Assembly: GCA_964645835.1 (NCBI GenBank)
Contig: CAZYDG010000043.1
Location: 9,063-73,062 of the forward strand
Reading direction: 5' to 3'
From: an uncultured Syntrophaceae bacterium
GTDB taxonomy: Bacteria; Desulfobacterota; Syntrophia; Syntrophales; UBA8958
Length of the DNA: 64,000 nt
Shown here: positions 1 through 64,000 of the stretch, in pieces
Layout of the letters: each line of letters starts with the position of its first letter
Numbering within the stretch: position 1 is the first letter of the stretch
The notes under the pieces: generated by a model
Told to the model about the DNA's origin: nothing
Database searches by the model: none
What the model saw: only the letters and a program-made list of their open reading frames with translations
Made by a program: the position numbers and the translations under genes

Positions 1-811
1 ATTTGGCTGTGGGCAGCAAAACGCTCAGCGCTGATACAGAACCTGTACCTACTGCTGTTGTTCTCCCCTCAGCAAACTTGGCGTTGGGATTACGAAGCTG
101 TTGCCAGATGAATCCGGCCTGGCCCTGTTTGAATGCATAGATGAACCCTGCATCGTAGACTTCCTTGTCGGAGTCCATGCCCCTGCCGATGGCGGGGTTG
201 CCGGCAGCGCCGCCCTGATAGAGGTCCAGAGCAGGTTCCTGGCGTTTTTCAATAGCGAGAACACCCGTGAAATTACCAACCTTCCCAATGTACTTGATGC
301 CGGGATAGGTGTTGTTGCTGGTGACCCAGTTGTTACCCCAAGAGGTAAAGTTCTGATAACCGACCAAGAACTGGCCGATGCCCGTCGTAATGTCCATGTA
401 GACGCGGCTGAAGTTGATGTTCTGTGAAGCGTATGCTCCGGCGGCGCCGTTGCTGTACCGGCCTTCCGTCTGCTGCATGGTTGCAGGGTTGCTCCATCCC
501 GACCATACCGTGCTGCCCCACATATTTTCCAGAGCATCGAAACGGGTGACCAGTTTCAGACCTTCCTGAACCTTGAACTCCGTGTTTACGCGCAGGCGCT
601 GATCGATCATTTTGGCGGCGCTGCGGTTTGCATTGCTAGCCCAAGACGGATCGTTCGAAGCCTGTGTGCTTTTGTCCAGCAGTGAGGGGTTATCTGCGAT
701 AAATCCCTGAACATAGTACTGACCGCTTACCTTGACATCGACGGCGGCAGCGGGCATTGCAAAAGCCGCAATCAAGCCAAGTGACAACATGACTACCCAA
801 AATCTCTTCAT
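1..811 (-). CDS. Outer-membrane porin-like protein, 3' end cut by window edge
   Basis: Absent from the ORF track because it has no stop in the window. Hand translation of the minus strand from ATG 811-809 stays open for 270 codons down to base 2. The start follows a GGAGGAACAA Shine-Dalgarno (rc of 812-821). The N-terminus MKRFWVVMLSLGLIAAFAMPAAA is a signal peptide. The mature part is rich in G/N/Y/W, as in beta-barrel porins. Track ORFs 49..537(-) and 101..427(+) are other-frame shadows. Confidence 0.6.
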   Translation of the reverse strand, partial: MKRFWVVMLSLGLIAAFAMPAAAVDVKVSGQYYVQGFIADNPSLLDKSTQASNDPSWASNANRSAAKMIDQRLRVNTEFKVQEGLKLVTRFDALENMWGSTVWSGWSNPATMQQTEGRYSNGAAGAYASQNINFSRVYMDITTGIGQFLVGYQNFTSWGNNWVTSNNTYPGIKYIGKVGNFTGVLAIEKRQEPALDLYQGGAAGNPAIGRGMDSDKEVYDAGFIYAFKQGQAGFIWQQLRNPNAKFAEGRTTAVGTGSVSALSVLLPTAK

Positions 812-1583
812 TTGTTCCTCCTGATATTTTTTTTGTTTCATTTGCTTGACCCTTTCCGGGCATGTAACTGGAAGGGCCTTCAAACCATAACCGCTCTTAA
901 CACTTAATTAACTTGCCTACTTGTTATGCTGCCTATCCGGCACCACCTCCCCCTCTTATAAGTAAGTTGCGAAAAACTAGCATCCTATTTTTTAGATGTC
1001 AAGCATTTTCGACAATTATTGCCGCCCTAAATGAAATCTTCGTCAAAAATGTCGTTTGCATATAATGTGCCATGCTCACTTTTGATGGACTCTTTAATAA
1101 TTTAGATGCACGAGTGTCAAGTTGTAATTACTAATGGTATCATTTCGAAGGAACAATGGATCTGAGAAAATCCTTTTGATACCGGAATAATATTATTCTT
1201 GCTACGCTCTTAAGAAATTAACCCTTCTATCACTGCTAGCAACTGATCAAAGGCCAGAGCCTACAATCGATCGGATCGGTGGCAGCAGTCTCAAAGGTTG
1301 ACACGACACCTTAGAGGCATCTCGCGATTACAGCAAGTTTCTTCCATGAATGATTGCGGTATCTATTCAGGGGCAGGAACTCGAAATGACATATTAAGCT
1401 CATATCGCAGAATGAAAATGGATGTTGATGATACCGGGTCTTCAGCGCATTGCGACAATGACACGGTCGGTTACGTCATGTGTGGTAAATATGCCACATC
1501 TGATGCCTTGGCCGGTCTTTATAAAAAGAGGATGAAAAGCTCACTGACGGGGCTTGAAAATGGCGCAAATTATAAAATATTCC

Positions 1584-1610
1584 TTGACACTAAGGGGCAA
1601 TTGATATAGT
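1584..1610 (+). promoter_or_regulatory. Possible sigma70-type promoter upstream of acs
   Basis: TTGACA at 1584-1589 and TATAGT at 1605-1610, preceded by TGA (extended -10-like). The spacer is only 15 nt, so this is weak. Confidence 0.25.
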
Positions 1611-1735
1611 GCAAGCCCGTTACGATGTAATCCCCTTAATATCCCGTCGGCGTCCTAAGGCAAGATGCGAAGGGGGCTAATTCAATCCGCAAAAAACCGT
1701 AATAAAACTATAGTAAATGGAGGTAACAAAATCAT

Positions 1736-3706
1736 ATGGCAGAAGAGAAAGTACAGTTGAAGGAAATCTATCCCGTACCGGAGAAGATCAAAAAAATGGC
1801 TTATATCAGTGGTCGGGAAGCTTACGACAAACTGTGGAAGCGTTCCATCGAAGAACCGGATGCCTTCTGGGCCGAAATTGCGAATGAATATGTAGAGTGG
1901 TTCAAACCCTTTGACAAGGTTATGGATTACAACTTTGACATCAAAAAGGGCCCCGTTTACGTTAAGTTCTTTGAAGGCGGAAAGCTCAACGTTTCTTACA
2001 ATTGTCTGGACAAAAACCTGAAGACACGGGCAAATAAGGTGGCGATTCAGTTTGAAGGCAATGAGCCCGGCGATGATCGTGCAATTACCTACAAAGCGCT
2101 CCACGAACAGGTATGCAAGTTTGCCAATGTTCTAAAGGCCCAGGGTATTAAGAAGGGCGATGTCGTAACCTTATTCCTGCCCATGATTCCCGAACTGGCG
2201 ATTGCCATGCTGGCCTGCACCAGGATCGGCGCCATCCACAGCATCGTCTTCGGTGGTTTCAGCTCCGATGCCCTTCGTGACCGGATTCAGGACTGTAAAT
2301 CGAAACTCCTCGTGAGCTGCGACGGAACCTTCCGCGGCGCCAAAGCCGTTCCCCAGAAGGATAATGCCGATGCCGCCCTCAATGAATGCCCATCCGTCGA
2401 GAAACAGGTGGTTGTAAAGCGTGTCGGCGACAAAATCAAATGCAACTGGGTTGCCGGCCGCGACTTGTGGTGGGATGATGAAATGGCGAAGGCTTCCGCA
2501 GTGTGCGAGGCCGAGTGGATGGATGCGGAAGATCCCCTGTTTATCCTCTACACCTCCGGCTCAACGGGCAAGCCCAAAGGCGTTATGCACACCACGGGCG
2601 GTTATCTGACCTATGTCGCCTACACCCACAAAATGATCTTTGACTATAAGGAAGAGGAAATTTACTGGTGTACCGCAGATATCGGCTGGGTTACGGGCCA
2701 TTCCTATATCGTTTACGGTCCCCTCTGCAATGGCGCTACTTCCGTCATGTTTGAAGGTGTGCCGAACTACCCCGATGTTAGCCGTTTCTGGAAGGTCGTG
2801 GAAAAATATAAGGTCAATATTTTCTATACTGCACCGACAGCCATTCGCGCTGTGGCGAAAGAGGGCAATGAGTGGGTCAAGAAGGCCGACATCTCTTCGC
2901 TCCGAATTCTCGGTACGGTTGGCGAACCCATCAACCCCGAAGCCTGGAATTGGTACTACAATGTTATCGGCCGCGGCGAATGCCCCATCGTCGATACATG
3001 GTGGCAGACAGAAACAGGTGGCATTCTGATTACACCCCTCCCGGGCGCCATCGCAATCAAGCCCGGTATGGCGACCATGCCTTTTATGGGTGTTGAGCCT
3101 GTTCTCGTTGATGATGAAGGCAAGGAGTTCACCGAGACGGAAGCCTCGGGCGCTCTGTGCATCAAACGGCCCTGGCCCGGCATTATGCGCGGTGTCTATG
3201 GCGATCCCAAACGTTTCCAGGAAACCTACTTCGAACAGTTCCCCGGCTACTATGTAACGGGCGACGGTTGCCGGAGAGACAAAGACGGCTATTATCAGAT
3301 TACGGGCCGTATTGATGACGTTATCAATGTGTCCGGCCACCGGATGGGAACGGCGGAAGTGGAAAGCGCCCTTGTGGCACATGCCAAGGTTGCCGAGGCG
3401 GCCGTTGTCGGTTATCCCCACGACATCAAAGGTCAGTCCATCTATGCCTATGTTACTCTTAAGAGCGGCGTAGAGAAGTCGGATGAACTTAAAAAAGAAC
3501 TCGTCGCTCATGTCCGCGTTTTGATCGGACCCATCGCCACACCGGAGAAAATCCAGTGGGCCGATGGTCTGCCCAAGACCCGCAGCGGCAAGATCATGAG
3601 AAGAATTCTGAAGAAAGTGGCCGCCAACGACATTTCGAACCTGGGCGATACATCGACCCTGGCCGATCCGTCAGTTGTCGACGACATCGTAAAGAACAGA
3701 CTATAA
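1736..3706 (+). CDS. acs: Acetyl-CoA synthetase (AMP-forming)
   Basis: 656 aa. Carries the AMP-binding signature [21 protein letters not shown] and a C-terminal [19 protein letters not shown] upstream. Confidence 0.95.
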
Positions 3707-3717
3707 CTAGATGTAAT

Positions 3718-3750
3718 GGGGGGGCGGTTTTTTAATCCGCCCCCCTTTAT
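3718..3750 (+). terminator. Rho-independent terminator after acs
   Basis: Stem GGGGGGCGG (3719-3727) pairs with CCGCCCCCC (3737-3745), followed by TTTAT. Confidence 0.7.
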
Positions 3751-3826
3751 AAAATTATAAACAAAATTTTATAACACTGAATGGCGGTTCGGTTTTTAAC
3801 CGGTGACATTCGGGAAGGAGGAAAGT

Positions 3827-4597
3827 GTGAATATTGTTGCATGTGTAAAGCAAGTTCCGGATACGGAAGCCCAGATTAAAGTCAAAGGTGATGGATCAGG
3901 GATTGAAGAGGGTGGAATTAAATGGGTCATGAACCCCTACGACGAGTTTGGTGTTGAAGAAGCCCTCAAAATAAAGGAAAAAGCCGGTGGTGAAGTTACG
4001 ATCGTGTCCGTCGGTCCTGCCCGTGCGATGGAAACCATCCGCACTGCGCTGGCAATGGGCGCCGACAAGGGCATCCATATCGATGACCCCTCCCTGTATG
4101 AAGCCGATGCCTATGCCACGGCAGAAGCTCTTGCCGCAGCGATCAAAGGCGTTCCCTTTGATATCATTTTCTGCGGGCAGCGCGCCATTGATGATGACTC
4201 CGGCCAAGTCGGTTCCATTCTGGCCGAGCTCCTCGGTATTCCCCAGGTAACCATGGTGACGAAGCTGGAAGTTGCCGGTGTTGCGAAGGCAACGACGCCC
4301 ATCGAAGGCGCCCAGCTGGTGATCGAATCCACCTTGCCCTGCGTGGTAACGGCGACAAAGGGTTTGAACGAGCCCCGTTATGCATCCCTCCCCGGGATCA
4401 TGAAGGCCAAGAAGAAGCCGGTGGATGTGAAGAATGCCGCAGCCCTTGGTGTAGCGGCCGCTTCAAAATCCAAAGTAGCCAAATTCGTACCGCCTCCCGC
4501 AAGGCCTCCCGGAAAGATTATTTGCGCGGACGATACGCCTGAGGGTAAGGCAGCTGAGTTGGTAAAGCTCCTCAGAGAAGAGGCAAAGGTTATCTAA
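3827..4597 (+). CDS. etfB: Electron transfer flavoprotein, beta subunit
   Basis: The N-terminus (M)NIVACVKQVPDTEA is typical of EtfB. I place the start at GTG 3827, directly after GGAAGGAGGAAA. The track start at 3803 is an upstream in-frame GTG. Confidence 0.9.
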   Translation: MNIVACVKQVPDTEAQIKVKGDGSGIEEGGIKWVMNPYDEFGVEEALKIKEKAGGEVTIVSVGPARAMETIRTALAMGADKGIHIDDPSLYEADAYATAEALAAAIKGVPFDIIFCGQRAIDDDSGQVGSILAELLGIPQVTMVTKLEVAGVAKATTPIEGAQLVIESTLPCVVTATKGLNEPRYASLPGIMKAKKKPVDVKNAAALGVAAASKSKVAKFVPPPARPPGKIICADDTPEGKAAELVKLLREEAKVI

Positions 4598-4626
4598 TTT
4601 ATTCTTGATCACGGAGGAATGTAAAA

Positions 4627-5598
4627 ATGGCAAAAGGTGTTTTTATAGTAGCAGAACAGAGAGACGGCGCCTTGAGAAAGGTCAGCTTCGAGTTGGCCAG
4701 CACAGCCCGGAAACTGGCCGATCAGTTGGGCGAAGAAGTCAGCGCCGTTCTGGTTGGTAAAGGCGTAGAAGGCCTGGCCGCTGAACTTGGAAAATATGGT
4801 GTGGATAAAGTATACGTGGCGGATGACGCTGCGTTTGAATTATATACGACAGGCGCTTATGCTCAGGCAGTCGCCAAGATCGTGAAGGAAAATGATGCTG
4901 CCATCCTGCTTCTGGGCGCTTCGGCTCAGGGTAAGGACCTCTCCGCCGCTCTCGTGGGCAAGCTGGCCACGGGTATGGCGACGGACTGCACGGATGTCAA
5001 GATTGACGGCGGTAAGCTTCTCGCGGTCCGTCCGATGTATGCCGGCAAGTGCTTCGGTGAAGTGGTCGTGTCTGGAACCCCCCAGATGGCCTCGATCCGT
5101 CCCAATGTGTTTCCCCTCGTCGAAAGTGCAAAAGCTGCGGCTGTCGTCAAATTTGACGCCGGTGTCGCCGATGTGAAGACGAAGGTTCTCGAAGTGCAGA
5201 AAGAAGCCTCCGGTAAGATTGACGTAGCCGAGGCCAATATTATAGTTTCCGGTGGCCGCGGTATGAAGGGTCCCGAGGGCTATGCGATCCTCGAAGAGCT
5301 TGCTGCTCTTCTGGGTGCGGCTGTCGGCGCCTCCAGAGCCGCTGTGGATGCCGGTTGGCGTCCCCAGTCGGACCAGGTCGGACAGACCGGTAAGGTCGTT
5401 TCACCGAACCTGTACATTGCATGCGGTATTTCCGGTGCTATTCAGCATCTGGCGGGGATGAGCTCCTCGAAATACATCGTGGCTATCAACAAGGACAATG
5501 AGGCCCCGATTTTCCAGAAAGCCGACTACGGAGTTGTTGACGATCTCTTCAAGGTCGTACCGGAAGTGACAAAAGAAGTCAAAAAGCTCCTTGCATAA
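4627..5598 (+). CDS. etfA: Electron transfer flavoprotein, alpha subunit
   Basis: 323 aa. C-terminal FAD-binding region [31 protein letters not shown]. Lies immediately downstream of etfB. Confidence 0.92.
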
Positions 5599-5614
5599 AT
5601 AAGTAATCAAGACA

Positions 5615-5642
5615 GGGGGCGGGTATCCGCCCCCTCGTTTTT
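5615..5642 (+). terminator. Intrinsic terminator or attenuator between etfA and the FeS oxidoreductase gene
   Basis: GGGGGCGG (5615-5622), loop GTAT, CCGCCCCC (5627-5634), then TCGTTTTT. It ends only 12 nt before the next start codon. Confidence 0.7.
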
Positions 5643-5653
5643 ATGGAGGCAGT

Positions 5654-7885
<2,232 letters not shown>

Positions 7886-7903
7886 CAGGTTTTAATTAAT
7901 ATG

Positions 7904-7941
7904 AAAAAAACGGGGGCGGCTAGAAACCGTCCCCGTTTTTT
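7904..7941. terminator. Bidirectional intrinsic terminator between convergent genes
   Basis: An A-run, then CGGGGGCGG/CCGTCCCCG (one wobble), then a T-run. It can serve both the + gene ending at 7885 and the - gene ending at 7963. Confidence 0.7.
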
Positions 7942-7962
7942 ATTACCTCCAGGATGTCATTC

Positions 7963-9426
7963 CTAAGATTCAATGTTTTCCACAAACTCCACCTCACGGG
8001 GATGCTTGTAAGATGAAAGATAGCTTCGGCAATGCCGCATGATTTCCTTTTCATCGACCATCGCTCCTGGACGCCGGACGATCTCGGCCTTTACAATTTC
8101 GCCGCGCATAAGATCTTCTTTAGCCAAAACCTTTGCCTTAAGCACAGCCGGGTGCATCTCCAGGGCCAGTTCCACCTCGCGCGGATAGACATTGAAGCCA
8201 CTTGTGATGATCATCCGTTTCATCCGGCCCGCAAGGAAGATGTAGCCGTCATCGTCCATCCTGGCGAGATCTCCTGTATGAAGCCAGCCGTCACGGATTA
8301 CCTGGTGAGTTGCCTCATCATCCTTGTAATAGCCTTTCATGATATTATCGCCTCGTACAATCAATTCCCCAACAGTGCCTACGGGTACGTCCACGCCTTG
8401 TGGATCGACGATCCGGGCTTCTGTTCCGGCAACGACCGTGCCGATGGAACCGGGCTTCAAAGGAAGGTCAAGCCGCGTCACCGTACAAACGGGAGATGCC
8501 TCTGTCAAGCCGTAGCCCTCGACAAGGGTGGCACCGAACTTCTCTTTAAAAAGCGGAATAAATTCGGGAGGCATGGGAGCGCCCCCGGTGACACAGAATT
8601 TCAGAGAAGATAAATCGTAATTCTCCCCGCCTTTATGAAAGAGCATACCAAGAAAAAGTCTGGGAACGGCGCACGTGTAGGTTACACCTTCTCTTACAAT
8701 AGCCTGAAAGATACTGTCCAGCGTGAAGCGCTCGAGCAGCACAACGCTGGCGCCGATGCGAATGATGGCCAGCATATTGGCGACGGCGCCGAAAGAGTGA
8801 AAAAATGGGATGACGGCCATGCCTCGAAAACGGTAATCGGCATCGAAAAACCATTTGAGGAGTTCCGATTGCGTCAAAAGGTTTTTATGGGTCAGGATTG
8901 CGCCCAGTGGTTTTCCCGTCAGGCCGGCTGTGTAAATCATAACCGCCGGGTCATTAAGATCAATGTCGGGCATTTCGAATTCAGGAATACCGCGCCGGAT
9001 AATAGTCATAAACTGGGAATCACAGTCCATGCCGAGCGTGGTTATGATTTCCCGGCAAAGGGGAATTTCTTCCTTGATCTCTTCAAAACGCCGGGCGGAA
9101 CTATCCACTGTAATAAATATCCTGGCGTCGCTGTTGCCAAGGAGGTGTTTCAATTCATAGGCGGTGGATAAGATGTTCAATGTAACCGCCACAGCGCCTA
9201 CTTTTTGCACTGCAAAATAGGATACTAAAAATTCCGGACAATTGGGAAGCATGATTGCAATTTTGTCATTTTTCTTGATGCCTGTCGCCATGAAATGCTG
9301 GGCCAAAGCGTTCACGGCCTCGTTAAATTGCCTATAGGTCAGTCTGCTATTTTCATGGATTAGAAAAATATGATCGCTATAATTCCGGCAGGTTTCTTCC
9401 AACATCTGACCCAAGTTTCTCATCAA
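7963..9426 (-). CDS. AMP-dependent acyl-CoA synthetase/ligase (fatty-acid or aromatic-acid CoA ligase family)
   Basis: 487 aa. Motifs YTAGLTGKPLGAILTH, GYGLTE and TGDLARMDDDGYIFLAGRMKRMI. Substrate cannot be called from sequence. Confidence 0.85.
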   Translation of the reverse strand: MMRNLGQMLEETCRNYSDHIFLIHENSRLTYRQFNEAVNALAQHFMATGIKKNDKIAIMLPNCPEFLVSYFAVQKVGAVAVTLNILSTAYELKHLLGNSDARIFITVDSSARRFEEIKEEIPLCREIITTLGMDCDSQFMTIIRRGIPEFEMPDIDLNDPAVMIYTAGLTGKPLGAILTHKNLLTQSELLKWFFDADYRFRGMAVIPFFHSFGAVANMLAIIRIGASVVLLERFTLDSIFQAIVREGVTYTCAVPRLFLGMLFHKGGENYDLSSLKFCVTGGAPMPPEFIPLFKEKFGATLVEGYGLTEASPVCTVTRLDLPLKPGSIGTVVAGTEARIVDPQGVDVPVGTVGELIVRGDNIMKGYYKDDEATHQVIRDGWLHTGDLARMDDDGYIFLAGRMKRMIITSGFNVYPREVELALEMHPAVLKAKVLAKEDLMRGEIVKAEIVRRPGAMVDEKEIMRHCRSYLSSYKHPREVEFVENIES

Positions 9427-9627
9427 TTCAATCCCCTTTCAACTCAAAATAATTTTTTAGTCCTTAGCATAATGATGATCTTTTTCCAACCAGATAGATA
9501 TTCTCCGGAGATTCCCCTTGATTGAACCGGCATTTTTGTATAATGAAGGAAGCAACTCAGGAAGTTCTTGATCAACATTGGTTTTAATATGGTAGTAATC
9601 CCAAATCGAATTCGAGGAGATTGGAAA

Positions 9628-10161
9628 ATGAGGAAAGCTTTAATGGTATCATGGCTGTTGTTGAGTTTTGTAAGTGTCTCTTTTGCCGCAGACCTGAAAG
9701 TGGGAGACAAGGCTGCCGGCTTTAAGCTGAAGGACCCGACGGGAAGGGAATATTCACTGGAATCCCCTCTGTATAAGAATAAAGTGGTCGTTATATTTTA
9801 TGCAGATCCCGGCTCAAAAGACCTAAATAACGATCTGCAGAATAACCTCAAAGCGGCAAGAGAAAATGGGAAAATTGATAAGAAAAACTACGAGGGCCTT
9901 GGAATCGTAAACCTCAAGGACAGCATGGTTCCAAATTTTGTCCTAAAAGGCATGATTAAGAGCAAGCAGGAAGAAACCAAAGCTGTTATCCTCATGGACC
10001 CTGACTATAGTGTTATTAACCTTTGGGGTTTATCAAGAAATACATCCAATATTATTATGCTGGATAAACAAAGAACTTGTCGTTATCTTTACAAAGGGAA
10101 GGTACCCAGGGCTGATATCGATAAGGTGATCGGCTTAATCCAGCAGTATCAGGGAAAATAA
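9628..10161 (+). CDS. Secreted thioredoxin-fold (peroxiredoxin/YtfJ-like) protein
   Basis: Start moved to ATG 9628, giving MRKALMVSWLLLSFVSVSFA (signal peptide). The GFKLKDPTGREYSL..KVVVIFYADP pattern resembles the AhpC/TSA fold, but the peroxidatic Cys position is not Cys. Confidence 0.4.
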   Translation: MRKALMVSWLLLSFVSVSFAADLKVGDKAAGFKLKDPTGREYSLESPLYKNKVVVIFYADPGSKDLNNDLQNNLKAARENGKIDKKNYEGLGIVNLKDSMVPNFVLKGMIKSKQEETKAVILMDPDYSVINLWGLSRNTSNIIMLDKQRTCRYLYKGKVPRADIDKVIGLIQQYQGK

Positions 10162-10162
10162 T

Positions 10163-11023
10163 ATGTCGGCGATTATTATCGATGGCAACAAAATATCCAG
10201 GGAAATCAGAGCAAGAATAAAGGAAGAAGCGGCTGATTTAAAGGCAAGAAGCGGCATTGTTCCCGGTCTTGCCGTCGTGTTGGTCGGCGAAGATCCGGCT
10301 TCGAAAGTCTATGTCCGCCGTAAGGAAAATGCCTGTGACGAGGCGGGATTTCTGTCCCGTGAGTTTAAGCTTTCTGTTGAAACGAAAGAAACCGATCTCA
10401 TCGCCATTATCGATGAGTTGAACAATGATCCCGCCATCCATGGCATTTTAGTCCAGCTTCCCCTGCCCGGTCACATCCGGACGAACGCTATCCTAGATCG
10501 TATCGATCCCCGGAAAGATGTGGATGGATTTCATCCGGTAAATGCAGGACGCCTCTTTACAGGCGATTCCTTCCATATGGCCTGTACGCCCAAGGGTATT
10601 ATCGCCCTGCTTGATTACTCCGGAATTGACATCGCGGGCAAAGATGCCGTTATTGTTGGGCGCAGCAATATTGTCGGCAAACCTCTGGCCCTGATGCTGT
10701 TGAATCGTCACGCTACGGTCACGGTGTGCCACACCAAAACGCGAGATCTAAAATCGACAACCCTGCGCGCAGATATCCTGATTGGGGCCGTGGGACGGGC
10801 AGAGATGATCAGGGCGGATATGGTAAAGGCCGGCGCTGTGGTTATCGATGTCGGCATCAACCGGTTGGCTGATGGCCGTCTGGTCGGGGATGTAAAGTTT
10901 GATGAGGTATCGCAGGCGGCCTCTTATATTACACCTGTTCCGGGTGGCGTTGGCCCGATGACTATAGCCATGCTCCTGGATAACACGCTCAACGCTGCCA
11001 AGGAATCAATCCCAAAATCCTGA
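10163..11023 (+). CDS. folD: Bifunctional methylene-THF dehydrogenase / methenyl-THF cyclohydrolase
   Basis: 286 aa. Motifs GRSNIVGKPLALMLL and TPVPGGVGPMTIAMLL. Confidence 0.95.
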   Translation: MSAIIIDGNKISREIRARIKEEAADLKARSGIVPGLAVVLVGEDPASKVYVRRKENACDEAGFLSREFKLSVETKETDLIAIIDELNNDPAIHGILVQLPLPGHIRTNAILDRIDPRKDVDGFHPVNAGRLFTGDSFHMACTPKGIIALLDYSGIDIAGKDAVIVGRSNIVGKPLALMLLNRHATVTVCHTKTRDLKSTTLRADILIGAVGRAEMIRADMVKAGAVVIDVGINRLADGRLVGDVKFDEVSQAASYITPVPGGVGPMTIAMLLDNTLNAAKESIPKS

Positions 11024-12155
11024 AGATTTTTTCAAATCGCATTTCCCATGTATGATCCCGGCGGGCGCGTTCAAAGCCCCGCCGGCGAATTTCATCCGCC
11101 TTGTCCGGGTCGTTAAGAAGATTGGAAATCGCTGTGAGCAGATCGTCGAAATTGCGGTACGTGACAATCTCCTTGCCGATATTGTAGACCTTCTCTAATT
11201 CGGGATGATACTCCGTTAAGTAAAGCCCGCCACTCATGGGAACTTCAAAATCCCGTCCTTTCAGGCAAAAGGCTCCACTGTGACCGATAACGCCGCCGAA
11301 TCCCAGATTGATCCGACTTTTAGAATACATATCCACCATAGCGGTTGTCGACAATGGACCATTCGGCCAACCCGCACCAAAGGCTTCTACTTTGATGCCT
11401 GCCTTTTGCAGCTTTATTATGGTTTCTTCTCGGTTTCCGTAGCGCTGGCCGATAAAAGAGACGTCAATGGTCTTCTCCAGCGGCAGGGGTCTGTGGATGT
11501 CCGGGTTGGCCCCTTCCGGCATATAGATAGGCATTGCCCCCTCGACGCAGTATTTTTTTACGGCATCTTCCGTGCTTGTCCAGTTGAGGGTGAAGAACCG
11601 GCATATATCCCGGGCCCCCATGGCCTGCCCTGAGCGGATCTTCCCTATGAAATTTTCCTTGTCGTTGAGCGCGAGATTGATGAGGGGGGCCCCAAAGGAT
11701 TGAAGACTCCTCATCGTATCCGGGCTGACCTGCTCCCCGGAAAGATAGGCAAAAATGACATCGATACCTTTGCTTGTCGCAATCTCTCCTGCCTTCTTCA
11801 GCAGGTCTTTGTTCATATCCTCTCTCATGGACCGGTTCCACTGGGTCAAACCTTTGCGAAAGGAGGTCATCCAATCGTAATGATGGACGCTGCCGAATCG
11901 TTCCAGGGCGGGCTTAAGGGCAGTATCTTCCCAGTTGTAGTGGTGGTAGACGGCGAGGATGTTTAATTGGCCTTTTGGTTTGGGTATGAGATGGGGGAAT
12001 TGTTTTCGGACAGCCGAATAAATGGCCTCTTCATCGGGTATGGATAGGATGCGGTCTGCAAAAGCCGCAGCGTAGCGCTTTGCCTCCAGTTCCAGACGAC
12101 GGTCATTGCACCAGATTCTGAAACGGCGGCGGTAGTTTTTCAGATGGTTTTCCAT
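10989..12155 (-). CDS. CgeB-like glycosyltransferase (Glyco_trans_1_2-type C-terminus)
   Basis: The start is reset to the internal ATG at 12155 (MENHLKNY...). The upstream 49 codons of track ORF 10989..12302 are Arg/Pro-rich shadow overlapping the preceding gene. C-terminus LKGRDFEVPMSGGLYLTEY...YRNFDDLL..LL.DP..A..I...G.ERA...HTW..R. Confidence 0.55.
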   Translation of the reverse strand: MENHLKNYRRRFRIWCNDRRLELEAKRYAAAFADRILSIPDEEAIYSAVRKQFPHLIPKPKGQLNILAVYHHYNWEDTALKPALERFGSVHHYDWMTSFRKGLTQWNRSMREDMNKDLLKKAGEIATSKGIDVIFAYLSGEQVSPDTMRSLQSFGAPLINLALNDKENFIGKIRSGQAMGARDICRFFTLNWTSTEDAVKKYCVEGAMPIYMPEGANPDIHRPLPLEKTIDVSFIGQRYGNREETIIKLQKAGIKVEAFGAGWPNGPLSTTAMVDMYSKSRINLGFGGVIGHSGAFCLKGRDFEVPMSGGLYLTEYHPELEKVYNIGKEIVTYRNFDDLLTAISNLLNDPDKADEIRRRGFERARRDHTWEMRFEKIFRILGLIPWQR

Positions 12156-13066
12156 ATGCTGTAGAGCCGGGCGCCATTGGACTTGTCCACCCGGCCGTTC
12201 ATCATGTTCAGGGCATGTCCGGCGTCTATTGCGGGGACGGACAGAATTTTTGCCACATCTACGCAAACGCCGAGGGCACCTATGCCCGCGCCGACAAGAC
12301 AAAGGTCAACATCGCGGGGAATCTTCGGCAGGACGGTATCCCGTTGAGACAGCCACCGGGTTGCCACATATTCGGCCGGAAGGTCCACAAACACCAGGTC
12401 CGGACGACTTGAAAATCCTTCGAACCATGTCTTGACAGCCCTTTCATCCCAGTCTGAATTCAGGATGCAGAGCTTGCGTCGATCCACGGTCCTGGCAAAC
12501 AGGGCAGAGGTCAACCAGGCATAGATGACATAAAATGGGGTATAGTTATCGCCTGTGAGCTTGACGTTGTACCGGTCGAGGAAAGCGAGAAAGGTTGACG
12601 CAGAAGGTTTTTCCCGCCGTGGGAAAAGGGCGGAAAAAAAGCCCTCTTTTTTACGCGTTAGATTTCCCGGGAATACAAGAGGCGCCATAACACCAGATAC
12701 GGAGAGGTCCTGAAGGGCCTCACCATGAAAAGGCAGAGATTTCCTGATTTGCCGTGCAGATTCTGCCTGTCTGTAGAGGCCGTTGCATTCGAGACTTTTC
12801 TGGTAAAAGGCGTATTCACCATCGGCAAAACGGACGATGGGCAGCCCCCGGTGGTGTGTAAGAGCATCATCCAGACGAGATTGAATTCGTCTTAGGTAAT
12901 CATCGCCGCTCTTGATGGCATTGGAAAAAAGGCAAGTTTCTTCCATGACCATTTCCGGTTTGTTGACGGCGAAAACCGGAGCATTGTCGATACCGGTGAT
13001 TAAGAGTTTATTAAAATGAAAGCCTCTGATCTCCATCCAGTTTTTCATCTCGTCAGGGATCACCAT
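12140..13066 (-). CDS. Hypothetical protein, possibly GT-D (DUF1792-like) glycosyltransferase
   Basis: 308 aa. RFADGEY near the N-terminal third and LVGAGIGALGV...AIDAGH near the C-terminus resemble DUF1792. Similarity is judged from memory only. Confidence 0.35.
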   Translation of the reverse strand: MVIPDEMKNWMEIRGFHFNKLLITGIDNAPVFAVNKPEMVMEETCLFSNAIKSGDDYLRRIQSRLDDALTHHRGLPIVRFADGEYAFYQKSLECNGLYRQAESARQIRKSLPFHGEALQDLSVSGVMAPLVFPGNLTRKKEGFFSALFPRREKPSASTFLAFLDRYNVKLTGDNYTPFYVIYAWLTSALFARTVDRRKLCILNSDWDERAVKTWFEGFSSRPDLVFVDLPAEYVATRWLSQRDTVLPKIPRDVDLCLVGAGIGALGVCVDVAKILSVPAIDAGHALNMMNGRVDKSNGARLYSIWKTI

Positions 13067-13425
13067 AGTTTTTCAAAATCCTCCCGTCCATAGGATTTTT
13101 GGATGTCATCAAAATAGGTTGAACGTCGATTTTGGAGGAAATGATCCACCTGATCACGGTTAAAGAGCCGGTATAGAAAGGCTATAGGCGTCAGGATGAA
13201 AAAAAACATGATGAAGAGGATTATCCGGGAATTGACTTTACCGGCAATAGCCGCGAAGCGCATCCAGTATTCGGCGATGGCTGTCGTGATCCTGCTTTCA
13301 AAGGCGCTGCCCGCGCAGAGGGCTATGGCGGCCCAAAGAAGCCATTTCACATCGAAGATAAGATAGGCGATGAGAAAGGCCAGGGTCAGAATCGCATTGG
13401 TTTTTATAGCTTCCAGTTTTGTCAT
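13060..13425 (-). CDS. SxtJ-family small membrane protein
   Basis: 121 aa with 3-4 hydrophobic helices. The context (DUF5989 plus carbamoyltransferase) is typical of SxtJ-like proteins. Confidence 0.55.
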   Translation of the reverse strand: MTKLEAIKTNAILTLAFLIAYLIFDVKWLLWAAIALCAGSAFESRITTAIAEYWMRFAAIAGKVNSRIILFIMFFFILTPIAFLYRLFNRDQVDHFLQNRRSTYFDDIQKSYGREDFEKLW

Positions 13426-13426
13426 G

Positions 13427-13573
13427 TTAAAACAGCGTATAAATAAAAGGTGCGATGGCGGAACCGCTGGAGAAGATGAGAAATCCGATGAGCAGGAGCA
13501 TGACGATCATCGGCAACAACCACCATTTTTTGCGTTCCTTTAAGAAATTCCAGAGATCCCTGAGCAGTTCCAT
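13427..13573 (-). CDS. DUF5989 (SxtK-like) small membrane protein
   Basis: Start reset to ATG 13573, after AGGAAGGA. The 48-aa product MELLRDLWNFLKERKKWWLLPMIVMLLLIGFLIF... matches the characteristic DUF5989 pattern. Confidence 0.6.
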   Translation of the reverse strand: MELLRDLWNFLKERKKWWLLPMIVMLLLIGFLIFSSGSAIAPFIYTLF

Positions 13574-13911
13574 ATTAATAATGTCCTTCCTGTTTGTGGC
13601 TTTTACCTGAGCTAATTGCAAAAGTCCCAATATGCCGTTCCCGTGAATAACAATGATCTCCTCTATCATTGATTGATGCTGAATTCAACCCCACCTTGGT
13701 TACAGTAATCGATCACCAAAAAGTAAAAGACATTTATTCACATCTGACCAAAAGTAGCGGGGTATTGGTCTGGAGGTGAATAGGATTTTTCTCAACCCGC
13801 GTCAGTGATGTCATCTGCGAGATGAAAGAAGGTGAAAATCCCCTTAGCCGAAAAACCAATGCCACGCTACTCTCCACTTGATTCGGCTGAAGTATGGTGG
13901 TGGATTACGGG

Positions 13912-14958
13912 TTATTTCCCGGCGGGGGCGGCTGCATGAACCATCTTCAAGAGGGCTCCGCCGATGGCCTCGTGACCGGATTTCCTCCAGTGGTCGTCCA
14001 GGACGTAGTAATCATCCTTTTTGATGACCTTTGTGATATCAAGGGTCATCATATTTTTTATGGGTGGGGGATAGTTTCCGGTTTTTATCTTTTCTGTCAG
14101 TCGGCGGATGAAGTAACGATCGAAATCGTCTTTTCCCACTGCTTCCAGGGTGATCACTTGCACTTTTGACAGGTCCACCGGGCCATGGAGGACGGCATTG
14201 ATAAATAGATCAACATCGTCCATGGGTGCTTCTGCTGAAGTTGCGAGTGATTGAGCTTTGGGCTTTTTGAATTCCTTCCATTTTTTTTCTAGTTTCAGAA
14301 AGATGTATTTCCCCGCATAATAATCCTGCGGAAGCAGGTTCATAGCCGTATACCGGTCATATTCCTCGGTGGTCATGGCGGAAAGATGGTTGCCGTTCTG
14401 ATAGAAAGCCCGGTTTTCATCCTCATCGTTTTCACAATATTGAATTATGAGAAATTTCATATTGGAGGTGTCCAGACGACGTAAAAGCATCATTTCCCGG
14501 GCCGTGCCGTAAGAAGCGATACCCGTATTCAGGACCTTGCGACCGCCCTTTTTTGCAATGACGGAGGCGAAGGTATCTTCCTGATTGACGCCCCAGCCCA
14601 TGGCGTAGGAATCACCGGCAACGATAATTTCCGGTTTTTGCAGGGCAATTTCATCGTCCCGCAGGCCGTGGCGATTGATCCGGTAGAGGTTGCTGAACTC
14701 TGTGGCGGTAAATGTACAGCTTCCCGGTTTCAGGGTATATCCAACTTCATTGTCGTGGCGGGAGCATTCCGGAAGAAATTGGATGACTCTTCGGTCGCCT
14801 GTGGCGTACAGATAGCCTATGGTGTTGCGGATTCCTTTGGGGCAGCGCCTGACAAGATCCGGATGACGGACTAGATAGTACATGGCCCCTTCAAAGAAGG
14901 CGAGAATCAAAAAAATAGCCAACAGATTAAAAAGGACAACCAGAGCGGCTTTCTTCAT
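13912..14958 (-). CDS. Membrane-anchored SGNH/AlgX-AlgJ-like hydrolase or O-acyltransferase
   Basis: Start reset to ATG 14958 (MKKAALVVLFNLLAIFLIL, a TM anchor), 1 nt after the upstream stop. Block I is IIVAGDSYAMGWG. A C-terminal DDHWRKSGH resembles the DxxH block. Confidence 0.6.
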   Translation of the reverse strand: MKKAALVVLFNLLAIFLILAFFEGAMYYLVRHPDLVRRCPKGIRNTIGYLYATGDRRVIQFLPECSRHDNEVGYTLKPGSCTFTATEFSNLYRINRHGLRDDEIALQKPEIIVAGDSYAMGWGVNQEDTFASVIAKKGGRKVLNTGIASYGTAREMMLLRRLDTSNMKFLIIQYCENDEDENRAFYQNGNHLSAMTTEEYDRYTAMNLLPQDYYAGKYIFLKLEKKWKEFKKPKAQSLATSAEAPMDDVDLFINAVLHGPVDLSKVQVITLEAVGKDDFDRYFIRRLTEKIKTGNYPPPIKNMMTLDITKVIKKDDYYVLDDHWRKSGHEAIGGALLKMVHAAAPAGK

Positions 14959-14959
14959 G

Positions 14960-16822
14960 TCAATCCAGCGTGAGATCGAGCCGCCAGTCTCTTTCTTCGT
15001 GCCATGGCGGTTGCTTGGCCTTGTGGAAAACAAAATCACCCAGGACAAGGCAATCCATATCGGTCCTCATAAAGCAGCGATAGGCGTCTTCAGGGGTGCA
15101 GACGATGGGCTCTCCCCGGACGTTGAAGCTTGTGTTCACGATGGTACTGAAACCCGTCTCGGCCTTGAAGGCGTTGATGAGAGACCAGAACCGGGGATTT
15201 GTTTCCTTATGAACGGTCTGAAGCCTGGCCGAATAGTCGAGGTGAGTGATGGCGGGAATATCGGATCGCACATAGTAGAGCTTATCACGGAGGGACTGCT
15301 GGTGATAATTTGCCGGCAGGGGGTTGCGTCTTTCTTTACGAACATCGGCAATAAGAAGCATGTAGGGCGATGGTTTGTCCGTATCGAAGTAGGCCGGAAC
15401 GTCTTCGTACAGGATCGATGGGGCAAAAGGGCGGAAGCTTTCACGGAACTTGATCTGCAGATTCAGACGTTTCTGCATTTCCTTATTTCTCGCGTCACCC
15501 AGGATACTCCGGTTGCCCAGGGACCGGGGCCCCCATTCCATGCGGCCCTGAAGCCATCCTATGGCCTTCCCGGAAGCAAGTTCACAAGCCACTGCCCGGC
15601 TTAGTTCTTCCACATGTTCGTAGCGTACATAGGGAGCCTTATGGCGCTTTGCCATAGCGATAATATCCAGGCTGCTGAATTCGGGACCCAGATAGGCGCC
15701 CTGCATTTTATCCGTGCCGGTTGCTGTTGGCCTCGTCTTCCCGAAATAGAGGTGATGGGCTGCATAAGCCGCACCCAGCGCGCCGCCGGCGTCTCCCGCC
15801 GCCGGCTGAATCCAGAGATCATCGAAGAGTTTTGCTTTGACCAGCTTTCCGTTGGCGACACAGTTCAAGGCAACGCCGCCGGAAAGGCACAGGGTCTTGG
15901 CTCCCGTCAGAGCCTTGGCCGTTTTTGCCATGCGGAAAACGATCTCTTCCGTGACTTGCTGGATTGCCAAGGCCAGATCGCCGTGACGTTGGTCAATCTC
16001 CGTCTCTGCAGTTCTCCGGGGCAAACCGAACAGGGGTTCCCACTTTTCGTCTTTTACCATGCTCAAACCCGTGGCATAATCGAAATATTCCTGATTGAGC
16101 CAGATCGAGCCGTCATCCTTGAGGTCGAGGATATGATTCAAGATAGCGTCCCGATAAGATTTTACCCGTTCCGAATCGGGGTCGCCGTAAGGCGCCAGGC
16201 CCATGAGCTTATATTCCCCGGAGTTCACACGGAAACCCAGGTAATAGGTAAAGGCGCTGTAGAGAAGCCCCACGGAATGGGGGAACTTCATCTCTTTGAG
16301 GAGCTTTAAGTCCTTTCCATTGCCGAATCCGATGGAGGCCGTGGCCCACTCGCCGACGCCGTCGATGGTCAGAACTGCCGATGCTTCATAGGGAGATGGA
16401 TAAAAGGCACTGGCCGCATGGGCAAGGTGATGATCCGTAAACAGGAGCTTGGCCTTGCTCGCCGCATCGGCGTCAATCTTTGCGAGTTCGTCACGGATGA
16501 GTTTCTTCAGGAAGACTTTTTCCTTAACCCAAACGGGAATGGCAGCCAGAAAAGACCGGAATCCTTTGGGGGCAAAAGCATAATAGGTCTCCAGAAGGCG
16601 CTCGAATTTCAAAAGTGGTTTGTCATAGAAAACAACGGCATCCAACTCCGCGAGGGATAGGCCACTGTCGCGGAGACAATACTCCATGGCATGGCCGGGA
16701 AAGCCCGGGTCGTGCTTCTTGCGGGTGAAACGCTCTTCCTGGGCAGCGGCGACAATTGTTCCGTCCATCAGAAGAGCCGCAGCGGAATCATGGTAGAAGG
16801 CAGAGATGCCTAATATATTCAT
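14960..16822 (-). CDS. Carbamoyltransferase (NodU/CmcH family)
   Basis: Start reset to ATG 16822. The N-terminus MNILGISAFYHDSAAALLMDG.IVAAAQEERFTRKKHD is a family hallmark. About 620 aa. Confidence 0.9.
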   Translation of the reverse strand: MNILGISAFYHDSAAALLMDGTIVAAAQEERFTRKKHDPGFPGHAMEYCLRDSGLSLAELDAVVFYDKPLLKFERLLETYYAFAPKGFRSFLAAIPVWVKEKVFLKKLIRDELAKIDADAASKAKLLFTDHHLAHAASAFYPSPYEASAVLTIDGVGEWATASIGFGNGKDLKLLKEMKFPHSVGLLYSAFTYYLGFRVNSGEYKLMGLAPYGDPDSERVKSYRDAILNHILDLKDDGSIWLNQEYFDYATGLSMVKDEKWEPLFGLPRRTAETEIDQRHGDLALAIQQVTEEIVFRMAKTAKALTGAKTLCLSGGVALNCVANGKLVKAKLFDDLWIQPAAGDAGGALGAAYAAHHLYFGKTRPTATGTDKMQGAYLGPEFSSLDIIAMAKRHKAPYVRYEHVEELSRAVACELASGKAIGWLQGRMEWGPRSLGNRSILGDARNKEMQKRLNLQIKFRESFRPFAPSILYEDVPAYFDTDKPSPYMLLIADVRKERRNPLPANYHQQSLRDKLYYVRSDIPAITHLDYSARLQTVHKETNPRFWSLINAFKAETGFSTIVNTSFNVRGEPIVCTPEDAYRCFMRTDMDCLVLGDFVFHKAKQPPWHEERDWRLDLTLD

Positions 16823-16882
16823 AGGGTAAGTGCTTTCTATTAAATGGTTATTCCCTATAGGTTGCAGCAAGAGGAATGTCAA

Positions 16883-17935
16883 TCATTTATTTTGTGATAG
16901 TTGACCTAAAAATAATAATTTTAATAGCTTAAATCGTCTCAGTAGAACAAATGACAGGATAAGGGAAAGAAAAGTGGCCGCTCCTGCTGCAGAAATGTAT
17001 TTTGGAATGCCGTGTCCGATCCCGAATAAAAAATAACCATGGCTCACGTAGATATCAAAGGTCATTGTCCCCAGCCAGCAGAGGCAGGCGTAGCCCCGCC
17101 ATCCCCGGATCCGGTCAATGATAAAGGACATAAAGACCATGCCGGCAAATGCAACGGAATATTTATAAATGGACGCCGCAAGTTTAACATACGGTTCCTG
17201 GATAAGCTGCATCATTGGCGCATAGAACGTGGGCGGTTCATTTCGCCGCCAAAAGATAACCAAGAGAGGGAAAGCGATAACGGTAAAAAACTGGAGGAGG
17301 GTCTTGAAGTTTTTTACGGTGTCAATGTGTTTGTAAACCAGATAGCCTGCCGCATAATAAAGAAAGAGGTACCTGACTTCGGAAAATCCCAGGACCTCTA
17401 TGGAAGGAATAGCCCGTGATGCGATTATGGCGGCCACGACAAAATAATCTTCCCACTGCAACCAGTTTTTCACCCTTACGATTTGGAGGATGATGGACAA
17501 AATTGAGGTGTTGATAAACAGAACCCACAAAAACCATAGCCCGCGATCGGGAGATTGGTAAAGGGCGATGAAATACGAGATTAAGTCGGTAGCTTGACCA
17601 TTAGAAAGAATAAATAAATAATCGATGAGATACCAGACCAGAAATGGGATCACGAGGCGACAGAAATTTTTTTTCAAATGATTTATGAAGGGAGATCTCA
17701 GTTGCGAGGACAATACAAGACCGCTCAAAAACATAAAGAAAGGCATGTGGAAAGCATAGATAATCCGGAATAAATAATTATTGTCAAAATTAGCATCATG
17801 AACCTGAACTGCGTGACCCAGGACGACGAGAATTATCGCGGCGCCTTTCATCGCATCGATGTATGAATTCCTCTGCACGGAGTGTGAATGGATAGACTTA
17901 TCTGAATATGTTATTTTTATGAATGGTTTCTTCAT
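16883..17935 (-). CDS. Acyltransferase family 3 (OafA/WecH-like membrane O-acyltransferase)
   Basis: 350 aa, polytopic. Contains YIDAMKGAAIILVVLGHA and FHMPFFMFLSG. Confidence 0.8.
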   Translation of the reverse strand: MKKPFIKITYSDKSIHSHSVQRNSYIDAMKGAAIILVVLGHAVQVHDANFDNNYLFRIIYAFHMPFFMFLSGLVLSSQLRSPFINHLKKNFCRLVIPFLVWYLIDYLFILSNGQATDLISYFIALYQSPDRGLWFLWVLFINTSILSIILQIVRVKNWLQWEDYFVVAAIIASRAIPSIEVLGFSEVRYLFLYYAAGYLVYKHIDTVKNFKTLLQFFTVIAFPLLVIFWRRNEPPTFYAPMMQLIQEPYVKLAASIYKYSVAFAGMVFMSFIIDRIRGWRGYACLCWLGTMTFDIYVSHGYFLFGIGHGIPKYISAAGAATFLSLILSFVLLRRFKLLKLLFLGQLSQNK

Positions 17936-18053
17936 ATAGGTTTCTGCTGTGGCGTTGTCAATTAATAATTTTATTGATGAAATCAGGTTGTAGGCATTGG
18001 TCGATTGTTATATATAACGCCATCATCATCTTCGTTTCCCGAGCGAATAAAAA

Positions 18054-19151
18054 ATGAAATCACCTTTGACTAAACGGGTATTTACATATGCAATGCCTTT
18101 CCTGATCGTTCTCCTTTTTTTTTATCTTGCGGAATTTCTTCTTGGTTTTTATCTTGTAAAGTCTCTTCCCAGGTATGCTTTGCCGCCTTATGCGAAGCAA
18201 CGGCATATCACAGCCGATTACGACGTTTTCTATCGCTATAATAATGTATCCATCCGGGGGATGGATTTTCTGTCTCAGGCCACCTATGATGTCGTTCTTC
18301 TGGGCGATTCCTTTCTCTTCGGCCAAGGTGTGGGTGAGGGGAAAACCGTTTCCGCCATCCTGGAAGGCAAGGGTGTCAAAGTCCTGACCCTGTCGGAGAT
18401 TGCGACGAATCCCATTGATTATTTTCACAAGCTGCGCATTGTCCAGGCTCACGGTATGAAAACACGGCGGATCATTGTCGGCCTGTGCATGGGCAACGAT
18501 TTTCAAGATATTGCGGATAAACGAGTCGATGAGGCCCTGAATCAGGCCTATCGTCCGAACTTTCTTCATTACGGTGTTTCAGATTTTTTATCCCTCGAAC
18601 GCTTGCGGTATCAGGCAGGCAAGAAGGCGCGTGAATTAAGCGATGAATGGCGATGCCGTTTTTTCGGCGGCGATTGCCGGGAAAGAGTAGTTGTCCATGC
18701 ATTTGAGCACCGGAAGGTTTTTAACACAGACTGGCTTGGTTTTTTTACGGATAACCGTCCTGAGATGATGCGCGCCATGGTGGGATGGAAGGAGAGAAAT
18801 CTGGCCGCAGCCATACGGGAGGAAGACTATTTCCAGATGGCTCAGTTTTCCGAGAAATCACTTAATCAAACGGTCAAGATCCTCAATGCCGTTTCGCGTA
18901 TATCCGGGGATGCAACCGTTCATGTCCTTCTCATCCCAGGGCCTCACTATGTGATGGGATTTCGGTCGGCTGCCTATGACCGGTTTGTTGAGCGTTTTAA
19001 GGGCATGCTGGATCCGGCAGTTTCCATCATCGATCTCCACCCCCTGGTGACGCCTGCTATGCACTTCCCGCGTGACGGTCACTGGAATGAGCAGGGCCAC
19101 CGGTTTATCGCCGATCTGCTGATGAAACGCGTCTTGTCTCCTCGAGAATAA
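18054..19151 (+). CDS. Membrane-anchored SGNH/AlgX-AlgJ-like protein (paralogue-like of 13912..14958)
   Basis: 365 aa with an N-terminal TM segment. Motifs VVLLGDSFLFGQGVG, GLCMGNDF and a C-terminal FPRDGHWNEQGH. Confidence 0.6.
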   Translation: MKSPLTKRVFTYAMPFLIVLLFFYLAEFLLGFYLVKSLPRYALPPYAKQRHITADYDVFYRYNNVSIRGMDFLSQATYDVVLLGDSFLFGQGVGEGKTVSAILEGKGVKVLTLSEIATNPIDYFHKLRIVQAHGMKTRRIIVGLCMGNDFQDIADKRVDEALNQAYRPNFLHYGVSDFLSLERLRYQAGKKARELSDEWRCRFFGGDCRERVVVHAFEHRKVFNTDWLGFFTDNRPEMMRAMVGWKERNLAAAIREEDYFQMAQFSEKSLNQTVKILNAVSRISGDATVHVLLIPGPHYVMGFRSAAYDRFVERFKGMLDPAVSIIDLHPLVTPAMHFPRDGHWNEQGHRFIADLLMKRVLSPRE

Positions 19152-19983
19152 CACCGTACCGGCTCATCTTTTCCTGAATCCGATCCTTGTTATTCGCAAA
19201 GGGCAGAGTGAAGGCCAGGCTCAGAAGGCGCCACCGGGCTTTCATGCGTTCCATTCGTCTGATCCGGGCGATTGTCTCAGGACGATAATGCTTTGTGTAA
19301 AACAGATATTCCGCCCGGACCTTTTTACGCCACTTCTCCGCTGAGACGGTTGTTCGTTCCGAATAACCACCCAGGTGTACTACGACTGCCTCTTCAATGA
19401 AGCCAATTTCCCATCCCGTCTTGCGGATTCGCAGGCAGAGGTCTTCATCTTCGCCGTAAAGGAAGAAATCCTCATCGAACCCGCCGATGCCATCGATAGC
19501 CTCCCGCCGGGCCACCATGGCGGCGCCGAGGACGCAGGCGATGGTTCCCTTCATGGGCGGCAGGTTTTTCTTGCCGTATTTCTCGCCGGGATAGCGATAG
19601 GAGATCGACTCCTGGAGGGAACCATCAGGGTTGAGAATTTTGGGGCCGCCCAAGCCTACATGGGGGACTTTTCGCATATAAGCCAGGGAGCGCGTAAAGG
19701 TATCCGGCTTGACTTGTGTATCGGGGTTCAGAAAGAGGATGAATTCACCGCGGCAATTGCGTAAAGCCTGGTTGTTGGCGGCGCTGAAGCCCCGATTTGA
19801 TGTATTGGCGATCAGATGGACATCGGGGAAGCCCTGACGGATAAAGTCGAGGGTTTGGTCGGTGGATGCATTATCGACAATATGGACCTCGAAGTCACAG
19901 CCCCGATTCCCGAAAACGGATTCGAGGCATGGGATGATGAGGTCAGCCGTTTGATAGGTGACAATGATGACGGATATATCCAT
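19105..19983 (-). CDS. Glycosyltransferase family 2
   Basis: Start reset to ATG 19983 (MDISVIIVTYQTADL), 4 nt after the upstream stop. Contains VDNASTDQT, NRGFSAANN and YGEDEDLCLR. Confidence 0.85.
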   Translation of the reverse strand: MDISVIIVTYQTADLIIPCLESVFGNRGCDFEVHIVDNASTDQTLDFIRQGFPDVHLIANTSNRGFSAANNQALRNCRGEFILFLNPDTQVKPDTFTRSLAYMRKVPHVGLGGPKILNPDGSLQESISYRYPGEKYGKKNLPPMKGTIACVLGAAMVARREAIDGIGGFDEDFFLYGEDEDLCLRIRKTGWEIGFIEEAVVVHLGGYSERTTVSAEKWRKKVRAEYLFYTKHYRPETIARIRRMERMKARWRLLSLAFTLPFANNKDRIQEKMSRYGVILEETRRVSSADRR

Positions 19984-19987
19984 GGTA

Positions 19988-21139
19988 TCAGGGATGCTTT
20001 TCATGGAGCAATTCCTTATAAAGGGCTTCAACTTTCTTGACTGTTTCTTCCCAGGTACACTTTTGCGCAGTTTGAAAAGCCGCTTTGGCCATTATGGTTC
20101 GCTGCCGTTCGTCAAGAAGGATGGCCAGGCGGTTTGCGATGGCGTCTGTGTCTGTCGGATCAGTGATGACGAAACCGGTTTCTCCTTCTTCGACCAGGTC
20201 TTTCGCGCCTACGTTGGCGCTGATGAGGACGGGCAGAGACGCGGCCATGGCCTCGAGGATGACAAGGCCGAAGGTATCGAACTTGGAAAGCATGGCATAA
20301 AGGTCCCCTGCGGCGTAGATCTTTTCCAGGGCTCCCCGATCGACGATACCTGTAAAAATGAGCCGCTCGGCAATGCCGAGTTTTTGGCTGAGGCGTTTAT
20401 AGTGTGATTCATTGCCCTTCCCGGCGATGAGAAGCTTGACCGGGGCCTGAGGATTTCCTTCGACGAATCGGCCCAATCCGGCCAGAACGGCGTCAAGACC
20501 CTTGATATCGAAATTCATGGATACAAAAAGGATTACGATGTCTGCGGGACCTATACCGTAATGCCGGCGAACCTCTTCCCTGTCCCTTTCCGCCTGCACA
20601 GCAGTAGTCTCCCGGATTGTAATACCGGGATGAATGATGGGAACCTTTTCAGGAGCCATTGGATATTCACGCAGGAAAATCTCTTTCGTCAGGCCTGAGA
20701 CGGCTAGAAACCGTCGGCAGCCGCCTTCGACCATCTTCTTTTCTACCGCAATGGTCGCGCGATCAAAAAGGCTGGGTGTTTTTTTACGCCGGACATCGTC
20801 GATCCAGATGCGATGGGGGATGCCATGCATCGTGTAAAGGTCGGCCGAAAAAATCCTGTCGTGGCTGTGGATCAGATCGCAGGGAGTTGTCTCCAGGGCC
20901 TTTTGCACAAACCAGGCAAAACTGACGGTTGTGAGAAACTTGGGAAATGTGATGATGGGGATTTTATGAAAATGAACGGATGGGCTCGACACCTGCCACG
21001 TATTGGCAAATACGTGCATCTCGTATGTGTCCCGTTGGGCGAAGCGTTCCGTCAGCTCCGCCGCGAATCCTTCAGCTCCGCCGACGAGACCGTATTTGGG
21101 GATGACTACGGCAATTTTATAAGGCTTTGTCGGTTTCAT
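19988..21139 (-). CDS. Glycosyltransferase family 4 (GT1 fold)
   Basis: 383 aa. C-terminal FGLVILEAMAASLPVLIS..GA.DLV..GETG motif. Confidence 0.85.
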   Translation of the reverse strand: MKPTKPYKIAVVIPKYGLVGGAEGFAAELTERFAQRDTYEMHVFANTWQVSSPSVHFHKIPIITFPKFLTTVSFAWFVQKALETTPCDLIHSHDRIFSADLYTMHGIPHRIWIDDVRRKKTPSLFDRATIAVEKKMVEGGCRRFLAVSGLTKEIFLREYPMAPEKVPIIHPGITIRETTAVQAERDREEVRRHYGIGPADIVILFVSMNFDIKGLDAVLAGLGRFVEGNPQAPVKLLIAGKGNESHYKRLSQKLGIAERLIFTGIVDRGALEKIYAAGDLYAMLSKFDTFGLVILEAMAASLPVLISANVGAKDLVEEGETGFVITDPTDTDAIANRLAILLDERQRTIMAKAAFQTAQKCTWEETVKKVEALYKELLHEKHP

Positions 21140-22467
21140 GGCTTAAATGTCTGGGTCGAAAATCCCAAAACGGTATTGGCCGTGCCATTTCCCGGAATTG
21201 GTGATTCGGGAACCGATTGGCTGCCATACGTGTTTACGGTAACGGGTTCCATCTTCCAGAGGATTGTGGCCATGGCGAAGATGATATAGAGGATCAGCGC
21301 CGGTGGCCCGTTCAGGGTATTCTCCAGCAGCCCCTGAAAAATAATAACGAAAAAGGCCGCCAGCGTGCACCGGCCCCAGTCCGCTAAAAATACATCCTGC
21401 CGTCTCTTAACGAGGTCCCATGCCATGCGCATGTAGAAAACCATGATGATGGCAAAGAGGCAAAGACCGATCCATCCTGTCCGGACAGCCACATCAATGA
21501 CCATGTTGTGGGGCGCTCTAATCAGGAGGTTTTCGCGGTAGGCGGCGGGGACCCGGCGATTGTATTTTTCGAGGAAGGCGTCGTCGTGATAGGTCTGCAT
21601 GCCGAAGCCGATCCCTGCTATGGGGTAATCTTTCGATATCTCCATGTAGTTATACCATATGCCGATCCTGGGTTCCTGCGCCAGCCGCTCCACCATGGGT
21701 GTAAAGTATTGGGTTGTTACTTGAATAGTTCCGACGGTCAGGATAAACACCGACGTAAAAATGGCCAGTTTCTTTTTGTCGAAAGACAGAAACGACAACA
21801 TACCGACGACAAAGGCGATAAAGGCCCCTTTGGATTGTGTGGCGAAAGTTGTCGCCATGAAGATGGCAATGAAAAAGACCGAGACAGCTTTTTGGCGCCA
21901 ATCTCTGGCGCGGAGGAAGTGACAGGCGGATAGGACGGCGGCAAAAACGGTAATCGTAGGAATGATGTTTGTGGGCATCTCACTATACGTCATGAGGCCC
22001 AGCCTTTCTGTAAGTCTCTTACCCAGAACGATATAATAGTGTGTCATTATCCCGATGGAAAAAATGGCACTGGACAGGGTGATGAGCCATGTTAAGGCCG
22101 TAAAGCGAAACCGGGTCCGGAAGACGAAGATAACGAGATAATAAAAGAGCATATATTTGATAAGGTGGGCATAGATGTCGTGGATGCTATTGGCTTGATT
22201 CAGGGCAAAAGGCAACCCAGCCAGGGTCCAGAAGATGAACAAGCCGAAGGGGACTGTCAGCGGGCTTTTGAGAAATAGCCGGCTCTCCGGATGCCGGATC
22301 AGCAGATAGGCCAGAATGAGGAGGGAGAAATAAAAACCGATCTCGTGAACGGCCGTAATCTGTGGAAACGGATTAAAAAAAACCTGAATGGCCGTGAAAA
22401 AGAGCAGGGCCTGGCCGGCCAGGGCATCCGGTTCTCCGTGTATGAGTGATTGAAGTCGTAAAGTCAT
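21136..22467 (-). CDS. O-antigen polymerase/ligase family (Wzy_C-like) membrane protein
   Basis: 443 aa with about 10-12 TM segments. Has a TQSKGAFIAFVVG segment and a large loop with H-rich APHNMVIDV. Confidence 0.7.
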   Translation of the reverse strand: MTLRLQSLIHGEPDALAGQALLFFTAIQVFFNPFPQITAVHEIGFYFSLLILAYLLIRHPESRLFLKSPLTVPFGLFIFWTLAGLPFALNQANSIHDIYAHLIKYMLFYYLVIFVFRTRFRFTALTWLITLSSAIFSIGIMTHYYIVLGKRLTERLGLMTYSEMPTNIIPTITVFAAVLSACHFLRARDWRQKAVSVFFIAIFMATTFATQSKGAFIAFVVGMLSFLSFDKKKLAIFTSVFILTVGTIQVTTQYFTPMVERLAQEPRIGIWYNYMEISKDYPIAGIGFGMQTYHDDAFLEKYNRRVPAAYRENLLIRAPHNMVIDVAVRTGWIGLCLFAIIMVFYMRMAWDLVKRRQDVFLADWGRCTLAAFFVIIFQGLLENTLNGPPALILYIIFAMATILWKMEPVTVNTYGSQSVPESPIPGNGTANTVLGFSTQTFKP

Positions 22468-22597
22468 TTATTGCCAATATCTTTAAGTAATTTTCTTGTA
22501 AATAGCAGAAGCTGTAATTCTTAAGATCAGCTGCCTAACACAGTTTTGTATAGAATTCACCCTTTTAATACTTCGGCAACTATATAATGCAAGAATT

Positions 22598-22687
22598 GTC
22601 ATTCCCGCGGAAGCGGGAATCCATTGTAACGGCTGGGTGCCGGATCAAGCCTGTCCTCGACTTGATCGGGGATCCGGCATGACGATC
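22598..22687. repeat. Double-hairpin palindromic element (gtcattcc...ggaatgac type), copy 1
   Basis: GTCATTCCCGCGGAAGCGGGAATCCA ... GGGATCCGGCATGACGATC. The two halves are inverted relative to each other, and each half is itself a hairpin. Related to 37348..37430. Confidence 0.6.
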
Positions 22688-22788
22688 TTTGTCATGTTTA
22701 ATCGCCTGTTTAATAATATAATTCAGACAAATGGTGACAGGATTACGTAACCCTTGCCGTTGCGGCCTGCCATGCGGCTATAATTTCA

Positions 22789-22817
22789 TTGACATGGGAG
22801 GGCCTTTTCCCTATACA
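22789..22817 (+). promoter_or_regulatory. Putative sigma70 promoter of the rfbG operon
   Basis: TTGACA (22789-22794), a 17-nt spacer, then TATACA (22812-22817). Lies 30 nt upstream of the ATG at 22847. Confidence 0.4.
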
Positions 22818-22846
22818 TCTGCTTACTAAACAAGGATACATTTGGC

Positions 22847-23956
22847 ATGTTTAATGACATCTATCGAAATAAACGCGTGCTTCTGACGGGGCATACGGGA
22901 TTCAAGGGGGGATGGCTGGCCATTTGGCTCAAGGTATTGGGTGCTGAGGTCTTAGGCTATGCCCTTGATCCACCAAGTTCACCAAACCTCTGGACGGTAA
23001 CCGCCCTGGAAGATCAGATCCGGCATATTCACGGTGACGTCAGGGACTATAAAACCGTGGAATCAGTGTTTCAAGATTTCCGACCCGAATTCGTATTCCA
23101 CCTGGCGGCACAGCCCCTGGTTCGCCTGTCTTATGAAGAGCCTAAGACGACCTTTGATACCAATGTCGGCGGGACTGTCAATGTCCTGGAAGCAGTCCGG
23201 CAAACGCCCGGCGTACGAGTCGTGGTTAATGTCACAAGTGATAAATGCTATGACAACAAGGAATGGATCTGGGGGTATCGGGAAAGCGACCCCCTGGGCG
23301 GCCACGATCCCTACAGCGCCTCCAAGGGATGCGCAGAATTGGTCTTTCAAGCATATCTCAAGTCCTTCTATGCCAAGGCAGTGCCGGGTATCACGCCTAT
23401 CGGTGCTGCGTCCGTCCGTGCGGGTAACGTGATCGGCGGCGGCGATTGGGGGAAAGACCGGCTCCTTCCCGATTGCATAAGAGCCCTTAGTACGAATGAT
23501 CCCATATCCGTCCGTAATCCCCGTGCTGTCCGTCCCTGGCAGCATGTTCTGGAGCCCCTCCGGGGGTATTTGTTGCTTGGATCACGTTTGTGGGAACGGC
23601 CCGATGCCTATGCGGGATCATGGAACTTTGGCCCTGAAGGCCAAAGCCAGCTTCCCGTAAAAGATCTCGTGACCCGCTTGATCGCCCTATGGGGCCACGG
23701 GACATGGGAGGATCTCTCCGATCCCTCCGCACCCCATGAGGCGCATCTTTTGAAGCTGTGCTGCGATAAGGCCCATGGCGAGCTGGGGTGGCGGGGCGTG
23801 CTGACTATTGACGAATGTCTGGCCATGACGGCGGCATGGTACAAAACATATTATTCGGAGGCTGGGCCTGGGGACATGTATAGATTCTGCGTTGAGCAGA
23901 TCCAGCGATACGAAGAAAAAGCTGTCGGCGCTTTCTGCGGATGTGACCGTGAGTGA
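22847..23956 (+). CDS. rfbG: CDP-glucose 4,6-dehydratase
   Basis: 369 aa. Contains VLLTGHTGFKGGWLAIWL and YSASKGCAE (YxxxK). Confidence 0.9.
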   Translation: MFNDIYRNKRVLLTGHTGFKGGWLAIWLKVLGAEVLGYALDPPSSPNLWTVTALEDQIRHIHGDVRDYKTVESVFQDFRPEFVFHLAAQPLVRLSYEEPKTTFDTNVGGTVNVLEAVRQTPGVRVVVNVTSDKCYDNKEWIWGYRESDPLGGHDPYSASKGCAELVFQAYLKSFYAKAVPGITPIGAASVRAGNVIGGGDWGKDRLLPDCIRALSTNDPISVRNPRAVRPWQHVLEPLRGYLLLGSRLWERPDAYAGSWNFGPEGQSQLPVKDLVTRLIALWGHGTWEDLSDPSAPHEAHLLKLCCDKAHGELGWRGVLTIDECLAMTAAWYKTYYSEAGPGDMYRFCVEQIQRYEEKAVGAFCGCDRE

Positions 23957-25262
23957 AACCCTCCGATCGAAGATACTGAATCTTGTCCGGGCGTATCATG
24001 ATGAGCGATTTGCCCCGAAGGAATTTGTCCCCGGCAAGGACCTGGTTCATTACGCGGGCAGGGTCTTCGATGCCGAGGAACTGGTTTATCTTGTCGATGC
24101 GAGCCTGGACTTTTTCCTGACGGCCAACCGCTACGCCGACCGGTTCGAGAAGGACCTCGCCGCCTATCTCGGGATGGATCATGCCCTTCTTGTCAATTCA
24201 GGCTCTTCAGCGAACTTGATCGCCCTGACGGCTTTGACATCGCCTTTACTTCGCGATCGCCGCCTCCGGCCCGGTGATGAGGTTCTGACCGTGGCTTGCG
24301 GATTTCCCACTACTCTGAACCCTATCCTCCAGAACAATTTGATCCCCGTCTTTGTCGATGTCGGTCTTGGAGATTATACGGCGATTCCCGAAAGATTGGC
24401 CGAGGCGGTTACAGGAAACACCAAGGCGATTATGATGGCACACACGATGGGCGTCCCCTTCGATCTGGATGCCGTTATGGACTTGGTCCGGAAGCACAGG
24501 CTGTGGCTTATCGAGGATAATTGCGATGCCTTGGGGTCCACCTACCGGGGGCGTCTTACGGGAACCTTCGGTCATCTGTCCACATTTTCTTTCTATCCCG
24601 CACACCACATTACCCTTGGCGAAGGCGGGGCTGTTGCAACCGGCGACGATGAGCTGGCAAGGATCGCCTGCTCCCTGCGCGACTGGGGTCGTGATTGCCG
24701 GTGCGGCAGTGGTCAGAACAACATTTGCGGCAAGCGCTTCAACCAGCAGTTCGGGAGTCTCCCCTTCGGTTACGATCACAAGTACGTCTACAGCCACATC
24801 GGCTACAATCTTAAGGCCACAGAAATGCAGGCTGGCGTCGGTTGCGCCCAGCTGTCGAAATTGGGACGGTTTGTCGAAAGGCGCCGGGAAAACTTCCGCA
24901 AACTGAAGGAGATCCTTAACCCCTATGAGAAATTACTCATCCTGCCGGAGGGGACACCCGGGAGCGACCCCTCGTGGTTCGGCTTCGTTCTGACCGTCAG
25001 GGACGGCGCAGGCTTTTCCCGGAACGACTTGACGATGTTTCTGGAGGCAAACCGCATCGAGACGCGGAACCTTTTCAGCGGCAATCTGCTGTGCCATCCC
25101 GCCTATCAGGGAATCACCTGCCGGCTCCACGGCGATTTGGCCAATACGGATATCGTCATGAACCGTACCTTTTTTCTCGGCGTCTACCCGGGGATGGAAG
25201 ACGCCCATCTGGACCATATCCGAAATACATTTTCCCGATTCATGGAGGGCGAGAGGCTTTGA
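23943..25262 (+). CDS. rfbH: CDP-6-deoxy-4-keto-hexose 3-dehydrase (E1; RfbH/DdhC, PMP-dependent)
   Basis: Matches my memory of Salmonella RfbH along its whole length (GFPTT.NP, FYPAHHIT.GEGGAV, RDWGRDC.C, DPSWFGF). With a GTG 23943 start, the N-terminus MTVSETLRSKILNLV aligns in length with RfbH. The track start, TTG 23892, is also possible. Confidence 0.88.
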   Translation: MTVSETLRSKILNLVRAYHDERFAPKEFVPGKDLVHYAGRVFDAEELVYLVDASLDFFLTANRYADRFEKDLAAYLGMDHALLVNSGSSANLIALTALTSPLLRDRRLRPGDEVLTVACGFPTTLNPILQNNLIPVFVDVGLGDYTAIPERLAEAVTGNTKAIMMAHTMGVPFDLDAVMDLVRKHRLWLIEDNCDALGSTYRGRLTGTFGHLSTFSFYPAHHITLGEGGAVATGDDELARIACSLRDWGRDCRCGSGQNNICGKRFNQQFGSLPFGYDHKYVYSHIGYNLKATEMQAGVGCAQLSKLGRFVERRRENFRKLKEILNPYEKLLILPEGTPGSDPSWFGFVLTVRDGAGFSRNDLTMFLEANRIETRNLFSGNLLCHPAYQGITCRLHGDLANTDIVMNRTFFLGVYPGMEDAHLDHIRNTFSRFMEGERL

Positions 25263-26050
25263 TGGAGGACTATACGAAATATCCGGTTGTGATTTTATGC
25301 GGCGGCATGGGAACGCGCCTGTCCGAGCTGACGGAGATACGTCCCAAACCGATGATCGAAATAGGTGACCAGCCTGTTCTTTGGCATATCATGAAGACCT
25401 ATGCCACCTTCGGCTTCAGGGAGTTTGTCCTGGCCCTGGGCTATAAAGGGGAATTCATTAAAGATTATTTTATTAACTATCGGTGCCGGGCTCATAGTCT
25501 GACCATTCAATTGGGAACGGGCGATGTAACCATGCATGGCGGGGAGTGTGAGGACTGGACCGTCCATCTTCTGGATACGGGGGGTCGGACGCTGACGGGG
25601 GGGCGTGTGAAACGGGCCGCCCAATTCATCGGTGACCGTCCGTTTCTCCTGACATACGGTGATGGCGTCTGCAACCTGGACATCCTCGATTTGATCGCCA
25701 TGCACCGGCGTCAGGGCAAACTGGCCACAGTCACCGCCGTGCGCCCTCCGGCACGTTTCGGCGGTATCTCCTTCGATGGGGAACTGGTGGCGTCTTTCGA
25801 GGAAAAACCGCAGATCGGCGAAGGCTGGATCAATGGCGGCTATTTTGTCCTCGAACCGGCCGTGGCAGACTATATCGAGGGGGACGATACCATATGGGAA
25901 CGCGAACCCATGGAAAGACTGGCTGCAGAATGGCAATTGTCGGCCTATCGTCACGACGGTTTCTGGCAGTGTATGGATACCCTGCGCGATGTTCAACTCC
26001 TGGAGGCCCTGTGGCGAAAAGAAGAGGCCCCCTGGAAGAATTGGACCTGA
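25262..26050 (+). CDS. rfbF: Glucose-1-phosphate cytidylyltransferase
   Basis: Start reset to ATG 25262, overlapping the rfbH stop. N-terminal region VVILCGGMGTRLSE.T...PKPM.EIG..P.LWHIM. The first 96 codons of the track ORF are a shadow inside rfbH. Confidence 0.9.
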   Translation: MEDYTKYPVVILCGGMGTRLSELTEIRPKPMIEIGDQPVLWHIMKTYATFGFREFVLALGYKGEFIKDYFINYRCRAHSLTIQLGTGDVTMHGGECEDWTVHLLDTGGRTLTGGRVKRAAQFIGDRPFLLTYGDGVCNLDILDLIAMHRRQGKLATVTAVRPPARFGGISFDGELVASFEEKPQIGEGWINGGYFVLEPAVADYIEGDDTIWEREPMERLAAEWQLSAYRHDGFWQCMDTLRDVQLLEALWRKEEAPWKNWT

Positions 26051-26056
26051 CCCGCC

Positions 26057-26632
26057 ATGGATATCCGCATCACTCAGACACCTCTGCCGGGCTGCTTTCT
26101 GATCAGGCTACCTGAACAAAAAGATATCCGGGGGCGATTCGTTAAGCTGTTTAATGAAGACACATTCCGGGATAATGGCCTGGAAACGGCATTTCCCGAG
26201 GTCTTTTTTTCCGTTTCCCGCAAAGGCGTCTTAAGGGGACTCCATTTTCAGACACCCCCCTGGGATCATGTGAAGCTTGTCTGTTGCCTGGACGGCCATA
26301 TCCTGGATGCGGTAGTCGATCTACGTTGCGGCTCGCCTATGTACGGGCGTTTTGCTACATTCGAACTCTCAGCCAATGAGGCTGCCATGCTCTATATCCC
26401 TTCCGGCATGGCCCATGGCTATTACGTAAGGAGTGAGACGGCCATGGTTTTTTATCAGGTTTCGAAGCCCTATGCGCCGGATCATGACAAAGGGATCCTT
26501 TGGTGTTCCGCGGGAATCCCCTGGCCCTCCGCCGTGCCTGTCCTTTCGGCGCGGGACGAATTGTTGCCTGCGCTGGAACAATTTGACAATCCTTTCAAAT
26601 TTACCGATCAATTTATGGATCAGGGAGGCTGA
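26057..26632 (+). CDS. RmlC-like cupin sugar-nucleotide 3,5- (or 5-) epimerase
   Basis: 191 aa. Contains RG.HFQ and a GMAHGY-type motif of the dTDP-4-dehydrorhamnose epimerase family. Confidence 0.75.
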   Translation: MDIRITQTPLPGCFLIRLPEQKDIRGRFVKLFNEDTFRDNGLETAFPEVFFSVSRKGVLRGLHFQTPPWDHVKLVCCLDGHILDAVVDLRCGSPMYGRFATFELSANEAAMLYIPSGMAHGYYVRSETAMVFYQVSKPYAPDHDKGILWCSAGIPWPSAVPVLSARDELLPALEQFDNPFKFTDQFMDQGG

Positions 26633-26637
26633 TCGAG

Positions 26638-27540
26638 ATGTTGCCACGATGCGCTTTTGTAACAGGGGCGGCGGGTTTCATCGGTTCCCGTCTTACCCGC
26701 CGACTGGTCAGTGAGGGCTGGACCGTCCATTGCATGATCAAGGAGGCGCCTGATTCCGCCATCCTCGCCGATCTGGCCGGGAGGATCCATATCCATGTCC
26801 GTGACGGCTCGACGGGGCAACTATGCCGCATTTTCGAAAACGCAAAGCCTGATTGTGTTTTCCACCTTGCGTCACTTTTTCTTGCGGATCACGGACCGGA
26901 AGATGTTCCGGAGCTGATCGAAAGCAATCTCTCTTTTCCGGCCTCCCTTCTCGACGCGATGGCGCGGTGTGGCATAAACCGTCTGGTCAACACAGGGACA
27001 TCATGGCAGTATGACGAAAGGGGAGCGGTTCAACCGGTAAACCTGTATGCTGCCACCAAGGAAGCCTTTGAAGACATAATCCGTTATTATGTTGATGCTC
27101 ACGGTTTGAAGGTTGTTACCCTTGTCCTTTACGATACTTACGGGCCCGGCGACCCCCGCCGGAAACTGGTTAACCTTCTCCTGGGGCTGCTTCAGTCGGA
27201 AGAGCCCCTCTTCATGTCTCCGGGTGAGCAACGTATCGATCTGGTTCATGTAAACGATGTCATAGAGGCCTTTCGCACCGCCTCCGAGCTTTTGCTAACC
27301 GGCAGGGAAGGGGACCATGGGCATTATGCCGTGACATCTGGCGATTTCCTCAGTCTCAAAGAGATTGTCGCCTTGTTTGAAGCGGCTGCCGGTCGGAAAT
27401 TGAATGTTCAGTTCGGCAAGCGGCCCTACCGGACACGGGAGGTCATGAACCCCTGGCATGGGCTGGAGGTTCTGCCCGGCTGGCGTCCCACGTTCACACT
27501 GGCGACCGGGTTTGCCGATATGCTGGCAAAAGGGAAATGA
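26638..27540 (+). CDS. NAD(P)-dependent sugar-nucleotide reductase/epimerase (extended SDR)
   Basis: 300 aa. Contains VTGAAGFIGSRL and YAATKEAFE (YxxxK). Confidence 0.75.
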   Translation: MLPRCAFVTGAAGFIGSRLTRRLVSEGWTVHCMIKEAPDSAILADLAGRIHIHVRDGSTGQLCRIFENAKPDCVFHLASLFLADHGPEDVPELIESNLSFPASLLDAMARCGINRLVNTGTSWQYDERGAVQPVNLYAATKEAFEDIIRYYVDAHGLKVVTLVLYDTYGPGDPRRKLVNLLLGLLQSEEPLFMSPGEQRIDLVHVNDVIEAFRTASELLLTGREGDHGHYAVTSGDFLSLKEIVALFEAAAGRKLNVQFGKRPYRTREVMNPWHGLEVLPGWRPTFTLATGFADMLAKGK

Positions 27541-27543
27541 AGC

Positions 27544-28512
27544 ATGACGTTTACGCTCGTCCTGGTAGTTTATGACCCTTATGACCGTTTTTCCCATCCC
27601 CGTGCCCTTCCGGCGGCCATAGAGAGCATTTTTACGCTCGAAGGCGATGTGGATGTCGTTCTGGTCAATAACACGGATCCCGCTCAGGCGCCCCTTACAT
27701 CGGAATATTTAAAAAGGTTGCCGGAAAAATATCCCCGTATCCGGTTGATCGAACTGGATCGTAATTACGGCTGCAGCGGCGGTTTCAACCGAGGCATCCG
27801 AGCCCTTGACAACCCTGGCGATATCCTGGTCTATATGTCCTGCGACGCCTTGATTGTGGATCCGAAGGTACTCTTGAAGATGGGCGCGGTCTTCGGAAAG
27901 CATAAAAAAATAGGGGCTTTGCATCCCCTGAGTATATACGAGGATTCCAATGAGGCCAACGTCAGCCGCAACTGGTCTTTCCAGGCCTTCCTGAAGGTTC
28001 TGGACGAGACGGGAGAAGATTTGAAGCATCTGCCCGCTGAACCGGAAGGGGCCATTGCTGCCATCCTCGAAGATATTGGCCGGGAAAAGCCGGGAGCCAT
28101 GCGGGTTCCTTTGTCCCAGTTGCCGCTTACTTTTTATGCTGTCAGAAAGGCCTTATTCCTTGAACTGAAGGGCTTTAACGAGGAATTTATTGCCGGATGG
28201 GAAAACATAGATTTTGCTCTTCGGATGTACAAACTAGGTTACAAATCGGCGATTATGAAGGATGCCTTTGTTTTTCACCGGCGTCTTCTTTTCCGCGCTC
28301 TGGGCCAGGCGGGGCAGAATCAGCAGATCCTTCTCAACGACGTCCGGGCCGGGGAGGCTGTGTGGAACCGTCTGTGGGGCGGTGTTCCACACGCCGATGT
28401 GTTTCGGGACCTCCGGCATGGCAAGTTATTACATCGGGGCCTGTTGCGACCGGTACGATTATTGACGCAATCGATGAAGAGACATTTGCGCGGAAGCCAC
28501 CATGAGAGATAA
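27544..28512 (+). CDS. Glycosyltransferase family 2-like
   Basis: 322 aa. GT-A-like N-terminal half (VVLVNNTD, NYGCSGGFNRG, SCDALIVD). Confidence 0.5.
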   Translation: MTFTLVLVVYDPYDRFSHPRALPAAIESIFTLEGDVDVVLVNNTDPAQAPLTSEYLKRLPEKYPRIRLIELDRNYGCSGGFNRGIRALDNPGDILVYMSCDALIVDPKVLLKMGAVFGKHKKIGALHPLSIYEDSNEANVSRNWSFQAFLKVLDETGEDLKHLPAEPEGAIAAILEDIGREKPGAMRVPLSQLPLTFYAVRKALFLELKGFNEEFIAGWENIDFALRMYKLGYKSAIMKDAFVFHRRLLFRALGQAGQNQQILLNDVRAGEAVWNRLWGGVPHADVFRDLRHGKLLHRGLLRPVRLLTQSMKRHLRGSHHER

Positions 28513-29281
28513 ATCGCAAAAGATCCCTATTTCGGTGGCCATCATCACCAAGGACGAGGCCCACAACCTGCCCCGGTGCCTTTCGAGCGTCGCCTTCGCC
28601 GATCAGATCGTGGTCGTCGATTCGGGCAGTACGGACGGGACGCTGGAAATTGCCCAAGCCTTCGGGTGTGACGTCTTCAGGGAACCTTGGCGAGGGGGAT
28701 TCGGCGCCCAAAAGCAGTTTGCTATCGATCAATGCCACCATGACTGGGTTCTCGTTCTCGATGCCGACGAATCGATTCCTGACGCTACGGCTGCGGCGAT
28801 TGCCTGCATCGTTGAGGCGCCCGACGACAGTATTGCCGGATACAGTTTTCCCCGTAAGAACTTCTTTCAGGATCGTTGGATCCGCCATGCCGGCTGGTGG
28901 CCGGACCGGATTGTCCGCCTGTTCCGCAGGGAAATGGGCGGTATGTCCGCGGCTGCAGTTCATGAGGGAGTTGAGGTGAGAGGCAGGCTGTCGCCCCTTG
29001 AGGTTCCTCTTGAACATTTCACGGAGAGCCGTCTGAGTAAGATCCTTCAAAAGATCGACCGCTATTCCACCCTGGGAGCTCAGGAAGCCTTTGCCTCCGG
29101 ACGTCGGAGTTCGTCCGGGGCTGCCCTTGTCCGGGCCGTTCTGACTTTTTTTCAGGATTATTTTTTACGGTTGGGCATTCTTGATGGCGCCCCCGGCCTT
29201 ACCCTCGCAGTTACGGATTCGGTGAATAAATTTTTCAAATATGCAAAGCTTGCCGAAATGAGCCGGAAGAACAGGAAATAG
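28502..29281 (+). CDS. Glycosyltransferase family 2 (WaaE/KdtX-like)
   Basis: 259 aa. Contains ISVAIITKDEA.NL.RCL.S....DQIVVVDSGSTDGT and VLVLDADE. Confidence 0.8.
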   Translation: MRDKSQKIPISVAIITKDEAHNLPRCLSSVAFADQIVVVDSGSTDGTLEIAQAFGCDVFREPWRGGFGAQKQFAIDQCHHDWVLVLDADESIPDATAAAIACIVEAPDDSIAGYSFPRKNFFQDRWIRHAGWWPDRIVRLFRREMGGMSAAAVHEGVEVRGRLSPLEVPLEHFTESRLSKILQKIDRYSTLGAQEAFASGRRSSSGAALVRAVLTFFQDYFLRLGILDGAPGLTLAVTDSVNKFFKYAKLAEMSRKNRK

Positions 29282-29293
29282 GCAAAAGGTTTT

Positions 29294-30202
29294 ATGGATA
29301 TTTCCGTCATCATCGTCAATTGGAACACCCGTGATCTTTTGAAGGATTGCCTGTCATCGGTTTTCCGCACCCTGACGAATGCCGCCTTCGAGGTGATTGT
29401 CGTTGATAACGGTTCATCCGATGGTAGCGTGGAGATGGTGCGGGAGTCCTTCCCTTCGGTCCGGCTGATTGCAAATGCCGATAATCGCGGTTTCGGGGCG
29501 GCGAACAATCAGGCCCTCCGCGTCATGAATGGCCGGTATGCCTTACTTCTCAATTCAGATACGGTTATAACGGATCAGGCCGCATTGCGGCTTTTTTCAT
29601 TTATGGAGACCCATCCCGAGGTGGCCATGGCCTGCGGGCAGCTCCTCAACCGCGATGGATCCAAGCAACATTCCTTTGCGAGTTTTCCCAACCTGATAAC
29701 TATCACGACCAACACCCCCCTTCTGGAATGGCTTTTCCCTCGTCGCTATCCCAGCAAGCGCTATGATTATGCCGAACCGCGTGAAGTCGATTCGCCTATC
29801 GGGGCTTGCCTTATGGTTCGCAAGGTTGCCATGGATCAGGTGGGCATCTTCGATGAACGGTATTTCTTCTTCTTTGAAGAGACGGATTGGGCCTTTGCCA
29901 TGCGGCGGGCGGGCTGGATGGTCTATTATGTGCCGGGTGTTTTCATCTATCACTTCCAGGGACAGAGCATCGGGGCGAATGTCCAGTCCCGGATCGAATT
30001 CTATCGTTCCCGTTATCAGTACTTCAAGAAGTGGAAAAGCCGACCCTACTGCGTCCTTGTCATGATGATTATCATTGTCCGTTTAACCTGCAATTGGTTT
30101 TTTACAGGCATAGCCGCTGCGGCGACTTTGGGCCTGAATAAGGCTTTGCGGGATAAATGGGTTGTCTATTCAAGATTGCTTCTGTGGCATTTAGTCCGTT
30201 GA
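29294..30202 (+). CDS. Glycosyltransferase family 2 (rhamnosyltransferase-like)
   Basis: 302 aa. Contains ISVIIVNWNTRDLL, VVDNGSSDGS, NRGFGAANN and FFEETDW. Confidence 0.85.
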   Translation: MDISVIIVNWNTRDLLKDCLSSVFRTLTNAAFEVIVVDNGSSDGSVEMVRESFPSVRLIANADNRGFGAANNQALRVMNGRYALLLNSDTVITDQAALRLFSFMETHPEVAMACGQLLNRDGSKQHSFASFPNLITITTNTPLLEWLFPRRYPSKRYDYAEPREVDSPIGACLMVRKVAMDQVGIFDERYFFFFEETDWAFAMRRAGWMVYYVPGVFIYHFQGQSIGANVQSRIEFYRSRYQYFKKWKSRPYCVLVMMIIIVRLTCNWFFTGIAAAATLGLNKALRDKWVVYSRLLLWHLVR

Positions 30203-30301
30203 AAAATACCCATCCCGCGCTTTCGCGGTAACCTCCCTCTGCACCCCCTCCAGAGGGGGACACGTCTGCTGCGTTGCGCTGCATGCTTCGCATATTTCAT
30301 T

Positions 30302-30368
30302 GTAGGGTGGAACAAGCGAAGCGGTTCCACCGACAGATGGTGGATGCGCTTCGCTTCATCCACCCTAC
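30302..30368. repeat. 67-bp imperfect palindrome (GTAGGGTGGA...TCCACCCTAC)
   Basis: The outer arms GTAGGGTGGA and TCCACCCTAC are inverted repeats. The inner AAGCGAAGCG and CGCTTCGCTT are too. Confidence 0.6.
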
Positions 30369-30387
30369 GGCTAAATTTATATTTTGT

Positions 30388-30515
30388 GCAGGCTGTTCAA
30401 AAATGCCCAGATGCAAGGCGCGCAAAAGCTGAGGAATGAGTCTCGTCCATAGAAGTACGTCGATTGACAAAGCTTGCAGTGCAACGCTGCAGATGGACGT
30501 TTTTCAACAGCCTGC
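30388..30515 (-). repeat. MITE-like element, copy A (inverted orientation)
   Basis: 128 bp. Its reverse complement aligns end to end with 62682..62807. Termini are GCAGGCTGTT(C/G)AAAAA(T/C)G and its inverted complement. Confidence 0.8.
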
Positions 30516-30595
30516 CAAGTTTTTCTTGACAATTCCCAGTGCCTATCTTAATAGTCGGTCTGTTCAACAAATGAACAGAAAGGAATGCCCGTATA

Positions 30596-30985
30596 TTGCC
30601 ACTTCCGCAACCATCTTCCAGGCTTGAAGGCGAAGAGGTCTTGAATATCCTCAAGGCGATCGAGGACAATGCCGAGGTAACGCAACGTGAATTATCGTCT
30701 TCTCTGGGCATTTCCTTAGGGAAGGTCAACTTTCTCCTTCAGGCCCTTATTGAACGGGGCTTGGTCAAGGCCGATAATTTCAAAAAATCGAATCATAAAA
30801 ATGCTTATTTATACTACTTGACACCCAAAGGGTTGGAAGCGAAGGTTCGGACGACTTTTCTTTTTCTTAAAAGAAAAATGGCGGAATACGAAAGACTCGA
30901 GCAGGAAATCGTGGCGCTGAAAAATGAGCTTGCCCATCATATAGATCAAGGGCAAGAGCTTGAAGATAATGATTTTATAAAGTAG
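30596..30985 (+). CDS. MarR-family EPS-associated transcriptional regulator
   Basis: Contains QRELSSSLGISLGKVNFLLQALIERGLVKADNFKKS.HKNAYLYYLTPKGL.AK, followed by a C-terminal coiled EYE.LE.EI. This matches the EPS-associated MarR subfamily as I remember it. The TTG start at 30596 is uncertain. Confidence 0.7.
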   Translation: MPLPQPSSRLEGEEVLNILKAIEDNAEVTQRELSSSLGISLGKVNFLLQALIERGLVKADNFKKSNHKNAYLYYLTPKGLEAKVRTTFLFLKRKMAEYERLEQEIVALKNELAHHIDQGQELEDNDFIK

Positions 30986-31020
30986 TTGCGGATGTTTCTG
31001 CGGCCTTGCCGATGATTTTA

Positions 31021-31091
31021 TGTAATCCAAAGGGCGGAGCTGTATCTGGATGGGACGACAAATAATCGTGTAAGCCCTTTTTCAGGGCTCT
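31021..31091 (+). promoter_or_regulatory. Conserved leader motif (ops/JUMPstart-like), EPS sub-operon copy
   Basis: TGTAATCCAAAGGGCGGAGCTGTATCTGGA (31021-31050) plus TTTTTCAGGGCTCT (31078-31091). The 17-mer 31031-31047 is identical to 39453-39469. Lies 20-90 nt upstream of the ATG at 31111. Confidence 0.45.
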
Positions 31092-31110
31092 TAAAACGTA
31101 AAGGAGATAA

Positions 31111-32283
31111 ATGATGGACTTTATTGATCTGGCGGCGCAGCAAAAGCTGATCCTCGGGCAACTCGAAGGCAATATCAAAAATGTTTTAAATCACGGTCAG
31201 TATGTCATGGGACCGGAGATAAAGGTGCTTGAGAAAAAACTGGCCTCTTATGTGGGAGTCAAGCATGCTATTGGTTGCGCATCCGGGACAGATGCCCTGC
31301 TCATGGCCTTGATGGCCTATGGAATTGGCCCAGGCGATGCGGTCTTCACAACACCCTTTACATTTATCGCCACTGCAGAGGTTATCGCCCTCTTGGGCGC
31401 CACGCCTGTTTTTGTAGACATCGATCCGGATACATTCAATATATCGCCCGTGAAACTTGAGCAGGCTATTACGGCCCTGAAAACTCAAAACTCTTCCCTG
31501 TATCCATTACCCGTAGATCAAAAAGAAGCACTTGTTCCGAAGGGAATCATCCCTGTCGATCTTTTCGGCCTGCCTGCCGATTATGATCGGATCGGTGCGA
31601 TCGCGAAAGAGCATAATCTCTTCATCATTGAAGATGCGGCCCAGTCCTTCGGCGGAGATTATTACGGCAAAAAGGCCTGTGCATTAGGAAATATCGCCTG
31701 CACGTCATTTTTTCCCGCCAAACCACTGGGCTGCTACGGTGACGGCGGCATGTGTTTCACCGGCGATGACGGCCTGGCAAATGTCATGGAGTCCATTCGT
31801 ATCCACGGGAAAGGCGATGACAAATACGATAACATCCGCATCGGTATCAATGGTCGTCTCGATACCCTCCAGGCAGCCATTCTGCTGGCGAAATTCGATA
31901 TTTTCCCCGATGAAATCGAAAAACGGAGGGAAGCCGCCTGCCAGTATAACGATCTGATCGAGGCGGTAAACGGCTCTCTCGTCACGCCGAAAACCCCTGA
32001 AGGCTTCGGGAGCGCCTGGGCCCAGTATTCCCTCCTTGCCCAGGATGAAAAGACGAGGAACACCCTCATGAGTAACCTGAAGAAGCAAGGCATTCCCACG
32101 GCCATCTATTATCCGAAACCTCTGCACATGCAGACAGCCTTCGCCGGTTTCGGGTATTGCAAGGGGGCTTTTCCCGTATGTGAAGATTGTGCCGACCGCA
32201 TCTTCAGTTTGCCGATGCATCCCTACTTGAGCCTGGAGGTCCAGCAAACGATAGCACGGGGATTGGTAATGCCGGTAGAATGA
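31111..32283 (+). CDS. DegT/DnrJ/EryC1/StrS-family sugar aminotransferase
   Basis: 390 aa. Contains GPEI..LE..LA.Y.G.KHAIGCASGTDAL and FFPAKPLGCYGDGG. AAGGAG RBS. Confidence 0.88.
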   Translation: MMDFIDLAAQQKLILGQLEGNIKNVLNHGQYVMGPEIKVLEKKLASYVGVKHAIGCASGTDALLMALMAYGIGPGDAVFTTPFTFIATAEVIALLGATPVFVDIDPDTFNISPVKLEQAITALKTQNSSLYPLPVDQKEALVPKGIIPVDLFGLPADYDRIGAIAKEHNLFIIEDAAQSFGGDYYGKKACALGNIACTSFFPAKPLGCYGDGGMCFTGDDGLANVMESIRIHGKGDDKYDNIRIGINGRLDTLQAAILLAKFDIFPDEIEKRREAACQYNDLIEAVNGSLVTPKTPEGFGSAWAQYSLLAQDEKTRNTLMSNLKKQGIPTAIYYPKPLHMQTAFAGFGYCKGAFPVCEDCADRIFSLPMHPYLSLEVQQTIARGLVMPVE

Positions 32284-32326
32284 GCGATAATAGCGAGTTG
32301 AAAAAAGAATTCAAAAGGATCGGATT

Positions 32327-33556
32327 ATGAACTGTCGATTTTGCGGGCACCATCTCAAACACGAATTTATCGATTTAGTCAATTCTCCGCCTTCGAATGC
32401 CTTTTTGACAAAGGATCAACTCAATGAGCCGGAGATCTTCTACCCCCTTAAGCTTTACGTCTGCGACGCCTGCTTTCTCGTCCAGATCGATGAGTATAAG
32501 AAGTCCAGTGATATCTTTAATTCCGGGTATATCTATTTTTCCTCCTTTTCAACGACATGGCTGGCTCATGCCAGGAAATATGTTGAAATGATAATTGAGA
32601 GATTTGGATACAACCCAAAAAGCAGGGTCATCGAGATCGCTTCGAATGATGGCTATTTGCTGCAATATTTTAAAGAACGGGGGATTCCATGCCTCGGTAT
32701 CGAACCTGCGGAAGGTACTGCTTTTGAAGCCAGAAAGAAGGGCATTGAAACGGTTGTGAATTTTTTCGGCAAACGATTTGCGGAGGATCTGGCGGAGCAG
32801 GGGAAAAAGGCGGATTTGTTGATCGGCAACAATGTCCTTGCCCATGTCCCGGACCTGCATGATTTTGTGGCCGGTCTAAAGATTGCCCTAAAGTCCGATG
32901 GCGTAATTACCATGGAGTTTCCGCATTTGATGCAGCTTGTGGATGATTGCCTTTTCGATATTATCTATCATGAGCACTTTTCCTACCTGTCGCTCACAAC
33001 CGTCCAGTCCATCTTTAGACTGCATGGCCTCGACATCTTTGATGTCGATGAACTTCCTACCCAGGGAGGATCCCTCCGGATTTATGCGAAACATACAGAG
33101 GATCTTACTAAAGAAATCTCGAATCGTGTCGGCGCTTTTTTAGAAAATGAACGGGCAAAAGGTGTCAGCACGATGGACTATTATGAGGATTTTTCTCAGC
33201 GGGCGGACCGGATCAAATATGACCTGCTAAAATTCCTCATCGATCAGAAGCTAAAAGGGCGCAAGATTGCAGCCTATGGGGCAGCGGCCAAAGGCAACAC
33301 TCTTCTTAATTATTGCGGTATCCGAAAAGACCTCATTCCCTTCGTCGTCGATATATCGATACACAAGCAGGGGAAATATCTGCCCTGCAGCCATATTTTG
33401 GTGGTTGGCGAGGAGGAAATCAAGAAATACAAACCCGACTATGTCCTGATCCTGCCGTGGAATATCAAAGAAGAGATTATGGCGCAGCTTGATTACATCC
33501 ATGCCTGGGGCGGGCGATTTGTCGTGCCGATGCCGCGGGTCGAAGTTATTGATTAA
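32327..33556 (+). CDS. SAM-dependent sugar C-methyltransferase (TylCIII-like; N-terminal Zn-ribbon)
   Basis: 409 aa. Zn ribbon CRFCGH...CDAC, the class I MTase motif VIEIASNDGYLL, and a C-terminal C-methyltransferase-type domain. Confidence 0.7.
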   Translation: MNCRFCGHHLKHEFIDLVNSPPSNAFLTKDQLNEPEIFYPLKLYVCDACFLVQIDEYKKSSDIFNSGYIYFSSFSTTWLAHARKYVEMIIERFGYNPKSRVIEIASNDGYLLQYFKERGIPCLGIEPAEGTAFEARKKGIETVVNFFGKRFAEDLAEQGKKADLLIGNNVLAHVPDLHDFVAGLKIALKSDGVITMEFPHLMQLVDDCLFDIIYHEHFSYLSLTTVQSIFRLHGLDIFDVDELPTQGGSLRIYAKHTEDLTKEISNRVGAFLENERAKGVSTMDYYEDFSQRADRIKYDLLKFLIDQKLKGRKIAAYGAAAKGNTLLNYCGIRKDLIPFVVDISIHKQGKYLPCSHILVVGEEEIKKYKPDYVLILPWNIKEEIMAQLDYIHAWGGRFVVPMPRVEVID

Positions 33557-33562
33557 TAAGTA

Positions 33563-34513
33563 GTGGAGCTACTAACAGTTGCCATAACGGGAGCGGGCAG
33601 TTTTGTAGGGACGCATCTGTTGGAGCGCCTTATGCCCTGCAAGGATTTGTACTTCAGATTGCTTGTTCATAAAAATGTGAATGCATCTTTGCGGGGGGGG
33701 GGAAATGTCTCAATCATTGAGGGCAGTCTTCTTGACGGCAAGGCGTTGAACGATTTTGTCGTGCCGGGATGCATCGTGGTCAATCTGGCCTATCTTCACG
33801 ATGGCTCACTTGAGGACAATCTCGTTTCAATAGATAACCTCACAGAGACCTGTCGCCGGGCAAAGATAAAACGTCTTATCCATTGCAGCACGGCCGTCGT
33901 TTCCGGAAGAACTTCGAATAATATCGTTACAGAAAACACTTCCGGCAAGCTCTTGCATGAATACGAAATCATAAAAAATAATATTGAAAAAAATATACTG
34001 AAAAAATCGGATGGCTCTTTTGAAGTAGTTATTCTGCGACCGACAGCCATTTTTGGGAAAGATGGAAGAAATCTGCTTAAACTTGCCGATTCCCTTAGGT
34101 GTGGAAACAGGTTTCTGAATTACATAAAGTCATGCACTCACCAGTTCCGCCGGATGAACCTGGTCTATATCGAGAATGTAACGGCGGCCATTGAATATCT
34201 TATAAGGGCGGATCGTTTTATAAACAGTGAAATCTTCATTATTTCAGATGATGAGGATCCTGCCAATAATTATCGCGATATTGAAAAGTATTTAATGGCG
34301 CGAATGGGCTGCAAGCCCTATCGGGGCGCTCCGATTTCCCTGCCTTTTCCAATCTTAAAAACCATGCTTCGGCTTACGGGAAGAAGCAATGATAATCCAA
34401 ATCTTCTTTACGATTGCGGGAAGCTCAAATCCTATGGTTTCGAAAAGCCTGTTTCTTTTAAAGAGGGGTTATCGCGGTTTTCCGACTGGTATATAAAGAC
34501 GCATCTTTCTTGA
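33563..34513 (+). CDS. NAD-dependent epimerase/dehydratase family protein
   Basis: 316 aa, GTG start. Contains ITGAGSFVGTHL and YEIIK (YxxxK). The gene is visibly A/T-richer than its neighbours. Confidence 0.7.
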   Translation: MELLTVAITGAGSFVGTHLLERLMPCKDLYFRLLVHKNVNASLRGGGNVSIIEGSLLDGKALNDFVVPGCIVVNLAYLHDGSLEDNLVSIDNLTETCRRAKIKRLIHCSTAVVSGRTSNNIVTENTSGKLLHEYEIIKNNIEKNILKKSDGSFEVVILRPTAIFGKDGRNLLKLADSLRCGNRFLNYIKSCTHQFRRMNLVYIENVTAAIEYLIRADRFINSEIFIISDDEDPANNYRDIEKYLMARMGCKPYRGAPISLPFPILKTMLRLTGRSNDNPNLLYDCGKLKSYGFEKPVSFKEGLSRFSDWYIKTHLS

Positions 34514-34565
34514 ATAAAGGATTTTTCTGTGATCGTGCTGAGAAAACAATTTAAGGGCTTCCATA

Positions 34566-36044
34566 TTGTCCGTAAGAAATAATGTTATTGCAAATTTTTC
34601 GGGCAACGTATGGTCGGCCCTTATGGGGCTCATCTTTGTGCCGGTTTATATCCGATTGATGGGTGTTGAAGCTTACGGAATCGTTGGGATTTATATCTCC
34701 CTGCAGGCGGTCTTTGCGGTACTCGATCTTGGCTTGTCACAGACTTTGGCCAGAGAGATGGCGAGGCTCTCGGTGGATTCCAAGAATTTGAAGCTGATGG
34801 CGGATACGGCTCATACGCTGGAAATCATCTATTGGGTTGCCGCTGCAGGTGTCGCCCTTGTCATTGTCTTATCCTCTCATTTCATCGCCTATTATTGGTT
34901 AAACCCTCAGCAGCTGTCCAGAGAGTCCCTGCGGAATGCCTTATGGGTTATGGCTTTCGTGATTGGTATTCGCTGGCCCATGACCCTTTACATGGGGGGA
35001 TTGAACGGCTTGCAACGGCAAGTATTATGCAATACGCTGCTGGCATTTTTTGCCACCCTGCAGGGCATAGGCGCGATTGCTGTCCTTTGGTTTGTCGCAC
35101 CGACTATCGAAGTGTTTTTTTGCTGGCAAGCGTTGATCTCACTATTTCAGGTACTGGCTGTGCAAGTCGCTCTGTGGAGGAATCTTCCTTTCCGGGGATC
35201 GCGTTTTCGCTTGGATGTGCTGAAGGGGATATGGCGCTTTGCAGCGGGTATGACCGGTATTGCCCTGTTGGCAACGATATTGACGCAGTTGGATAAGCTT
35301 CTTCTCAGTAAGTTGCTCAGCTTGTCCGAATTTGGGTATTATGTGTTTGCTTCGACAGTTGCGGCGGCGCTTTTCAAATTGACGAGCCCGATCTTTACGG
35401 CCTATTTGCCACGATTTACCGAGTTGGCTTCAGTCGGCGATCAAGGATTGCTAATCCGAATTTACCATCAGGGCTGCCAGTTGATGGCTTTGGTCACCGT
35501 TCCCGCGGCAATGGTCTTGGCTTTTTTTTCGATGGATATTTTGATGTTATGGACTCGGGATGCAGGCTTGGCGATCCATTCCTTTTTATTAGTCAGCCTT
35601 TTAGTTGTCGGGAATGCTATCAATGGTTTCATGAATCTGCCCTATGCGCTGCAGCTCGCCCACGGATGGACCAAATTGGCTTTTTATCAGAATTTGATTG
35701 CTGTGATAATGGCCGTTCCCGGCTTCTTTGTTGCCACTTATTACTGGGGGGCAGTAGGCGCCGCAGCTGTCTGGATAGCAGTGAACAGCTCCTACGTTCT
35801 GATTGGCATCCAGGTGATGCACCGGCGTTTGCTGAAGACGGAAAAGGGGCGTTGGTATAAGGAATCAGTCATTTTCCCGTCTATTGCCGGAGGAGGAGTC
35901 GCCGCCTTTTTATCATATGTGGTCCCCATACCGGCCAATCCCTTCATGGTGGTCCTGTCTCTTACGGCGGTCAGTATTTTGATTTTTTTTAGCGTGGCAT
36001 TAGCTTTACCTGATATACGCCAAAGATTGGTTCAATACATCTAG
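34566..36044 (+). CDS. Wzx-type (MOP superfamily) polysaccharide flippase
   Basis: 492 aa with about 12-14 TM segments. The N-terminus NFSGNVWSALMGLIFVPVYIRLMG.EAYG is typical of Wzx. TTG start. Confidence 0.8.
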   Translation: MSVRNNVIANFSGNVWSALMGLIFVPVYIRLMGVEAYGIVGIYISLQAVFAVLDLGLSQTLAREMARLSVDSKNLKLMADTAHTLEIIYWVAAAGVALVIVLSSHFIAYYWLNPQQLSRESLRNALWVMAFVIGIRWPMTLYMGGLNGLQRQVLCNTLLAFFATLQGIGAIAVLWFVAPTIEVFFCWQALISLFQVLAVQVALWRNLPFRGSRFRLDVLKGIWRFAAGMTGIALLATILTQLDKLLLSKLLSLSEFGYYVFASTVAAALFKLTSPIFTAYLPRFTELASVGDQGLLIRIYHQGCQLMALVTVPAAMVLAFFSMDILMLWTRDAGLAIHSFLLVSLLVVGNAINGFMNLPYALQLAHGWTKLAFYQNLIAVIMAVPGFFVATYYWGAVGAAAVWIAVNSSYVLIGIQVMHRRLLKTEKGRWYKESVIFPSIAGGGVAAFLSYVVPIPANPFMVVLSLTAVSILIFFSVALALPDIRQRLVQYI

Positions 36045-36189
36045 CAGCTGTTGAAAAACGCCCATCTGCTGTGTTGCGCCGCAAGCTTCCCCGGCCTTCG
36101 CCGGGGCAGGCTACATCGACGTACTACTATGTATGCCTCATTCCTCAGCTTTTGCGTGCCTTGCATCTGGACATTTTTGAACAGCCTGC
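36044..36189 (+). repeat. MITE-like element, copy B (with nested hairpin insertion)
   Basis: 146 bp. Starts on the last base of the flippase stop codon. Aligns with copy D except for a replaced segment containing the hairpin CCCCGGCCTTCGCCGGGG. Confidence 0.8.
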
Positions 36190-36234
36190 ACAAAATCGAA
36201 TTTTTAACAACCTGCTAGACTTAGGGTTTATTTT

Positions 36235-37311
36235 ATGATCACCACTGTAATTCCAACTTTTCAGCGTCCTTTGTTGCTGAAACGGGCGATTGAGAGTGCC
36301 TTAGCCCAATCGTTCGGCGATATACAAATTTGTGTACATGATAATGCGTCCCAGGATGAAACGGAGTCGGTTGTTCGTGATTATGCACGTTTGGACAAGC
36401 GGGTTTTTTACTTCAGGAACCCCGTCAATATCGGACCGGTAAGGAACATGATCCAAGGCGTCAATGCTGTAGAGACGCCATACTACTCCCTCCTTAATGA
36501 TGACGATTTTTTGCTGCCCGGTTTTTACGAGCATGCCATTGGCGGTTTTAACCGCCATCCGGATGCCTGGATATCCTGTGCGAAGACCATGACGCTGAAC
36601 GTCATCGATGGGCAATTCGAACTTCGGAACCGGGACTGGGCGGCCGGTTTCTATCGACCAAGCATTGAAATACTTAATAAAATGTATAGTTCCCACTTTG
36701 TGCCGACCTCCGTTTTGTTCAGGCGGGATGTCAGGGACCACCTCGGGGCATTCGAGGCATCGGGAAGCGATTCTCTCTATTTAACGATAGCCTCCGCCAT
36801 ACTGCCTTTTGTTGTTGTCGATTACTATGGTGGTGCCGTCACCTTACACCGGCAGGCCTACTCCATGATCGGTGAGGGGATTAACAAAGAGGGCATCGGG
36901 GTGCTGAACGAGCATCTATTGGAGAGTCTGGGCGTCGTAATGAGAGCGGCTATCGATCCCGATCTGAAAGTCAATCTGCTCATGCTGGTCATTAATGCCT
37001 ATCATCAGATCTACGATTCGAAGCGCTTGGGGTATTTACTGGGCAACCACGATGAGGCGAATATCGGTAATCTGTTCATGCTTCCCTCGTTGATTACGAA
37101 TAGAGGGTTGGTGGCAAAATTTTATCGTGCCGTTCCTGACGGCTTCAAACCGATGGTCAAAATACTGTATGAAAAAACCTCTCTTGCAAGACAGAGGAGG
37201 CAAACGATATCAAATGCCAGTTGGATGCCCTTGCCTGACGATATTAAGGCCGGGTTGGAGCGATCTGATATCGATGTGTCCAAAATCGCGTCGCTAGCCG
37301 GTATCAAATAA
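36235..37311 (+). CDS. Glycosyltransferase family 2
   Basis: 358 aa. Contains ITTVIPTFQRP.LL.RAI.SAL.Q and LNDDD. Confidence 0.8.
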   Translation: MITTVIPTFQRPLLLKRAIESALAQSFGDIQICVHDNASQDETESVVRDYARLDKRVFYFRNPVNIGPVRNMIQGVNAVETPYYSLLNDDDFLLPGFYEHAIGGFNRHPDAWISCAKTMTLNVIDGQFELRNRDWAAGFYRPSIEILNKMYSSHFVPTSVLFRRDVRDHLGAFEASGSDSLYLTIASAILPFVVVDYYGGAVTLHRQAYSMIGEGINKEGIGVLNEHLLESLGVVMRAAIDPDLKVNLLMLVINAYHQIYDSKRLGYLLGNHDEANIGNLFMLPSLITNRGLVAKFYRAVPDGFKPMVKILYEKTSLARQRRQTISNASWMPLPDDIKAGLERSDIDVSKIASLAGIK

Positions 37312-37347
37312 AGTAAATCATTCAAAAGAAGATGAATTCGTAAAAAG

Positions 37348-37430
37348 TCGTCACACCGGTGAAAACCGGTGTCCAGTGTTTGTGTAACGCATTGAAATAT
37401 CTGGATTCCGGTCTTCACCGGAATGACGAT
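37348..37430. repeat. Double-hairpin palindromic element, copy 2
   Basis: GTCGTCACACCGGTGAAAACCGGTGTCCAG, a 25-nt spacer, then CTGGATTCCGGTCTTCACCGGAATGACGAT. The arms are mutual inverted repeats. Confidence 0.65.
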
Positions 37431-37452
37431 TCTTGAACATTTTTAGCTTTTT

Positions 37453-38148
37453 ATGAGAACATTAAAGAAAGTATCAAGAATAATGAGGCTTAGCAAAGAA
37501 ATCGAATTACGTATCGGTAGCTCGGAAGATTTAGCACGGTATGTTTTATATCAGTTACGTATTTTTATGCCAGCTGATCAAGATGAAGGTTTTGAAACAA
37601 TAAATCGCTATTTACCCGGAACCTTAAAACGAATGGCACCTATTTTGGCATGCGCCAAACATTTTCAGCCCGGAATTTTCGATCATCTTAATTCACAGCA
37701 GTATGCCATGTTTTTATATTTACTGGCCAATGAAATCTGGACAAATGATGAAAGCAGTTGGGTAGTATGTGAGAAACTCTTTTTTTTGAATAGAATATTT
37801 TCCGGAATGGATCTGTACTACAAAATAAATATGCCGGAGATTTTCCTGATCGAGCATGGTGGCGGATCTGTTCTTGTAAATACGCATTATGGAAATAAAT
37901 TTGTATTTTTTCAGTCCGTAACGGTTGGCCGGCTGGGGGATGCATGCCCTGTTATTGGAGAGGGTGTTATACTTTTTCCTAATACCGTCGTTACCGGAGA
38001 GTCCATCATTGGTGATTATTCCGTAATATCCGCCGGCACAATAGTTAATAATAAAATTATTCCGCCAGACTCAGTCGTGTTTTCCAATGGATCCGATATC
38101 GTTATCAAGGACAGGAAAAAAGATTATTTATCTTATTATTTTAGATAG
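37453..38148 (+). CDS. Hexapeptide-repeat (left-handed beta-helix) acyltransferase-like protein
   Basis: 231 aa. The C-terminal half has [LIV]-G-x4 hexapeptide periodicity (VIGEGVILFPNTVVTGESIIGDYSVISAGTIV). The N-terminal half resembles the serine-acetyltransferase-like helical domain. A/T-rich gene. Confidence 0.55.
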   Translation: MRTLKKVSRIMRLSKEIELRIGSSEDLARYVLYQLRIFMPADQDEGFETINRYLPGTLKRMAPILACAKHFQPGIFDHLNSQQYAMFLYLLANEIWTNDESSWVVCEKLFFLNRIFSGMDLYYKINMPEIFLIEHGGGSVLVNTHYGNKFVFFQSVTVGRLGDACPVIGEGVILFPNTVVTGESIIGDYSVISAGTIVNNKIIPPDSVVFSNGSDIVIKDRKKDYLSYYFR

Positions 38149-38202
38149 CATGATGTCGACGGGAACAATGACGCTATTGGACAGCTGATTGTGGGCGATT
38201 AC

Positions 38203-39123
38203 ATGGGATCGGAGCTTGTAAGCATCATCATTCCGGCCTTTAATCATGGACGATATCTCAGGCAGGCCATTGACAGTGTGCTGATGCAGGACTATCCGAA
38301 CATTGAATTGATCGTTCTGGATGACGGTTCAACTGATAATACCAGAGCGGTCCTTGAAAGTTACGGAGATGCCTTTTATTGGGAGACGCATCCGAACATG
38401 GGTCAGGCAAACACCCTTAACAAGGGGTGGCAACAGGCAAAGGGGTCGATTTTATCTTACCTCAGCGCCGATGACATTCTGATGCCCGATGCGGTCAGTT
38501 CATCTCTGGCGTATTTAAAGGGTGATATTGTCTTGACGTATGGCGATTTCAATCTTATCGATCCCTCATCGAAGATCATCCGGCAAGTAGCGGCGCCGGA
38601 GTTTAGCTATCTTGAAATGTTCTGCAAGTTCATTTGCCAGCCCGGCCCCGGGGTCTTTATGACCCGCCGGGCTTACGAAGCGGCGGGCGGCTGGGATAGC
38701 ACATTGAAGCAAATGCCCGACCATGAGTATTGGTTGCGGCTTGGGCTTGTCGGCCCATTTGTCAGGGTTCCGAAAGTACTTGCCGCATTTCGCGTGCACG
38801 ACGATTCGCTAACCTATTCGATTTCCGACACGCATAGAGCGGAAGAGCCGTTGCGGGTGATCCATAAGTTTATTGAAAGCCATGAACTACCACTGGAATT
38901 AATTGCCGTGAAACATGTTGCGATCAGCAGTGCCTGGCTTTTCACGGCGCAATTGCATATTCGCTCGGGTCGCTTTAAAGAGGGGTTTGCCGCATTGTGG
39001 CACTCATCCACGATATCACCTGGTAATTTCTTTTCTCTACGCACTTTTCGGATTCTTTTAAATAGTTTTTTAAATCGATGTTTTCACCGGATCATGCGAT
39101 TAAAAAACCGACTTGGAAATTGA
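38203..39123 (+). CDS. Glycosyltransferase family 2
   Basis: Contains VSIIIPAFNHGRYL.QAIDSVL.Q, LDDGSTD and SADD. The ATG 38203 start is preferred over GTG 38191. Confidence 0.85.
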   Translation: MGSELVSIIIPAFNHGRYLRQAIDSVLMQDYPNIELIVLDDGSTDNTRAVLESYGDAFYWETHPNMGQANTLNKGWQQAKGSILSYLSADDILMPDAVSSSLAYLKGDIVLTYGDFNLIDPSSKIIRQVAAPEFSYLEMFCKFICQPGPGVFMTRRAYEAAGGWDSTLKQMPDHEYWLRLGLVGPFVRVPKVLAAFRVHDDSLTYSISDTHRAEEPLRVIHKFIESHELPLELIAVKHVAISSAWLFTAQLHIRSGRFKEGFAALWHSSTISPGNFFSLRTFRILLNSFLNRCFHRIMRLKNRLGN

Positions 39124-39442
39124 TGATCTATACAATTTATGTAGAATTCCCCCATCCCCCTTTTGCTAAAAGGGGGCAATTTGATGTATTCCCTGCCTGG
39201 GGGGCAAGAGCATAACTGAGAGAGTTTATAAGGACGGTCTTTTAAACACGGAATGGGGATTAAATCAGCATAAGATTCCGAAACAATGGATTTATTAACG
39301 AATAGGCCGACGGTCCTTTCCTCCAGAATTGTCTTGACATTCCTTTGTCATTTAAGTAGGTTGCCGTCAGCGTTCAATTTGTGAACATATGGTTTTCCCC
39401 TCATTCTCGTTGTCTGAAGGGAAAAATCGGTCGCCCCTGGGT

Positions 39443-39498
39443 TGTAACTCAGAGGGCGGAGCTGTATCTTGAAAGGGATCATGATTTTTCAGTGCTCT
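39443..39498 (+). promoter_or_regulatory. Conserved leader motif (ops/JUMPstart-like), T2SS-like operon copy
   Basis: TGTAACTCAGAGGGCGGAGCTGTATCTTGA (39443-39472) plus TTTTTCAGTGCTCT (39485-39498). Lies 25-80 nt upstream of the gspG ATG. Confidence 0.45.
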
Positions 39499-39522
39499 CG
39501 ATAAACCAAAGAGGTTGTTGAC

Positions 39523-39924
39523 ATGAAAGAGACAAAACAAAGACATAGGCAGGGGGGCTTCACACTTATTGAAATCCTGATCGTGGTCATTATCATCGGG
39601 CTCATTGCCTCTCTTGTGGCGCCGAACCTGATCGGCCGGTATGAACGGTCGAAGGAAGAAATTGCCAAGGCCCAGGTAGAAATGCTCTCGTCGGGCGTCA
39701 TGTCCTTTAAGCTGGATATGAACCGTTATCCGACCAGCTTTGATGAACTGGTTAAATCGACGGATGCGAAGTGGCGCGGCCCTTACCTTTCCAAGCAAAC
39801 CATCCCGCAAGACCCATGGGGGAGGGACTACGTATATAAAGTCCCCGGCGATCACGGGCCGTTTGATATCTATTCTCTGGGTGACAGCGGAAAACTGGAC
39901 GATAAATCGCCCAGGAACTGGTAA
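39523..39924 (+). CDS. gspG: Type II secretion major pseudopilin GspG
   Basis: 133 aa. Prepilin leader and cleavage site QGG/FTLIEILIVV. The C-terminus DPWGR.Y.Y..PG.HG.FD..SLG.DG is GspG-specific. Confidence 0.9.
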   Translation: MKETKQRHRQGGFTLIEILIVVIIIGLIASLVAPNLIGRYERSKEEIAKAQVEMLSSGVMSFKLDMNRYPTSFDELVKSTDAKWRGPYLSKQTIPQDPWGRDYVYKVPGDHGPFDIYSLGDSGKLDDKSPRNW

Positions 39925-39926
39925 GC

Positions 39927-41603
39927 ATGTCTTTCGAACAGATTTTAAAAGACAGCTACGGCGTCACGGAAGATGACTTCAACAAGGCGCTGAAGCTTCA
40001 AACCGAAATGGGCGGTCAGATTGGCCGCATCCTGGTCCAGGTCGGGTCTATTACGTATACCCAGTTGATGGAGGCGCTAGCTAAGAGCATGAATGTGCCA
40101 CTCTTTAGCGGCGACTGGGAACAGAACGGTGACTTGATCACCTTCCTCGATGGTCATCTAAACTATGGATATCTCCTGCGCAACAACGTTTTGCCTATCG
40201 GTATAGACCATGAACACAAGGTGTTATCTGTTGTAACCGACGATCCCTTCAATACATCCATTTCAGATTATATAGTAAACAATCTCGGCTACCGCGTGGC
40301 CATATCACTGGCGACGGAAGATACGATCAAGGACCTGTCCAAAGACTATACGGATGGACAAACGGGGGAATTCGTATCCCTCGAGTTTGAGGAAGATGCC
40401 GCGAAGCTCAAGGAGATGGCCTTTGAAGCCCCGGTGATCAAATTTCTCAATAATCTGATCAGTAAGGCAGTTGAAATCAGGGCTTCCGATATCCATCTGG
40501 AATCGTCGGAACGCAGATACCGTGTTCGCTTCAGGATCGACGGTATTCTCCAGGATATCGAATTTCTTGATGAGCAATTTTTCCTGGCAACCGTTTCGCG
40601 TATCAAACTCCTTGCCAGTCTCGATATCGCGGAAAAAAGATTGCCCCAGGATGGCAAATTTACGACCAAGATCGCTTCCCTGCTGTTGGATATCCGTGTT
40701 TCCACCATGCCCACCATCAGTGGCGGCGGCGTCGTGATGAGACTCCTGTATCGGGAGAAGATTTCTTTCGATCTTGAATACCTGGGGCTTGATGTGGATC
40801 ACAAGGAGTTGGTGGTCAACCTCATTTCACGTTCGTATGGCATGCTTCTCGTCACGGGTCCGACCGGTTCGGGCAAGACGACCACCCTCTATTCGATGCT
40901 TACGCGTTTGAACGATCCGGAACGAAAGATCATTACCATCGAGGACCCCGTCGAATATCAATTGGAAGGGATCAATCAGATCCAGACAAAAAGCGAGATC
41001 GGGCTCACATTTGCCAGCGCTCTGCGTTCCATCCTGAGACACGATCCCGATATTATCATGGTCGGCGAGATCCGGGACAGGGAAACGGCAGAAATATCCA
41101 TTCAGTCTGCTTTGACGGGACATTTCGTTTTTTCCACACTCCATACGAACGATGCACCGAGTAGTCTGTTTCGGCTCGTAGAAATGGGTGTGGCTGATTA
41201 TCTCCTCAATGCGGCGGTAGTCGGCGTGATGGCCCAACGAATCGTAAGAAAAAATTGCCCCTTTTGCCTGGAGCCGGAAGCCTTGCCCGACATCCTCTTG
41301 GAAGAATACGCCTTTAATGAGATTGTCGCTAAATATTCGAACCTTGCGCCGGAAGGATTGAAGGCAATGAAGGGAAAAGGGTGCTCAAAATGTGCGGGTA
41401 CGGGTTATAAAGGCCGAATCGCTATCTTTGAAATATTTGAATATAAGGAAGAACTCAAGCAGGTCTTTCTGAAGAGATTGTCCCTTGAGGATATGAGGGT
41501 CGCGTTGCATGCAGACGGTAATTATCGAACCCTCCGGGAAGACGGAATCCTTAAAGTGGCAAAGGGTCTGACGACACTGGAAGAGGTATTGCGCGTATGC
41601 TGA
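39927..41603 (+). CDS. gspE: GspE/PilB-family secretion ATPase
   Basis: 558 aa. Walker A VTGPTGSGKTTT, Asp/His boxes, and a tetracysteine CPFC...CSKCAGTG. Confidence 0.92.
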   Translation: MSFEQILKDSYGVTEDDFNKALKLQTEMGGQIGRILVQVGSITYTQLMEALAKSMNVPLFSGDWEQNGDLITFLDGHLNYGYLLRNNVLPIGIDHEHKVLSVVTDDPFNTSISDYIVNNLGYRVAISLATEDTIKDLSKDYTDGQTGEFVSLEFEEDAAKLKEMAFEAPVIKFLNNLISKAVEIRASDIHLESSERRYRVRFRIDGILQDIEFLDEQFFLATVSRIKLLASLDIAEKRLPQDGKFTTKIASLLLDIRVSTMPTISGGGVVMRLLYREKISFDLEYLGLDVDHKELVVNLISRSYGMLLVTGPTGSGKTTTLYSMLTRLNDPERKIITIEDPVEYQLEGINQIQTKSEIGLTFASALRSILRHDPDIIMVGEIRDRETAEISIQSALTGHFVFSTLHTNDAPSSLFRLVEMGVADYLLNAAVVGVMAQRIVRKNCPFCLEPEALPDILLEEYAFNEIVAKYSNLAPEGLKAMKGKGCSKCAGTGYKGRIAIFEIFEYKEELKQVFLKRLSLEDMRVALHADGNYRTLREDGILKVAKGLTTLEEVLRVC

Positions 41604-42802
41604 GCCTCTTTGCCTATAAGGCCCTGGATGCTTCCGGCCAGGAAAATAAAGGGACGATCAGTGCGGCAAATTCGTCCGAAGCGGTGCTGGCACTCAGGTC
41701 ACGGGGACTTGTTGTCATTGATCTCAACGAACGAAGAGAGATGACCAAGAAAGGGATTCGTTTTGCCAGGCGCTTCGGCCAACAGGACCTTTACAGTGTC
41801 GCCAGGGAATTGAGCACCCTGCTTCGATCCGGCATGCGGATCGACAAATCTCTTGAAATCTTGATCTCAGCAACATCGAAACAAGACCTGAAACAGGTTC
41901 TTGAAGGGATTTTGACGGATATAAAGGCCGGCCGGGATGTGGCTGAAGCCTTCGGACGAACGGGACGGTTCAGTTCTTTCCTGGTCAGCATGATCCACGT
42001 CGGCGAGGCCGTTGGGGCGCTTCAGCCCGCATTTGAAAATATCGCCCAATATCTTCGTTTCCAGATTCAGTTCAAATCGGAGATTCGGGGGGCGCTGACC
42101 TATCCAGTTTTTCTGATCTTTGCCAGTATCCTGACATTTGTAGTCATCTTCAATTTTATCGTTCCAAGATTTTTCAGCATCTTCGGTACGAACCTGACCA
42201 GCCTGCCCCTGCCGGCCAAAATTCTCTATACCTTAAGCGGGTGGTTGAGTTTCAGAAATATCGCCATTTGCCTGGCCGTGGCGGCACTCGTCGTATTTGC
42301 CAATAAAATGAATCCGACAAAATTCAAATTGCCCAACTGGTCCTCTTATCTGATCCGTATTCCCATGATGGGGAATCTCATTTTAAACCTGGAACTGTCG
42401 CGATTTTCCTATTCCATGTATTCTATCCTCTCGAGCGGTGTGACCTTTATTCAGGCACTAAGCTTGTCCGCTTCCCTGATACAGAATGAACATCTTCGGC
42501 ATCCGATAACATCCCTTGTCGGCCAGATCAAGGAAGGCAAGAAGATTTCCGATGTTTTCATGCAGGTCAATATACTTCCGGATATATACCCCAATATGAT
42601 AATGGTCGGCGAAGAGAGCGGCAACCTCAAAGATATCTTCTTTGAACTTTATCAGATTTTCGATGAGCGCTTCAAGAACAGCATCAAGATGGTTTTGACG
42701 CTTGTAGAGCCTATAATTATTCTGTTGATGGGACTACTCGTCGGCTTTATCGTCATTACGCTGATTCTGACCGTTATGAGCGTCAGCAGCATTAAATTGT
42801 AA
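41597..42802 (+). CDS. gspF: GspF/PilC-family inner-membrane platform protein
   Basis: 401 aa. Two repeated T2SSF-type domains and 3 TM segments. Overlaps the gspE stop. Confidence 0.9.
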   Translation: MLSLFAYKALDASGQENKGTISAANSSEAVLALRSRGLVVIDLNERREMTKKGIRFARRFGQQDLYSVARELSTLLRSGMRIDKSLEILISATSKQDLKQVLEGILTDIKAGRDVAEAFGRTGRFSSFLVSMIHVGEAVGALQPAFENIAQYLRFQIQFKSEIRGALTYPVFLIFASILTFVVIFNFIVPRFFSIFGTNLTSLPLPAKILYTLSGWLSFRNIAICLAVAALVVFANKMNPTKFKLPNWSSYLIRIPMMGNLILNLELSRFSYSMYSILSSGVTFIQALSLSASLIQNEHLRHPITSLVGQIKEGKKISDVFMQVNILPDIYPNMIMVGEESGNLKDIFFELYQIFDERFKNSIKMVLTLVEPIIILLMGLLVGFIVITLILTVMSVSSIKL

Positions 42803-42827
42803 AATAATCCCTATGATCGGGAGCAAG

Positions 42828-43229
42828 ATGACAGAGAAAGGGTTCAGTCTGATCGAACTGCTTTTGGTTGTCTCTATCATCGGGTTGATGTTTTCGGTTG
42901 CCCTTCCTGTTTCGTTCAATATGTACAGCAACTATAAGGCCTCAATTAAGGCCCAGGAAATAATGGTTTATACATCCGGTATACGGCGGGAAGCCTTTCT
43001 TTACAGCGAAAGAAAAGTGTTGTCTTCAAAAGACAATGTCATGACCGTGAACAGCGAGAAAAAGAATTTTGATAATGTAAAGGTGCAGATCAGCTCTCCC
43101 ATAGAATTCTTCCGAAATGGGACGACCAATGGGGGGATGATTAAGATCGTGGTCGATGACCAGATTTATCAATTGAATGTCCTACCTCCAGTGGGAGATC
43201 TTGCCCTTTCGAGAGGCGATGGCTCTTAA
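42828..43229 (+). CDS. Minor pseudopilin (GspH-like)
   Basis: Prepilin N-terminus MTEKG/FSLIELLLVVSIIGL. The ATG 42828 start follows GGGAG. The track start at 42813 lacks an RBS. Confidence 0.7.
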   Translation: MTEKGFSLIELLLVVSIIGLMFSVALPVSFNMYSNYKASIKAQEIMVYTSGIRREAFLYSERKVLSSKDNVMTVNSEKKNFDNVKVQISSPIEFFRNGTTNGGMIKIVVDDQIYQLNVLPPVGDLALSRGDGS

Positions 43230-43647
43230 CTCAAACGGCAGGAAGGGTTTTCTCGTCCTGGAGATTCTGATTGCCGGTCTTATCCTTACCTCGAGTATCG
43301 CGGCGACCATGTACATGTTTCATATGGGGAGCCTGTATCTTGATAAGGTGAATCAATCGAATATGCTGTCGTCAAAGCTTATTCAGGTAAGCAACATTTT
43401 CAAGGTTGTGCCCCTCGAAAACAGTTCGGGTACGGAAGACATGGGTGATGGGGTCCTCATGACATGGAAGTCGCAACTGATCTCATCGGCCAAACCACAG
43501 ATTGGCGAGGGTGAAGATGCCTTGCCTTCCCTGCATGAACTCATGCTGTACCTGGTGAGTTTTGATCTTGCCTATCAAGGCAATACAAGAAGCTATCAGA
43601 TCAATGTCTTTCGCTATAAACCATTGTCATCGGGGGAAACCGACTAG
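43219..43647 (+). CDS. Minor pseudopilin-like protein (GspI position)
   Basis: Start reset to ATG 43219, giving MALNSNGRKG/FLVLEILIAGLIL, with Glu at +5 after Gly-Phe. Confidence 0.55.
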   Translation: MALNSNGRKGFLVLEILIAGLILTSSIAATMYMFHMGSLYLDKVNQSNMLSSKLIQVSNIFKVVPLENSSGTEDMGDGVLMTWKSQLISSAKPQIGEGEDALPSLHELMLYLVSFDLAYQGNTRSYQINVFRYKPLSSGETD

Positions 43648-44299
43648 GGGCTATACCCTGGTTGAGGTCATGGTGGCTATGGTCATTCTGACGTCCATGC
43701 TGTTCCTGGGCGGCATGGCCATTAATCAAGGGCTCCGTCAGTACCATGGCCTCGTGGAGCAAGGCCTCAATTTCTGGGAATATGCAAAAACGCTATGGAT
43801 CGACAAGAGTTGCAACTCGGCAACGGACTATTACGTGTATACGAGAAGCGATGGATGGTTCCCCTACTTCAAAGGCGATCAGGAAGGGCTTTCGTTTGTC
43901 TCCTTGGCGCCTTTTGCAAACGATACGCCAGTTGCTATTTGGATAAGAAACGTTTCTGAAAAAGATGGATCTCGTTCGCTTGTATATTACGAATTGCCCG
44001 TTTATACGAAAACTTATGAAGATTTAGACCGGGACTATGTCTTCGGCGATTATAAAAAAGGAAGATCTTACAAGATTCTGGAAAATTTCAGCGCCATCGA
44101 ATTCAGCTTCTATGGTTATGATGTGCAGACAGGAAAAACCGTCTGGTCCAATCAATATGAGGGCAAGGCTATGAAACGGCTGCCTTCTTTAGTCAAAATT
44201 TCCTATCGGCATCACAAAACCGGCAAGGGGGTCTTGCTGTTAAGCATGAATGTTAATGCGCTCTTGAAAGCCGGTTATAATGAAGCCTATGTCAGATAG
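43604..44299 (+). CDS. Minor pseudopilin-like protein (GspJ position)
   Basis: Start reset to ATG 43604, giving ...KPTRG/YTLVEVMVAMVIL. About 230 aa, as for GspJ. Confidence 0.55.
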   Translation: MSFAINHCHRGKPTRGYTLVEVMVAMVILTSMLFLGGMAINQGLRQYHGLVEQGLNFWEYAKTLWIDKSCNSATDYYVYTRSDGWFPYFKGDQEGLSFVSLAPFANDTPVAIWIRNVSEKDGSRSLVYYELPVYTKTYEDLDRDYVFGDYKKGRSYKILENFSAIEFSFYGYDVQTGKTVWSNQYEGKAMKRLPSLVKISYRHHKTGKGVLLLSMNVNALLKAGYNEAYVR

Positions 44300-45218
44300 G
44301 CAAGGCTCCGTTACGATTTTGATTATGCTGATCGCCGCTGTTCTGATCACGGTGGGATTGGGATTCAACTGGTTGGTAAAAGAGCACGTCAGTTCTTCCG
44401 AGGGGTTAAAGAGCAAGGCTGAGGCAATTATCAAGGCCCGGTCGACTTTTGATACTGTTATCTTTTTGATCCTAACAGGCCGGGTACTGGCGAAAGAAGT
44501 GGCTACACCGGGGGGTGAATCTATCGCAGGGATAGTCACTCTGCCCCTTAACGGACAATTGGTAAAACTGGGGGAAGGAGTCAGTGTTCGAATTCAGGAG
44601 AGTAATGGTGCTATCTCCCTGTGGCATACAACCAGCCTAGAGAATAAAGCTGCTTTAGAGCGGTTGATTCAGCTATATGCCAAAGATCGCGACCATGATC
44701 AAAATCCTGCAGACAATTTATGGGACTGGATCGATGAGGATGATCTAGCCCGGACCAACGGTGCAGAAGCGGCTTATTATAAAGGAAAGGGATTGCATTA
44801 CGTGCCCAGGAATTATGCCCTCCAATCATTGGACGAACTTAAATTAATAAAAGGCTTTGACGAAAGCTTGCTTGACAAACTGGATAAAAGTTTGACTCTT
44901 CTACCCAAGACGGGTTTCAATCCGAATACGGCTTCGGACGATGTATTAATGGCCTATCTGAAATTTGACGAGCAAGCGATGAAGACTATGAAAGAGTATT
45001 TGGCCGATAAGCCAGTTTCATCGGATCGTGAGATGCTCTCTTTGACGGGGCAGAGCATTACAAAGGATGTGGATGCGATCTACTTTAGGCCATCACCCTA
45101 TATGGATGTGACAATTGATGTGGGAACACCTCGAAAAGTTTACAGTATCAAGGCCGGCTTGTTTATCGCCCAGAAAAAATACGCACCCTACAGTGTGTTA
45201 TCGTGGAAAGAGGAATAG
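44280..45218 (+). CDS. gspK: GspK-like pseudopilus tip protein
   Basis: 312 aa. N-terminal hydrophobic segment GSVTILIMLIAAVLI without Glu5. Contains DWIDEDD...NGAE..YY and L.S..EL.LIKG, hallmarks of T2SSK. Confidence 0.75.
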   Translation: MKPMSDRQGSVTILIMLIAAVLITVGLGFNWLVKEHVSSSEGLKSKAEAIIKARSTFDTVIFLILTGRVLAKEVATPGGESIAGIVTLPLNGQLVKLGEGVSVRIQESNGAISLWHTTSLENKAALERLIQLYAKDRDHDQNPADNLWDWIDEDDLARTNGAEAAYYKGKGLHYVPRNYALQSLDELKLIKGFDESLLDKLDKSLTLLPKTGFNPNTASDDVLMAYLKFDEQAMKTMKEYLADKPVSSDREMLSLTGQSITKDVDAIYFRPSPYMDVTIDVGTPRKVYSIKAGLFIAQKKYAPYSVLSWKEE

Positions 45219-45225
45219 GCGGGAT

Positions 45226-46428
45226 ATGGGGATGATGATTGCATACTGGGATAGGGAAAGACTTGATATTTACCGTATCGTCAACAAACGGCCGGTCAGA
45301 TTTGCAGCTGGAAGTCTCGACAAGCTAACTCCCGTTAGGAAGGTTGCCGATAAAAAGATCTTGATTATCGGCAGGGATCGTCTTGTTCACCTGAAAAAAA
45401 GATACCCCCCGGCGCCTGAAGAGACTTTGCGAAAGGCAGTCGATCTGGAAATCGGGGAACTGGTCCCGCTGACCCATCCGGCCTGTCATTGCCGAATCTT
45501 TGAATCATACGGCACCCATATCATGCTGGATATATGGGCATGGGAAACTGATCAATATGCCCGCCTGAATGAGGTTTTCCCTTTCAACGCTGTCGTTCCG
45601 GAGGATATTCTCTTTTCGTCTGCCAATCCTGAGATGTCGATTTATCATCATCAGGGTGCCGTTAATATGCTTGTTCACGGTCAAGGGAAATTCTTTGCCG
45701 GCGCTACGTTCCCCACGGAAACGTTCAGTCAGGGCGACATGGACCGGTTTATCGAAGGGCTCGCCCAGTACCGGGTCGATATAACAAAAATCAAGATATA
45801 TGGAACATTGCCTTTTTCGCTGGCTGGTCGACAACTTCCGGAAATCGCCAATGTTTCTGCTCCTGCGTATCCTCCATGTCTGGACTATTTTGATTTATTG
45901 GACCTGAAAAAGTTCCGCGTAAGGCGTGATTACCATTTTTTAGAGAAAAAAGATTTCATATTAAGACTCTTCATATATCTGATTCTAGGTTATGTCCTCA
46001 TGCTCTACCTTACCATGAGAAACTATGATGAAGTCTCCTCCGCCATCAAGTTGAAACTCAATCTTCTGGATCGGCAGGTATCGGCCTTGACGATAGACCG
46101 CGGTGAGACGGCAGACAGTCAAGATACCCTCGTCAAGGAACTCAATGAGAAGATATCCTCAAGGCAATCCGCCCTCTCCGCCATGACGGTATTGGCCCGG
46201 AGGCTTCCCAAGGGCAGTTTCGTTACACGAATGGTTTTCAATGGGAACAATACGGATATTTCTTTGTCTTCAAAAGAGCCCTTGGCTGTTCTTCGATTAT
46301 TGGGGAATGCACCGGAGATTAAAAAGGTCAGCATGAAGGGGCCGCCGGTTAAAGATCGAAGCACGGCTTCATACAATTTCAACATGACCATCGAGTTTAT
46401 CCGGTTGCCTGGTAGCGAGTCGATATGA
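45226..46428 (+). CDS. GspL-like assembly protein (PilM-like cytoplasmic domain + TM + PilN-like periplasmic domain)
   Basis: Start reset to ATG 45226, after the gspK stop. A single TM segment ILRLFIYLILGYVLMLYL lies at about residue 245. The call rests on architecture and position, not on recognised motifs. Confidence 0.45.
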   Translation: MGMMIAYWDRERLDIYRIVNKRPVRFAAGSLDKLTPVRKVADKKILIIGRDRLVHLKKRYPPAPEETLRKAVDLEIGELVPLTHPACHCRIFESYGTHIMLDIWAWETDQYARLNEVFPFNAVVPEDILFSSANPEMSIYHHQGAVNMLVHGQGKFFAGATFPTETFSQGDMDRFIEGLAQYRVDITKIKIYGTLPFSLAGRQLPEIANVSAPAYPPCLDYFDLLDLKKFRVRRDYHFLEKKDFILRLFIYLILGYVLMLYLTMRNYDEVSSAIKLKLNLLDRQVSALTIDRGETADSQDTLVKELNEKISSRQSALSAMTVLARRLPKGSFVTRMVFNGNNTDISLSSKEPLAVLRLLGNAPEIKKVSMKGPPVKDRSTASYNFNMTIEFIRLPGSESI

Positions 46429-46979
46429 TCAATATTATTCCCCAGAAAGATTTGAAGACCATCGGTATCTATCTTATCGTTGCTTTGGCGCTGATCCGAT
46501 TCCTGGTCTATCCCCTTTATGCATCCGTCGACGGGCGGAAGAAGAGCCTTGCCGAGCAATATGAAAACTATCAAGTTAAGGTTGCGCTACTCGAGAGGCA
46601 AATTGCGGAAAGGCAAAAAAATGAACATAATGCCAAGTCACCGGTCTCTGATCCCAAGGTGATCTTATCAAAATACTATGATAAGAATATCAAATTCCCT
46701 AATATCCAAGCGGATCTGATCGAATCGCTCATCAAAATATCCGAAAAGAAAGGTATGACCGTCATTGATTTCGAATTGTTGGAGCCGGTTGCAGGTCCAA
46801 ATATCAGCGAGATACCTGTGTTGATCAGGATCAGCGGTCAGTCGGGTGCTTTTGTGGACGTTCTCAGGGAGATAGAACGAAGTGACAAGGTCTTGGTGGT
46901 AAAATCGATGGAGATTAATAAAATTGGAGCGGAATTCCGCTTTTTCTTGACCTTGTCGTCTTTCCGGATAGAGAAATGA
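46425..46979 (+). CDS. GspM/PilO-like bitopic protein
   Basis: 184 aa with an N-terminal TM (IGIYLIVALALIRFLVY) followed by a coiled segment. ATGA start/stop overlaps on both sides. Confidence 0.45.
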   Translation: MINIIPQKDLKTIGIYLIVALALIRFLVYPLYASVDGRKKSLAEQYENYQVKVALLERQIAERQKNEHNAKSPVSDPKVILSKYYDKNIKFPNIQADLIESLIKISEKKGMTVIDFELLEPVAGPNISEIPVLIRISGQSGAFVDVLREIERSDKVLVVKSMEINKIGAEFRFFLTLSSFRIEK

Positions 46980-47713
46980 TTAAAAAGTTTTTACCGGATG
47001 TCTCGGGCCTTATATTCATCGCCGTTGTGGCCTTTCTTGTTGCAAGCAAGCCAGGTATCAATCTGACGGTAAAAGCAAAGGCTGTTCCGCAACAGATAAA
47101 GAACACTTCTGTTCCGGTTGCCGTGCCTCCAAAGAACATAGCGGTCTCATCGTCCTCATCGCCTCAGGAGGCGCTGCTTGAAAGGAATATTTTTGCCGAA
47201 AGCGGGAGCTATGCCATCGATGCCAAAGCAAAGCCGGTTTTGCCGGAAATCCCTTATCAGCTCATTGCCATTCTTAATGGAAAAGAAAACAAAGCGGTCT
47301 TCAGGGAGTATACCGGTGCCATTATCAACATGACCACGGGTAAAAAAATGATTGATGATTATGTTATCATTACGATAAATAATACGTCCGTTGAACTTCA
47401 AAGGGGGAAAGAAAAGAAGGGATTGCAATTGTTTAATGCCGCAGTCAGCCATCAACCGGCGAAGGCAATGGAACAGCATAAAAACAAGACTCTTTCTCCC
47501 GTAATATACACATTGATCGGCATCCTGGGTGGCCAGGAGAAAAAGGCCGTTTTGCGCAGTGCCAATGGAGTCGTTTCCATTATGCCGGTTGGGGGAATGC
47601 TCGGTGATGGTTCCGTTATTTCCGTTATTACGCCTCTTTCAGTGAAACTCAAGCAAGGGAAGAAAGAAACGGAGTTGAAAATGTTCGATGCCACCAGGAC
47701 GATGGGACGATGA
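46976..47713 (+). CDS. GspC/PilP-like protein with two tandem HR-like domains
   Basis: 245 aa with an N-terminal TM. There is an internal duplication: residues ~93-153 (YQLIAILNGKENKAVFRE...VELQRGKEKKGLQLF) versus ~177-237 (YTLIGILGGQEKKAVLRS...VKLKQGKKETELKMF). Confidence 0.5.
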   Translation: MIKKFLPDVSGLIFIAVVAFLVASKPGINLTVKAKAVPQQIKNTSVPVAVPPKNIAVSSSSSPQEALLERNIFAESGSYAIDAKAKPVLPEIPYQLIAILNGKENKAVFREYTGAIINMTTGKKMIDDYVIITINNTSVELQRGKEKKGLQLFNAAVSHQPAKAMEQHKNKTLSPVIYTLIGILGGQEKKAVLRSANGVVSIMPVGGMLGDGSVISVITPLSVKLKQGKKETELKMFDATRTMGR

Positions 47714-47717
47714 AAGT

Positions 47718-48944
47718 ATGCGTTATTTTGATAGTGTACCGATACTGATGGCCACCATTATGGCTATCATGTTGCTCACTGCAAGCAGCGCAGAATCGGC
47801 TGATGTGTACGTTTTTACCGATGGGGGGGAGACCACCTATTATACGAATATGCCTGGGCCGGGGCGTGTCAAGGTGAAATTGCCTCTTGTAAAACCTAAA
47901 GTCAAAGCAGTGGGATCAGCGCGTTCGGTGATAATTCGTGACCGGAAAGACTATGAACCTGTTATTACTGATGTGGAAAATAGGAGAAAAAAAGTAGCGA
48001 ATATTGTTTTTTCATTTTACATTCGAAGGATTTTTAGAATTATCCCAGCTGCAATTTTTTGTATAGTTATTTCCCTATCTTTGTCCTGGGTATCTGGTCA
48101 GGGATCAGTTTTTGGGAACATGGATATCAATCTGACCTCAGTTTTTTCGATTCTTACATTGCATTATAATATTTTGCTGGCTTTGGATTGGCCTAGCCGT
48201 ATCCATTGGCAAACCTTTGGTTTTTTTTGGAGTTTAATGGTTGAAGAACAGTTTTATCTGCTCTTTCCATTTCTTCTATTGGCTTTTCGAACCGTGCAGA
48301 AGAAAGTAGCTATCTTGACGATCCTATTGCTACTAGCACTAGTGCTACAAATCATTGTCGGAATGCACAACAACGTTATATTGTATAAATTATTTCGTTT
48401 CGATGGATTAATGATTGGCGTTTTGTTGTATTTTTTTACTAAGAGCAGATTTTATCAAGCATTTGATATCTTTAAGTTTAAAAATACATTTACGTCTCTT
48501 ACCTATAACCTGATGTTGCTGAGCCTTTTACTTTTTGTCCAAGGCATGCATGAAATTTCCTTCCATCCATTTTTGTCCGCAATTCTTTCTGGTGTTTTTG
48601 TGCTTGCTGCAACGTATCAGCATGATAGCATTTTCCCTCTAAAGCCGTTCGCGTCGATGCTGACTTGGGCCGGTAACAGGTCTTATAGTCTATATTTGCT
48701 TCATAGCCTTGCACTTAGCATTACTGTGACCTTATGGGATTTTTATGCACATCAGGTTGGAAAGGTTTTGGGTTCCGGGGATGAAATTATGATGGCTTTG
48801 ACTTCTATTATTATTATTCTAATCTTGGTTGAGTTTTCTTACAGGGTTATTGAGCGTCCGTTGATAAAATTTGGCAAGTTTGTTTCCGATAGAGTGGAGT
48901 CACCAGTAAGTGTTTCGCTAGCGATGCACAGACCTTTCCCTTAG
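47718..48944 (+). pseudogene. Chimeric ORF: DUF4124/lytic-transglycosylase N-terminus fused to an N-terminally truncated acyltransferase-3
   Basis: Residues 1-85 give a signal peptide, ADVYVFTDGGETTYYTN (DUF4124-like) and RDRKDYEPVITD. From about residue 98, FYIRRIFRIIPAAIF and 7-8 TM segments belong to acyltransferase_3, but the first part carrying the conserved His/FFxxSG is missing. There is a sharp shift to A/T-rich sequence at about 47970. Confidence 0.5.
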
Positions 48945-49147
48945 GCCATCCGACTTGGATAGTGGGTCGTATATTTTAAAATGCAGGGGCAGAAAAAAAT
49001 TAGCGGGTGATCAGTGGCGAAAGATTGCATTGCTATATAGAGATTGTTTCCTCAATGTTGTATGAGATTATCGATTTGAGTTCCTTATTTTAGGGTCATT
49101 CTTGACAGAAATAGGGATGAGATTATGCAAAGGAGAAATTTTAATAA

Positions 49148-50047
49148 ATGATGACATTATCAAAAACAACATCCATGAAAGGCATCATACTCGCGGGTGG
49201 TTCGGGCACAAGGCTTTATCCAATAACATCATCCGTATCAAAGCAGCTTCTTCCCGTTTTTGACAAACCCATGATTTACTATCCCCTGTCTATCCTGATG
49301 CTGGCCGGGATTCGGCAGATTCTCATCATATCAACGCCCCGGGATTTGCCTTTTTACAAGGAATTATTCAATGATGGCAACCACCTGGGGTTGTCAATTT
49401 CCTACGCTGAACAACCCCATCCCGGTGGTTTGGCCCAGGCGTTCATTATTGGCGACTCCTTCATCGGAAAGGACAATGTCTGTCTGGTTTTGGGAGACAA
49501 TATCTTCCATGGCTATGGCCTGTCGGCGTTGCTGGAGAAGGCGGGCGCCCTTTCAGACGGCGCCCTTGTCTTCGGTTATTGGGTGAAAGACCCGGAACGC
49601 TACGGTGTTGTGTCTTTTGATGAACAAGGGAAGGCGGAGAGTCTGGAAGAAAAACCGGCAAAGCCAAAGTCCAATTATGCCGTGGTCGGCCTTTATTTTT
49701 ATGATAACGACGTGATTGAAGTTGCGAAAAATCTTAAGCCTTCCGCCCGTGGCGAACTGGAGATTACAGATGTCAACAAGGAATATCTGAAGCGGGGCAA
49801 ACTGCAGGTCGAGATCCTGGGCCGCGGTATGGCATGGTTGGATACGGGCACCCATGAAAGCCTTCTGGAAGCGGGCAATTTCATAGCCACTATCGAACAC
49901 CGCCAAGGGCTCAAAGTCGCCTGCCTGGAAGAAATTGCCTACAGTAAGGGCTACATCACGAAGAAGCAATTGCTTGCCCTGGCAGAACCTCTGGCAAAAA
50001 ACCAATATGGTGAATACCTGATCGGTCTTGTTGAGCATAAACGATAA
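49148..50047 (+). CDS. rfbA: Glucose-1-phosphate thymidylyltransferase
   Basis: Contains [18 protein letters not shown]....[23 protein letters not shown]. The start is either 49148 or 49175. Confidence 0.92.
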
Positions 50048-50054
50048 CCCTTGG

Positions 50055-51037
50055 GTGCATGTGGTAACAGTCGTCATCGTCAACTGGAATGGCCTGAAAT
50101 TTATTTCTGAATGTCTGGATGGCCTTCAGCGGCAAGCCTTCCAGCCCTTTTCAGTGATAATGGTTGACAATGCTTCCCAGGATGGGTCCGTAGATTTAGT
50201 CAAAAAAACTATCCCGATGTTCGGGTCATTGCTTTAAATACTAATGTCGGATTTGCTGCGGCCAATAATGTCGCCCTTCGGTCCGTCGAAACTCCTTATG
50301 TTGCACTTCTGAACAATGATGCCGTTCCCGATCCTCAGTGGCTGCAACGACTGGTGGATGCCTTGGAGACCCATCCCGAAGCAGGCTTTGCCGCCTCGAA
50401 GATGCTTTTTTATGACACACCGGATATCATCGATCGGGCCGGTGATGCATATACCACAGCAGGAACGGCCCTTCTAAAGGGAAGAGGATGCTCGGCTGAG
50501 GATTATAGCTGTCGCGCCTGGGTCTTTGGTGCCTGTGCGGGCGCGGCGCTATATCGGATGGCCATGCTTTGGGATACGGGGCTCTTCGAAGAAGACTTTT
50601 TCCTGCTTTATGAGGATGTGGATCTGAGTTTCCGGGCCCAACTCAAAGGATATAAATGCTTGTATGTGCCGGAGGCAAAGGTCCATCACAAGGGGAGCGG
50701 CAGTATCGTCCACGATTCGCCCATATCGGTGTACTATAGCCATCGGAACCTGGAGTGGGTTTACATCCGGAACATGCCCGGCGGGTTGATTGTCCGGTCC
50801 ATGTTTTCCCATTTTATCTATGACTTTGTTGCCTTTGTTTATTTTGTGATGAGTGGACGGGGTGTTGATTTTATGCGGGCGAAGCGTGATGCCGTGAAGG
50901 GCTTAAGGCAGGCCTGGCAGGATCGAAAGCGCATTCAGGCTGGTAAGATTGTTACCGATGAGTACATATGGAGGTTGTTGGAAAGGCCCATGCTGTTTAG
51001 TCGTTTGATGAACCGTTTCGGGATGCTGAAATTCTGA
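50055..51037 (+). pseudogene. Glycosyltransferase family 2, reading frame broken at an A7 tract
   Basis: Frame 0 (VTVVIVNWNG...VDNASQDGSVDLVKK) stops at 50235-50237. The continuation NYPDVRVIALNTNVGFAAANN...YEDVDLSFR is in the -1 frame, starting inside AAAAAAA at 50202-50208. Confidence 0.8.
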
Positions 51038-51124
51038 AATCTACCCCATCCCACCACGACTCTCCCCTTGAAAGGGAGGGAGAAAAACAGAAAGTTCTAA
51101 ACGAACAGCGTTATAGGGGAATAA

Positions 51125-52123
51125 ATGCAAGTTATTAGGTCTGTCAGTCAAAAAGTGGTATGCGGTGTTGTGATTGCCGTTTGGGTTTCATGTTTTCTCT
51201 TGGTAGGATTAGCCGGGATAAATGAAGCTGCAGCCGGAAATCAATCCCCTGCTTTAAGTGTCCAAGGCCGGATTCGTGTGTCCGGGGCGTGGGCTCTATA
51301 CCCTATGATGGTCAAATGGGCGGAAGAATTCAAGAAGGTGAACCCGAAAGTGCGGATTGACATTTCAGCGGGAGGCGCCGGCAAAGGCGTCGTCGATGCC
51401 CTTTCGGGATTGGTCGATATCGGGATGGTTTCCCGGGAGATAAGGCAGGAAGAAGCGAGACAGAAGGCATTTTATATTCCCGTGGTCAAGGATGCCGTTT
51501 TTCCCACAATCAACCAGAACAACCCTGTCCTTGCGGAACTGATGAAAAAGGGCCTCAAGAAAAAAGCCTTTGTCGATCTGTGGATCAGCGGTCGTCCTAT
51601 GACGTGGGGTGAGTTGGCCGGTGTGGTGAGTCCGCAGAAGGTCCGGGTTTATACGCGGTCCGATTCATGCGGGGCTGCTGAAACGTGGGCGAAGTATCTG
51701 GGGAAACAGCAGGAGGACCTGGGCGGTGTCGCCGTATACGGTGATCCCGGTGTTGCCGAAGCGGTCAGAAAGGATGTGTCGGGCATCGGGTTTAACAATC
51801 TCAACTATGCCTATGATATGAAAACGGGGAGGCCCGTACCGGGGATTCAGATTGTGCCCATCGACGCCAATGAAAATGGCAAGATTGATCCTTCGGAACG
51901 GCTGCGAACAAAGCAGGAGGCGATTCACGCTGTCGTTTCCGGTGTTTACCCGTCGCCGCCTGCGAGAGACCTGTATCTTGTGTCGAAGGAATCCTTTAAA
52001 GGGTCTGCCAAGGAGTTTGTCCGCTGGATTTTGACGTCTGGTCAAAAATATGTTGAAGATGTCGGCTACTTACGGATCAGTCCCGTACAGCTAAAAAGCG
52101 CACTGAACAAAATGGGGCGTTAA
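51125..52123 (+). CDS. pstS: PstS-family phosphate ABC transporter substrate-binding protein
   Basis: 332 aa with a signal/TM N-terminus. Contains SGAWALYPMM.KWAEEF.K.NP.V.I...AGGAGKG, a PBP-like-2 pattern. Confidence 0.8.
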   Translation: MQVIRSVSQKVVCGVVIAVWVSCFLLVGLAGINEAAAGNQSPALSVQGRIRVSGAWALYPMMVKWAEEFKKVNPKVRIDISAGGAGKGVVDALSGLVDIGMVSREIRQEEARQKAFYIPVVKDAVFPTINQNNPVLAELMKKGLKKKAFVDLWISGRPMTWGELAGVVSPQKVRVYTRSDSCGAAETWAKYLGKQQEDLGGVAVYGDPGVAEAVRKDVSGIGFNNLNYAYDMKTGRPVPGIQIVPIDANENGKIDPSERLRTKQEAIHAVVSGVYPSPPARDLYLVSKESFKGSAKEFVRWILTSGQKYVEDVGYLRISPVQLKSALNKMGR

Positions 52124-52138
52124 AGAGAATGCGGAGTA

Positions 52139-53059
52139 TTGGATAAGAGAAACGCAATGAACTACGGGCTTCGGAGAAGGCAGTACAAAGAATGCTTTGC
52201 CTGGTTGACGATGCGCGGAAGCGTCATCTTCGTCCATGCCCTGGCCTTTATAATCTTTATTGGTCTTGTTGTAAAATCGGAGCCGATCCTATCGCGAACA
52301 TCTCTGTCCGAATTGTTATTTTCTTCCGTCTGGCATCCTCTGAAGGGGGTTTATGGCCTGTTTCCCTTCATTATAAGCACGGTGGAAGTAACGGCCATGG
52401 CCATGGCCATTTCCATTCCCGTCTGCCTTCTCTGTGCGATCTATCTTTCGGAATATGCCGGTTGCCGGTTTCGGGAGTCGGTCTGACTCATCATCGATAT
52501 TTTGGCCGGAATCCCATCGGTGGTCTACGGCCTCTGCGGTGTCCTGGTCATCGTTCCTTTCGTAAGAATGCTGGGGGAATTTCTGGGGAAACTCACGACG
52601 GGCTATAGCCTGCTTTCGGGCGGTTTGATCCTTGCCGTGATGGTGACTCCTTTTGTCATTTCGGTGTCCGTGGAGGTCTTGCGCATGGTTCCGGATCAGG
52701 TCCGGGAGAGCGCCCTGGCCCTGGGAGCCACGAAATGGGAAACGGTCAAGCATGTGGTACTGAAAAAGGCCCGTCGAGGGCTGATCGCCGCCGTTGTGCT
52801 GGGCTTTGCCCGCGCCTTCGGCGAGACCATGGCCGTGCTTATGGTCGTGGGAAATGTGGCCGAGGTGCCGTCTTCGATCTTTGACCCGGCCTATCCCCTG
52901 CCTGCCCTTATCGCCAATAATTATGGAGAGGTTATGTCCATTCCCCTATATGATTCGGCTCTCATGTCGGCGGCCCTCATCTTGATGGTTTTGGTGGCCC
53001 TCTTCAGCCTGACGGCCCATTATACCCTTTTGACGACGGGAGGCCGATGGGAAGAATGA
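52139..53059 (+). pseudogene. pstC: pstC permease interrupted by one in-frame TGA
   Basis: The two track ORFs 52139..52486 and 52502..53059 share one frame. Read across TGA 52484-52486 they give ...[29 protein letters not shown], which is continuous PstC sequence. The start is uncertain (TTG 52139 or ATG 52157). Confidence 0.75.
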
Positions 53060-53904
53060 CTTCCAGAAAACTGGAAGAGTATCTGTTTAAATGCCTCATG
53101 GCTACGGCACTTTTTTTAGTCCTGTCGAGTCTGGTGGGAATTGTCGTCGTCGTAGCCGTCAAAGGCTTTTCCGCCATAAATCTGTCCATGATCCTTGAGA
53201 CACCCCAGGGCGGTTACTATCTCGGCAAGGAGGGGGGCATTGCCAATGCCATCGTAGGTTCCCTTTACCTTGTAGCCGGATCGATCGTGATGGCCATGAT
53301 GATCAGCCTTCCCGTCGCCCTGGCCCTGCAAAAGGACTATACGTCCAAACGCCTTGCCGATGTGACACGCCTGACGCTGGATATCCTCTGGGGCACACCC
53401 TCCATCGTTTACGGTATCTTTGGCTTTGTCGTGATGGTCTACTTCGGATTGCGGGCATCCCTTCTTGGCGGAATGATCGTCCTGACTCTTCTAATAATCC
53501 CCATCATGATCAGGGCCATGGATGAGGCCATCCGCATGGTTCCGTTCGAACTTAAAGAGATCTCTTACGGCCTTGGGGCGACAAAGATCGAAACGACGCT
53601 GACCGTGGTTCTCAGACAGGCTTTTCCCGGGATATGCACGGCCATCATCCTGGCCTTCGGTCGCGGGATCGGAGATGCCGCCTCGATCCTTTTCACCGCA
53701 GGATATACGGATGAAATTCCCACCTCTTTGCTGGATCCAGTAGCATCGCTCCCGCTTGCCGTTTTCTTTCAGGCCGGGACCGCCGTGCCGGAAGTCCAGG
53801 AACGGGCCTATGCGGCGGCCCTGATCCTGATTTTGATCATTCTGGCTGTCAACATCCTCTCCCGGCTTCTCGGGTGGCGTTTTTCGAGGCATATCGTTAG
53901 GTAG
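53047..53904 (+). CDS. pstA: Phosphate ABC transporter permease PstA
   Basis: 285 aa with 6 TM segments. EAA-like loop [23 protein letters not shown]. Confidence 0.85.
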
Positions 53905-53913
53905 CCACCGCTT

Positions 53914-54756
53914 ATGTCGAACATCCATTTAAAGCAATTGACTGTTTCCTACGGAAGTCATCAGGTGATCCGGGATATTACCCTGGATTTGCCCGAACGG
54001 CGCATCATCGCCATTATCGGCCCGTCCGGGTGCGGAAAGACAACACTTCTGAAGAGCATCAACCGCCTCCTTGATCTCAACGAGGATGTCCGTGTGGAAG
54101 GTGATATCTGCATCGACGGGATGAGCATTTACAGCAACGGTACAGATGTTATCGACTTGCGAAAGAAGGTCGGCTTTTTGTCCCAAAGGCCTTATCCCCT
54201 GCCCATGTCCATCTACGACAATGTTGCCTTTGGCCCCAGGATTCATAAACTCGATGTCGACTGTACTCTTCGGCGGCTATCGGAACATGAAACATTCCAT
54301 CATACCTTTGACGAATGCCTGGCGGGAAAATCGCCGGATCGAAGAAAGGGGAAAGGCATGGCCCTCCTTGTCGAATACTATCTTCGCCTGGCGGGGCTCT
54401 GGGGGGAGGTTAAGGATAGGCTTCACGCGCCGGCATCAAAACTCTCCATTGGGCAACAGCAGCGCCTGGCCCTGGCGAGGGTTCTAGCCATCGAGCCCGA
54501 GGTGATCCTCGCCGACGAGCCGACATCGGCCCTCGATCCCATTTCGGCCAAACTTGTCGAAGCACGGTTCAAACTCCTGAAACAGGATTATACCATTATT
54601 GTGGTGACCCATATCCTTCGCCAGGCGCGCCGCCTTGCAGATTATATCGTTTTCCTGTACATGGGGGATCTGGTGGAGCACGGACCGTCGGAACAGTTCT
54701 TCGGCGATCCGCAAGATGAAAAAACCCGCGCCTATATTAGCGGAGAAATAAGCTGA
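53914..54756 (+). CDS. pstB: Phosphate ABC transporter ATP-binding protein PstB (divergent)
   Basis: Walker [17 protein letters not shown], a LSIGQQQRL signature, and Walker B ILADEP. Carries an insertion of about 30 aa relative to E. coli PstB (from memory). Confidence 0.8.
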
Positions 54757-54757
54757 C

Positions 54758-55681
54758 ATGAGTTCTTTTTCCATATCGTTTTTGAGACAACTCGAATCGG
54801 AATCCATTCACATCATGCGGGAAGTGGCGGGAGAGTTTAAGAATCCCGTCATGCTCTATTCCGTAGGCAAGGATTCCAGCGTCATGGTGCGTCTTGCCCA
54901 GAAGGCCTTCTATCCGGGGAAATTTCCTTTTCCCCTCATGCATATAGATACGGGTTATAAATTTCCCGAGATGTACGACTTTCGGGAGGCCTTTTGCCGC
55001 CAGATCGGTGCTGAATTGATCGTCGAGCGAAACGAGGATTGGATCGCCCAAGGCTGCCACCCGGCCCATATGGGAGTCGATAAGTGTTGCAGTTATCTCA
55101 AAACGGGGGCCCTGGTTGAATCTTTACGCAGGCATGGTTTCGACGCGGCGTTCGGCGGGGCAAGGCGGGAAGAGGAGAAATCACGCGCCAAGGAACGAGT
55201 TTTTTCACTGAGAGATGCTTTTGGTCAATGGGACCCGAAAAACCAGCGACCAGAGCTCTGGGATCTCTACAACACACGGATCAACGAGGGTGAGACGGTG
55301 CGCGTTTTCCCCTTGAGCAACTGGACGGAACAGGATATCTGGCAGTACATCAAACTGGAGAATATCCCCATCGTACCCATCTATTATGCACGTGAACGGG
55401 ATGTGATCGTTCGTAACGGTATTTTGATCCCCCGTTCGCTTTCTTCCGTAGCCGGTCCAGGCGGTGATATCGTGGGTGAAGAAAGAATCGAACGCGTCAT
55501 GTGCCGTTTCCGAAGCTTGGGCTGCATTCCCTGTACAGGAGCCATCGCCTCCAATGCGACGACTATCGACGAGATTATCGGGGAAGTGCGGTCTGCAACG
55601 AAGTCGGAACGGGAAAACCGCGTAATTGACCTGACGAGCGACAGTTCGATGGAGCAGAAAAAGAAAGAGGGGTATTTCTGA
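54758..55681 (+). CDS. cysD: Sulfate adenylyltransferase subunit 2
   Basis: 307 aa. Contains [12 protein letters not shown]...NPVMLYS.GKDSSVM..LA.KAF. Confidence 0.93.
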
Positions 55682-57594
55682 TGCTATACGGCGAAAAATC
55701 CCTCCTGCGCTTCACGACGACAGGCAGTGTCGATGACGGGAAATCGACGCTTATCGGCCGGCTCCTCTACGAGACGAAATCCATCTATGAGGACCAGTAC
55801 GCGGCTATAGAGAAGACGTCCAAGCGTAAAGGATACAAGGATGTTGATCTGGCCTATCTCCTCGACGGTCTGGCGGCTGAAAGGGAGCAGGGCATCACGA
55901 TCGATGTGGCCCACCGGTATTTTGAGACGCCGAAGCGAAAGTTCATCATCACAGACACGCCCGGCCATGTTCAATATACGCGAAACATGGTGACGGGGGC
56001 ATCCAACGCCGATTGCGCCATCATTCTTATTGACGCCCGAAACGGTGTGCTGACCCAGTCCAAACGGCACGGATTTATTATTTCCCTGTTGCAGATTCCA
56101 CATCTGATCGTGGCTGTCAACAAGATGGACCTTGTCGATTACAATGAGGACGTCTTTGCCCGTATCGTCGGAGAATACGAAAATTATTCACAGAAGCTTG
56201 ATATTGACGATATCGTCTTTATCCCCGTCTCAGCCCTGAAGGGTGACAACGTTGTGGAAAAGAGCGGCAAGATGGCCTGGTACGACGGCCCGACACTCCT
56301 CCATTATCTGGAGAACATCCATATTTCCGCCAATCGGAACCTGGTGGATTTCCGTTTTCCCGTTCAGTACGTCATCCGGCCCCATCTCAATTTTCGGGGA
56401 TTTGCCGGAAAGATTGCGTCCGGTACAATCATGCCGGGAGAAGAAATCACCGTTTTGCCTTCTGGAAAATCAGCCACAGTTAAGGCAATCACTACTTACG
56501 ACGGCCTGCTGTCCGAAGCCTTTGCCCCCCAGTCTGTGGTCTTGTCGTTGAATGAAGAGATTGATGTCAGCCGTGGAGACATGATCGTCAGGAAAAAGAA
56601 TCTTCCTCATGCAGGGAACCGGCTGGAAGCAATCATCTGCTGGATGGACGAAGCGGCGTCCAACATGACGACGCCGTACATCATGAAACACACAACACGG
56701 TATGTGAAGGCATATATCAGCAAAATCATCTACAAAATTGATGTCAACACCCTCCATCGGGAACAGGCGGACTCCTTCGATCTCAACGAGATCGGGCGGG
56801 TGGAAATCAGCACCGCAAACTCTGTTTTTTTTGATCCCTATAAAATCAATCGCGCGACGGGAAGCTTCATCCTGATCGATCCAGTGACAAACAATACCGT
56901 TGCGGGAGGCATGATCCGGGGAGTTCCCAGGTCGATCAGCGACGTCCCCGGTGAAAGAGCCGAAGACGACGGGAGCGGGGTAAAATCTCCCCATATTGTT
57001 TGGCATGGATTGAACATCCCCCGAGAGCAAAGAGAAGCTCGAAACAATCACAAGGCTGCCGTCTTATGGTTAACGGGATATTCCGGGTCTGGTAAAACGA
57101 CCATTTCCAAGTGTTTGGAACAAAAACTTTTTGAGCTCGGGTGCCGGACAATGCTCCTGGATGGAGATCATTTAAGGCATGGTCTTTGCGGCGATCTCGG
57201 CTTTTCCGAGGAGGCCCGCCGGGAGAATATCCGCCGGGCGGGGGAAGTGGCCCGGCTGTTTTTTGAGTCGGGTGATGTGGTGATCTGTACCTTTATTTCA
57301 CCATTTATGAGGGACCGGCAGAGGGTTCGATCTCTTCTCCCTCCCTTGCGGTTTTATGAAATCTATGTCAAATGCGATCTCAATGTATGCAAAAGGCGCG
57401 ATCCCCACGGACTGTATCAAAAGGCCATAGCCGGGGAAATCGGCGAATTTACCGGTATCAGCTCTCCCTACGAAGAACCGCTGCATCCCGAGATGGTTGT
57501 TGAGACGGATATCCAAAGCGTTGAACAGATTGTCGACGCTATCCTTGAAAGGCTCTACGAGGATGCAGTGGTCAAGAACCCAAATATTTTTTGA
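55681..57594 (+). CDS. cysNC: Bifunctional sulfate adenylyltransferase subunit 1 / adenylylsulfate kinase
   Basis: 637 aa. GTPase motifs GSVDDGKSTLIGRLL, DTPGH and NKMD. The C-terminal APS-kinase P-loop is LTGYSGSGKTT. The ATG overlaps the cysD stop. Confidence 0.93.
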   Translation: MLYGEKSLLRFTTTGSVDDGKSTLIGRLLYETKSIYEDQYAAIEKTSKRKGYKDVDLAYLLDGLAAEREQGITIDVAHRYFETPKRKFIITDTPGHVQYTRNMVTGASNADCAIILIDARNGVLTQSKRHGFIISLLQIPHLIVAVNKMDLVDYNEDVFARIVGEYENYSQKLDIDDIVFIPVSALKGDNVVEKSGKMAWYDGPTLLHYLENIHISANRNLVDFRFPVQYVIRPHLNFRGFAGKIASGTIMPGEEITVLPSGKSATVKAITTYDGLLSEAFAPQSVVLSLNEEIDVSRGDMIVRKKNLPHAGNRLEAIICWMDEAASNMTTPYIMKHTTRYVKAYISKIIYKIDVNTLHREQADSFDLNEIGRVEISTANSVFFDPYKINRATGSFILIDPVTNNTVAGGMIRGVPRSISDVPGERAEDDGSGVKSPHIVWHGLNIPREQREARNNHKAAVLWLTGYSGSGKTTISKCLEQKLFELGCRTMLLDGDHLRHGLCGDLGFSEEARRENIRRAGEVARLFFESGDVVICTFISPFMRDRQRVRSLLPPLRFYEIYVKCDLNVCKRRDPHGLYQKAIAGEIGEFTGISSPYEEPLHPEMVVETDIQSVEQIVDAILERLYEDAVVKNPNIF

Positions 57595-57605
57595 AAGGCG
57601 ATCCC

Positions 57606-58160
57606 ATGAGGCATGAAAAGATCATCGATTTGAAACAGCAACTCATCGATTTGTTCGATCGGGAAGAGATACTGGCATTCTTCGATTTTCAATTGGCGAT
57701 ACGCTCCAATGAGAATATCCAGGGGCTTTGCAAGATTTCGGAACCCAAAAAGGGTCAGGCCGCATCCTATTATTTGTCTCTTCTGTTTATTATTGACACG
57801 ACAGATGATGCGATCGAAGGTCTTGTTGATGCCCATATTAAGGCCACGTCATGGGTAGATTTTAAACACTTCGTGAAGGGTGTCAACATGGTCGTGCCCC
57901 TGCCGCATGTACGTAACGAGACGCGGCATTGCCTCAAGGAGGTGGAAATATACTTCGATGGGAATACTCGCATAACAAGGCCGTATATCGCCCATGAGCT
58001 TTATCCTGCGATTTTGAGGGTTTTTCGTTGCATCGGCGGCGAGCTGGTCTTTTGGGAAGAGTTATCTTCGGAAAAGAAGCAATTGAAGATCGATCCGGGG
58101 CACCATGAAGGGAATCGCTCGTTAATCGATATGGTGGTCGATTATTTCAAGGGAGAGTGA
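57606..58160 (+). CDS. Hypothetical protein (no recognisable family)
   Basis: About 184 aa, starting 12 nt after the cysNC stop. No motif I can identify. Codon and composition look coding. Confidence 0.4.
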   Translation: MRHEKIIDLKQQLIDLFDREEILAFFDFQLAIRSNENIQGLCKISEPKKGQAASYYLSLLFIIDTTDDAIEGLVDAHIKATSWVDFKHFVKGVNMVVPLPHVRNETRHCLKEVEIYFDGNTRITRPYIAHELYPAILRVFRCIGGELVFWEELSSEKKQLKIDPGHHEGNRSLIDMVVDYFKGE

Positions 58161-58197
58161 ACAGAACATCATCAATGCATGAGGCTTACTATAGCCC

Positions 58198-59346
58198 GTG
58201 AAAATCTTGAATGTGAACATGTCCCTCGACCCTGTCGCAGGCGCCGGGACAGCCGAACGGACCTTTCAGATGAGCCGTTATCTGGCACGGGCCGGTATGG
58301 ATTGCACAATCTTGACGATGGATGCGGGCATGACCCTCAAACATCGACAATCCCTGGACCCTGTCCTGGTGGTGGCTTTGCCGGTTTTATCCCGGCGTTT
58401 TTATATACCCATGGCGAGGTATGGTGCCATCATGGAACTAGTTGGCGAGATGGACATCATCCACCTGATGAACCACTGGACAATGCTCAATGCCCTGGTG
58501 TATCGGGCGGCGCGGCGCCTGGGAAAACCTTATGTGGTCTGTCCTGCGGGATCGCTACCGATTTTCGGCCGTTCCCGCAAGATTAAGAAATTGTACAATC
58601 TGATTGTGGGGGATGCGATCATTCGTCTGGCAAGCGGCCATATTGCCATAACGGCTGACGAAAAAACTCATTTCAGTGACTACGGAATATCACCCGATTG
58701 CGTATCGATCATCCCCAATGGGATTGATGAAGAGACCGGCCGGGAAGGTGATCCCGGCGCTTTTCGCCAGGCTGCCGGTCTGGGGCAGGCGCCGTTCATC
58801 CTGTTCATGGGTAGGCTTAATGCCATCAAGGGGCCTGATCTGTTGCTGCAAGCCTTCGGCCTTAACCGTGATCTCATGGGAGATGTTCATCTCGTTTTTG
58901 CCGGACCCGATGAAGGACTGCTGCCGGAATTGAAGCGCATGACCCATGAATACGGCCTTTCCGACCGGGTCCATTTTCCTGGTTATCTTGGTGGCCGGGA
59001 CAAGATCGGGGCTTATCAGGCGGCATCCATCCTGGCCGTGCCGTCCCGGCAGGAGGCCATGTCCATCGTTGCCCTAGAGGCGGGTATCAACGGGGTCCCC
59101 GTTTTGTTGACCGACCGTTGCGGTTTTGGCGAGGTCGAACGTTTCGGCGGCGGTATGGTTGTTCCAGCCTCCGCGGAGGGATTGCAGGCAGGGCTTCTGA
59201 ACATGATGAACCTTGATCCTATAAAGCGAAAGGGCATGGGGGAGGCCCTGAAAACCTATGTAAAAGATCACTATTTATGGGACAGCATCGTCCATAGTTA
59301 TGTTGCGCTCTATCGCCGCATTCTTTCGGAAAAAGCGCTGCAGTGA
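58198..59346 (+). CDS. Glycosyltransferase family 4
   Basis: 382 aa, GTG start. N-terminus MKILNVNMSLDPVAGAG. C-terminus PSRQEAMSIVALEAGINGVPVLLTD. Confidence 0.85.
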   Translation: MKILNVNMSLDPVAGAGTAERTFQMSRYLARAGMDCTILTMDAGMTLKHRQSLDPVLVVALPVLSRRFYIPMARYGAIMELVGEMDIIHLMNHWTMLNALVYRAARRLGKPYVVCPAGSLPIFGRSRKIKKLYNLIVGDAIIRLASGHIAITADEKTHFSDYGISPDCVSIIPNGIDEETGREGDPGAFRQAAGLGQAPFILFMGRLNAIKGPDLLLQAFGLNRDLMGDVHLVFAGPDEGLLPELKRMTHEYGLSDRVHFPGYLGGRDKIGAYQAASILAVPSRQEAMSIVALEAGINGVPVLLTDRCGFGEVERFGGGMVVPASAEGLQAGLLNMMNLDPIKRKGMGEALKTYVKDHYLWDSIVHSYVALYRRILSEKALQ

Positions 59347-59385
59347 ACATATGACAAAAAATCACAAAAGCGGAAAGAAGACAAC

Positions 59386-60294
59386 ATGCGACAAAAAATC
59401 CTGATTCTCGGTGGTACGGGGATGTTGGGCCACACGCTGTTTAATATCCTATCCAGTGACGATACGTTGGATGTTTATGCGACGGCCCGAACCTCCGATG
59501 GTCTCGACCTTTGGTTTTCTCCGGATCTTGTGAAGAAGGTACGCATCGGTGTCGATGCGGACAACTTCGACACGGTCATTCGCGCACTTGCGTCGATCCG
59601 GCCGGATGTCGTCATCAACTGTATAGGCCTGATCAAGCAATTGCCAATGGCCGGCGATCCTCTGTCGGCCATTACGATTAATTCCCTTCTTCCGCACCGT
59701 ATCTCCCTGATCTGCAGAACTGCAGGCGCCAGGATGATTCATATCAGCACGGATTGTGTTTTTGACGGCTTGAAAGGCAACTATAAGGAGACGGACCCAT
59801 CGAATGCCGTAGATCTTTATGGCAGATCGAAATTCCTGGGCGAGGTTGCTTATCCCCATTGTGTAACATTGAGGTCTTCCATTATCGGCCATGAACTGAA
59901 GGGGCGACTGGGACTGGTTGAATGGTTTCTTGCCCAGGAGGGTAAGGCGAACGGTTTCACAAAAGCTATTTATTCCGGCTTTCCGACCGTTGAATTTGCG
60001 CGGATAATGATGCAGTATGTCTTGCCGAATTCCGATTTGCAGGGTGTCTACCATGTTTCATCCTCTCCAATATCGAAATATGATCTGTTGAAACTTGTGG
60101 CGGCCCGTTACAAGAAAGATATCGAAATAACCCCTTATGAAGACTTTTATCAGGACCGCTCACTGGATTCTTCCTGTTTCCGAGCTGCGACGGGCTATGA
60201 GCCGCCGTCCTGGACCGAACTGGTCGAGCGGATGTACAACCATTATATATCTTACAAGTCATTGAAAAAGGAGGCGAAAAATGCCCATTTTTGA
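59386..60294 (+). CDS. RmlD-like sugar-nucleotide 4-reductase (WbvR-like)
   Basis: 302 aa. Contains ILILGGTGMLGHTL and YGRSKFLGE (YxxxK). Confidence 0.7.
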   Translation: MRQKILILGGTGMLGHTLFNILSSDDTLDVYATARTSDGLDLWFSPDLVKKVRIGVDADNFDTVIRALASIRPDVVINCIGLIKQLPMAGDPLSAITINSLLPHRISLICRTAGARMIHISTDCVFDGLKGNYKETDPSNAVDLYGRSKFLGEVAYPHCVTLRSSIIGHELKGRLGLVEWFLAQEGKANGFTKAIYSGFPTVEFARIMMQYVLPNSDLQGVYHVSSSPISKYDLLKLVAARYKKDIEITPYEDFYQDRSLDSSCFRAATGYEPPSWTELVERMYNHYISYKSLKKEAKNAHF

Positions 60295-61351
60295 GAATAA
60301 AACCATAGTGATTACCGGCGGTACAGGATCGCTAGGGAAGACGGTGGTTCACCGTATCCTGAGTGCGGAACTCGGGGCGCCGAAAAAGGTGATAGTTTTT
60401 TCCCGCGACGAGGCCAAACAGCATGACATGAGGATGTCCTATCTGCACAAGCTTGTGGCGACCGATGAGGTGATCTATCGAAATTTCATGAATATCCTTG
60501 AATTCCGTATCGGTGACGTCCGTAACTACGCCGATGTCCGGTCCGTGGTCGGTCAGGCCGATATCGTCATCAATGCCGCGGCCCTCAAACAGGTTCCTTC
60601 GTGTGAGTATTTTCCAGTTCAAGCCCTTATGACGAATTGTATGGGGGCTGCAAACATTGTCCGTGCCATAGAGGAAAACAACCATCCTGTCGAAACCGTT
60701 GTCGGGATCAGCACGGACAAGGCCTGTAAGCCCGTCAACGTCATGGGAATGACCAAATCCATCCAGGAAAGGATATTTACTTCCGCAAATATCTTGAACC
60801 GCCGGACACGTTTCATTTGTGTACGTTACGGCAATGTCCTGGCCTCCCGAGGTTCAGTCGTTCCCTTGTTTCATGATCAAATCCGAAATGGCGGACCTCT
60901 GACGGTTACAGTTCCCGAGATGACCCGTTTTCTTCTCAGCTTGAACCAGGCTGTAGATACGGTCTTTGCGGCCATTCGTTGTGCAAAGCCGGGTGATACC
61001 TATATTCCCCGGGCACCTTCGGCCACAATGATCAATATCGCCAAGGCCTTGATCGGGGATCGGAACTGCTCCATCGAAATCACCGGAATACGTCCGGGGG
61101 AAAAGATGCACGAAAGTCTTGTTTCCGAGGAAGAAGCGAACCATTGCGTTGCCCGTGGCGGCTATTATGCCATTACGCCTATGTTGCCCGAATTGTGCGA
61201 GGCCGGCGTCTGTGAACCTAACATCCTGACCAAGGAATACAGTTCTGCCGATAATGTTTTGGATCTGGATGGGACGATCCAACTGTTGAAGCGCCATAGG
61301 CTGATGATTGATGATGTGGTGCTGAGTAAGGATGAAGAACTCCTTAGGTAA
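60281..61351 (+). CDS. CapE/FnlA/WbjB/WbvB-type UDP-GlcNAc 4,6-dehydratase/5(3)-epimerase
   Basis: 356 aa. Contains IVITGGTGSLGKTVV. MGMTKSIQE carries the Met-x3-Lys variant in place of YxxxK, which is characteristic of CapE. Confidence 0.8.
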   Translation: MPIFENKTIVITGGTGSLGKTVVHRILSAELGAPKKVIVFSRDEAKQHDMRMSYLHKLVATDEVIYRNFMNILEFRIGDVRNYADVRSVVGQADIVINAAALKQVPSCEYFPVQALMTNCMGAANIVRAIEENNHPVETVVGISTDKACKPVNVMGMTKSIQERIFTSANILNRRTRFICVRYGNVLASRGSVVPLFHDQIRNGGPLTVTVPEMTRFLLSLNQAVDTVFAAIRCAKPGDTYIPRAPSATMINIAKALIGDRNCSIEITGIRPGEKMHESLVSEEEANHCVARGGYYAITPMLPELCEAGVCEPNILTKEYSSADNVLDLDGTIQLLKRHRLMIDDVVLSKDEELLR

Positions 61352-61352
61352 C

Positions 61353-61498
61353 CCGGCTGTTGAAAAACGCCCATCTGCTGCGTTGCGCTGCAAACCTCGT
61401 CAATCGACATACGGCACAGTATGCCTCTTTCCTCGGCTTTTGCGCGCCTTGCATCTGAACATCCCGGATCAGGTCCGGGACAAGCTTTTGAACAGCCT
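61353..61498 (+). repeat. MITE-like element, copy C (with nested hairpin insertion near right end)
   Basis: Begins 2 nt after the stop at 61349-61351. Aligns with copy D. The right terminus is interrupted by CCCGGATCAGGTCCGGGACAAGC. Confidence 0.8.
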
Positions 61499-61547
61499 AT
61501 TTGTTGTGGCTGTTCCAGTATATTGACAACCGGGAAGGAACAACATC

Positions 61548-62675
61548 ATGACAATGAAAGTAGTTACGCTTGTCGGCACGCGTCCGGAAGTTATTAAACT
61601 GTGCCGGGTGATTCACGAGCTTGACCGGTTCACGGATCATGTCCTGGTTCATACAGGGCAAAACTATGATTATGAATTGAACGAAATCTTCTTCAATGAA
61701 CTCGAAATCAGCAAACCGTCCTATTTTCTGGATGCCGCAGGGACAACGGTTGCCCGGACCATCGGAAATGTTATTGCCAAGATTGATGAGGTTCTGGAAA
61801 AGGAAAAACCGGATGCATTTCTCCTCCTGGGTGATACGAACAGCTGCCTCGGCGCTATTGCCGCGAAGAGGCGTAAGATTCCCATTTTCCATATGGAGGC
61901 GGGAAACCGCTGTTTTGATCAGCGGGTTCCTGAAGAGATCAATCGCAAGATAATCGACCATATTAGCGACATCAACATGCCCTATACGGAACACGCCCGC
62001 CGCTATCTTCTTGCCGAAGGGATAAAACCGGAAACGGTGATCAAGACAGGATCTCCCATGAAAGAGGTCCTGACGTATTACAAGGCAAGCATAGATGCCT
62101 CCGATGTCCTGAAACGATTAAATCTATCGCAGGGTGCCTATATCGTCATGAGCGTCCATCGGGAAGAAAATGTCGATAATGAGGTTAATTTCAATGATTT
62201 CCTAAAAACCCTCCAGGTTTTGGCCGAGCGCTATGACCTGCCTGTAATCTTTTCCGTTCACCCCCGGACAAGAAAAAAGCTGGATAAGTTAGGTATTTCC
62301 AGTGCCGATGAGCGGATCCGCTTCTTAAAGCCCCTCGGGTTTCCGGACTATGTGAAACTTCAGATGCATGCATTTTGCGTCGTTTCCGATAGCGGTACTA
62401 TTACGGAAGAGTCGTCGATTCTGGGTTTCCCGGCTGTGACAGTTCGTCAGGCCCACGAACGGCCGGAGGGAATGGACGAGGGGACTCTTATCATGTGCGG
62501 CCTCCAGGCGAACCGGGTCATTGCCGCCATGGATGCGGTAACTGCCCAGTACGCCGGCCAAAGCCGGCCGTTTCGACTGGTCGGGGATTACGATGTCGAG
62601 AATGTGTCGAAAAAAGTCCTCAACATTATTATGAGTTATACGGACTATGTCGATCGCACTGTCTGGTTTAAATAA
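61548..62675 (+). CDS. wecB: Non-hydrolysing UDP-N-acetylglucosamine 2-epimerase
   Basis: 375 aa. Contains KVVTLVGTRPEVIKL, HTGQNYD and GDTNS. The symbol denotes the family only; in this context it is FnlC/Cap5G/WbvD-like. Confidence 0.88.
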   Translation: MTMKVVTLVGTRPEVIKLCRVIHELDRFTDHVLVHTGQNYDYELNEIFFNELEISKPSYFLDAAGTTVARTIGNVIAKIDEVLEKEKPDAFLLLGDTNSCLGAIAAKRRKIPIFHMEAGNRCFDQRVPEEINRKIIDHISDINMPYTEHARRYLLAEGIKPETVIKTGSPMKEVLTYYKASIDASDVLKRLNLSQGAYIVMSVHREENVDNEVNFNDFLKTLQVLAERYDLPVIFSVHPRTRKKLDKLGISSADERIRFLKPLGFPDYVKLQMHAFCVVSDSGTITEESSILGFPAVTVRQAHERPEGMDEGTLIMCGLQANRVIAAMDAVTAQYAGQSRPFRLVGDYDVENVSKKVLNIIMSYTDYVDRTVWFK

Positions 62676-62681
62676 CCTGAA

Positions 62682-62807
62682 GCAGGCTGTTGAAAAACGC
62701 CCATCTGCTGCGTTGTGCTGCATGCCTCGTCAATCGACGTACTTCTATGTACGCCTCTTTCCTCGACTTTTGCGCTCCTTGCATCTGAGCATTTTTGAAC
62801 AGCCTGC
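62682..62807 (+). repeat. MITE-like element, copy D (shortest, reference copy)
   Basis: 126 bp. GCAGGCTGTTGAAAAACGCCCATCTGC ... GCATCTGAGCATTTTTGAACAGCCTGC form imperfect terminal inverted repeats of about 27 bp. Confidence 0.8.
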
Positions 62808-62826
62808 CCAAGAGTGGCTATTTTAA

Positions 62827-64000
62827 ATGCGAATTTTCCTTTTCGTCGTTTACTACCTGCCTTCTCCCATTGCCAGTGCTAAGTTGATCCACGATCTGGC
62901 AGTGGAATTCACGCATATGGGGCATGACGTGACGGTTGTTGCCCCTGATGACCGTATTGGGCAGGATAGCCAATATTCACGTGAAGAAGGTATCGATGTT
63001 CTTCGAATAAGGACGGGAAAGATCAAGGCCGCATCCCGGTGGTTAAGAGCCATCAATGAGATCAGACTGTCCGAGACGATGTGGCATCAGGGGAAACGCT
63101 ATTTTGAGGACCATCCCTGTGACCTGATCGTATATTATTCCCCGACGATCTTTTTCGGCGCTCTGGTGGCCAAACTGAAAGATCTCAATCGATGTCCGTC
63201 GTACTTGATCCTGAGGGATATTTTCCCTCAATGGTCCGTGGATGCCGGTCTTCTGGGTCAAAACAGTATCATCTATCAATATTTTAAGCGAATGGAACTG
63301 CAAAATTACTGGGCGGCCGATATCATAGGCGTTCAATCCCCGGCCAACCTGCATTATTTTTCGGATCGCGGCCTTGACCGGATTTTTCGCTTGGAGGTTC
63401 TTTACAACTGGGCCTCCACCACGGAGGATCGTGTCCATACCGATTCCTATCGAAACCGGATGGGGCTCAAAGATAAGATTGTCTTTTTTTACGGCGGCAA
63501 TATCGGCATTGCCCAGGATATGGACAACATCATCCGCCTTGCGGAAAATTTACGATCTGACCCATCTGCTTTTTTCCTGCTTGTCGGTGACGGCACTGAA
63601 GTGGCTCGCCTGCGGGAAATAATTGCGACTCGAGGCCTGTCAAATATTGCCATCCATCCTTCCGTCGATCAGGACTCTTATCTGGCCATGCTTTCCGAGT
63701 TCGACGTGGGGCTCATTTCCCTGGACCGTGGCTTGAAGACGCAAAACTTTCCGGGCAAGATGCTGAGTTACATGGACAAAGCAAAGCCCATCCTGGCCAG
63801 TATCAATCCCGGCAACGACCTTAAAGAGGTCATTGAGGAAAACCATGCCGGTCTGGTGTGCGTGAACGGTGATGACGCATGCCTTGCAGATTATGCCGTC
63901 CGGTTGATAGCAGACGCAAGTTTGAGACGTGAATTGGGATTGAATGCCCGGAGGCTGCTTCAGGGTGCTTTTTCTGTAACGAGTGCTGCCCGTCAGATCC
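62827..64000 (+). CDS. Glycosyltransferase family 4 (WbuB-like), 3' end beyond window
   Basis: Absent from the ORF track because it has no stop. Hand translation from ATG 62827 is open to the window end (391 codons): MRIFLFVVYYLPSPIASAKLIHDLA.EF...GH.V.V... Confidence 0.75.
   Translation, partial: MRIFLFVVYYLPSPIASAKLIHDLAVEFTHMGHDVTVVAPDDRIGQDSQYSREEGIDVLRIRTGKIKAASRWLRAINEIRLSETMWHQGKRYFEDHPCDLIVYYSPTIFFGALVAKLKDLNRCPSYLILRDIFPQWSVDAGLLGQNSIIYQYFKRMELQNYWAADIIGVQSPANLHYFSDRGLDRIFRLEVLYNWASTTEDRVHTDSYRNRMGLKDKIVFFYGGNIGIAQDMDNIIRLAENLRSDPSAFFLLVGDGTEVARLREIIATRGLSNIAIHPSVDQDSYLAMLSEFDVGLISLDRGLKTQNFPGKMLSYMDKAKPILASINPGNDLKEVIEENHAGLVCVNGDDACLADYAVRLIADASLRRELGLNARRLLQGAFSVTSAARQI

Follow-up and report, generated by a model that had tools for sequence, protein, structure and literature searches.

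Two places in one stretch of DNA from an uncultured Syntrophaceae bacterium carry the same short block of sequence, each at the head of a long operon. We asked what this element is and what could read it. The window, meaning the whole stretch of 64,000 nucleotides, holds the first copy between a gene for a MarR family EPS-associated regulator (MarR_EPS) and a sugar operon, and the second copy ahead of an operon for pseudopilus proteins. The features referred to below are as follows.

30526–30555, plus strand: sigma-70-like promoter, TTGACA-18 nt-AATAGT, 5′ of the MarR_EPS gene (10/12 matches in a promoter scan)
30562–30576, no strand assigned: palindrome GTTCAACAAATGAAC (GTTCA-N5-TGAAC), probable operator, most likely of MarR_EPS
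30596–30985, plus strand: MarR family EPS-associated regulator gene, 136.7 bits with TIGR04176 (cut-off 88)
31006–31031, plus strand: position of the upstream RNA (pause) hairpin, degenerate here, with only GAUU/AAUC or CCUUG/CAAAGG pairing possible
31021–31025, plus strand: TGTAA block, G-N-A-A invariant, candidate upstream-duplex or loop contact
31031–31047, plus strand: conserved core AGGGCGGAGCTGTATCT, with GGCGG as in ops, a potential non-template mini-hairpin GC-GGA-GC, and a pause predicted at T31041/G31042 (alternatively T31043)
31078–31091, plus strand: block 2, TTTTTCAGGGCTCT, common only to the second leader of the same genome
31111–39123, plus strand: downstream sugar operon, seven genes, 8 kb (ORF and domain scans)
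39334–39339, plus strand: TTGACA -35 box of the second cassette, with a weak -10, missed by the promoter scan
39372–39386, no strand assigned: second GTTCA-N5-TGAAC palindrome, GTTCAATTTGTGAAC
39437–39472, plus strand: second copy of the motif, with a hairpin at 39437–39452, AGGGCGGAGCTGTATCT at 39453–39469 and a predicted pause at T39463/G39464
39523–48944, plus strand: pseudopilus operon headed by the second copy, 9.4 kb (domain scans)

Approximately 50 kb around the motif form a polysaccharide island. The sugar operon comprises seven ORFs, rather than the eight genes originally counted there, in the order DegT aminotransferase, C-methyltransferase, epimerase/reductase, Wzx-type flippase, GT2 glycosyltransferase, acetyltransferase and a further GT2. 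The pseudopilus operon encodes the GspG pseudopilin, the T2SS E ATPase, T2SS F, minor pseudopilins, a GspK-like protein and others. A protein of Syntrophus sp. SKADARSKE-3 matches the MarR_EPS protein of the window at 100% identity.

Two copies of one element

Block 1, TGTAATCCAAAGGGCGGAGCTGTATCTGGA, occupies positions 31021–31050 of the plus strand, and its twin lies at 39443–39472 on the same strand. A check against the sequence confirmed the coordinates first given for blocks 1 and 2 in both copies. The claim that the same block stands at 31021 and at 39443 was likewise sustained, since the 17-mer AGGGCGGAGCTGTATCT is identical in the two copies (31031–31047 and 39453–39469), and the pair of 30-mers was the top-ranked direct repeat between 30200 and 39600 (87% identity). 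When both strands of the 64-kb window were searched for the 16-mer core with up to three mismatches, only these two sites were recovered; 0.42 matches are expected by chance, and at least two matches arose in 4 of 100 shuffles. A weight matrix trained on 63 instances, all from other genomes, gave approximately 45 bits at both window sites and at most 8 bits in the rest of the window. The element at 31021–31047 is real and, given its conservation in other genomes (below), not a local oddity. It is a conserved signal of about 25–30 bases in the leader of a polysaccharide operon, and the distance from the motif to the first start codon is 54–64 nt at both window operons.

The original prediction also placed block 2 and a small hairpin within the motif, and this part did not hold. 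Block 2 is present in both leaders (TTTTTCAGGGCTCT at 31078–31091, with a counterpart at 39485–39498), but none of 67 instances in other genomes contains it (TTTTTCAGNGCTCT, within two mismatches), so it lies outside the conserved element. The AGCCC-TTTTTCA-GGGCT hairpin exists in the sequence and is unremarkable (z = -1.22), and the second copy has no equivalent of it. Block 2 was rejected as part of the motif on these grounds; it looks like a lineage-specific piece of two paralogous leaders.

Conservation in other genomes

The sample comprised 80 genomic loci encoding relatives of MarR_EPS, of which 64 were non-gamma/betaproteobacterial and had enough flanking sequence. The motif was detected in 61 of these 64, so orthologous leaders do conserve it, in the same place and orientation, contrary to the lack of conservation that had been named as a refutation. 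All 61 MarR-linked instances are on the coding strand, 81–285 nt (median 124) past the end of the MarR match, and the motif-bearing loci belong nearly all to Syntrophales or to MAGs labelled 'Deltaproteobacteria'. The complete Syntrophales chromosomes OY764159.1, OY970063.1 and OY820932.1 are among the carriers of the motif. The closest MarR relative (P0002, 94% identical) is encoded on a contig that stops short of the motif.

In several genomes the genes behind the motif are also retained. An orthologue of the aminotransferase (61–68% identical) begins at +46 to +77 from the motif in six loci (L018, L019, L025, L028, L053 and L076). L018, from a MAG of Syntrophus aciditrophicus, repeats the window's order of marR, motif and aminotransferase gene. 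In L034, MarR_EPS and the motif are followed directly by the orthologous GspG cluster (GspG 79% identical), and in L009, L013 and L035 orthologues of the T2SS ATPase and platform protein lie 0.3–4.5 kb 3′ of the motif, accompanied over the same distance in L013 and L035 by GspG at 46–47% identity. Five loci (L008, L026, L039, L050 and L057) have additional copies without a neighbouring marR gene.

Aligned instances yield a consensus consisting of a variable 5′ arm of a hairpin, TGTAA, YCAG and AGRGCGGAGCTGTAT(C), with high information content from TGTAA through GTAT that falls off on either side. This profile bears on whether the element could serve the aminotransferase and gspG operons as a double-stranded operator or as an internal promoter, for example an alternative-sigma promoter with TGTAAY as the -35 and TCTnGA or GTAT as the -10 box. 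The sigma-E type consensus is GAACTT-N16-TCTGA, which TGTAAY-N16-TCTnGA loosely resembles, and the position 54–64 nt 5′ of the start codons would suit a promoter. However, information content peaks in the would-be spacer, GGGCGGAGCTG, which contradicts a promoter or operator; TCTnGA is unconserved elsewhere, and the positions past GTAT drop to 0.2–0.4 bits. In addition, the sigma-70 scan finds nothing at the element, a strong promoter and a probable operator already lie upstream of both copies, and the similarity to ops and the linkage to NusG paralogues described below would be left unexplained. We therefore consider a promoter or operator extremely improbable. A sigma-54 or ECF promoter was rejected for the same pattern, with conservation strongest where the spacer would be and lacking where the -10 would be.

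An ops-like core with a predicted pause

In an ungapped comparison with the 12-nt ops consensus GGCGGTAGnnTG, the window sequence GGCGGAGCTGTA matches at 7 of 12 positions (1–5, 10 and 11), and T6, A7 and G8 of ops are out of register; a version of Nitrospirota type, GGCGGAGCAGTG, matches at eight of the 12. The original prediction had read the element as an ops/JUMPstart-like leader. The comparative data support this central claim of an ops/JUMPstart-like element that follows an EPS-type MarR gene and heads a long polysaccharide operon, whereas membership of canonical ops is not supported (7/12, without T6). As a canonical ops site (GGCGGTAGCGTG) the motif fails on the same two counts, with no RfaH on the contig searched, and recognition cannot be RfaH-like in detail given that T6 is missing and only seven of 12 positions match.

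The core also fits the consensus pause signal G-10 Y-1 G+1. In GGGCGGAGCT and the G that follows it, G31032 takes position -10, T31041 position -1 and G31042 position +1, and these bases are kept in more than 90% of instances. RNA polymerase is accordingly predicted to pause at T31041/G31042; counted in the ops frame, the pause would fall at T31043. Within the non-template strand, GCGGAGC could form a mini-hairpin with a G:C and a C:G pair around a three-nucleotide GGA loop, which would offer no T to flip.

A covarying hairpin upstream of the core

Immediately 5′ of the core, 46 of 67 non-redundant instances have a hairpin whose 3′ end falls at -11 to -14 from the predicted pause, compared with 19.1 +/- 3.8 (maximum 27) for shuffled 5′ flanks in 200 shuffles. 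Compensatory pairs occur at -15 (G:C 19, A:U 8, G:U 3) and at -16, and 5′ arms fit the 3′-arm class of their own instance (CUGA/UCAG versus CUGG/CCAG) so well that none of 2000 permutations reached the observed count. Covariation was judged by these shuffle and permutation tests, as the stem register varies between hairpins of 12, 14, 15 or 16 nt and the differing registers ruled out a structural alignment in a single register. Family-wide, a covarying hairpin thus lies directly 5′ of an ops-type sequence. In the window, the first copy forms a weak version of four A/U-rich pairs (z = -0.77), and the second, CUGGGU-UGUA-ACUCAG, a clean stem of six pairs that ends at -12 and whose fold energy is matched by shuffled sequence (z = -0.08). 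In instances of Nitrospirota type the hairpin lies farther upstream and ends at about -19.

In an ungapped alignment (A4), the G-N-A-A of TGTAA stays at a constant distance from the core although the register of the stem shifts. Since the distance is fixed while the hairpin moves, TGTAA is not always the loop, which suggests that its sequence is what is read, for instance within the upstream duplex, and that the hairpin would only need to form.

These features allow the element to be viewed as an RNA signal, in which the hairpin and a single-stranded AGRGCGGAGCUGUAU tail are bound in the transcript by a LoaP-like paralogue or another protein, or in which the RNA itself modifies polymerase. EAR and put RNAs modify polymerase directly. 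Compensatory changes combined with a variable register are a signature of RNA or single-strand structure, and in many instances G-N-A-A might form a loop of GNRA type. For LoaP, which is also a NusG paralogue, binding to an RNA hairpin in the leader has been reported (work cited in PMC11685472). However, the most conserved part of the element is the ops-like GGCGG...GT with the spacing of a consensus pause, which fits non-template DNA; TGTAA keeps its distance to the core rather than to the stem; the hairpin of Nitrospirota-type sites is displaced; and the first window copy nearly lacks a hairpin. We regard recognition in the transcript as unlikely and prefer a composite site in which the core is read in the non-template DNA.

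NusG paralogues and motif variants

An ops-like site would call for a specialised NusG paralogue. Neither RfaH nor another NusG paralogue was detected in the window or in 81 kb of contig JARLUC010000001.1 (positions 660–81599 in the numbering of that contig, where the window corresponds to approximately 8925–72924), using tblastn with the paralogues of L061 and P0171 and with E. coli RfaH, and a Pfam scan of about 50 window ORFs. Of about 60 Syntrophales loci, L061 alone encodes a paralogue no farther than 10 kb from the motif. This protein belongs to the UpxY family (NF033644, 122.9 bits against a cut-off of 100).

UpxY-family paralogues (NF033644, 123–135 bits, same cut-off) adjoin the GGGCGGAGC variant of the motif in L061, L081/82, L083, L087 and L089, which places such pairs in Nitrospirota and in some deltaproteobacterial loci. 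The Nitrospirota member Dissulfurispira thermophila (L081/82) shows the palindrome, a MarR-like gene, the motif, the paralogue and EPS genes, and in L081, L087, L090 and L093 the site lies about 35 nt 5′ of the paralogue start. Among 80 metagenome loci retrieved by their UpxY-family paralogue, 25 contain a co-oriented motif match of more than 16 bits, mostly about 35 nt 5′ of the paralogue gene or 40–170 nt 3′ of it; the best score on the minus strand of these loci was 8.3 bits.

The gamma- and betaproteobacterial MarR_EPS loci differ in both respects. None of the 14 has the variant motif, while six (L058, L063, L069, L072, L073 and L079) have a canonical hairpin plus CAGGGCGGTAGCGTG beside MarR_EPS, and the same six have a neighbouring RfaH homologue. 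The two of these homologues that were scanned, from L079 and L073, score 150.8 and 147.3 bits with TIGR01955 (cut-off 144.5). The order in L073, namely palindrome, marR, hairpin and ops, is that of the window. Factor family therefore tracks motif variant in the linked loci, and the two change together: RfaH occurs with GGCGGTAGCGTG, and the UpxY type with GGCGGAGC(T/A)(G/T)T.

Promoter, probable operator and MarR_EPS

In the window, a TTGACA promoter-like box and a GTTCA-N5-TGAAC palindrome come before each copy, and a cassette can thus be recognised with the order promoter, operator, marR where present, ops-like site and long operon. The promoter at 30526–30555 is presumed to be the start of the motif-bearing transcript. 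An architecture of tttttCTTGAC...ATTA precedes MarR_EPS in nearly all related loci, and in almost all loci examined, be they from Syntrophales, gamma- or betaproteobacteria, or Nitrospirota, the palindrome stands just 5′ of the start codon of MarR_EPS. Its half-sites are conserved in sequence and do not covary, as expected of a protein operator. Most likely, GTTCA-N5-TGAAC is the site of MarR_EPS, which would regulate its own gene and the gspG operon.

Could MarR_EPS also read the leader element? As a winged-helix protein resembling TFE/TFIIE-alpha, it might act there as a roadblock, an attenuator or a loading factor, and Syntrophales would then need no NusG paralogue. It is the one protein always encoded beside the motif, it gives weak matches to TFE and TFIIE_alpha models, and NusG paralogues almost never adjoin the motif in Syntrophales. 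Yet nearly every MarR_EPS promoter offers a better MarR-type site in the symmetric palindrome, whereas the leader motif is asymmetric and strand-specific. The second window copy and the additional copies in the five loci named above have no adjacent marR, and the cassette of gammaproteobacteria and Nitrospirota contains a NusG paralogue. Such a role for MarR_EPS appears very unlikely to us; we continue with a NusG-type factor as the reader of the element.

Proposed mechanism and significance

We propose that the element and its twin (39443–39469) are a composite ops/JUMPstart-like leader site, most likely one that recruits a specialised NusG paralogue, and we consider this probable. In the scheme that we infer, which extends to promoter, transcript, pause, recognised molecule, this genome's factor and the final antitermination, transcription would start at the TTGACA promoter, gated by the GTTCA-N5-TGAAC operator, and the transcript of the first copy would run through the MarR_EPS gene into the element. 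Polymerase would pause after the CT at the end of GGGCGGAGCT, before the next G, aided in most genomes by a hairpin in the nascent RNA whose end lies about 12 nt upstream. The exposed non-template GCGGAGC, as a GC-GGA-GC mini-hairpin and perhaps together with TGTAA in the upstream duplex, could then be recognised by a NusG paralogue of the UpxY family, whose gene would lie elsewhere in the genome and which would act in trans like RfaH. Polymerase loaded with this factor would resist pausing and termination, resulting in full-length transcription of the 8-kb sugar and 9.4-kb pseudopilus operons. The intergenic repeats at 36044–36189 and 37348–37430 form strong G+C hairpins by inspection, which fits a need for antitermination and is not proof of it.

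Most likely, then, the element is a form of the ops/JUMPstart site not described before, at which a NusG-type anti-termination factor is loaded onto RNA polymerase. A more specific proposal, towards which we lean somewhat, is that of an undescribed cross-phylum ops-like loading site for UpxY-family factors, made up of the hairpin, TGTAA and YCAG-AGRGCGGAGC(U/A)GU without a flipped thymine, and hard-wired to MarR_EPS and its operator. It would form a two-step switch, with a gate at initiation and a licence for elongation, for exopolysaccharide and pseudopilus operons of Thermodesulfobacteriota (Syntrophales) and Nitrospirota, the factor acting in trans in Syntrophales.

To our knowledge, experiments have defined the recruitment sites of specialised NusG proteins in two cases only, ops for RfaH and, since 2024, the site of Bacteroides UpxY, and we know of no cis signal for most of the thousands of NusG paralogues. 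The motif would provide a sharply defined (about 45 bits), cross-phylum cis signal for an uncharacterised clade of these paralogues. It also offers a natural comparison within one MarR_EPS cassette, in which GGCGGTAGCGTG accompanies RfaH in gammaproteobacteria and GGCGGAGCTGT accompanies UpxY-type factors elsewhere, so that the co-evolution of NGN-domain specificity with non-template DNA becomes directly testable. Furthermore, the motif marks an EPS and pseudopilus regulon in uncultured, aggregate-forming syntrophs, and the analysis points to a function, and to an operator, for TIGR04176, an uncharacterised family of regulators.

Comparison with known systems

Full-text literature searches returned no paper containing the motif sequence, a function for TIGR04176, or UpxY-type factors or sites outside Bacteroides. 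The LoaP leader hairpins of Firmicutes and the EAR element of Bacillus confer processive antitermination and are read as RNA. Like the element described here, they are leader elements of long biosynthetic or EPS operons and involve structured RNA; unlike it, they have no ops-like GGCGG core, and we found no sequence or Rfam similarity between them and the element.

The Rfam model of JUMPstart (RF01707) did not match anywhere in the window at its gathering threshold (35 bits), nor the leaders at E <= 10. As a control, a canonical gammaproteobacterial JUMPstart (L063:5860–5886) scored only 12.4 bits, which shows that the model is too narrow for its negative result to have much power.

RfaH recognises a 12-nt non-template ops consensus, GGCGGTAGnnTG, in which hardly a base is dispensable, and which forms a non-template hairpin with a C3:G8 pair that presents G5 and T6, the latter flipped into a pocket of RfaH (PMC5995543). 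The element resembles ops in its location, on the coding strand of the leader, here presumably transcribed, of long polysaccharide or secretion operons; in the succession of a hairpin and (A)GGGCGG, with GGCGG at positions 1–5 and GT at positions 10–11; in a TG-type pause dinucleotide, predicted in our case; and in a possible GC...GC mini-hairpin of the non-template strand. The canonical ops and an RfaH gene beside MarR_EPS in gammaproteobacteria further tie the two together. However, the central sequence is AGCT (AGCA in the Nitrospirota type) instead of TAGC, T6 is missing, and the mini-hairpin would have a GGA loop in place of the GGTA of ops (GC-GGTA-GC). Conservation also extends about 12 nt farther upstream (TGTAA-YCAGA) and about 3 nt farther downstream (GTAT), and the paralogue linked to the variant is of UpxY type (NF033644), not RfaH (TIGR01955).

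Recognition of opsX by Bacteroides UpxY has been shown experimentally to involve a pause hairpin, DNA of the non-template strand as well as the upstream duplex (Saba et al. 2024, PMC11685472). The element described here differs from opsX in phylum and sequence, and in that the window operons open with aminotransferase and gspG genes instead of upxY. The Syntrophales operons do not begin with the paralogue gene, which is seldom found close by, so that the factor would act in trans, as RfaH does. Neither an UpxZ-type inhibitor nor an invertible promoter was seen here, and the element is instead coupled to a MarR_EPS gene and a palindromic operator. The similarities concern the layout of the site and its factor. 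Both are composites of approximately 30–40 bp with an RNA pause hairpin, a non-template element, a consensus-type pause, predicted in our case, and conservation in the upstream duplex, and the hairpin ends at -12 to -9 in opsX and at -11 to -14 here. Sites of the Nitrospirota type stand about 35 nt 5′ of the paralogue start codon, which is comparable to +41/+42 in Bacteroides class 1, and the factor encoded in the linked loci belongs to the same NCBIfam subfamily (NF033644) as UpxY.

Palindrome upstream of MarR_EPS genes

A palindrome, GTTCA-N5-TGAAC, was found 5′ of the genes for MarR family EPS-associated regulators (MarR_EPS; TIGR04176) in nearly every locus, including those from Syntrophales, gamma- and betaproteobacteria and Nitrospirota. 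Its position is about 10 nt 3′ of a tttttCTTGAC...ATTA promoter; in related loci, the MarR_EPS start follows the palindrome at a distance of approximately 10-60 nt. In the window, a copy also precedes the gspG operon. The palindrome is probably the operator of the uncharacterised MarR_EPS regulator family.

Palindromes in the window and examples in related loci (L-numbers, loci from other genomes)
30562-30576 and 39372-39386: window
L001:9966; L081:5307; L087:3312; L089:3405; L058:9193/9215/9285: related loci

A Syntrophales-type marR with the palindrome is also present on short contigs assigned to Dehalococcoidia (L033), Bacteroidales (L055) and Saprospiraceae (L056). L033 and L055 additionally carry the ops/JUMPstart-like motif, while the L056 contig stops too close behind marR to show it. 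These assignments to unrelated phyla probably reflect mis-binning and not the true distribution. The Nitrospirota-type relatives (L081:5316-5897, L087:3321-3902 and L089:3414-4004) are longer, at 193-196 aa, and have an additional C-terminal C2185-like_N region; they score 72-74 bits against TIGR04176, under the cut-off of 88, and occupy the same cassette position as other MarR_EPS.

Leaders, repeats and hairpins

The leaders of the aminotransferase EPS operon and the gspG operon share a second block, TTTTTCAGNGCTCT (31078-31091 and 39485-39498; 13/14 identical), which is common only to these two leaders of the window genome. Together with a weaker likeness of the two leaders in the stretch that separates the motif core from this block (TATCTnGAnnGGGA), this suggests that the leaders are paralogous copies.

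Other elements in and around the EPS operon
30488-30515 and 36162-36189: 28-nt direct repeat, TGCAnnTGGACnTTTTTnAACAGCCTGC, 86% identical
36075-36110: G+C-rich hairpin, CCCCGGC-CTTC-GCCGGGG
37350-37375: G+C-rich hairpin, ACACCGG-TGAAA-CCGGTGT
37398-37425: G+C-rich hairpin, TTCCGG-TCTTCA-CCGGAA
39156-39176: 9-bp hairpin, CCCCCTTTT-GCT-AAAAGGGGG

The direct repeat marks where an intergenic repeat element ends. Its first copy adjoins the marR promoter, and its second is located in the gap separating the flippase gene from the GT2 gene; such repeats probably make up a small, dispersed family within this genome. The three G+C-rich hairpins fall within the operon's two intergenic insertions, all lack a T-tract, and could act in pausing, termination or processing. 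The 9-bp hairpin, directly 3′ of the last GT2 gene (stop 39123) and 5′ of the second promoter, possibly marks the end of the first transcription unit, albeit without a clear U-tract.

Comparison with gammaproteobacterial cassettes

The canonical gammaproteobacterial ops sites score 12.4 bits against the Rfam JUMPstart model, far under its threshold of 35. In gammaproteobacterial EPS loci (L058, L063, L069, L072, L073 and L079), MarR_EPS is tightly grouped in a cassette with an RfaH homologue and up to three, but at least one, of these canonical JUMPstart/ops sites, as exemplified by L079 (marR 10001-10324, rfaH 10375-10809, ops 10928).

Follow-up and report, generated by a model that had tools for sequence, protein, structure and literature searches.

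Two copies of a near-invariant box of 23 bases, TGTAA-N5-AGGGCGGAGCTGT, stand in front of a polysaccharide gene row and of a T2SS-like pseudopilus gene row in a stretch of 64,000 nucleotides from an uncultured Syntrophaceae bacterium (the window in what follows). Both copies are probably extended ops-type loading and pause sites for NusG paralogues of the UpxY family, most like the opsX sites of Bacteroides, and would be located in transcribed operon leaders. A near-invariant leader signal that is found beside specialised NusG-type factors in many phyla is most likely the point at which such a factor boards RNA polymerase. The box is an extremely invariant and widely distributed variant of the ops-type element which apparently has not been described before, and elongation appears to be the step at which syntrophic bacteria co-control exopolysaccharide operons and T2SS-like pseudopilus operons.

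Two copies of the box in the window

The initial annotation of this DNA drew attention to an identical 17-mer, AGGGCGGAGCTGTATCT, embedded in a similarity of about 30 nt. Exact matching and alignment bear this out. The 17-mer is present as two exact copies on the forward strand (31031-31047 and 39453-39469), and pairwise alignment of the two leaders yields a common box of about 30 nt, TGTAAyyCArAGGGCGGAGCTGTATCTkGA, after which follow ATCrTG and then TTTTTCAGkGCTCT. No third match to the 17-mer occurs in the 64-kb window even if 3 mismatches are allowed; 0.12 matches are expected, and two were reached in 1 of 100 shuffles. The repeat is real and functional-looking.

Both copies are intergenic (Table 1). 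The distance of 70–80 nt to the first ATG of a long operon given in the initial annotation is also correct, the 17-mer starting 80 nt before the DegT aminotransferase gene at 31111 (copy 1) and 70 nt before the gspG-like pseudopilin gene at 39523 (copy 2); each of these genes heads a long row of co-oriented genes. On its 5' side copy 1 is flanked by a winged-helix gene of 129 aa and copy 2 by the last gene of the polysaccharide row. An acyltransferase gene follows the T2SS-like pseudopilus genes in the row behind copy 2, and a Pfam search of this row (39523-47713) revealed no secretin.

Table 1. Positions of the box copies and of neighbouring features in the window
Feature	Position	Strand	Basis
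Promoter-like site TTGACA-18-AATAGT, 5' of the MarR_EPS gene	30526-30555	+	Consensus scan only
MarR_EPS winged-helix regulator gene, 129 aa	30596-30985	+	TIGR04176, 136.7 bits (cut-off 88); Pfam HTH_24
Box copy 1, TGTAATCCAAAGGGCGGAGCTGT	31021-31043	+	Exact core match
Copy 1, TGTAA, predicted upstream duplex (-23..-19)	31021-31025		Register with opsX
Copy 1, GCGGAGC, predicted non-template-strand mini-hairpin (-10..-4)	31034-31040		Register with opsX
Copy 1, predicted pause T (-1)	31043	+	Register from PMC11685472
Block 2, twin	31078-31091	+	30 nt after the 17-mer
Gene row headed by copy 1: DegT aminotransferase, C-methyltransferase, epimerase, Wzx-type flippase, GT2, hexapeptide transferase, GT2	31111-39123	+	Pfam, called genes
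Sigma-70-like promoter candidate TTGACA-17 nt-TAGGTT	39334-39362	+	Read from sequence
Predicted nascent-RNA hairpin of copy 2, CCCCUGGGU / ACUCAG(a)GGG, loop UGUA	39432-39458	+	RNA fold
Box copy 2, TGTAACTCAGAGGGCGGAGCTGT	39443-39465	+	Exact core match
Copy 2, TGTAA, predicted upstream duplex	39443-39447	+	Register with opsX
Copy 2, GCGGAGC, predicted non-template-strand mini-hairpin	39456-39462	+	Register with opsX
Copy 2, predicted pause T	39465	+	Register with opsX
Block 2, TTTTTCAGTGCTCT	39485-39498	+	15 nt after the 17-mer
Gene row headed by copy 2: gspG-like pseudopilin, GspE ATPase, GspF, minor pseudopilins, GspK-like, L/M-like genes	39523-47713	+	Pfam

Two further sequences had been associated with the repeat. 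The second block (TTTTTCAGkGCTCT) is indeed present in both leaders, but it is not part of the element: only 2 of 121 box copies carry it, both of them those of this window, and it is missing from the copies of a close relative (L010, see below). The look-alike proposed at 22.5 kb, GGCAGCTGATCTT on the minus strand (22534-22522), exists as a string and is devoid of every invariant feature of the box, the core giving no match there even at 5 mismatches over its 18 positions. A search with the pattern of the wider family detected no further box in the window or at 64–74 kb.

Distribution and conservation of the box

The core was scanned as the pattern TGTAANNNNNAGGGCGGAGCTGT (18 specified bases) against both strands of 596 Gb of sequence, one genome being taken per species. 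Exact matches occur in at least 119 genome stretches from about 10 phyla, compared to about 17 matches expected by chance according to our own arithmetic. Among the matches listed, carriers include Smithella, Syntrophaceae, Desulfobacteraceae and Desulfatiglandales, Terriglobia and other Acidobacteriota, Nitrospira and other Nitrospirota, as well as Omnitrophota, Dadabacteria, environmental Bacteroidota, Verrucomicrobiota, Scalindua and a few others; a MAG labelled Desulfosudis oleivorans (L113) also has the box. The N5 segment is also biased, leading to the consensus a/c-TGTAA-b-Y-S-A-r-AGGGCGGAGCTGT-r-t in which position 8 is an A in 118 of 120 copies. Near-variants of the box are rare within the megabase of sequence examined. 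In about 20 copies a (T/A)AGG(T/C)TT block ends 15–16 nt 5' of the box.

Most copies lie outside any ORF of at least 100 aa (109 of 124 among the matches listed), and the next gene has the same orientation as the box in 100 of 111 cases, its start being located at a median distance of 78 nt (again among the matches listed). Families encoded downstream are Polysacc_synt_2 dehydratases, Poly_export, Wzz, DegT, Wzt ABC transporters, UDP-glucose dehydrogenase, DUF218 and GT9. The box is thus found where an UpxY/opsX-type site is expected, in the leader of polysaccharide operons and co-oriented with them.

The pseudopilus operon itself gives a more varied picture when orthologous operons of relatives, gathered via their GspG homologues, are compared. 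A relative whose GspG is 83 % identical (L010/L011) has the same core twice, once at a distance of 27 nt from the gene that opens its EPS cluster and once 34 nt before gspG. In L002/L003 a weaker variant of the box precedes the transcription unit containing gspG by about 220 nt. No box is found upstream of gspG in L004-L009, which include a relative with a 90 %-identical GspG, nor in Syntrophus gentianae-like loci. Conservation of the box before gspG in every relative can therefore be rejected. Since the box is present in the leaders of some relatives and missing in others, it is tied to some transcription-unit starts and not to gspG itself.

Association with NusG paralogues of the UpxY family

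Clustering of all ORFs near the box yielded two families of regulators. One is a NusG paralogue of about 170 aa, encoded directly before or after the box in 27 loci that had been selected by the motif. These proteins score 120.9 and 111.9 bits on the UpxY model NF033644 (cut-off 100) and contain the Pfam NusG NGN domain. They fail the RfaH model TIGR01955 (81.5 and 92.1 bits versus a cut-off of 144.5) and the LoaP model NF033641 (57.4 and 81.4 bits versus 125), and they fail the NusG model too. Across phyla the paralogues share only 35–46 % identity, but the D-R of a basic hairpin, R-W-K-D-R-K-K, is invariant.

The association also holds in the reverse direction. In 80 metagenome loci selected by the paralogue protein alone, a box with at most 3 mismatches over 18 positions is present in 33, where 0.3 would be expected; all of these boxes lie on the strand of the gene, between -547 and +366 nt. 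About 16 further loci contain looser variants, which brings the range to 33–49 of 80. Motif- and protein-selected loci together comprise 107 paralogue ORFs, 76 of which are accompanied by a box variant, and the GCG-N-AGC core is kept in every one of these variants, three times as GCG-N-AAGC. Gene order differs between lineages: it is wHTH - box - four-helix-bundle gene - paralogue in Nitrospira, box - paralogue in Acidobacteriota, and wHTH - paralogue - box - EPS genes in Desulfobacteraceae and Omnitrophota. At the level of the family, a UpxY-type partner thus exists at or near the site. The initial annotation had suspected a leader element for a specialised, RfaH-like NusG paralogue that co-regulates glycan synthesis and the pseudopilus operon in a non-enterobacterial host; this is supported for the family, but the partner resembles UpxY and not RfaH.

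Box type and protein sequence may have changed together. Paralogues that accompany boxes of the type G[G/T]GGCGAAGC have a Cys at a position which, in an alignment by hand, we take to be equivalent to the DNA-contact residue Lys10 of RfaH; with canonical boxes this residue is an Arg or Lys. The co-variation is suggestive and is confounded by shared ancestry.

In the present contig, a six-frame HMM search and inspection of the called genes detected no NusG paralogue at record positions 660-81,599, i.e., in the window and its 10-kb extensions. None was found either in about 35 box-carrying 8-kb tiles labelled as Syntrophales-type (Syntrophus, Smithella, Syntrophaceae). No Syntrophus entry is among the best 120 matches to the paralogue queries in protein databases, a result that is uninformative rather than negative, and a search for Syntrophus-like neighbours in the paralogue loci was likewise negative or uninformative. 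Three possibilities are left for this organism, namely a factor that acts in trans, one that is replaced by another protein, or none at all; the lack of a paralogue within 81 kb of the contig and in the Syntrophales-type tiles leads us to infer that it acts in trans, from elsewhere in the genome.

A winged-helix companion of the box

A gene encoding a MarR_EPS winged-helix regulator, overlooked in the initial annotation, is the immediate 5' neighbour of copy 1; it has the same orientation and ends 35 nt before the box. Homologous wHTH genes of a short or long type are present in 34 other box loci, and in the 32 loci that cluster with the MarR_EPS protein of the window the gene is directly 5' of the box and co-oriented with it. 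In the window, and in loci that for the most part bear the label Syntrophales-type or unclassified “delta proteobacterium”, the gene is of the short, true MarR_EPS type, which never occurs with an adjoining paralogue; beside the long type of 195 aa a paralogue is encoded in 15 of 17 loci. In Syntrophales-type loci, MarR_EPS is the only regulator that reliably adjoins the box. The MarR_EPS protein is a conserved companion of the box. It also gives sub-threshold matches to the archaeal TFE and TFIIE-alpha models.

One could imagine that the box is a universal “elongation code” with two reader proteins, the second being MarR_EPS, which would act on the paused polymerase and not as a classical repressor. 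We consider this distinctly unlikely, and the same holds for its corollary that MarR_EPS either partners the NusG paralogue or substitutes for it in Syntrophales. If true, it would define a new class of wHTH factor targeted to the elongation complex.

Probable transcription of the box and predicted nascent RNA structure

Several observations on promoters and gene spacing suggest that the box is transcribed as part of an operon leader and is unlikely to be a promoter. A TTGACA-17-TAGGTT candidate lies 80 nt 5' of copy 2, with a predicted start about 75 nt before this copy; it falls below the threshold of the promoter scan because its -10 element matches at 3 of 6 positions. Copy 1 would be inside a transcript if the TTGACA-18-AATAGT site in front of the MarR_EPS gene is used. 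At another locus (L013) the gene for the paralogue ends 46 nt before the box and an AGGAGG Shine-Dalgarno sequence starts 6 nt past it, so that a start site and a leader would not fit in downstream of the box.

The nascent RNA of copy 2 is predicted to fold into a hairpin of -19.9 kcal/mol (z -3.3), and none of 200 shuffled sequences was as stable. Relative to the predicted pause the 3' arm reaches to about -10 to -8, and weaker pairs can extend the structure to 39428-39464. Copy 1 has no significant upstream RNA hairpin (z -0.5). The same pairing can be followed through the family by asking how often the N5 segment finds its partner in the upstream flank. An exact Watson-Crick complement of the copy's own N5 is present within 35 nt upstream in 11.7 % of 120 copies, compared to 2.5 % ± 1.4 % in a permutation control in which flanks were swapped among copies with different N5. 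At least one fully complementary upstream 5-mer (Watson-Crick or G-U) exists for 14 different N5 sequences, and the duplex energy between upstream flank and N5 reaches a z of about -4.6 relative to the permuted set. N5 and the upstream flank pair more stably on the sense than on the antisense strand, as expected with G-U pairs, which argues for transcription of the box in the sense direction. Pairing of N5 with the 3' flank can be rejected, the downstream flank yielding -4.75 kcal/mol versus -4.98 kcal/mol for permuted sequences; the pairing partner lies upstream. The hairpin is enriched over permuted controls and present in only about 12–25 % of copies. It thus appears to be real but optional.

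Proposed mechanism and alternative explanations

We infer that pausing, factor loading and antitermination take place at the box. RNA polymerase would pause at the final T, where the non-template strand would expose the mini-hairpin GCG-G-AGC (-10..-4), while TGTAA would be part of the just-rewound upstream duplex (-23..-19) and, at copy 2, a nascent RNA hairpin would end at about -10. This composite signal would be read by a NusG paralogue of the UpxY family, which would displace the housekeeping NusG on the polymerase, carry the enzyme along the polysaccharide row (31.1–39.1 kb) and reload at copy 2 for the T2SS-like pseudopilus row (39.5–47.7 kb).

The box might instead be the operator of the MarR_EPS winged-helix regulator, bound either as duplex DNA or as RNA, in which case its link with the NusG paralogue would be indirect because both regulators sit in polysaccharide loci. 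The position of MarR_EPS-type genes, directly 5' of the box and co-oriented with it in 32–34 loci including copy 1 of the window, their role as sole adjoining regulator in Syntrophales-type loci and the 81 kb of contig devoid of a paralogue all speak for such an operator. Nevertheless, it is unlikely, since the box is asymmetric and has no inverted or tandem half-sites of the kind used by MarR dimers, lies 3' of the regulator gene and not at its promoter, and is strictly co-oriented with transcription. Moreover, 18 positions of the box are identical across phyla while the wHTH proteins drop to about 30 % identity and change their architecture, five Acidobacteriota loci have the paralogue beside the box and no MarR_EPS homologue in the tile, and the match of the GCG-N-AGC register to ops and opsX would remain without explanation. 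The two-way association with NusG paralogue genes would not be explained by a cis-acting RNA consisting of a UGUAA-loop hairpin and a single-stranded GGA-containing tail, which would serve as an attenuator or be bound by another RNA-binding protein, e.g., a CsrA-like one. CsrA prefers GGA, and a GGA read from the sequence is located in a potential GC-GGA-GC mini-stem; the complementarity of the upstream flanks including G-U pairs and the strong hairpin of copy 2 would also suit an RNA element. With no matching Rfam family and a hairpin restricted to a minority of copies whose linear sequence is invariant, we would give this explanation only a slender chance.

A promoter for an alternative sigma factor is very improbable. 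TGTAAC resembles the -35 element of some ECF sigma promoters and the box is near start codons in several loci, but its most conserved part, AGGGCGGAGC, would then fall in the “spacer”, a region that is not conserved in promoters, and the 14 nt from TGTAAC to TGTA are too short for a -35/-10 pair. No sigma-54 pattern was apparent by eye. The misfit of spacing and of the conserved spacer, together with the Shine-Dalgarno sequence 6 nt after the box in L013, led us to discard sigma-54, ECF and sigma-70 promoters alike, and copy 2 has a separate TTGACA-17-TAGGTT candidate upstream. There is hardly any probability that the box is a true member of the enterobacterial RfaH/ops/JUMPstart system, with which it has GGCGG, the G-T ending and the leader location in common. 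Ungapped alignment of the ops consensus GGCGGTAGnnTG with the box GGCGGAGCTGTA gives matches at 6 of the 10 specified positions, the T at -6 being missing, and the partner proteins reach 81–92 bits with the RfaH model, below its cut-off, whereas they exceed that of the UpxY model. The resemblance to JUMPstart with its halves in swapped order, put forward in the initial annotation, is not supported either: at E values up to 10, Rfam reports no JUMPstart in either leader, only two unrelated weak matches, and block 2 is private to this genome.

Comparison with known recruitment sites

In Bacteroides, UpxY loads at opsX sites of about 40 bp in the leaders of capsule operons (Saba et al. 2024, PMC11685472). 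These sites combine an elemental pause and a non-template-strand mini-hairpin, 5'-YGCGNAGCR, with sequence-specific contacts to the upstream duplex, footprinted at -21/-24 and beyond, and with a NusA-stimulated nascent RNA hairpin which ends at -12..-9 and is sometimes extended as an “escape duplex” (PMC11685472). The last base being -1, opsE ends in CTGCGAAGCATA and opsA in CCGCGTAGCGCA, and the E. coli ops counterpart of the mini-hairpin is GCGGTAGC (PMC11685472).

When the final T of the box GGGCGGAGCTGT is set to -1, GCG occupies -10..-8, its place in ops, opsA and opsE, while AGC is at -6..-4 and TGTAA at -23..-19. Of the elemental pause signal, which has a G at -10, a pyrimidine at -1 and a G at +1, the candidate pause site fits at the G at -10 and the T (T22) at -1. 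The following base (+1) is an A in both window copies, where the consensus has a G; among 120 copies of the family, 77 have A at this position, 29 G, 12 C and 2 T. The mini-hairpin core is GCG-G-AGC in both window copies and in all canonical ones; the bases flanking it are G and T, not Y and R, so that the additional closing pair cannot form.

The closest known counterparts of the box are the class 1 opsX sites of UpxY in Bacteroides fragilis. Both have partners of family NF033644, reside in polysaccharide-operon leaders, and display a GCG-N-AGC non-template mini-hairpin with GCG at -10..-8, a G at -10 and three bases between AGC and the (in the box, predicted) pause. Both also reach upstream by 20 bp or more, TGTAA being located where UpxY footprints the upstream DNA, and at copy 2 the 3' arm of the predicted RNA hairpin lies near -10 as in opsX, with a possible extension similar to the “escape duplex”. 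However, opsX sites differ between loci, such that each UpxY recognises only its own, whereas one and the same box recurs in different genomes and phyla and at several operons of a genome. UpxY is followed by the anti-factor UpxZ; no such partner is seen here, polysaccharide enzymes follow the paralogue, and the usual companion is a wHTH protein of the MarR_EPS type. In Syntrophales the gene for the factor is outside the operon, hence the factor would act in trans. Finally, a hairpin is seen in only a minority of box copies, and the sequence upstream is unrelated to that of opsA or opsE.

In the RfaH/ops system of E. coli, one invariant signal likewise serves several scattered operons, and the factor is encoded elsewhere. 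GCG at -10..-8 and the T at -1 are common to both, as are targets among envelope polysaccharide and secretion or pilus operons. The box nevertheless differs from the 12-nt ops by a loop shorter by one base, by the absence of a T at -6 and by about twice the length (23–25 nt); moreover, ops is devoid of the RNA pause hairpin predicted for some copies of the box, and the partner proteins of the box fail the RfaH model. JUMPstart (Rfam RF01707) is likewise a leader element of polysaccharide clusters with an ops-like core, but its covariance model does not match the box, as neither the window nor 18 other loci reach the gathering score of any Rfam family, and the proposed second half, CAGTGCTCT, shows no conservation beyond this genome. 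With LoaP of Bacillus velezensis the system shares a NusG paralogue encoded beside its target operon and the implication of a leader hairpin. Yet LoaP is proposed to bind RNA via its KOW domain, while the invariant part of the box is a linear sequence in an ops-like register, and the partner proteins stay below the LoaP cut-off.

Reviews describe recruitment signals as known only for RfaH and as proposed for LoaP. The box strings were not found in the literature searched, which also contains no report linking PEP-CTERM or exosortase loci with NusG antitermination and none of a loading site for UpxY-family proteins of other phyla. Detailed knowledge of where specialised NusG paralogues load is limited to RfaH (ops) and, from 2024 on, the UpxY proteins of Bacteroides (opsX). 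To these the box would add a single, near-invariant candidate site of 23 nt across Nitrospirota, Acidobacteriota, Desulfobacterota, environmental Bacteroidota and others. It would offer a ready consensus for in vitro pausing and loading assays and an easy means of tracing the regulons of these factors in genomes, and it would constitute a natural contrast to Bacteroides, where the sites have diversified for locus specificity.

Leaders and upstream elements of the box

The leaders that carry the two window copies of the box, the near-invariant 23-base signal starting TGTAA, have about 90 nt in common in all, which suggests that a leader segment was duplicated locally. The leader of copy 1 can form a small hairpin, AGCCC-uuuuuca-GGGCU, whose loop and 3' arm correspond to block 2, the 14-nt string common to both leaders; no U-tract follows this hairpin on its 3' side. 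In about 20 copies of the box (e.g., L018, L026, L097 and L130, all loci from other genomes), a (T/A)AGG(T/C)TT block ends exactly 15–16 nt 5' of TGTAA, and a window site is listed alongside these loci. Three readings of this block are possible: a -10-like hexamer, the hairpin's 5' arm (GGTTAC pairing with GTAAC) or an additional upstream contact. The sequence GGCGGAGCTGA, present twice at a distance of 20 nt, lies in coding sequence of the GT4 glycosyltransferase gene and does not represent a box.

Coordinates of the features discussed
Feature	Location	Positions	Strand
GGCGGAGCTGA pair, GT4 glycosyltransferase gene	window	21052-21082	-
MarR_EPS protein	window	30596-30985	
Copy 1 leader hairpin	window	31064-31095	
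Site listed with (T/A)AGG(T/C)TT loci	window	39357-39362	
T2SS-like operon with the acyltransferase that follows	window	39523-48944	
Acyltransferase	window	47688-48944	
Region of the AAA_22-domain ATPase gene and NusG paralogue	L161	4926-6489	

Gene neighbourhoods

In all relatives fetched (L002-L006 and L010), the T2SS-like operon terminates with genes for an SLT transglycosylase and a secretin. In the window, the genes that come after the operon are instead an acyltransferase and RmlA, and there is neither a secretin nor an SLT gene as far as 74 kb.

The window MarR_EPS protein, encoded upstream of box copy 1, matches TIGR04176 in full and gives sub-threshold matches to winged-helix models of archaeal transcription factor E/TFIIE-alpha (Pfam PF02002, E 1.8e-7; NCBIfam NF004910, E 2.3e-8). 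Such wHTH companions of the box come in two architectures: a short one of about 126–130 aa, the true MarR_EPS, and a long one, about 195 aa in length and carrying an additional C-terminal domain, that scores below the cut-off of the MarR_EPS model. The UpxY-family NusG paralogue adjoins the long type only (15 of the 17 long-type loci).

Other genes also neighbour the paralogue. Nitrospira tiles (L015, L061, L074, L078, L081 and others) have a four-helix-bundle gene (TIGR02436), of the family of 23S rRNA intervening-sequence proteins, between the box and the paralogue gene. At L161, an ATPase gene lies directly 5' of the paralogue and a variant box (…GGGCGGAGCATT) downstream of the paralogue; the ATPase, whose tested match is to Pfam AAA_22 only, presumably represents the kind known from PEP-CTERM loci.

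Box variants and the NusG paralogue

Boxes of the form G[G/T]GGCGAAGC accompany paralogues bearing a Cys (WYAAYT-C-SRHEK; e.g., L197, L203, L205 and L209-L211), whereas the partners of canonical boxes have Arg or Lys there (WYALRT-R-SRHEK), an association confounded by shared ancestry. A hand alignment, rather than a tool result, would place this position at that of Lys10, the DNA-contact residue of RfaH.

What the first reader, a model, noticed from the sequence alone, without database searches (positions are those of the whole stretch)
39523..47713. Complete-looking T2SS-like pseudopilus operon without secretin or prepilin peptidase, embedded in a polysaccharide locus
Ten co-directional genes, mostly with start/stop overlaps. 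They encode GspG, GspE, GspF, three prepilin-type minor pseudopilins, GspK, and GspL-, GspM- and GspC-like proteins.

Unusual points:
1. The gene order G-E-F-H-I-J-K-L-M-C differs from the canonical C-D-E-F-G...O order.
2. There is no GspD secretin and no GspO/PilD peptidase anywhere in the 64 kb.
3. Glycosyltransferase genes flank the operon on both sides.
4. It shares a leader motif with an EPS operon.

Inference: either the secretin and peptidase are encoded elsewhere, or this is a pseudopilus machine functionally tied to surface-glycan or sheath biogenesis rather than classical protein secretion.
Basis: partly seen in the sequence, partly recalled or inferred. Interest (0 to 1): 0.68.

Follow-up and report, generated by a model that had tools for sequence, protein, structure and literature searches.

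The report
Secretion operon missing its pore gene
This is an ordinary type II protein-secretion gene cluster from a bacterium that lives inside an amoeba; its outer-membrane pore gene was removed by a deletion that left a visible scar, so it is not a new kind of sugar-export machine.

Summary
Window 39523-47713 carries ten intact co-directional genes, gspG-E-F-H-I-J-K-L-M-C. The 64 kb contain no secretin and no prepilin peptidase. Polysaccharide genes flank the operon, and an exact 17-nt leader motif is shared with an upstream EPS module.

The source is Ca. Syntrophus pelomyxae (Syntrophus sp. SKADARSKE-3), a cytosolic endosymbiont of the amoeba Pelomyxa schiedti.

The G-E-F...C order is the norm for this Syntrophales-type T2SS. 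In 45 of 46 evaluable orthologous operons, including the two closest relatives (GspE 84% and 80% identical), gspC is followed directly by a lytic transglycosylase gene (slt) and/or gspD.

Here the next ORF (47688-48944) is a chimera. About 73 residues of the slt N-terminus are fused in frame to an acyltransferase that lacks its first ~75-85 residues. This is a deletion scar.

A prepilin peptidase and two other secretins are annotated elsewhere in the genome. gspG, E, H, I, J and K are transcribed.

The link to EPS genes is real but regulatory and positional. A MarR_EPS regulator gene followed by a conserved ~25-nt element precedes gspG in several relatives. In this window the element is duplicated around an inserted 8-kb EPS module.

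Verdict: a known kind of system, recently orphaned of its secretin. Moderate interest.

The parts
30596..30985 (+). MarR-family EPS-associated transcriptional regulator (MarR_EPS)
   Evidence: TIGR04176 136.7 bits (cutoff 88). A 60%-identical homologue lies directly upstream of the gsp operon in L006. Homologues also precede gspG in L094, L095, L097, L140 and L164.
31021..31050 (+). Conserved cis element, copy 1 (TGTAATCCAAAGGGCGGAGCTGTATCTGGA), in the leader of the EPS module
   Evidence: The same element follows MarR_EPS in six relatives.
31111..39123 (+). 8-kb EPS module lying between MarR_EPS and gspG: DegT aminotransferase, C-methyltransferase, epimerase, Wzx flippase, GT2, hexapeptide transferase, GT2
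   Evidence: Pfam. The module is absent from the syntenic position in L006 and in L094, L095, L097 and L164.
39443..39472 (+). Conserved cis element, copy 2, about 55-70 nt upstream of the gspG ATG
   Evidence: An element 47-333 nt upstream of gspG occurs in 9 of 36 loci, counting this window.
39523..39924 (+). gspG major pseudopilin (CSYNP_00044)
   Evidence: TIGR01710 above cutoff. Leader QGG/FTLIE. Expression 829 in Dataset 4.
39927..41603 (+). gspE ATPase with an MshEN-type N-terminal region (CSYNP_00045)
   Evidence: Walker A and the four-Cys motif are invariant in alignment A3. Expression 205.
41597..42802 (+). gspF inner-membrane platform
   Evidence: Pfam T2SSF with two matched stretches; TIGR02120 4e-84.
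42828..43229 (+). gspH-like minor pseudopilin (CSYNP_00047)
   Evidence: N_methyl plus weak GspH/ComGD hits. Leader KG/FSLIE.
43177..43647 (+). gspI-like minor pseudopilin (CSYNP_00048)
   Evidence: No HMM hit. It has the prepilin leader KG/FLVLE and sits in the conserved position.
43604..44299 (+). gspJ-like minor pseudopilin (CSYNP_00049)
   Evidence: N_methyl; weak GspJ hit NF006453. Leader RG/YTLVE.
44289..45218 (+). gspK tip pseudopilin (CSYNP_00050)
   Evidence: Pfam T2SSK_1st 66.6 bits; NF037980 2e-21. Leader lacks Glu5.
45232..46428 (+). gspL (CSYNP_00051)
   Evidence: AF2 model with pLDDT 86: actin-like N-domain, long helix, then an alpha/beta C-terminal domain. Foldseek top hits are GspL 4pht, EpsL 1yf5, PulL 5tkw and PilM.
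46425..46979 (+). gspM
   Evidence: Pfam T2SSM_b 22.4 bits (cutoff 21.7); NF040576 3e-9.
46976..47713 (+). gspC-like protein: N-terminal TM segment plus two HR/PilP-like repeats
   Evidence: Weak hits only: GspC_delta 4e-8, PilP 1e-3, PDB GspC 7oio E 0.28. A profile search of PDB was negative. The position between gspM and slt/gspD is conserved in all relatives.
47688..48944 (+). Deletion scar: a chimeric ORF. Residues 24-96 (nt 47757-47975) are the N-terminus of the operon's lytic transglycosylase (slt). From about residue 100 it is an Acyl_transf_3 protein lacking its first ~75-85 residues.
   Evidence: tblastn and blastp against relatives' SLT: 1e-8 and 3e-13. Pfam matches profile positions 68-319 of 326 only. 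In the best 150 representatives (listed apart from the self-hit), the homologues align query ~100-405 to their residues ~75-385, and none shares the SLT part.
49148..50047 (+). rmlA (glucose-1-phosphate thymidylyltransferase, CSYNP_00055)
   Evidence: Pfam NTP_transferase 1.5e-75. Expression 166.
50079..51037 (+). GT2 glycosyltransferase pseudogene, frameshifted near 50204-50210
   Evidence: tblastn with the L011 GT2: residues 27-68 and 71-343 match in two different frames.

Best explanation
WHAT IT IS. This is the Syntrophales-type type II secretion operon of Ca. Syntrophus pelomyxae. Its ancestral form is gspG-E-F-H-I-J-K-L-M-C-(slt)-gspD.

WHAT HAPPENED. In this endosymbiont a deletion or replacement removed the catalytic part of slt, all of gspD, and the 5' end of a neighbouring acyltransferase gene. 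The event occurred at the edge of a hypervariable surface-glycan locus. It left an in-frame slt'-'acyltransferase chimera.

WHAT REMAINS (shown). The remaining ten genes are intact, and six of them are detectably transcribed. The five pseudopilins carry prepilin leaders, so they need a peptidase that is encoded elsewhere.

PRESENT STATE (inferred). The inner-membrane platform, the ATPase and the pseudopilus can still assemble, but they lack their cognate outer-membrane channel. The system is therefore a recently orphaned T2SS. It is either idle and at the start of decay, or working through a non-cognate secretin.

EPS EMBEDDING (partly shown). The embedding is positional and regulatory. In this subclade the operon sits next to a variable glycan locus. 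It lies behind a MarR_EPS regulator gene and a conserved ~25-nt promoter/operator-like element. Insertion of an 8-kb EPS module duplicated that element.
For: SOURCE. NCBI GCA_030920355.1, contig JARLUC010000001.1. The organism is a cytosolic endosymbiont with a 4.97-Mb genome that is 97.4% complete (PMC10579272).

SECRETIN IN RELATIVES.
- S. gentianae...C-SLT-secretin.
- JGI contig: same order.
- GCA_017973795.1 (GspE 84% identical)...C-secretin.
- GCA_041642995.1 (80%)...C-SLT-secretin.
- L011, L012 and L013 also carry it.
- HMM annotation of 80 further loci gives 45 of 46 evaluable operons with a secretin.

DELETION SCAR..

COGNATE SECRETIN NOT FOUND. No secretin remnant in the window. No SKADARSKE-3 protein among the top 120 GspD homologues.

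REMAINING GENES.
- All ten have orthologue-like lengths and no stops.
- GspE catalytic motifs are conserved.
- Transcription: gspG 829, E 205, H 235, I 634, J 550, K 209.

ELSEWHERE IN THE GENOME. A peptidase and other secretins are annotated.

LOCAL DECAY AND GENOME INSTABILITY. A frameshifted GT2 and a pstC with an in-frame TGA lie just downstream. The genome carries many IS transposases.

SYNTENY AND REGULATION.
- AMP-ligase-YtfJ-[glycan genes]-MarR_EPS-element-gsp is shared with L006.
- MarR_EPS exceeds the TIGR04176 cutoff.
- The element is conserved after MarR_EPS and before gspG in relatives.
Against: - The assembly comes from MDA-amplified single-cell libraries, and MDA chimeras can create false junctions. 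No independent assembly of this junction exists in the searchable collections.
- I could not search the whole genome directly. Absence of a relocated gspD rests on a top-120 list and on names in a truncated supplementary table.
- Ten intact genes (8.2 kb) lie beside three lesions in the next ~5.4 kb. With gspG well expressed, this argues against simple decay and for continued use.
- One relative (L105) also lacks a secretin after slt, so adjacency is not absolute.
- gspF, L, M and C are below the stored part of the expression table, i.e. under 56.8.
Confidence: 0.72

Rival explanations
1. Same origin (cognate gspD deleted), but the system is still a working T2SS. It has been rewired to a non-cognate secretin: the 834-aa secretin CSYNP_02537 of a second T2SS-like cluster, or PilQ. 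It uses the shared prepilin peptidase.
For: - All ten genes are intact, while two point lesions and the deletion lie in the adjacent ~5.4 kb.
- gspG, I and J are well expressed.
- Two other secretins and a peptidase are annotated and expressed.
- The GspC-like protein keeps both HR/PilP-like repeats.
- From my own knowledge: P. aeruginosa XqhA can substitute for XcpQ, and PilD/XcpA serves both T4P and T2SS.
Against: - From general knowledge, GspC-secretin contacts are usually system-specific.
- The relative-rate test shows a slight acceleration of the window lineage: 152 versus 118 unique changes, mostly in I, J and K.
- gspL, M and C transcripts are below the stored range.
- The sequence of the other secretins could not be obtained.
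Confidence: 0.3
2. The missing secretin is an assembly artefact. A chimeric MDA fragment or a SPAdes misjoin fused slt to an unrelated acyltransferase, and the real genome has slt-gspD here.
For: - The genome was assembled from MDA single-cell libraries, with 7.4% estimated contamination.
- Only one contig carries the junction.
Against: - A displaced slt-gspD fragment should still appear as a contig and as an annotated protein in a 97.4%-complete assembly. None is among the 120 closest GspD homologues.
- The junction is in frame.
- The contig is 914 kb.
- No repeat lies at the junction.
- Further lesions just downstream suggest genuine local decay.
Confidence: 0.1
3. One reading: a dedicated secretin-less pseudopilus machine that acts in surface-glycan or sheath biogenesis rather than in protein secretion.
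For: - The operon is embedded in a ~40-kb glycan locus.
- It shares a cis element with an EPS module.
- EPS-type genes and MarR_EPS lie next to the operon in ~11 of ~26 relatives.
- Pseudopilin-dependent polysaccharide secretion has a named precedent in the cyanobacterial Hps proteins (NCBIfam NF038304, listed).
Against: - The orthologous operons are complete T2SS with secretins in 45 of 46 cases.
- The secretin-less state is a lineage-specific deletion with a scar.
- The HpsC model scores 15 bits against a cutoff of 200.
- About 15 of ~26 relatives, S. gentianae among them, have no glycan genes nearby.
Confidence: 0.04

Closest known systems
Orthologous Syntrophales/Desulfobacterota T2SS operon gspGEFHIJKLMC-slt-gspD (e.g. 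Syntrophus gentianae FOBS01000040; GCA_017973795.1; GCA_041642995.1)
   Same: Same ten genes in the same order. Identities are 56-85% to the closest relative, per gene, for the nine genes that could be compared. The GspE has the same MshEN-type N-terminus. Part of the clade has the same upstream MarR_EPS gene and cis element.
   Different: The window lacks the slt catalytic domain and the whole secretin gene. An 8-kb EPS module sits between MarR_EPS and gspG. Glycan-gene remnants replace the 3' end.
Canonical proteobacterial T2SS (Gsp/Eps/Pul/Xcp)
   Same: ATPase E; platform F, L, M and C; major pseudopilin G; minor pseudopilins H, I, J and K. GspL fold confirmed.
   Different: The gene order starts with G-E-F. 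There is no PDZ domain in GspC; instead it has two HR-like repeats. There is no GspN, O, A or B. A dedicated lytic transglycosylase precedes gspD in relatives. No secretin is present here.
Pseudomonas aeruginosa Xcp system, with shared peptidase PilD/XcpA and alternative secretin XqhA (my own knowledge, not tested here)
   Same: The peptidase is encoded outside the T2SS cluster and shared with type IV pili. It is a precedent for a T2SS working with a non-cognate secretin.
   Different: Xcp retains its own secretin XcpQ. Here the cognate secretin is gone, and any substitution is hypothetical.
Cyanobacterial Hps pseudopilins for hormogonium polysaccharide secretion (NCBIfam NF038304 HpsC)
   Same: Prepilin-type proteins encoded with polysaccharide genes.
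   Different: No significant similarity: 15 bits against a cutoff of 200. The present operon has the T2SS-specific K, L, M and C components and secretin-bearing orthologues.
ComG competence pseudopilus of monoderm bacteria
   Same: A naturally secretin-less G/E/F/pseudopilin machine.
   Different: ComG models score far below the Gsp models. ComG lacks GspK, L, M and C. The host here is diderm (PilQ, Tol-Pal and a Blc outer-membrane lipoprotein appear in the table excerpts).

Membership tests
Type II secretion system (T2SS) | GspE-family secretion ATPase | tested here: met
   Pfam T2SSE 1.1e-129. TIGR02533 517 bits, below the equivalog cutoff of 630 but the best-scoring family. Walker A and Zn-Cys motifs conserved.
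Type II secretion system (T2SS) | GspF polytopic platform protein | tested here: met
   Pfam T2SSF with two matched stretches (165 bits); TIGR02120 4e-84.
Type II secretion system (T2SS) | Major pseudopilin GspG with a prepilin leader | tested here: met
   TIGR01710 116.8 bits (cutoff 88.85). Leader G/FTLIE.
Type II secretion system (T2SS) | Minor pseudopilin set H-I-J-K, with GspK lacking Glu5 | tested here: met
   GspK: T2SSK_1st above cutoff. H, I and J have prepilin leaders; H and J have weak family hits, I has none. K leader is G/SVTIL.
Type II secretion system (T2SS) | Assembly-platform proteins GspL and GspM | tested here: met
   GspL by fold: Foldseek 4e-9 to 4pht GspL, model pLDDT 86. 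GspM: T2SSM_b just above cutoff.
Type II secretion system (T2SS) | GspC, linking the platform to the secretin through an HR domain | tested here: inconclusive
   GspC_delta 33 bits (cutoff 150), PilP 1e-3, PDB 7oio E 0.28. The profile search against PDB was negative. Position is conserved and two HR-like repeats are visible.
Type II secretion system (T2SS) | Dedicated outer-membrane secretin GspD | tested here: not met
   Absent from the window. No close GspD from this genome in the top 120 homologues. Present in 45 of 46 orthologous operons. Other secretins are annotated elsewhere in the genome.
Type II secretion system (T2SS) | Prepilin peptidase (GspO/PilD, peptidase A24) | tested here: not met
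   Not in the window (Pfam). One gene, CSYNP_02982 'outO', is annotated elsewhere in the genome according to PMC10579272 Dataset 4. I did not examine its sequence.
Type II secretion system (T2SS) | Secretion of folded periplasmic substrates across the outer membrane | not testable with these tools
   There are only candidate cargo genes next to gspG in relatives: a CFI-box-CTERM beta-propeller in L006 and a VPLPA/PEP-CTERM protein in S. gentianae.
Hps-type pseudopilin-dependent polysaccharide secretion | Homology to the HpsB/C/D pseudopilins | tested here: not met
   NF038304 HpsC: E 0.013, 15 bits against a cutoff of 200, limited to the shared N-terminal helix.
ComG competence pseudopilus | ComGA/GB/GC-GG set without K/L/M/C | tested here: not met
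   ComG models score below their cutoffs and below the Gsp models. GspK, L and M are present.
MarR_EPS-regulated EPS locus (TIGR04176) | MarR-family EPS-associated regulator encoded in the locus | tested here: met
   Window 30596-30985: 136.7 bits (cutoff 88). Binding to the conserved element was not tested.

The most novel reading that the evidence does not exclude
After losing its own secretin, this cytosolic amoeba endosymbiont has kept the T2SS inner-membrane platform and pseudopilus under selection. The machine would be co-regulated with a newly inserted surface-glycan module through a duplicated MarR_EPS-associated cis element. It would work either through a borrowed secretin or in a secretin-independent, envelope-directed role. 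That would be a natural example of T2SS rewiring during the transition to intracellular life.
Probability: 0.15. Interest if true: 0.65.

Novelty: new member of a known kind. Interest (0 to 1): 0.34.

Why it matters
1. It explains an apparently exotic 'secretin-less T2SS in a glycan locus' as a datable deletion with a molecular scar. This is a caution against reading new function into incomplete systems found in MAGs or single-cell genomes.

2. It adds a concrete case of early erosion, or rewiring, of an envelope machine. The host is a large-genome (about 5 Mb), IS-rich, recently host-restricted endosymbiont of an anaerobic amoeba. The published analysis of this symbiont does not mention secretion in its main text.

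3. It exposes a clade-wide operon architecture: G-E-F first, with a dedicated lytic transglycosylase before gspD.

4. It exposes a strongly conserved ~25-nt element tied to a MarR_EPS regulator. This makes co-regulation of exopolysaccharide and T2SS cargo in Syntrophales directly testable.

Tried and rejected
- Genome-contig scan with a GspE alignment. The patterns were too generic.
- Sequence-only PDB searches of the L-like and C-like proteins, and a C-like profile, gave nothing significant. L was resolved by structure prediction.
- Rfam on the window and on five relatives found no family for the leader element. RNAalifold gave only a weak hairpin of -3 kcal/mol, so I dropped a structured-RNA reading.
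- The ops/JUMPStart-like idea (GGCGGAGC versus GGCGGTAGC) remains untested. No NusG paralogue is in the window, and only the housekeeping nusG appears in the stored part of the annotation table.
- Search for an independent assembly of the junction found only the one NCBI contig.
- P0122, a 79%-identical secretin, was checked as a possible missing gene of this organism. It belongs to a close relative of L007, not to this genome.
- The relative-rate test for relaxed selection showed only a mild, topology-dependent acceleration. It is not decisive.
- Downstream synteny of relatives against the window found no shared genes, so the deleted interval cannot be sized beyond about 2.7 kb at minimum.
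- The transporter at 51125-54756, which I first took for sulfate uptake, is Pst (phosphate).

Full report
OBSERVATION

Window 39523-47713 holds ten co-directional ORFs separated by a few bases or overlapping. HMM searches identify most of them:
- GspG: TIGR01710 116.8 bits, cutoff 88.85.
- GspE: Pfam T2SSE 1e-129, with an MshEN-type N-terminal region.
- GspF: T2SSF, two matched stretches.
- GspH-like and GspJ-like prepilin-type proteins.
- GspK: T2SSK_1st 66.6 bits.
- GspM: T2SSM_b, just above cutoff.
- GspC-like: weakly supported (GspC_delta 4e-8, PilP 1e-3).

The ORF without any hit (43177-43647) carries a clear prepilin leader, KG/FLVLE. G, H and J have classical leaders. K lacks Glu5, as GspK proteins do.

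The 398-aa L-like protein has no sequence hit. An AlphaFold model built on 38 homologues (pLDDT 86) has an actin-like N-domain, a long helix and an alpha/beta C-terminal domain. Its best structural matches are the cytoplasmic domains of GspL, EpsL and PulL, followed by PilM.

Pfam scans of essentially every ORF of 110 aa or more in the 64 kb show no secretin and no A24 peptidase. tblastn with three orthologous secretins finds no remnant.

Polysaccharide genes occupy the window from about 10.9 kb to 51 kb and again from 58.2 to 62.7 kb.

The shared leader motif is real. An exact 17-mer lies at 31031-31047, ahead of the DegT-Wzx-GT2 module. The same 17-mer lies at 39453-39469, ahead of gspG.

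SOURCE ORGANISM

GspE is identical to a protein of NCBI assembly GCA_030920355.1, contig JARLUC010000001.1 (914,784 bp), named Syntrophus sp. SKADARSKE-3. SKADARSKE is the strain of the anaerobic amoeba Pelomyxa schiedti. The bacterium is Candidatus Syntrophus pelomyxae, a rod living free in the amoeba's cytosol.

Its genome is 4.97 Mb in 84 scaffolds, 97.4% complete with 7.4% contamination. It was assembled with SPAdes from MDA single-cell libraries (PMC10579272). The main text of that paper does not mention secretion systems.

WHAT RELATIVES SHOW

I looked up the gene neighbourhoods of GspE orthologues:
- Syntrophus gentianae (GspE 69% identical): G-E-F-H-I-J-K-L-M-C, then a lytic transglycosylase (Pfam SLT), then a 704-aa secretin.
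- A JGI contig (67%): the same, flanked by a Wzx flippase and a Wzy_C protein.
- The closest relative, GCA_017973795.1 (84%)...M-C-secretin.
- The next closest, GCA_041642995.1 (80%)...M-C-SLT-secretin on one contig. On another contig it has AMP-ligase, YtfJ, Wzy_C, GT2, GT2, GT9, a wHTH regulator, a beta-propeller gene, then gspG-E-F.
- Three more contigs agree. One has a circularly permuted order, H...C-SLT-D-G-E-F.

A metagenome scan with the clade-specific GspL alignment returned 80 further loci. I annotated them, together with seven relatives fetched earlier, using HMMs built from the relatives. Of 46 operons with enough sequence beyond gspC or slt, 45 carry a secretin immediately downstream. 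The one exception is L105.

The order G-E-F...C-(slt)-D is therefore the clade's norm. The secretin is an ancestral member of this operon.

THE SCAR

In the window, gspC is followed by ORF 47688-48944, which overlaps its stop.
- Residues 24-96 are homologous to the N-terminal region of the relatives' SLT proteins: blastp 3e-13 to L009, tblastn 1e-8 to L004. In L105's SLT a shorter stretch of the N-terminus (residues 15-44) scores as DUF4124.
- The SLT catalytic domain is absent.
- From about residue 100 the ORF is an Acyl_transf_3 protein. Pfam matches only profile positions 68-319 of 326.
- A full HMMER search of 1.84 billion representatives aligned acyltransferase homologues (mostly about 370-410 aa) from their residues ~75-85 onward. 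Among the best 150 listed, none apart from the self-hit shares the SLT-like N-terminus.

The ORF is thus an in-frame fusion of slt' and 'acyltransferase. This is what a deletion would leave if it removed the rest of slt, gspD, any genes in between, and the 5' end of the acyltransferase gene.

By general knowledge of the AT3 family, the missing first transmembrane segment carries essential catalytic residues. The chimera is therefore probably inactive (inference).

Two more lesions lie just downstream:
- A GT2 gene is frameshifted near 50204-50210.
- pstC has an in-frame TGA at 52484-52486.

The genome also carries many IS transposases. This fits a recently host-restricted, rearranging genome.

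IS THE SECRETIN ELSEWHERE?

A search with the closest relative's GspD listed 120 homologues, all at least 47% identical. None is from SKADARSKE-3, although this genome's proteins are named in that database. The two nearest hits belong to other organisms.

The paper's Dataset 4, stored only for the ~2000 most expressed genes, annotates the following elsewhere in the genome:
- a prepilin peptidase (CSYNP_02982);
- pilQ (CSYNP_00388);
- two pilT genes;
- a PilC/GspF paralogue;
- a 2505-nt secretin (CSYNP_02537) three genes from a second gspG-like gene and next to an IS481 transposase.

An out-of-operon, shared peptidase is commonplace. The cognate secretin appears lost, but non-cognate secretins exist.

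STATE OF THE REMAINING GENES

All ten ORFs are full length relative to orthologues. GspE keeps its Walker A and four-Cys motifs.

Expression values in symbiosis are gspG 829, gspE 205, H 235, I 634, J 550 and K 209. gspF, L, M, C and the chimera are below the stored threshold of 56.8.

A relative-rate test shows only a slight excess of changes on the window lineage: 152 versus 118, mostly in I, J and K.

These data do not distinguish a very recent orphan at the start of decay from a system kept in use with another secretin. Ten intact genes beside three lesions lean mildly toward continued use.

THE EPS CONNECTION

The wHTH gene at 30596-30985 is a MarR-family EPS-associated regulator (TIGR04176, 136.7 bits, cutoff 88).

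The AMP-ligase and YtfJ genes at 7963-10161 are syntenic with L006. The interval between YtfJ and gspG is about 7 kb there and about 29 kb here. The gsp operon therefore sits at the edge of a variable glycan locus.

In L006 and in five metagenomic loci, MarR_EPS lies directly upstream of the gsp operon with GT2 or Wzy genes beyond it. Other EPS-type genes lie upstream in five more loci. That is about 11 of ~26 loci with enough upstream sequence.

About 60-85 nt after the MarR_EPS stop codon, and 47-333 nt before gspG, lies the element (A/T)TGTAAnnnAGAGRGCGGAGCTGTAT.
- It is conserved almost base for base in loci whose GspL proteins are only about 50% identical, while its flanks are not conserved.
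- It has no Rfam family and no convincing RNA structure.
- It can be read as a sigma-70-like promoter (TTGTAA, 17 nt, TATCTn) with a conserved spacer, as the MarR_EPS operator, or, less likely, as an ops-like site. This was not resolved.

In the window the element occurs twice, bracketing the 8-kb module 31111-39123. No relative has this module at that position. The simplest reading is that insertion of the module duplicated the leader.

So the shared motif reflects common regulation of EPS genes and a T2SS, not a glycan-exporting pseudopilus.

T2SS are known to deliver surface proteins carrying C-terminal sorting tags (GlyGly-CTERM, MYXO-CTERM; bioRxiv 10.1101/2023.06.07.544157). Relatives have a CFI-box-CTERM beta-propeller gene co-oriented with gspG, and a VPLPA/PEP-CTERM gene just upstream. 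Both are plausible cargo (inference).

VERDICT

The finding is a real, well-described feature, but its oddities have ordinary explanations.
- It is a member of a clade-specific but conventional T2SS family.
- It has lost slt-gspD by a deletion that left a chimeric ORF.
- It relies on a peptidase encoded elsewhere.
- It neighbours EPS genes for positional and regulatory reasons.

The main caveat is the MDA single-cell assembly. I estimate about 10% for an artefactual junction.

Three points remain mildly interesting: the orphaned yet intact and transcribed state in an amoeba endosymbiont, the dedicated transglycosylase, and the conserved MarR_EPS-linked element.

Noticed in passing
window 36047-36193, 61356-61481, 62686-62811 (partial copy 30247-30289): A ~140-nt intergenic repeat family (71-91% identical) sits between polysaccharide genes: after Wzx, after CapD-like, and after wecB. 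No Rfam match. They could be REP/MITE-like elements or recombination points of the glycan locus.
   Followed up: partly
window 52139-53059: pstC of a pstSCAB phosphate transporter (51125-54756) is interrupted by an in-frame TGA at 52484-52486. It is either a pseudogene or a sequencing error.
   Followed up: partly
window 50079-51037: A GT2 glycosyltransferase is split by a frameshift near 50204-50210. Together with the slt'-'AT3 chimera, this gives three lesions within about 5.4 kb downstream of gspC.
   Followed up: partly
window 54758-57594, 14960-16882, 16883-17935: Sulfate-activation genes (CysD-like PAPS_reduct-fold protein and CysN/APS kinase fusion), a carbamoyltransferase and a full-length AT3 acyltransferase lie inside the glycan locus. 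This suggests a heavily decorated (sulfated, carbamoylated, acylated) surface polysaccharide in a cytosolic endosymbiont.
   Followed up: no
window 39942-40085 (GspE residues 6-53): The GspE N-terminus resembles the MshEN c-di-GMP-binding motif (NF053729, 35.2 bits; cutoff 38), but the key Arg and Gln positions are substituted. Possible c-di-GMP control shared with EPS production. The Pfam MshEN domain is conserved across the clade.
   Followed up: no
L006 7957-9600; L002 8463-9083: In relatives, the gene just before gspG encodes a secreted-type protein with a C-terminal sorting tag: a CFI-box-CTERM beta-propeller in L006 and a VPLPA/PEP-CTERM protein in S. gentianae. These are candidate T2SS cargo.
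   Followed up: partly
L105 4061-7080: This is the only relative of 46 in which slt is not followed by a secretin. About 1.6 kb of AT-rich, ORF-poor sequence follows instead. It is either a second independent loss or a chimeric metagenome contig.
   Followed up: partly
L012, L158, L160, L161, L162: A subclade has the operon circularly permuted: H-I-J-K-L-M-C-slt-D-G-E-F.
   Followed up: no
elsewhere in the genome (CSYNP_02534-02541; PMC10579272 Dataset 4): A second T2SS-like cluster has an 834-aa secretin (labelled sctC) and a gspG-like gene (xcpT), adjacent to an IS481 transposase. Both are expressed (123 and 111). The sequence was not retrievable with these tools.
   Followed up: partly
L140 3238 and 3744; L121 20546; L006 3098: Extra copies of the GCGGAGCTGTA element occur: two between MarR_EPS and gspG in L140, and others ahead of unrelated genes. 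The element may define a small regulon.
   Followed up: no

Follow-up and report, generated by a model that had tools for sequence, protein, structure and literature searches.

The open reading frame (ORF) that follows the T2SS-like operon of Ca. Syntrophus pelomyxae is a chimera, in which the front of a DUF4124-SLT lytic transglycosylase gene is joined to the back of an acyltransferase-3 (AT3) gene. We consider it most probable, at roughly three chances in four, that this is a real and recent scar of illegitimate recombination in the genome of this symbiont, and that the fused ORF is a non-functional relic. The parts of the ORF, the motifs that it misses, and the compositional block lie where they do far beyond chance. 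The features concerned are collected in Table 1; "the window" refers throughout to the whole stretch of DNA that was analysed, 64 kb in length. The exact protein encoded by the chimeric ORF occurs on one contig only, JARLUC010000001.1 (914,784 bp) of assembly GCA_030920355.1. An earlier note, made from the letters of the window, had already proposed that a recombination or insertion event fused a truncated DUF4124-SLT gene to a 5'-truncated AT3 gene, a proposal that is supported here by the gene order in related loci and by the singleton architecture of the protein.

Table 1. Features of the window at and around the junction
Feature	Position	Strand	Basis or remark
T2SS-like operon: gspG, gspE, gspF, three pseudopilin-like genes, gspK, gspL-like, gspM, gspC-like	39523..47713	+	Pfam and NCBIfam
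Chimeric ORF, 408 aa	47718..48944	+	GenBank: hypothetical protein CSYNP_00054, Syntrophus sp. SKADARSKE-3
5' remnant of the operon's DUF4124-SLT lytic transglycosylase gene	47718..47972	+	Orthologue alignments
Junction zone, aa 86-96 (VENRRKKVANI)	47973..48005	+	SLT-gene homology over, Pfam AT3 match not begun
3' three-quarters of the AT3 gene, RXXR to C-terminus	48006..48944	+	PF01757
Low-GC spacer, chimeric ORF to rmlA	48945..49147		GC 0.365; same compositional block

The two parts of the chimeric gene

The single ORF extends from 47688 to 48944 and has a second ATG at 47718. Translation likely starts at the latter, because it lies 5 nt past the gspC stop, as in the related locus L001, and because the orthologue alignments begin at residues 4-7. 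The comparison draws on eight related T2SS-like loci (L001, L002, L003, L009, L010, L012, L013, and L014), collected by a GspF genome scan and by look-ups of GspC-like homologues; L011 is a shorter second contig carrying the genes of L010.

The remnant of the transglycosylase gene consists of a signal-peptide-like hydrophobic segment (aa 7-25, from hydropathy), a DUF4124-like stretch 'ADVYVFTDGGETTYYTN..GRVKVKLPL', and a linker leading to 'YEPVITD' (D85). Its Pfam match to DUF4124 (PF13511) at residues 18-62 is sub-threshold (14.2 bits, E 0.054, gathering score 22); the orthologues of L001 and L012 pass the threshold over the aligned stretch with 26.1 and 24.7 bits, and so do P0145 and P0147. 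Residues 6-86 can be aligned to the DUF4124-SLT products of the gene after gspC in L001, L010, L012, L013, and L014. Identity is 41-47% for L001, L010, and L012 (tblastn, E 1e-12 to 6e-11) and 44% and 39% for L013 and L014, respectively (blastp, E 1.4e-17 and 2e-08). The earlier view that the first ca. 85 residues are a DUF4124-SLT N-terminus is thus borne out by orthology in five operons, at 39-47% identity over about 73-86 residues. The DUF4124-SLT (PF13511 and PF01464) transglycosylases of T2SS-like operons (e.g., L001 11634-12272 and L012 10724-11362) occupy the same site as the ORF, 5 nt after the gspC-like stop, and share with it the signal peptide, the module 'ADVY.F.D..G..Y.TN.PG..RVKV.LPL', and the 'YEP.I' linker. 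Each orthologue comparison loses the homology at 'YEPVIT(D)' (nt 47969-47975), where the relatives go on into their SLT catalytic block '..VDPDL.RAVIK.ESNF..'. All five orthologues (202-212 aa) carry the SLT domain PF01464; the ORF differs from them in lacking this catalytic domain of about 125 residues, including the 'ES' motif of the catalytic Glu, and has no Pfam match to PF01464. Nor did tblastn with the relatives' proteins find a remnant of the SLT domain (orthologue residues ~88 onward) anywhere in the 64-kb window. Aligning the ORF to its relatives, as had been suggested, accordingly recovers an intact SLT gene after gspC in five loci and places the junction at about nt 47972.

The remainder of the ORF belongs to the AT3 family. 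Residues 97-369 match PF01757 from profile position 68 to 319 of 326 (E 1e-12, 48.3 bits, gathering score 31). The RXXR motif (R104 and R107; nt 48027-48038) lies at the start of TMH3. In AT3 topology as described, TMH3 is where RXXR is found, and the loop between TMH3 and TMH4 faces the periplasm (PMC7448272). When aligned with ten AT3 homologues, the ORF retains every later invariant column (F100, R104, R107, P110, W171-Y180, R321-H329, and E372-E379). The same alignment shows no counterpart in the ORF for TMH1 with its R/K-X10-H motif or for TMH2 (GVDLFFxISG): the homologues have about 85-95 residues ahead of their FWxRRxxRxxP motif, and the ORF has unrelated sequence there. Hydropathy likewise gives one hydrophobic segment before TMH3 in the ORF (that of aa 7-25) against two in the homologues. 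The profile match from position 68 and the ten-homologue alignment agree with the earlier description of an AT3 body that begins at its RXXR motif, with the first helices and the conserved His missing. These are no minor losses, for AT3 proteins as a group conserve the R/K-X10-H motif of TMH1, which is invariant in the characterised AT3 enzymes, and in OafA the TMH1 substitutions R14A and H25A leave less than 1% of the activity (PMC7448272). Stand-alone ten-helix O-acyltransferases (PF01757) such as Oac, as well as the AT3 domain of OafA, have RXXR, WSLxxEEQFY, RSYSLYLxH, and the C-terminal ExxYRxxExP in common with the ORF. In the latter, however, TMH1 and TMH2 are replaced by an unrelated exported N-terminus, and its nearest listed homologue is 30% identical.

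The missing front of the AT3 gene was sought elsewhere in the window. The AT3 N-terminal matches at 17606-17896 on the minus strand were ruled out as the missing piece, being part of a separate and complete AT3 gene at 16883-17935 (350 aa, full-length PF01757, GC 0.424), which is the only other AT3 match in the window; no 5' fragment of the chimeric gene's AT3 part was found. The idea of a T2SS block that had landed within an AT3 gene, whose 5' end would then lie at 39124-39522, was likewise dropped, as the N-terminal 110 aa of 58 AT3 homologues gave no tblastn match in that interval.

The base composition changes at the same place as the homology. The AT3 part has a GC content of 0.372 and a GC3 of 0.378, against 0.46-0.52 and 0.50-0.63 in neighbouring genes. 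It lies in a block from about 47950 to about 49180 with a GC content of 0.37, versus a mean of 0.50, that forms the lowest-GC kilobase of the window; across the 64 kb only 0.16% of 975-bp windows are as low as the AT3 part, and the minimum starts at 47926. Maximum-likelihood GC change points fall at 47946 (support 47865-48001) and 49181 (support 49159-49303), so that the left edge of the block coincides with the break in homology and the right edge falls on the start of rmlA (49148) or just within this gene. An A/T-rich stretch from about 47970 to 49147 had been noticed by eye in the sequence; the change points place its ends close to those positions, and windowed GC and GC3 agree. The junction zone contains an A7 run, and a weak terminator-like hairpin is present in the spacer at 48951-48969.

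No relative shares this architecture. Among the 120 matches listed for the whole protein in a search of 5.8 billion clustered proteins there were, besides the protein itself, AT3 proteins only, with at most 30% identity (up to 40% over short stretches); those that span the AT3 body extend over about 75% of the ORF, and none of the listed matches other than self covers more than 84% of it or carries its N-terminal part. When 1.84 billion representatives were searched exhaustively with HMMER for matches to residues 1-90, six proteins came back: the protein itself, two repeat proteins, and three SLT proteins of 217-264 aa. The repeat proteins (P0143 and P0144, with Kelch or bacterial Ig-like Big repeats) were set aside as repeat-driven false positives. 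The DUF4124-AT3 architecture is therefore a singleton among 1.84 billion representative proteins, and there is no fusion family. Had homologues of the same architecture been widespread, the ORF could have been read as a genuine fusion; no such protein was found, and the recombination reading stands.

The end of the T2SS-like operon

Upstream of the chimeric ORF the genes from gspG to gspC are intact ORFs with lengths matching those of their relatives, and they are colinear with L001-L003. As in type II secretion systems and in secretin-dependent pilus-like machines, GspG, GspE, GspF, minor pseudopilins, GspK, a GspL-like protein, GspM, and a GspC-like protein are present. The window operon is colinear with those of Syntrophales and Nitrospirae metagenome-assembled genomes, yet it is without the GspD that closes all eight related loci. 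There, gspD (682-734 aa) stands directly after gspC in L002, L003, and L009, and after gspC-SLT in L001, L010, L012, L013, and L014; the final gene of L013, which the contig end truncates, still shows 63-65% identity to GspD. Searching the 64-kb window by tblastn with GspD from six relatives yielded no remnant. From these arrangements, the ancestral operon would have ended in gspM, gspC-like, DUF4124-SLT, and gspD, and the present one appears to have lost its dedicated outer-membrane channel. The loss of an SLT domain, and conceivably of gspD, had been anticipated in the earlier note; gspD occurs in eight out of eight related loci and neither gene part is left in the window.

Even the nearest relatives are only distant, at 57% identity for the GspC-like protein and 44% for the N-terminus of the SLT protein. 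The sequence downstream of gspD in L001, L002, L009, L010, and L012 has no match to the window, and the relatives therefore do not show where the lost segment ended on its right-hand side.

In their gene table, the authors of the genome list a different secretin, CSYNP_02537, elsewhere in the genome and three genes away from another gspG-like gene, CSYNP_02540. It is conceivable that a secretin-less T2SS-like machine still works here, either with this other secretin or as a device of the periplasm or the inner membrane, with the ORF as a new membrane-anchored accessory protein; we regard this as very unlikely. If true, it would catch a secretion system, as is rarely seen, while being rewired in the move to intracellular life.

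Origin of the junction

On either side of the junction stand genes of a single large surface-polysaccharide locus. Upstream, there are genes for glycosyltransferases, Wzy, Wzx, two DegT aminotransferases, and a C-methyltransferase, a carbamoyltransferase-like gene, and the complete AT3 gene; downstream lie rmlA, a GT2 gene, genes for sulfate uptake and sulfate activation, a GT4 gene, and rmlD. An AT3 gene beside rmlA is therefore natural in this setting, and the join is not one between unrelated regions. The locus also holds an intact low-GC gene for a hexapeptide acetyltransferase (37453-38148, GC 0.374). Ahead of gspG, the order GT2-GT2-HTH is conserved in L001 and GT2-HTH in L012, but here, compared with both, an 8.5-kb block of sugar genes stands between the HTH regulator and gspG.

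We favour a single deletion over a replacement as the source of the chimera. Before the event, a complete low-GC AT3 O-acyltransferase gene would have stood downstream of gspD, just ahead of rmlA. One non-homologous event would then have joined codon ~85 of the SLT gene in frame to codon ~85-95 of the AT3 gene. It would have removed the SLT catalytic domain (~0.38 kb), gspD (~2.1-2.2 kb), the DNA between gspD and the AT3 gene, and the 5' end of the latter with TMH1 and TMH2 (~0.26 kb), in total at least ~2.9 kb. Relaxed selection in the host cytosol may have allowed the event, and the ORF would since be translated, if at all, from the start of the SLT gene just after gspC. A single deletion is the simplest account because intact low-GC acyltransferase genes elsewhere in the locus make a complete AT3 gene by rmlA plausible. 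The event is evolutionarily recent, since both halves are free of stops and keep all their conserved residues and since the other ten genes of the operon are intact. The product of the fused ORF is most likely non-functional, to judge from its predicted features: it has no transglycosylase domain and lacks the essential R/K-X10-H motif, and its membrane orientation would be flipped, as a single segment instead of two before TMH3 should leave the remaining helices inverted in the membrane. On the other side of the balance, a 325-codon AT-rich frame that is perfectly preserved is also what one would expect under selection or with an artificial junction. In addition, the AT3 body has no listed homologue above 30% identity and a GC content far from that of its neighbours, and it may have arrived already truncated on imported DNA.

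The latter thought leads to a different route to the same end, which we hold to be possible though rather unlikely: an imported low-GC fragment, with the 3' part of an AT3 gene and the spacer, displaced the 3' end of the SLT gene together with gspD. This would still leave a real scar and a dead ORF. One option for such a replacement is homology-facilitated illegitimate recombination: the conserved rmlA would provide the anchor on the right, and on the left an illegitimate join would fall within the SLT gene. The sharp edges of the lowest-GC kilobase, the right one at or just inside rmlA, would suit it, as would an AT3 body without a relative above 30% identity among the matches listed from 5.8 billion proteins, and the mosaic nature of the locus, with its 8.5-kb sugar-gene insertion relative to L001 and L012 and the low-GC gene at 37453-38148. 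Against this, a replacement needs two junctions where a single deletion suffices with one, and the intact acyltransferase genes of low GC (0.374, and 0.424 for 16883-17935) belong to the same locus. A 14/15-nt direct repeat brackets the block (47985-47999 and 48991-49005) and could be taken for a trace of recombination, but an A-rich repeat of 15 nt is within chance expectation in such sequence and was not retained as one. For the block itself, a mobile-element origin was looked for without a match to plasmid DNA or phage proteins and without IS-like inverted repeats, and no integrase, IS, or other mobile-element trace was seen near it.

Whether by deletion or by replacement, the scar presupposes that the junction exists in the organism, and it is known from a single assembly. 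Ca. Syntrophus pelomyxae lives as an endosymbiont in the cytosol of Pelomyxa schiedti, an anaerobic amoeba, and its genome was assembled with SPAdes from MDA-amplified single-cell libraries into 84 scaffolds (4.97 Mb, 49.9% GC, 7.4% estimated contamination) (PMC10579272). An MDA chimera or a SPAdes mis-join that left out the intervening DNA or linked two separate regions, with an accidental reading frame and a real genome that holds intact slt-gspD and AT3 genes, would also account for an ORF seen on one contig only and for two halves as pristine as if nothing had happened in vivo, and a one-base homopolymer frameshift 1.1 kb downstream might be a sign of poor local sequence. We nevertheless deem such an artefact improbable. 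The window has no long repeat at the junction that could mislead an assembler, the junction is found 57 kb into a contig of 915 kb, and its flanks come from the same polysaccharide locus; moreover, a join is in frame by accident only one time in three, and individual MDA chimeras are rarely fixed in consensus assemblies. Less probable still, and hardly to be credited, is a functional new fusion in which the signal peptide and the DUF4124 module anchor or export an eight-helix AT3-derived membrane domain with a new role. In its favour, 408 codons of AT-rich DNA form an uninterrupted frame, no conserved AT3 residue past TMH2 has been lost, and the start follows the gspC stop by 5 nt in an operon that is expressed: in the upper part of the authors' expression table, gspG has a value of 829, gspE 205, and gspK 209, with rmlA at 166. 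Yet the architecture is a singleton and hence shows no sign of selection, residues essential for AT3 catalysis are missing, and, with an odd number of helices ahead of it, the AT3 body should be inverted. CSYNP_00054 is also absent from that table down to values of about 60, which is weak evidence, since three intact operon genes, gspF, gspM, and gspC (CSYNP_00046, CSYNP_00052, and CSYNP_00053), are absent from it as well.

Probable genome decay in a recently host-restricted symbiont

The chimeric gene is a case of ordinary genome decay and reveals neither a new protein family nor a new mechanism. That deletions leave chimeric ORFs and pseudogenes behind is a general phenomenon in host-restricted bacteria. 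What is found here resembles such decay in the in-frame join of two fragments, the loss of an envelope and secretion function, the frameshifted neighbour, and the intracellular life of an IS-rich symbiont; it differs in that this genome remains large, at 4.97 Mb, with the other operon genes undamaged and the operon expressed, so that the lesion appears early and isolated. For the scar read as a real deletion, the case is a dated and clean one of an early envelope and secretion lesion in a recently host-restricted, IS-rich, still large symbiont genome. In practical terms, CSYNP_00054 should be annotated as a chimeric pseudogene rather than as a hypothetical protein or an acyltransferase, and reconstructions of Ca. 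Syntrophus pelomyxae should score its T2SS-like operon as lacking its secretin. The main text of the genome paper mentions neither type II secretion nor pseudogenes (PMC10579272).

Some further observations concern the surroundings of the gene and its host. The symbiont genome is rich in IS elements. The broken gene 1.1 kb downstream of the chimeric ORF, the second in this region, owes its state to a one-base frameshift in an A7 run. By the upper part of the expression table, the major pseudopilin gene is one of those that the symbiont expresses rather well within its host.

Genes in and around the T2SS-like operon

The gene for a lytic transglycosylase (SLT gene) lies between gspC and gspD in five of the eight related T2SS-like loci (L001, L010, L012, L013, and L014) and is missing there from the other three (L002, L003, and L009), a distribution which makes the dedicated lytic transglycosylase an optional accessory in operons of this kind. 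The genes ahead of the operon were compared with those in L001 (from a Syntrophales MAG) and L012. In all three, the operon is preceded by one or more genes for family 2 glycosyltransferases (GT2) and a small winged-helix regulator. Nitrospirae MAGs also carry the T2SS-like operon, with 51–55% identity in GspF. This arrangement may reflect a conserved link of the machine, be it a pilus or a secretion system, to the synthesis of polysaccharides. In L001 and L012 gspG directly follows the regulator, whereas in the window the two are separated by a block of sugar genes encoding: a DegT aminotransferase; a C-methyltransferase; an epimerase/reductase; a Wzx flippase; a GT2; a low-GC hexapeptide acetyltransferase; and a second GT2. 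This difference in gene order marks the block as an insertion specific to the lineage of the window.

Features in the window and, where stated, in related loci
Feature	Position	Strand	Remarks
ORF, 640 aa	14960-16882	-	adjoins complete AT3 gene
Complete AT3 acyltransferase, 350 aa	16883-17935	-	full-length PF01757 match; separate from AT3 remnant
GT2 and winged-helix regulator region	28502-30985 (L001, 290-3004; L012, 595-2024)		precedes T2SS-like operon
Deoxysugar and polysaccharide gene block, 8.5 kb	31111-39123	+	between HTH regulator (30596-30985) and gspG (39523)
Direct repeat, 14/15 nt, AGAAAAAAAGTAGCG / AGAAAAAAATTAGCG	47985-47999 and 48991-49005		brackets AT3 remnant
GT2 gene, frameshifted	50028-51037	+	after rmlA
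Phosphate/sulfate-type ABC transporter and sulfate-activation genes	51125-57594	+	inside polysaccharide locus

The acyltransferase remnant and possibly disrupted genes

One copy of the direct repeat around the acyltransferase-3 (AT3) remnant is situated just inside the left junction, the other 47 nt past the stop codon of the chimeric ORF. The repeat is probably due to chance in A-rich DNA; if the low-GC AT3 block was imported, it is possibly a recombination footprint. Downstream of rmlA, the first ca. 60 residues of the GT2 are encoded in one frame (to about 50216) and the remainder in the next (from about 50201). The frame breaks at an A7 run (50203-50209), to which the addition of one A would restore the reading '..VKKNYPDVRVIALNTNVGFAAANN..', and GenBank lists only the 675-bp 3' part of the gene (CSYNP_00056). 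The frameshift could mean that the gene is a true pseudogene or that the site is prone to slippage, or it could stem from an error in sequencing. One permease gene of the phosphate/sulfate-type ABC transporter (ca. 52192-53059), which appears as two overlapping ORFs, may also be disrupted.

Phosphate/sulfate-type transporter and polysaccharide decoration

The ABC transporter consists of a periplasmic binding protein, two permeases, and an ATPase, and is followed by CysD-like and CysN/CysC-like sulfate-activation genes. Because these genes and a phosphate/sulfate-type transporter lie inside the polysaccharide locus, its surface polysaccharide may be sulfated. Given the complete AT3 gene and the adjoining 640-aa ORF, which by its appearance we take to encode a putative carbamoyltransferase, the locus thus codes for several polysaccharide-decorating enzymes besides the broken AT3.
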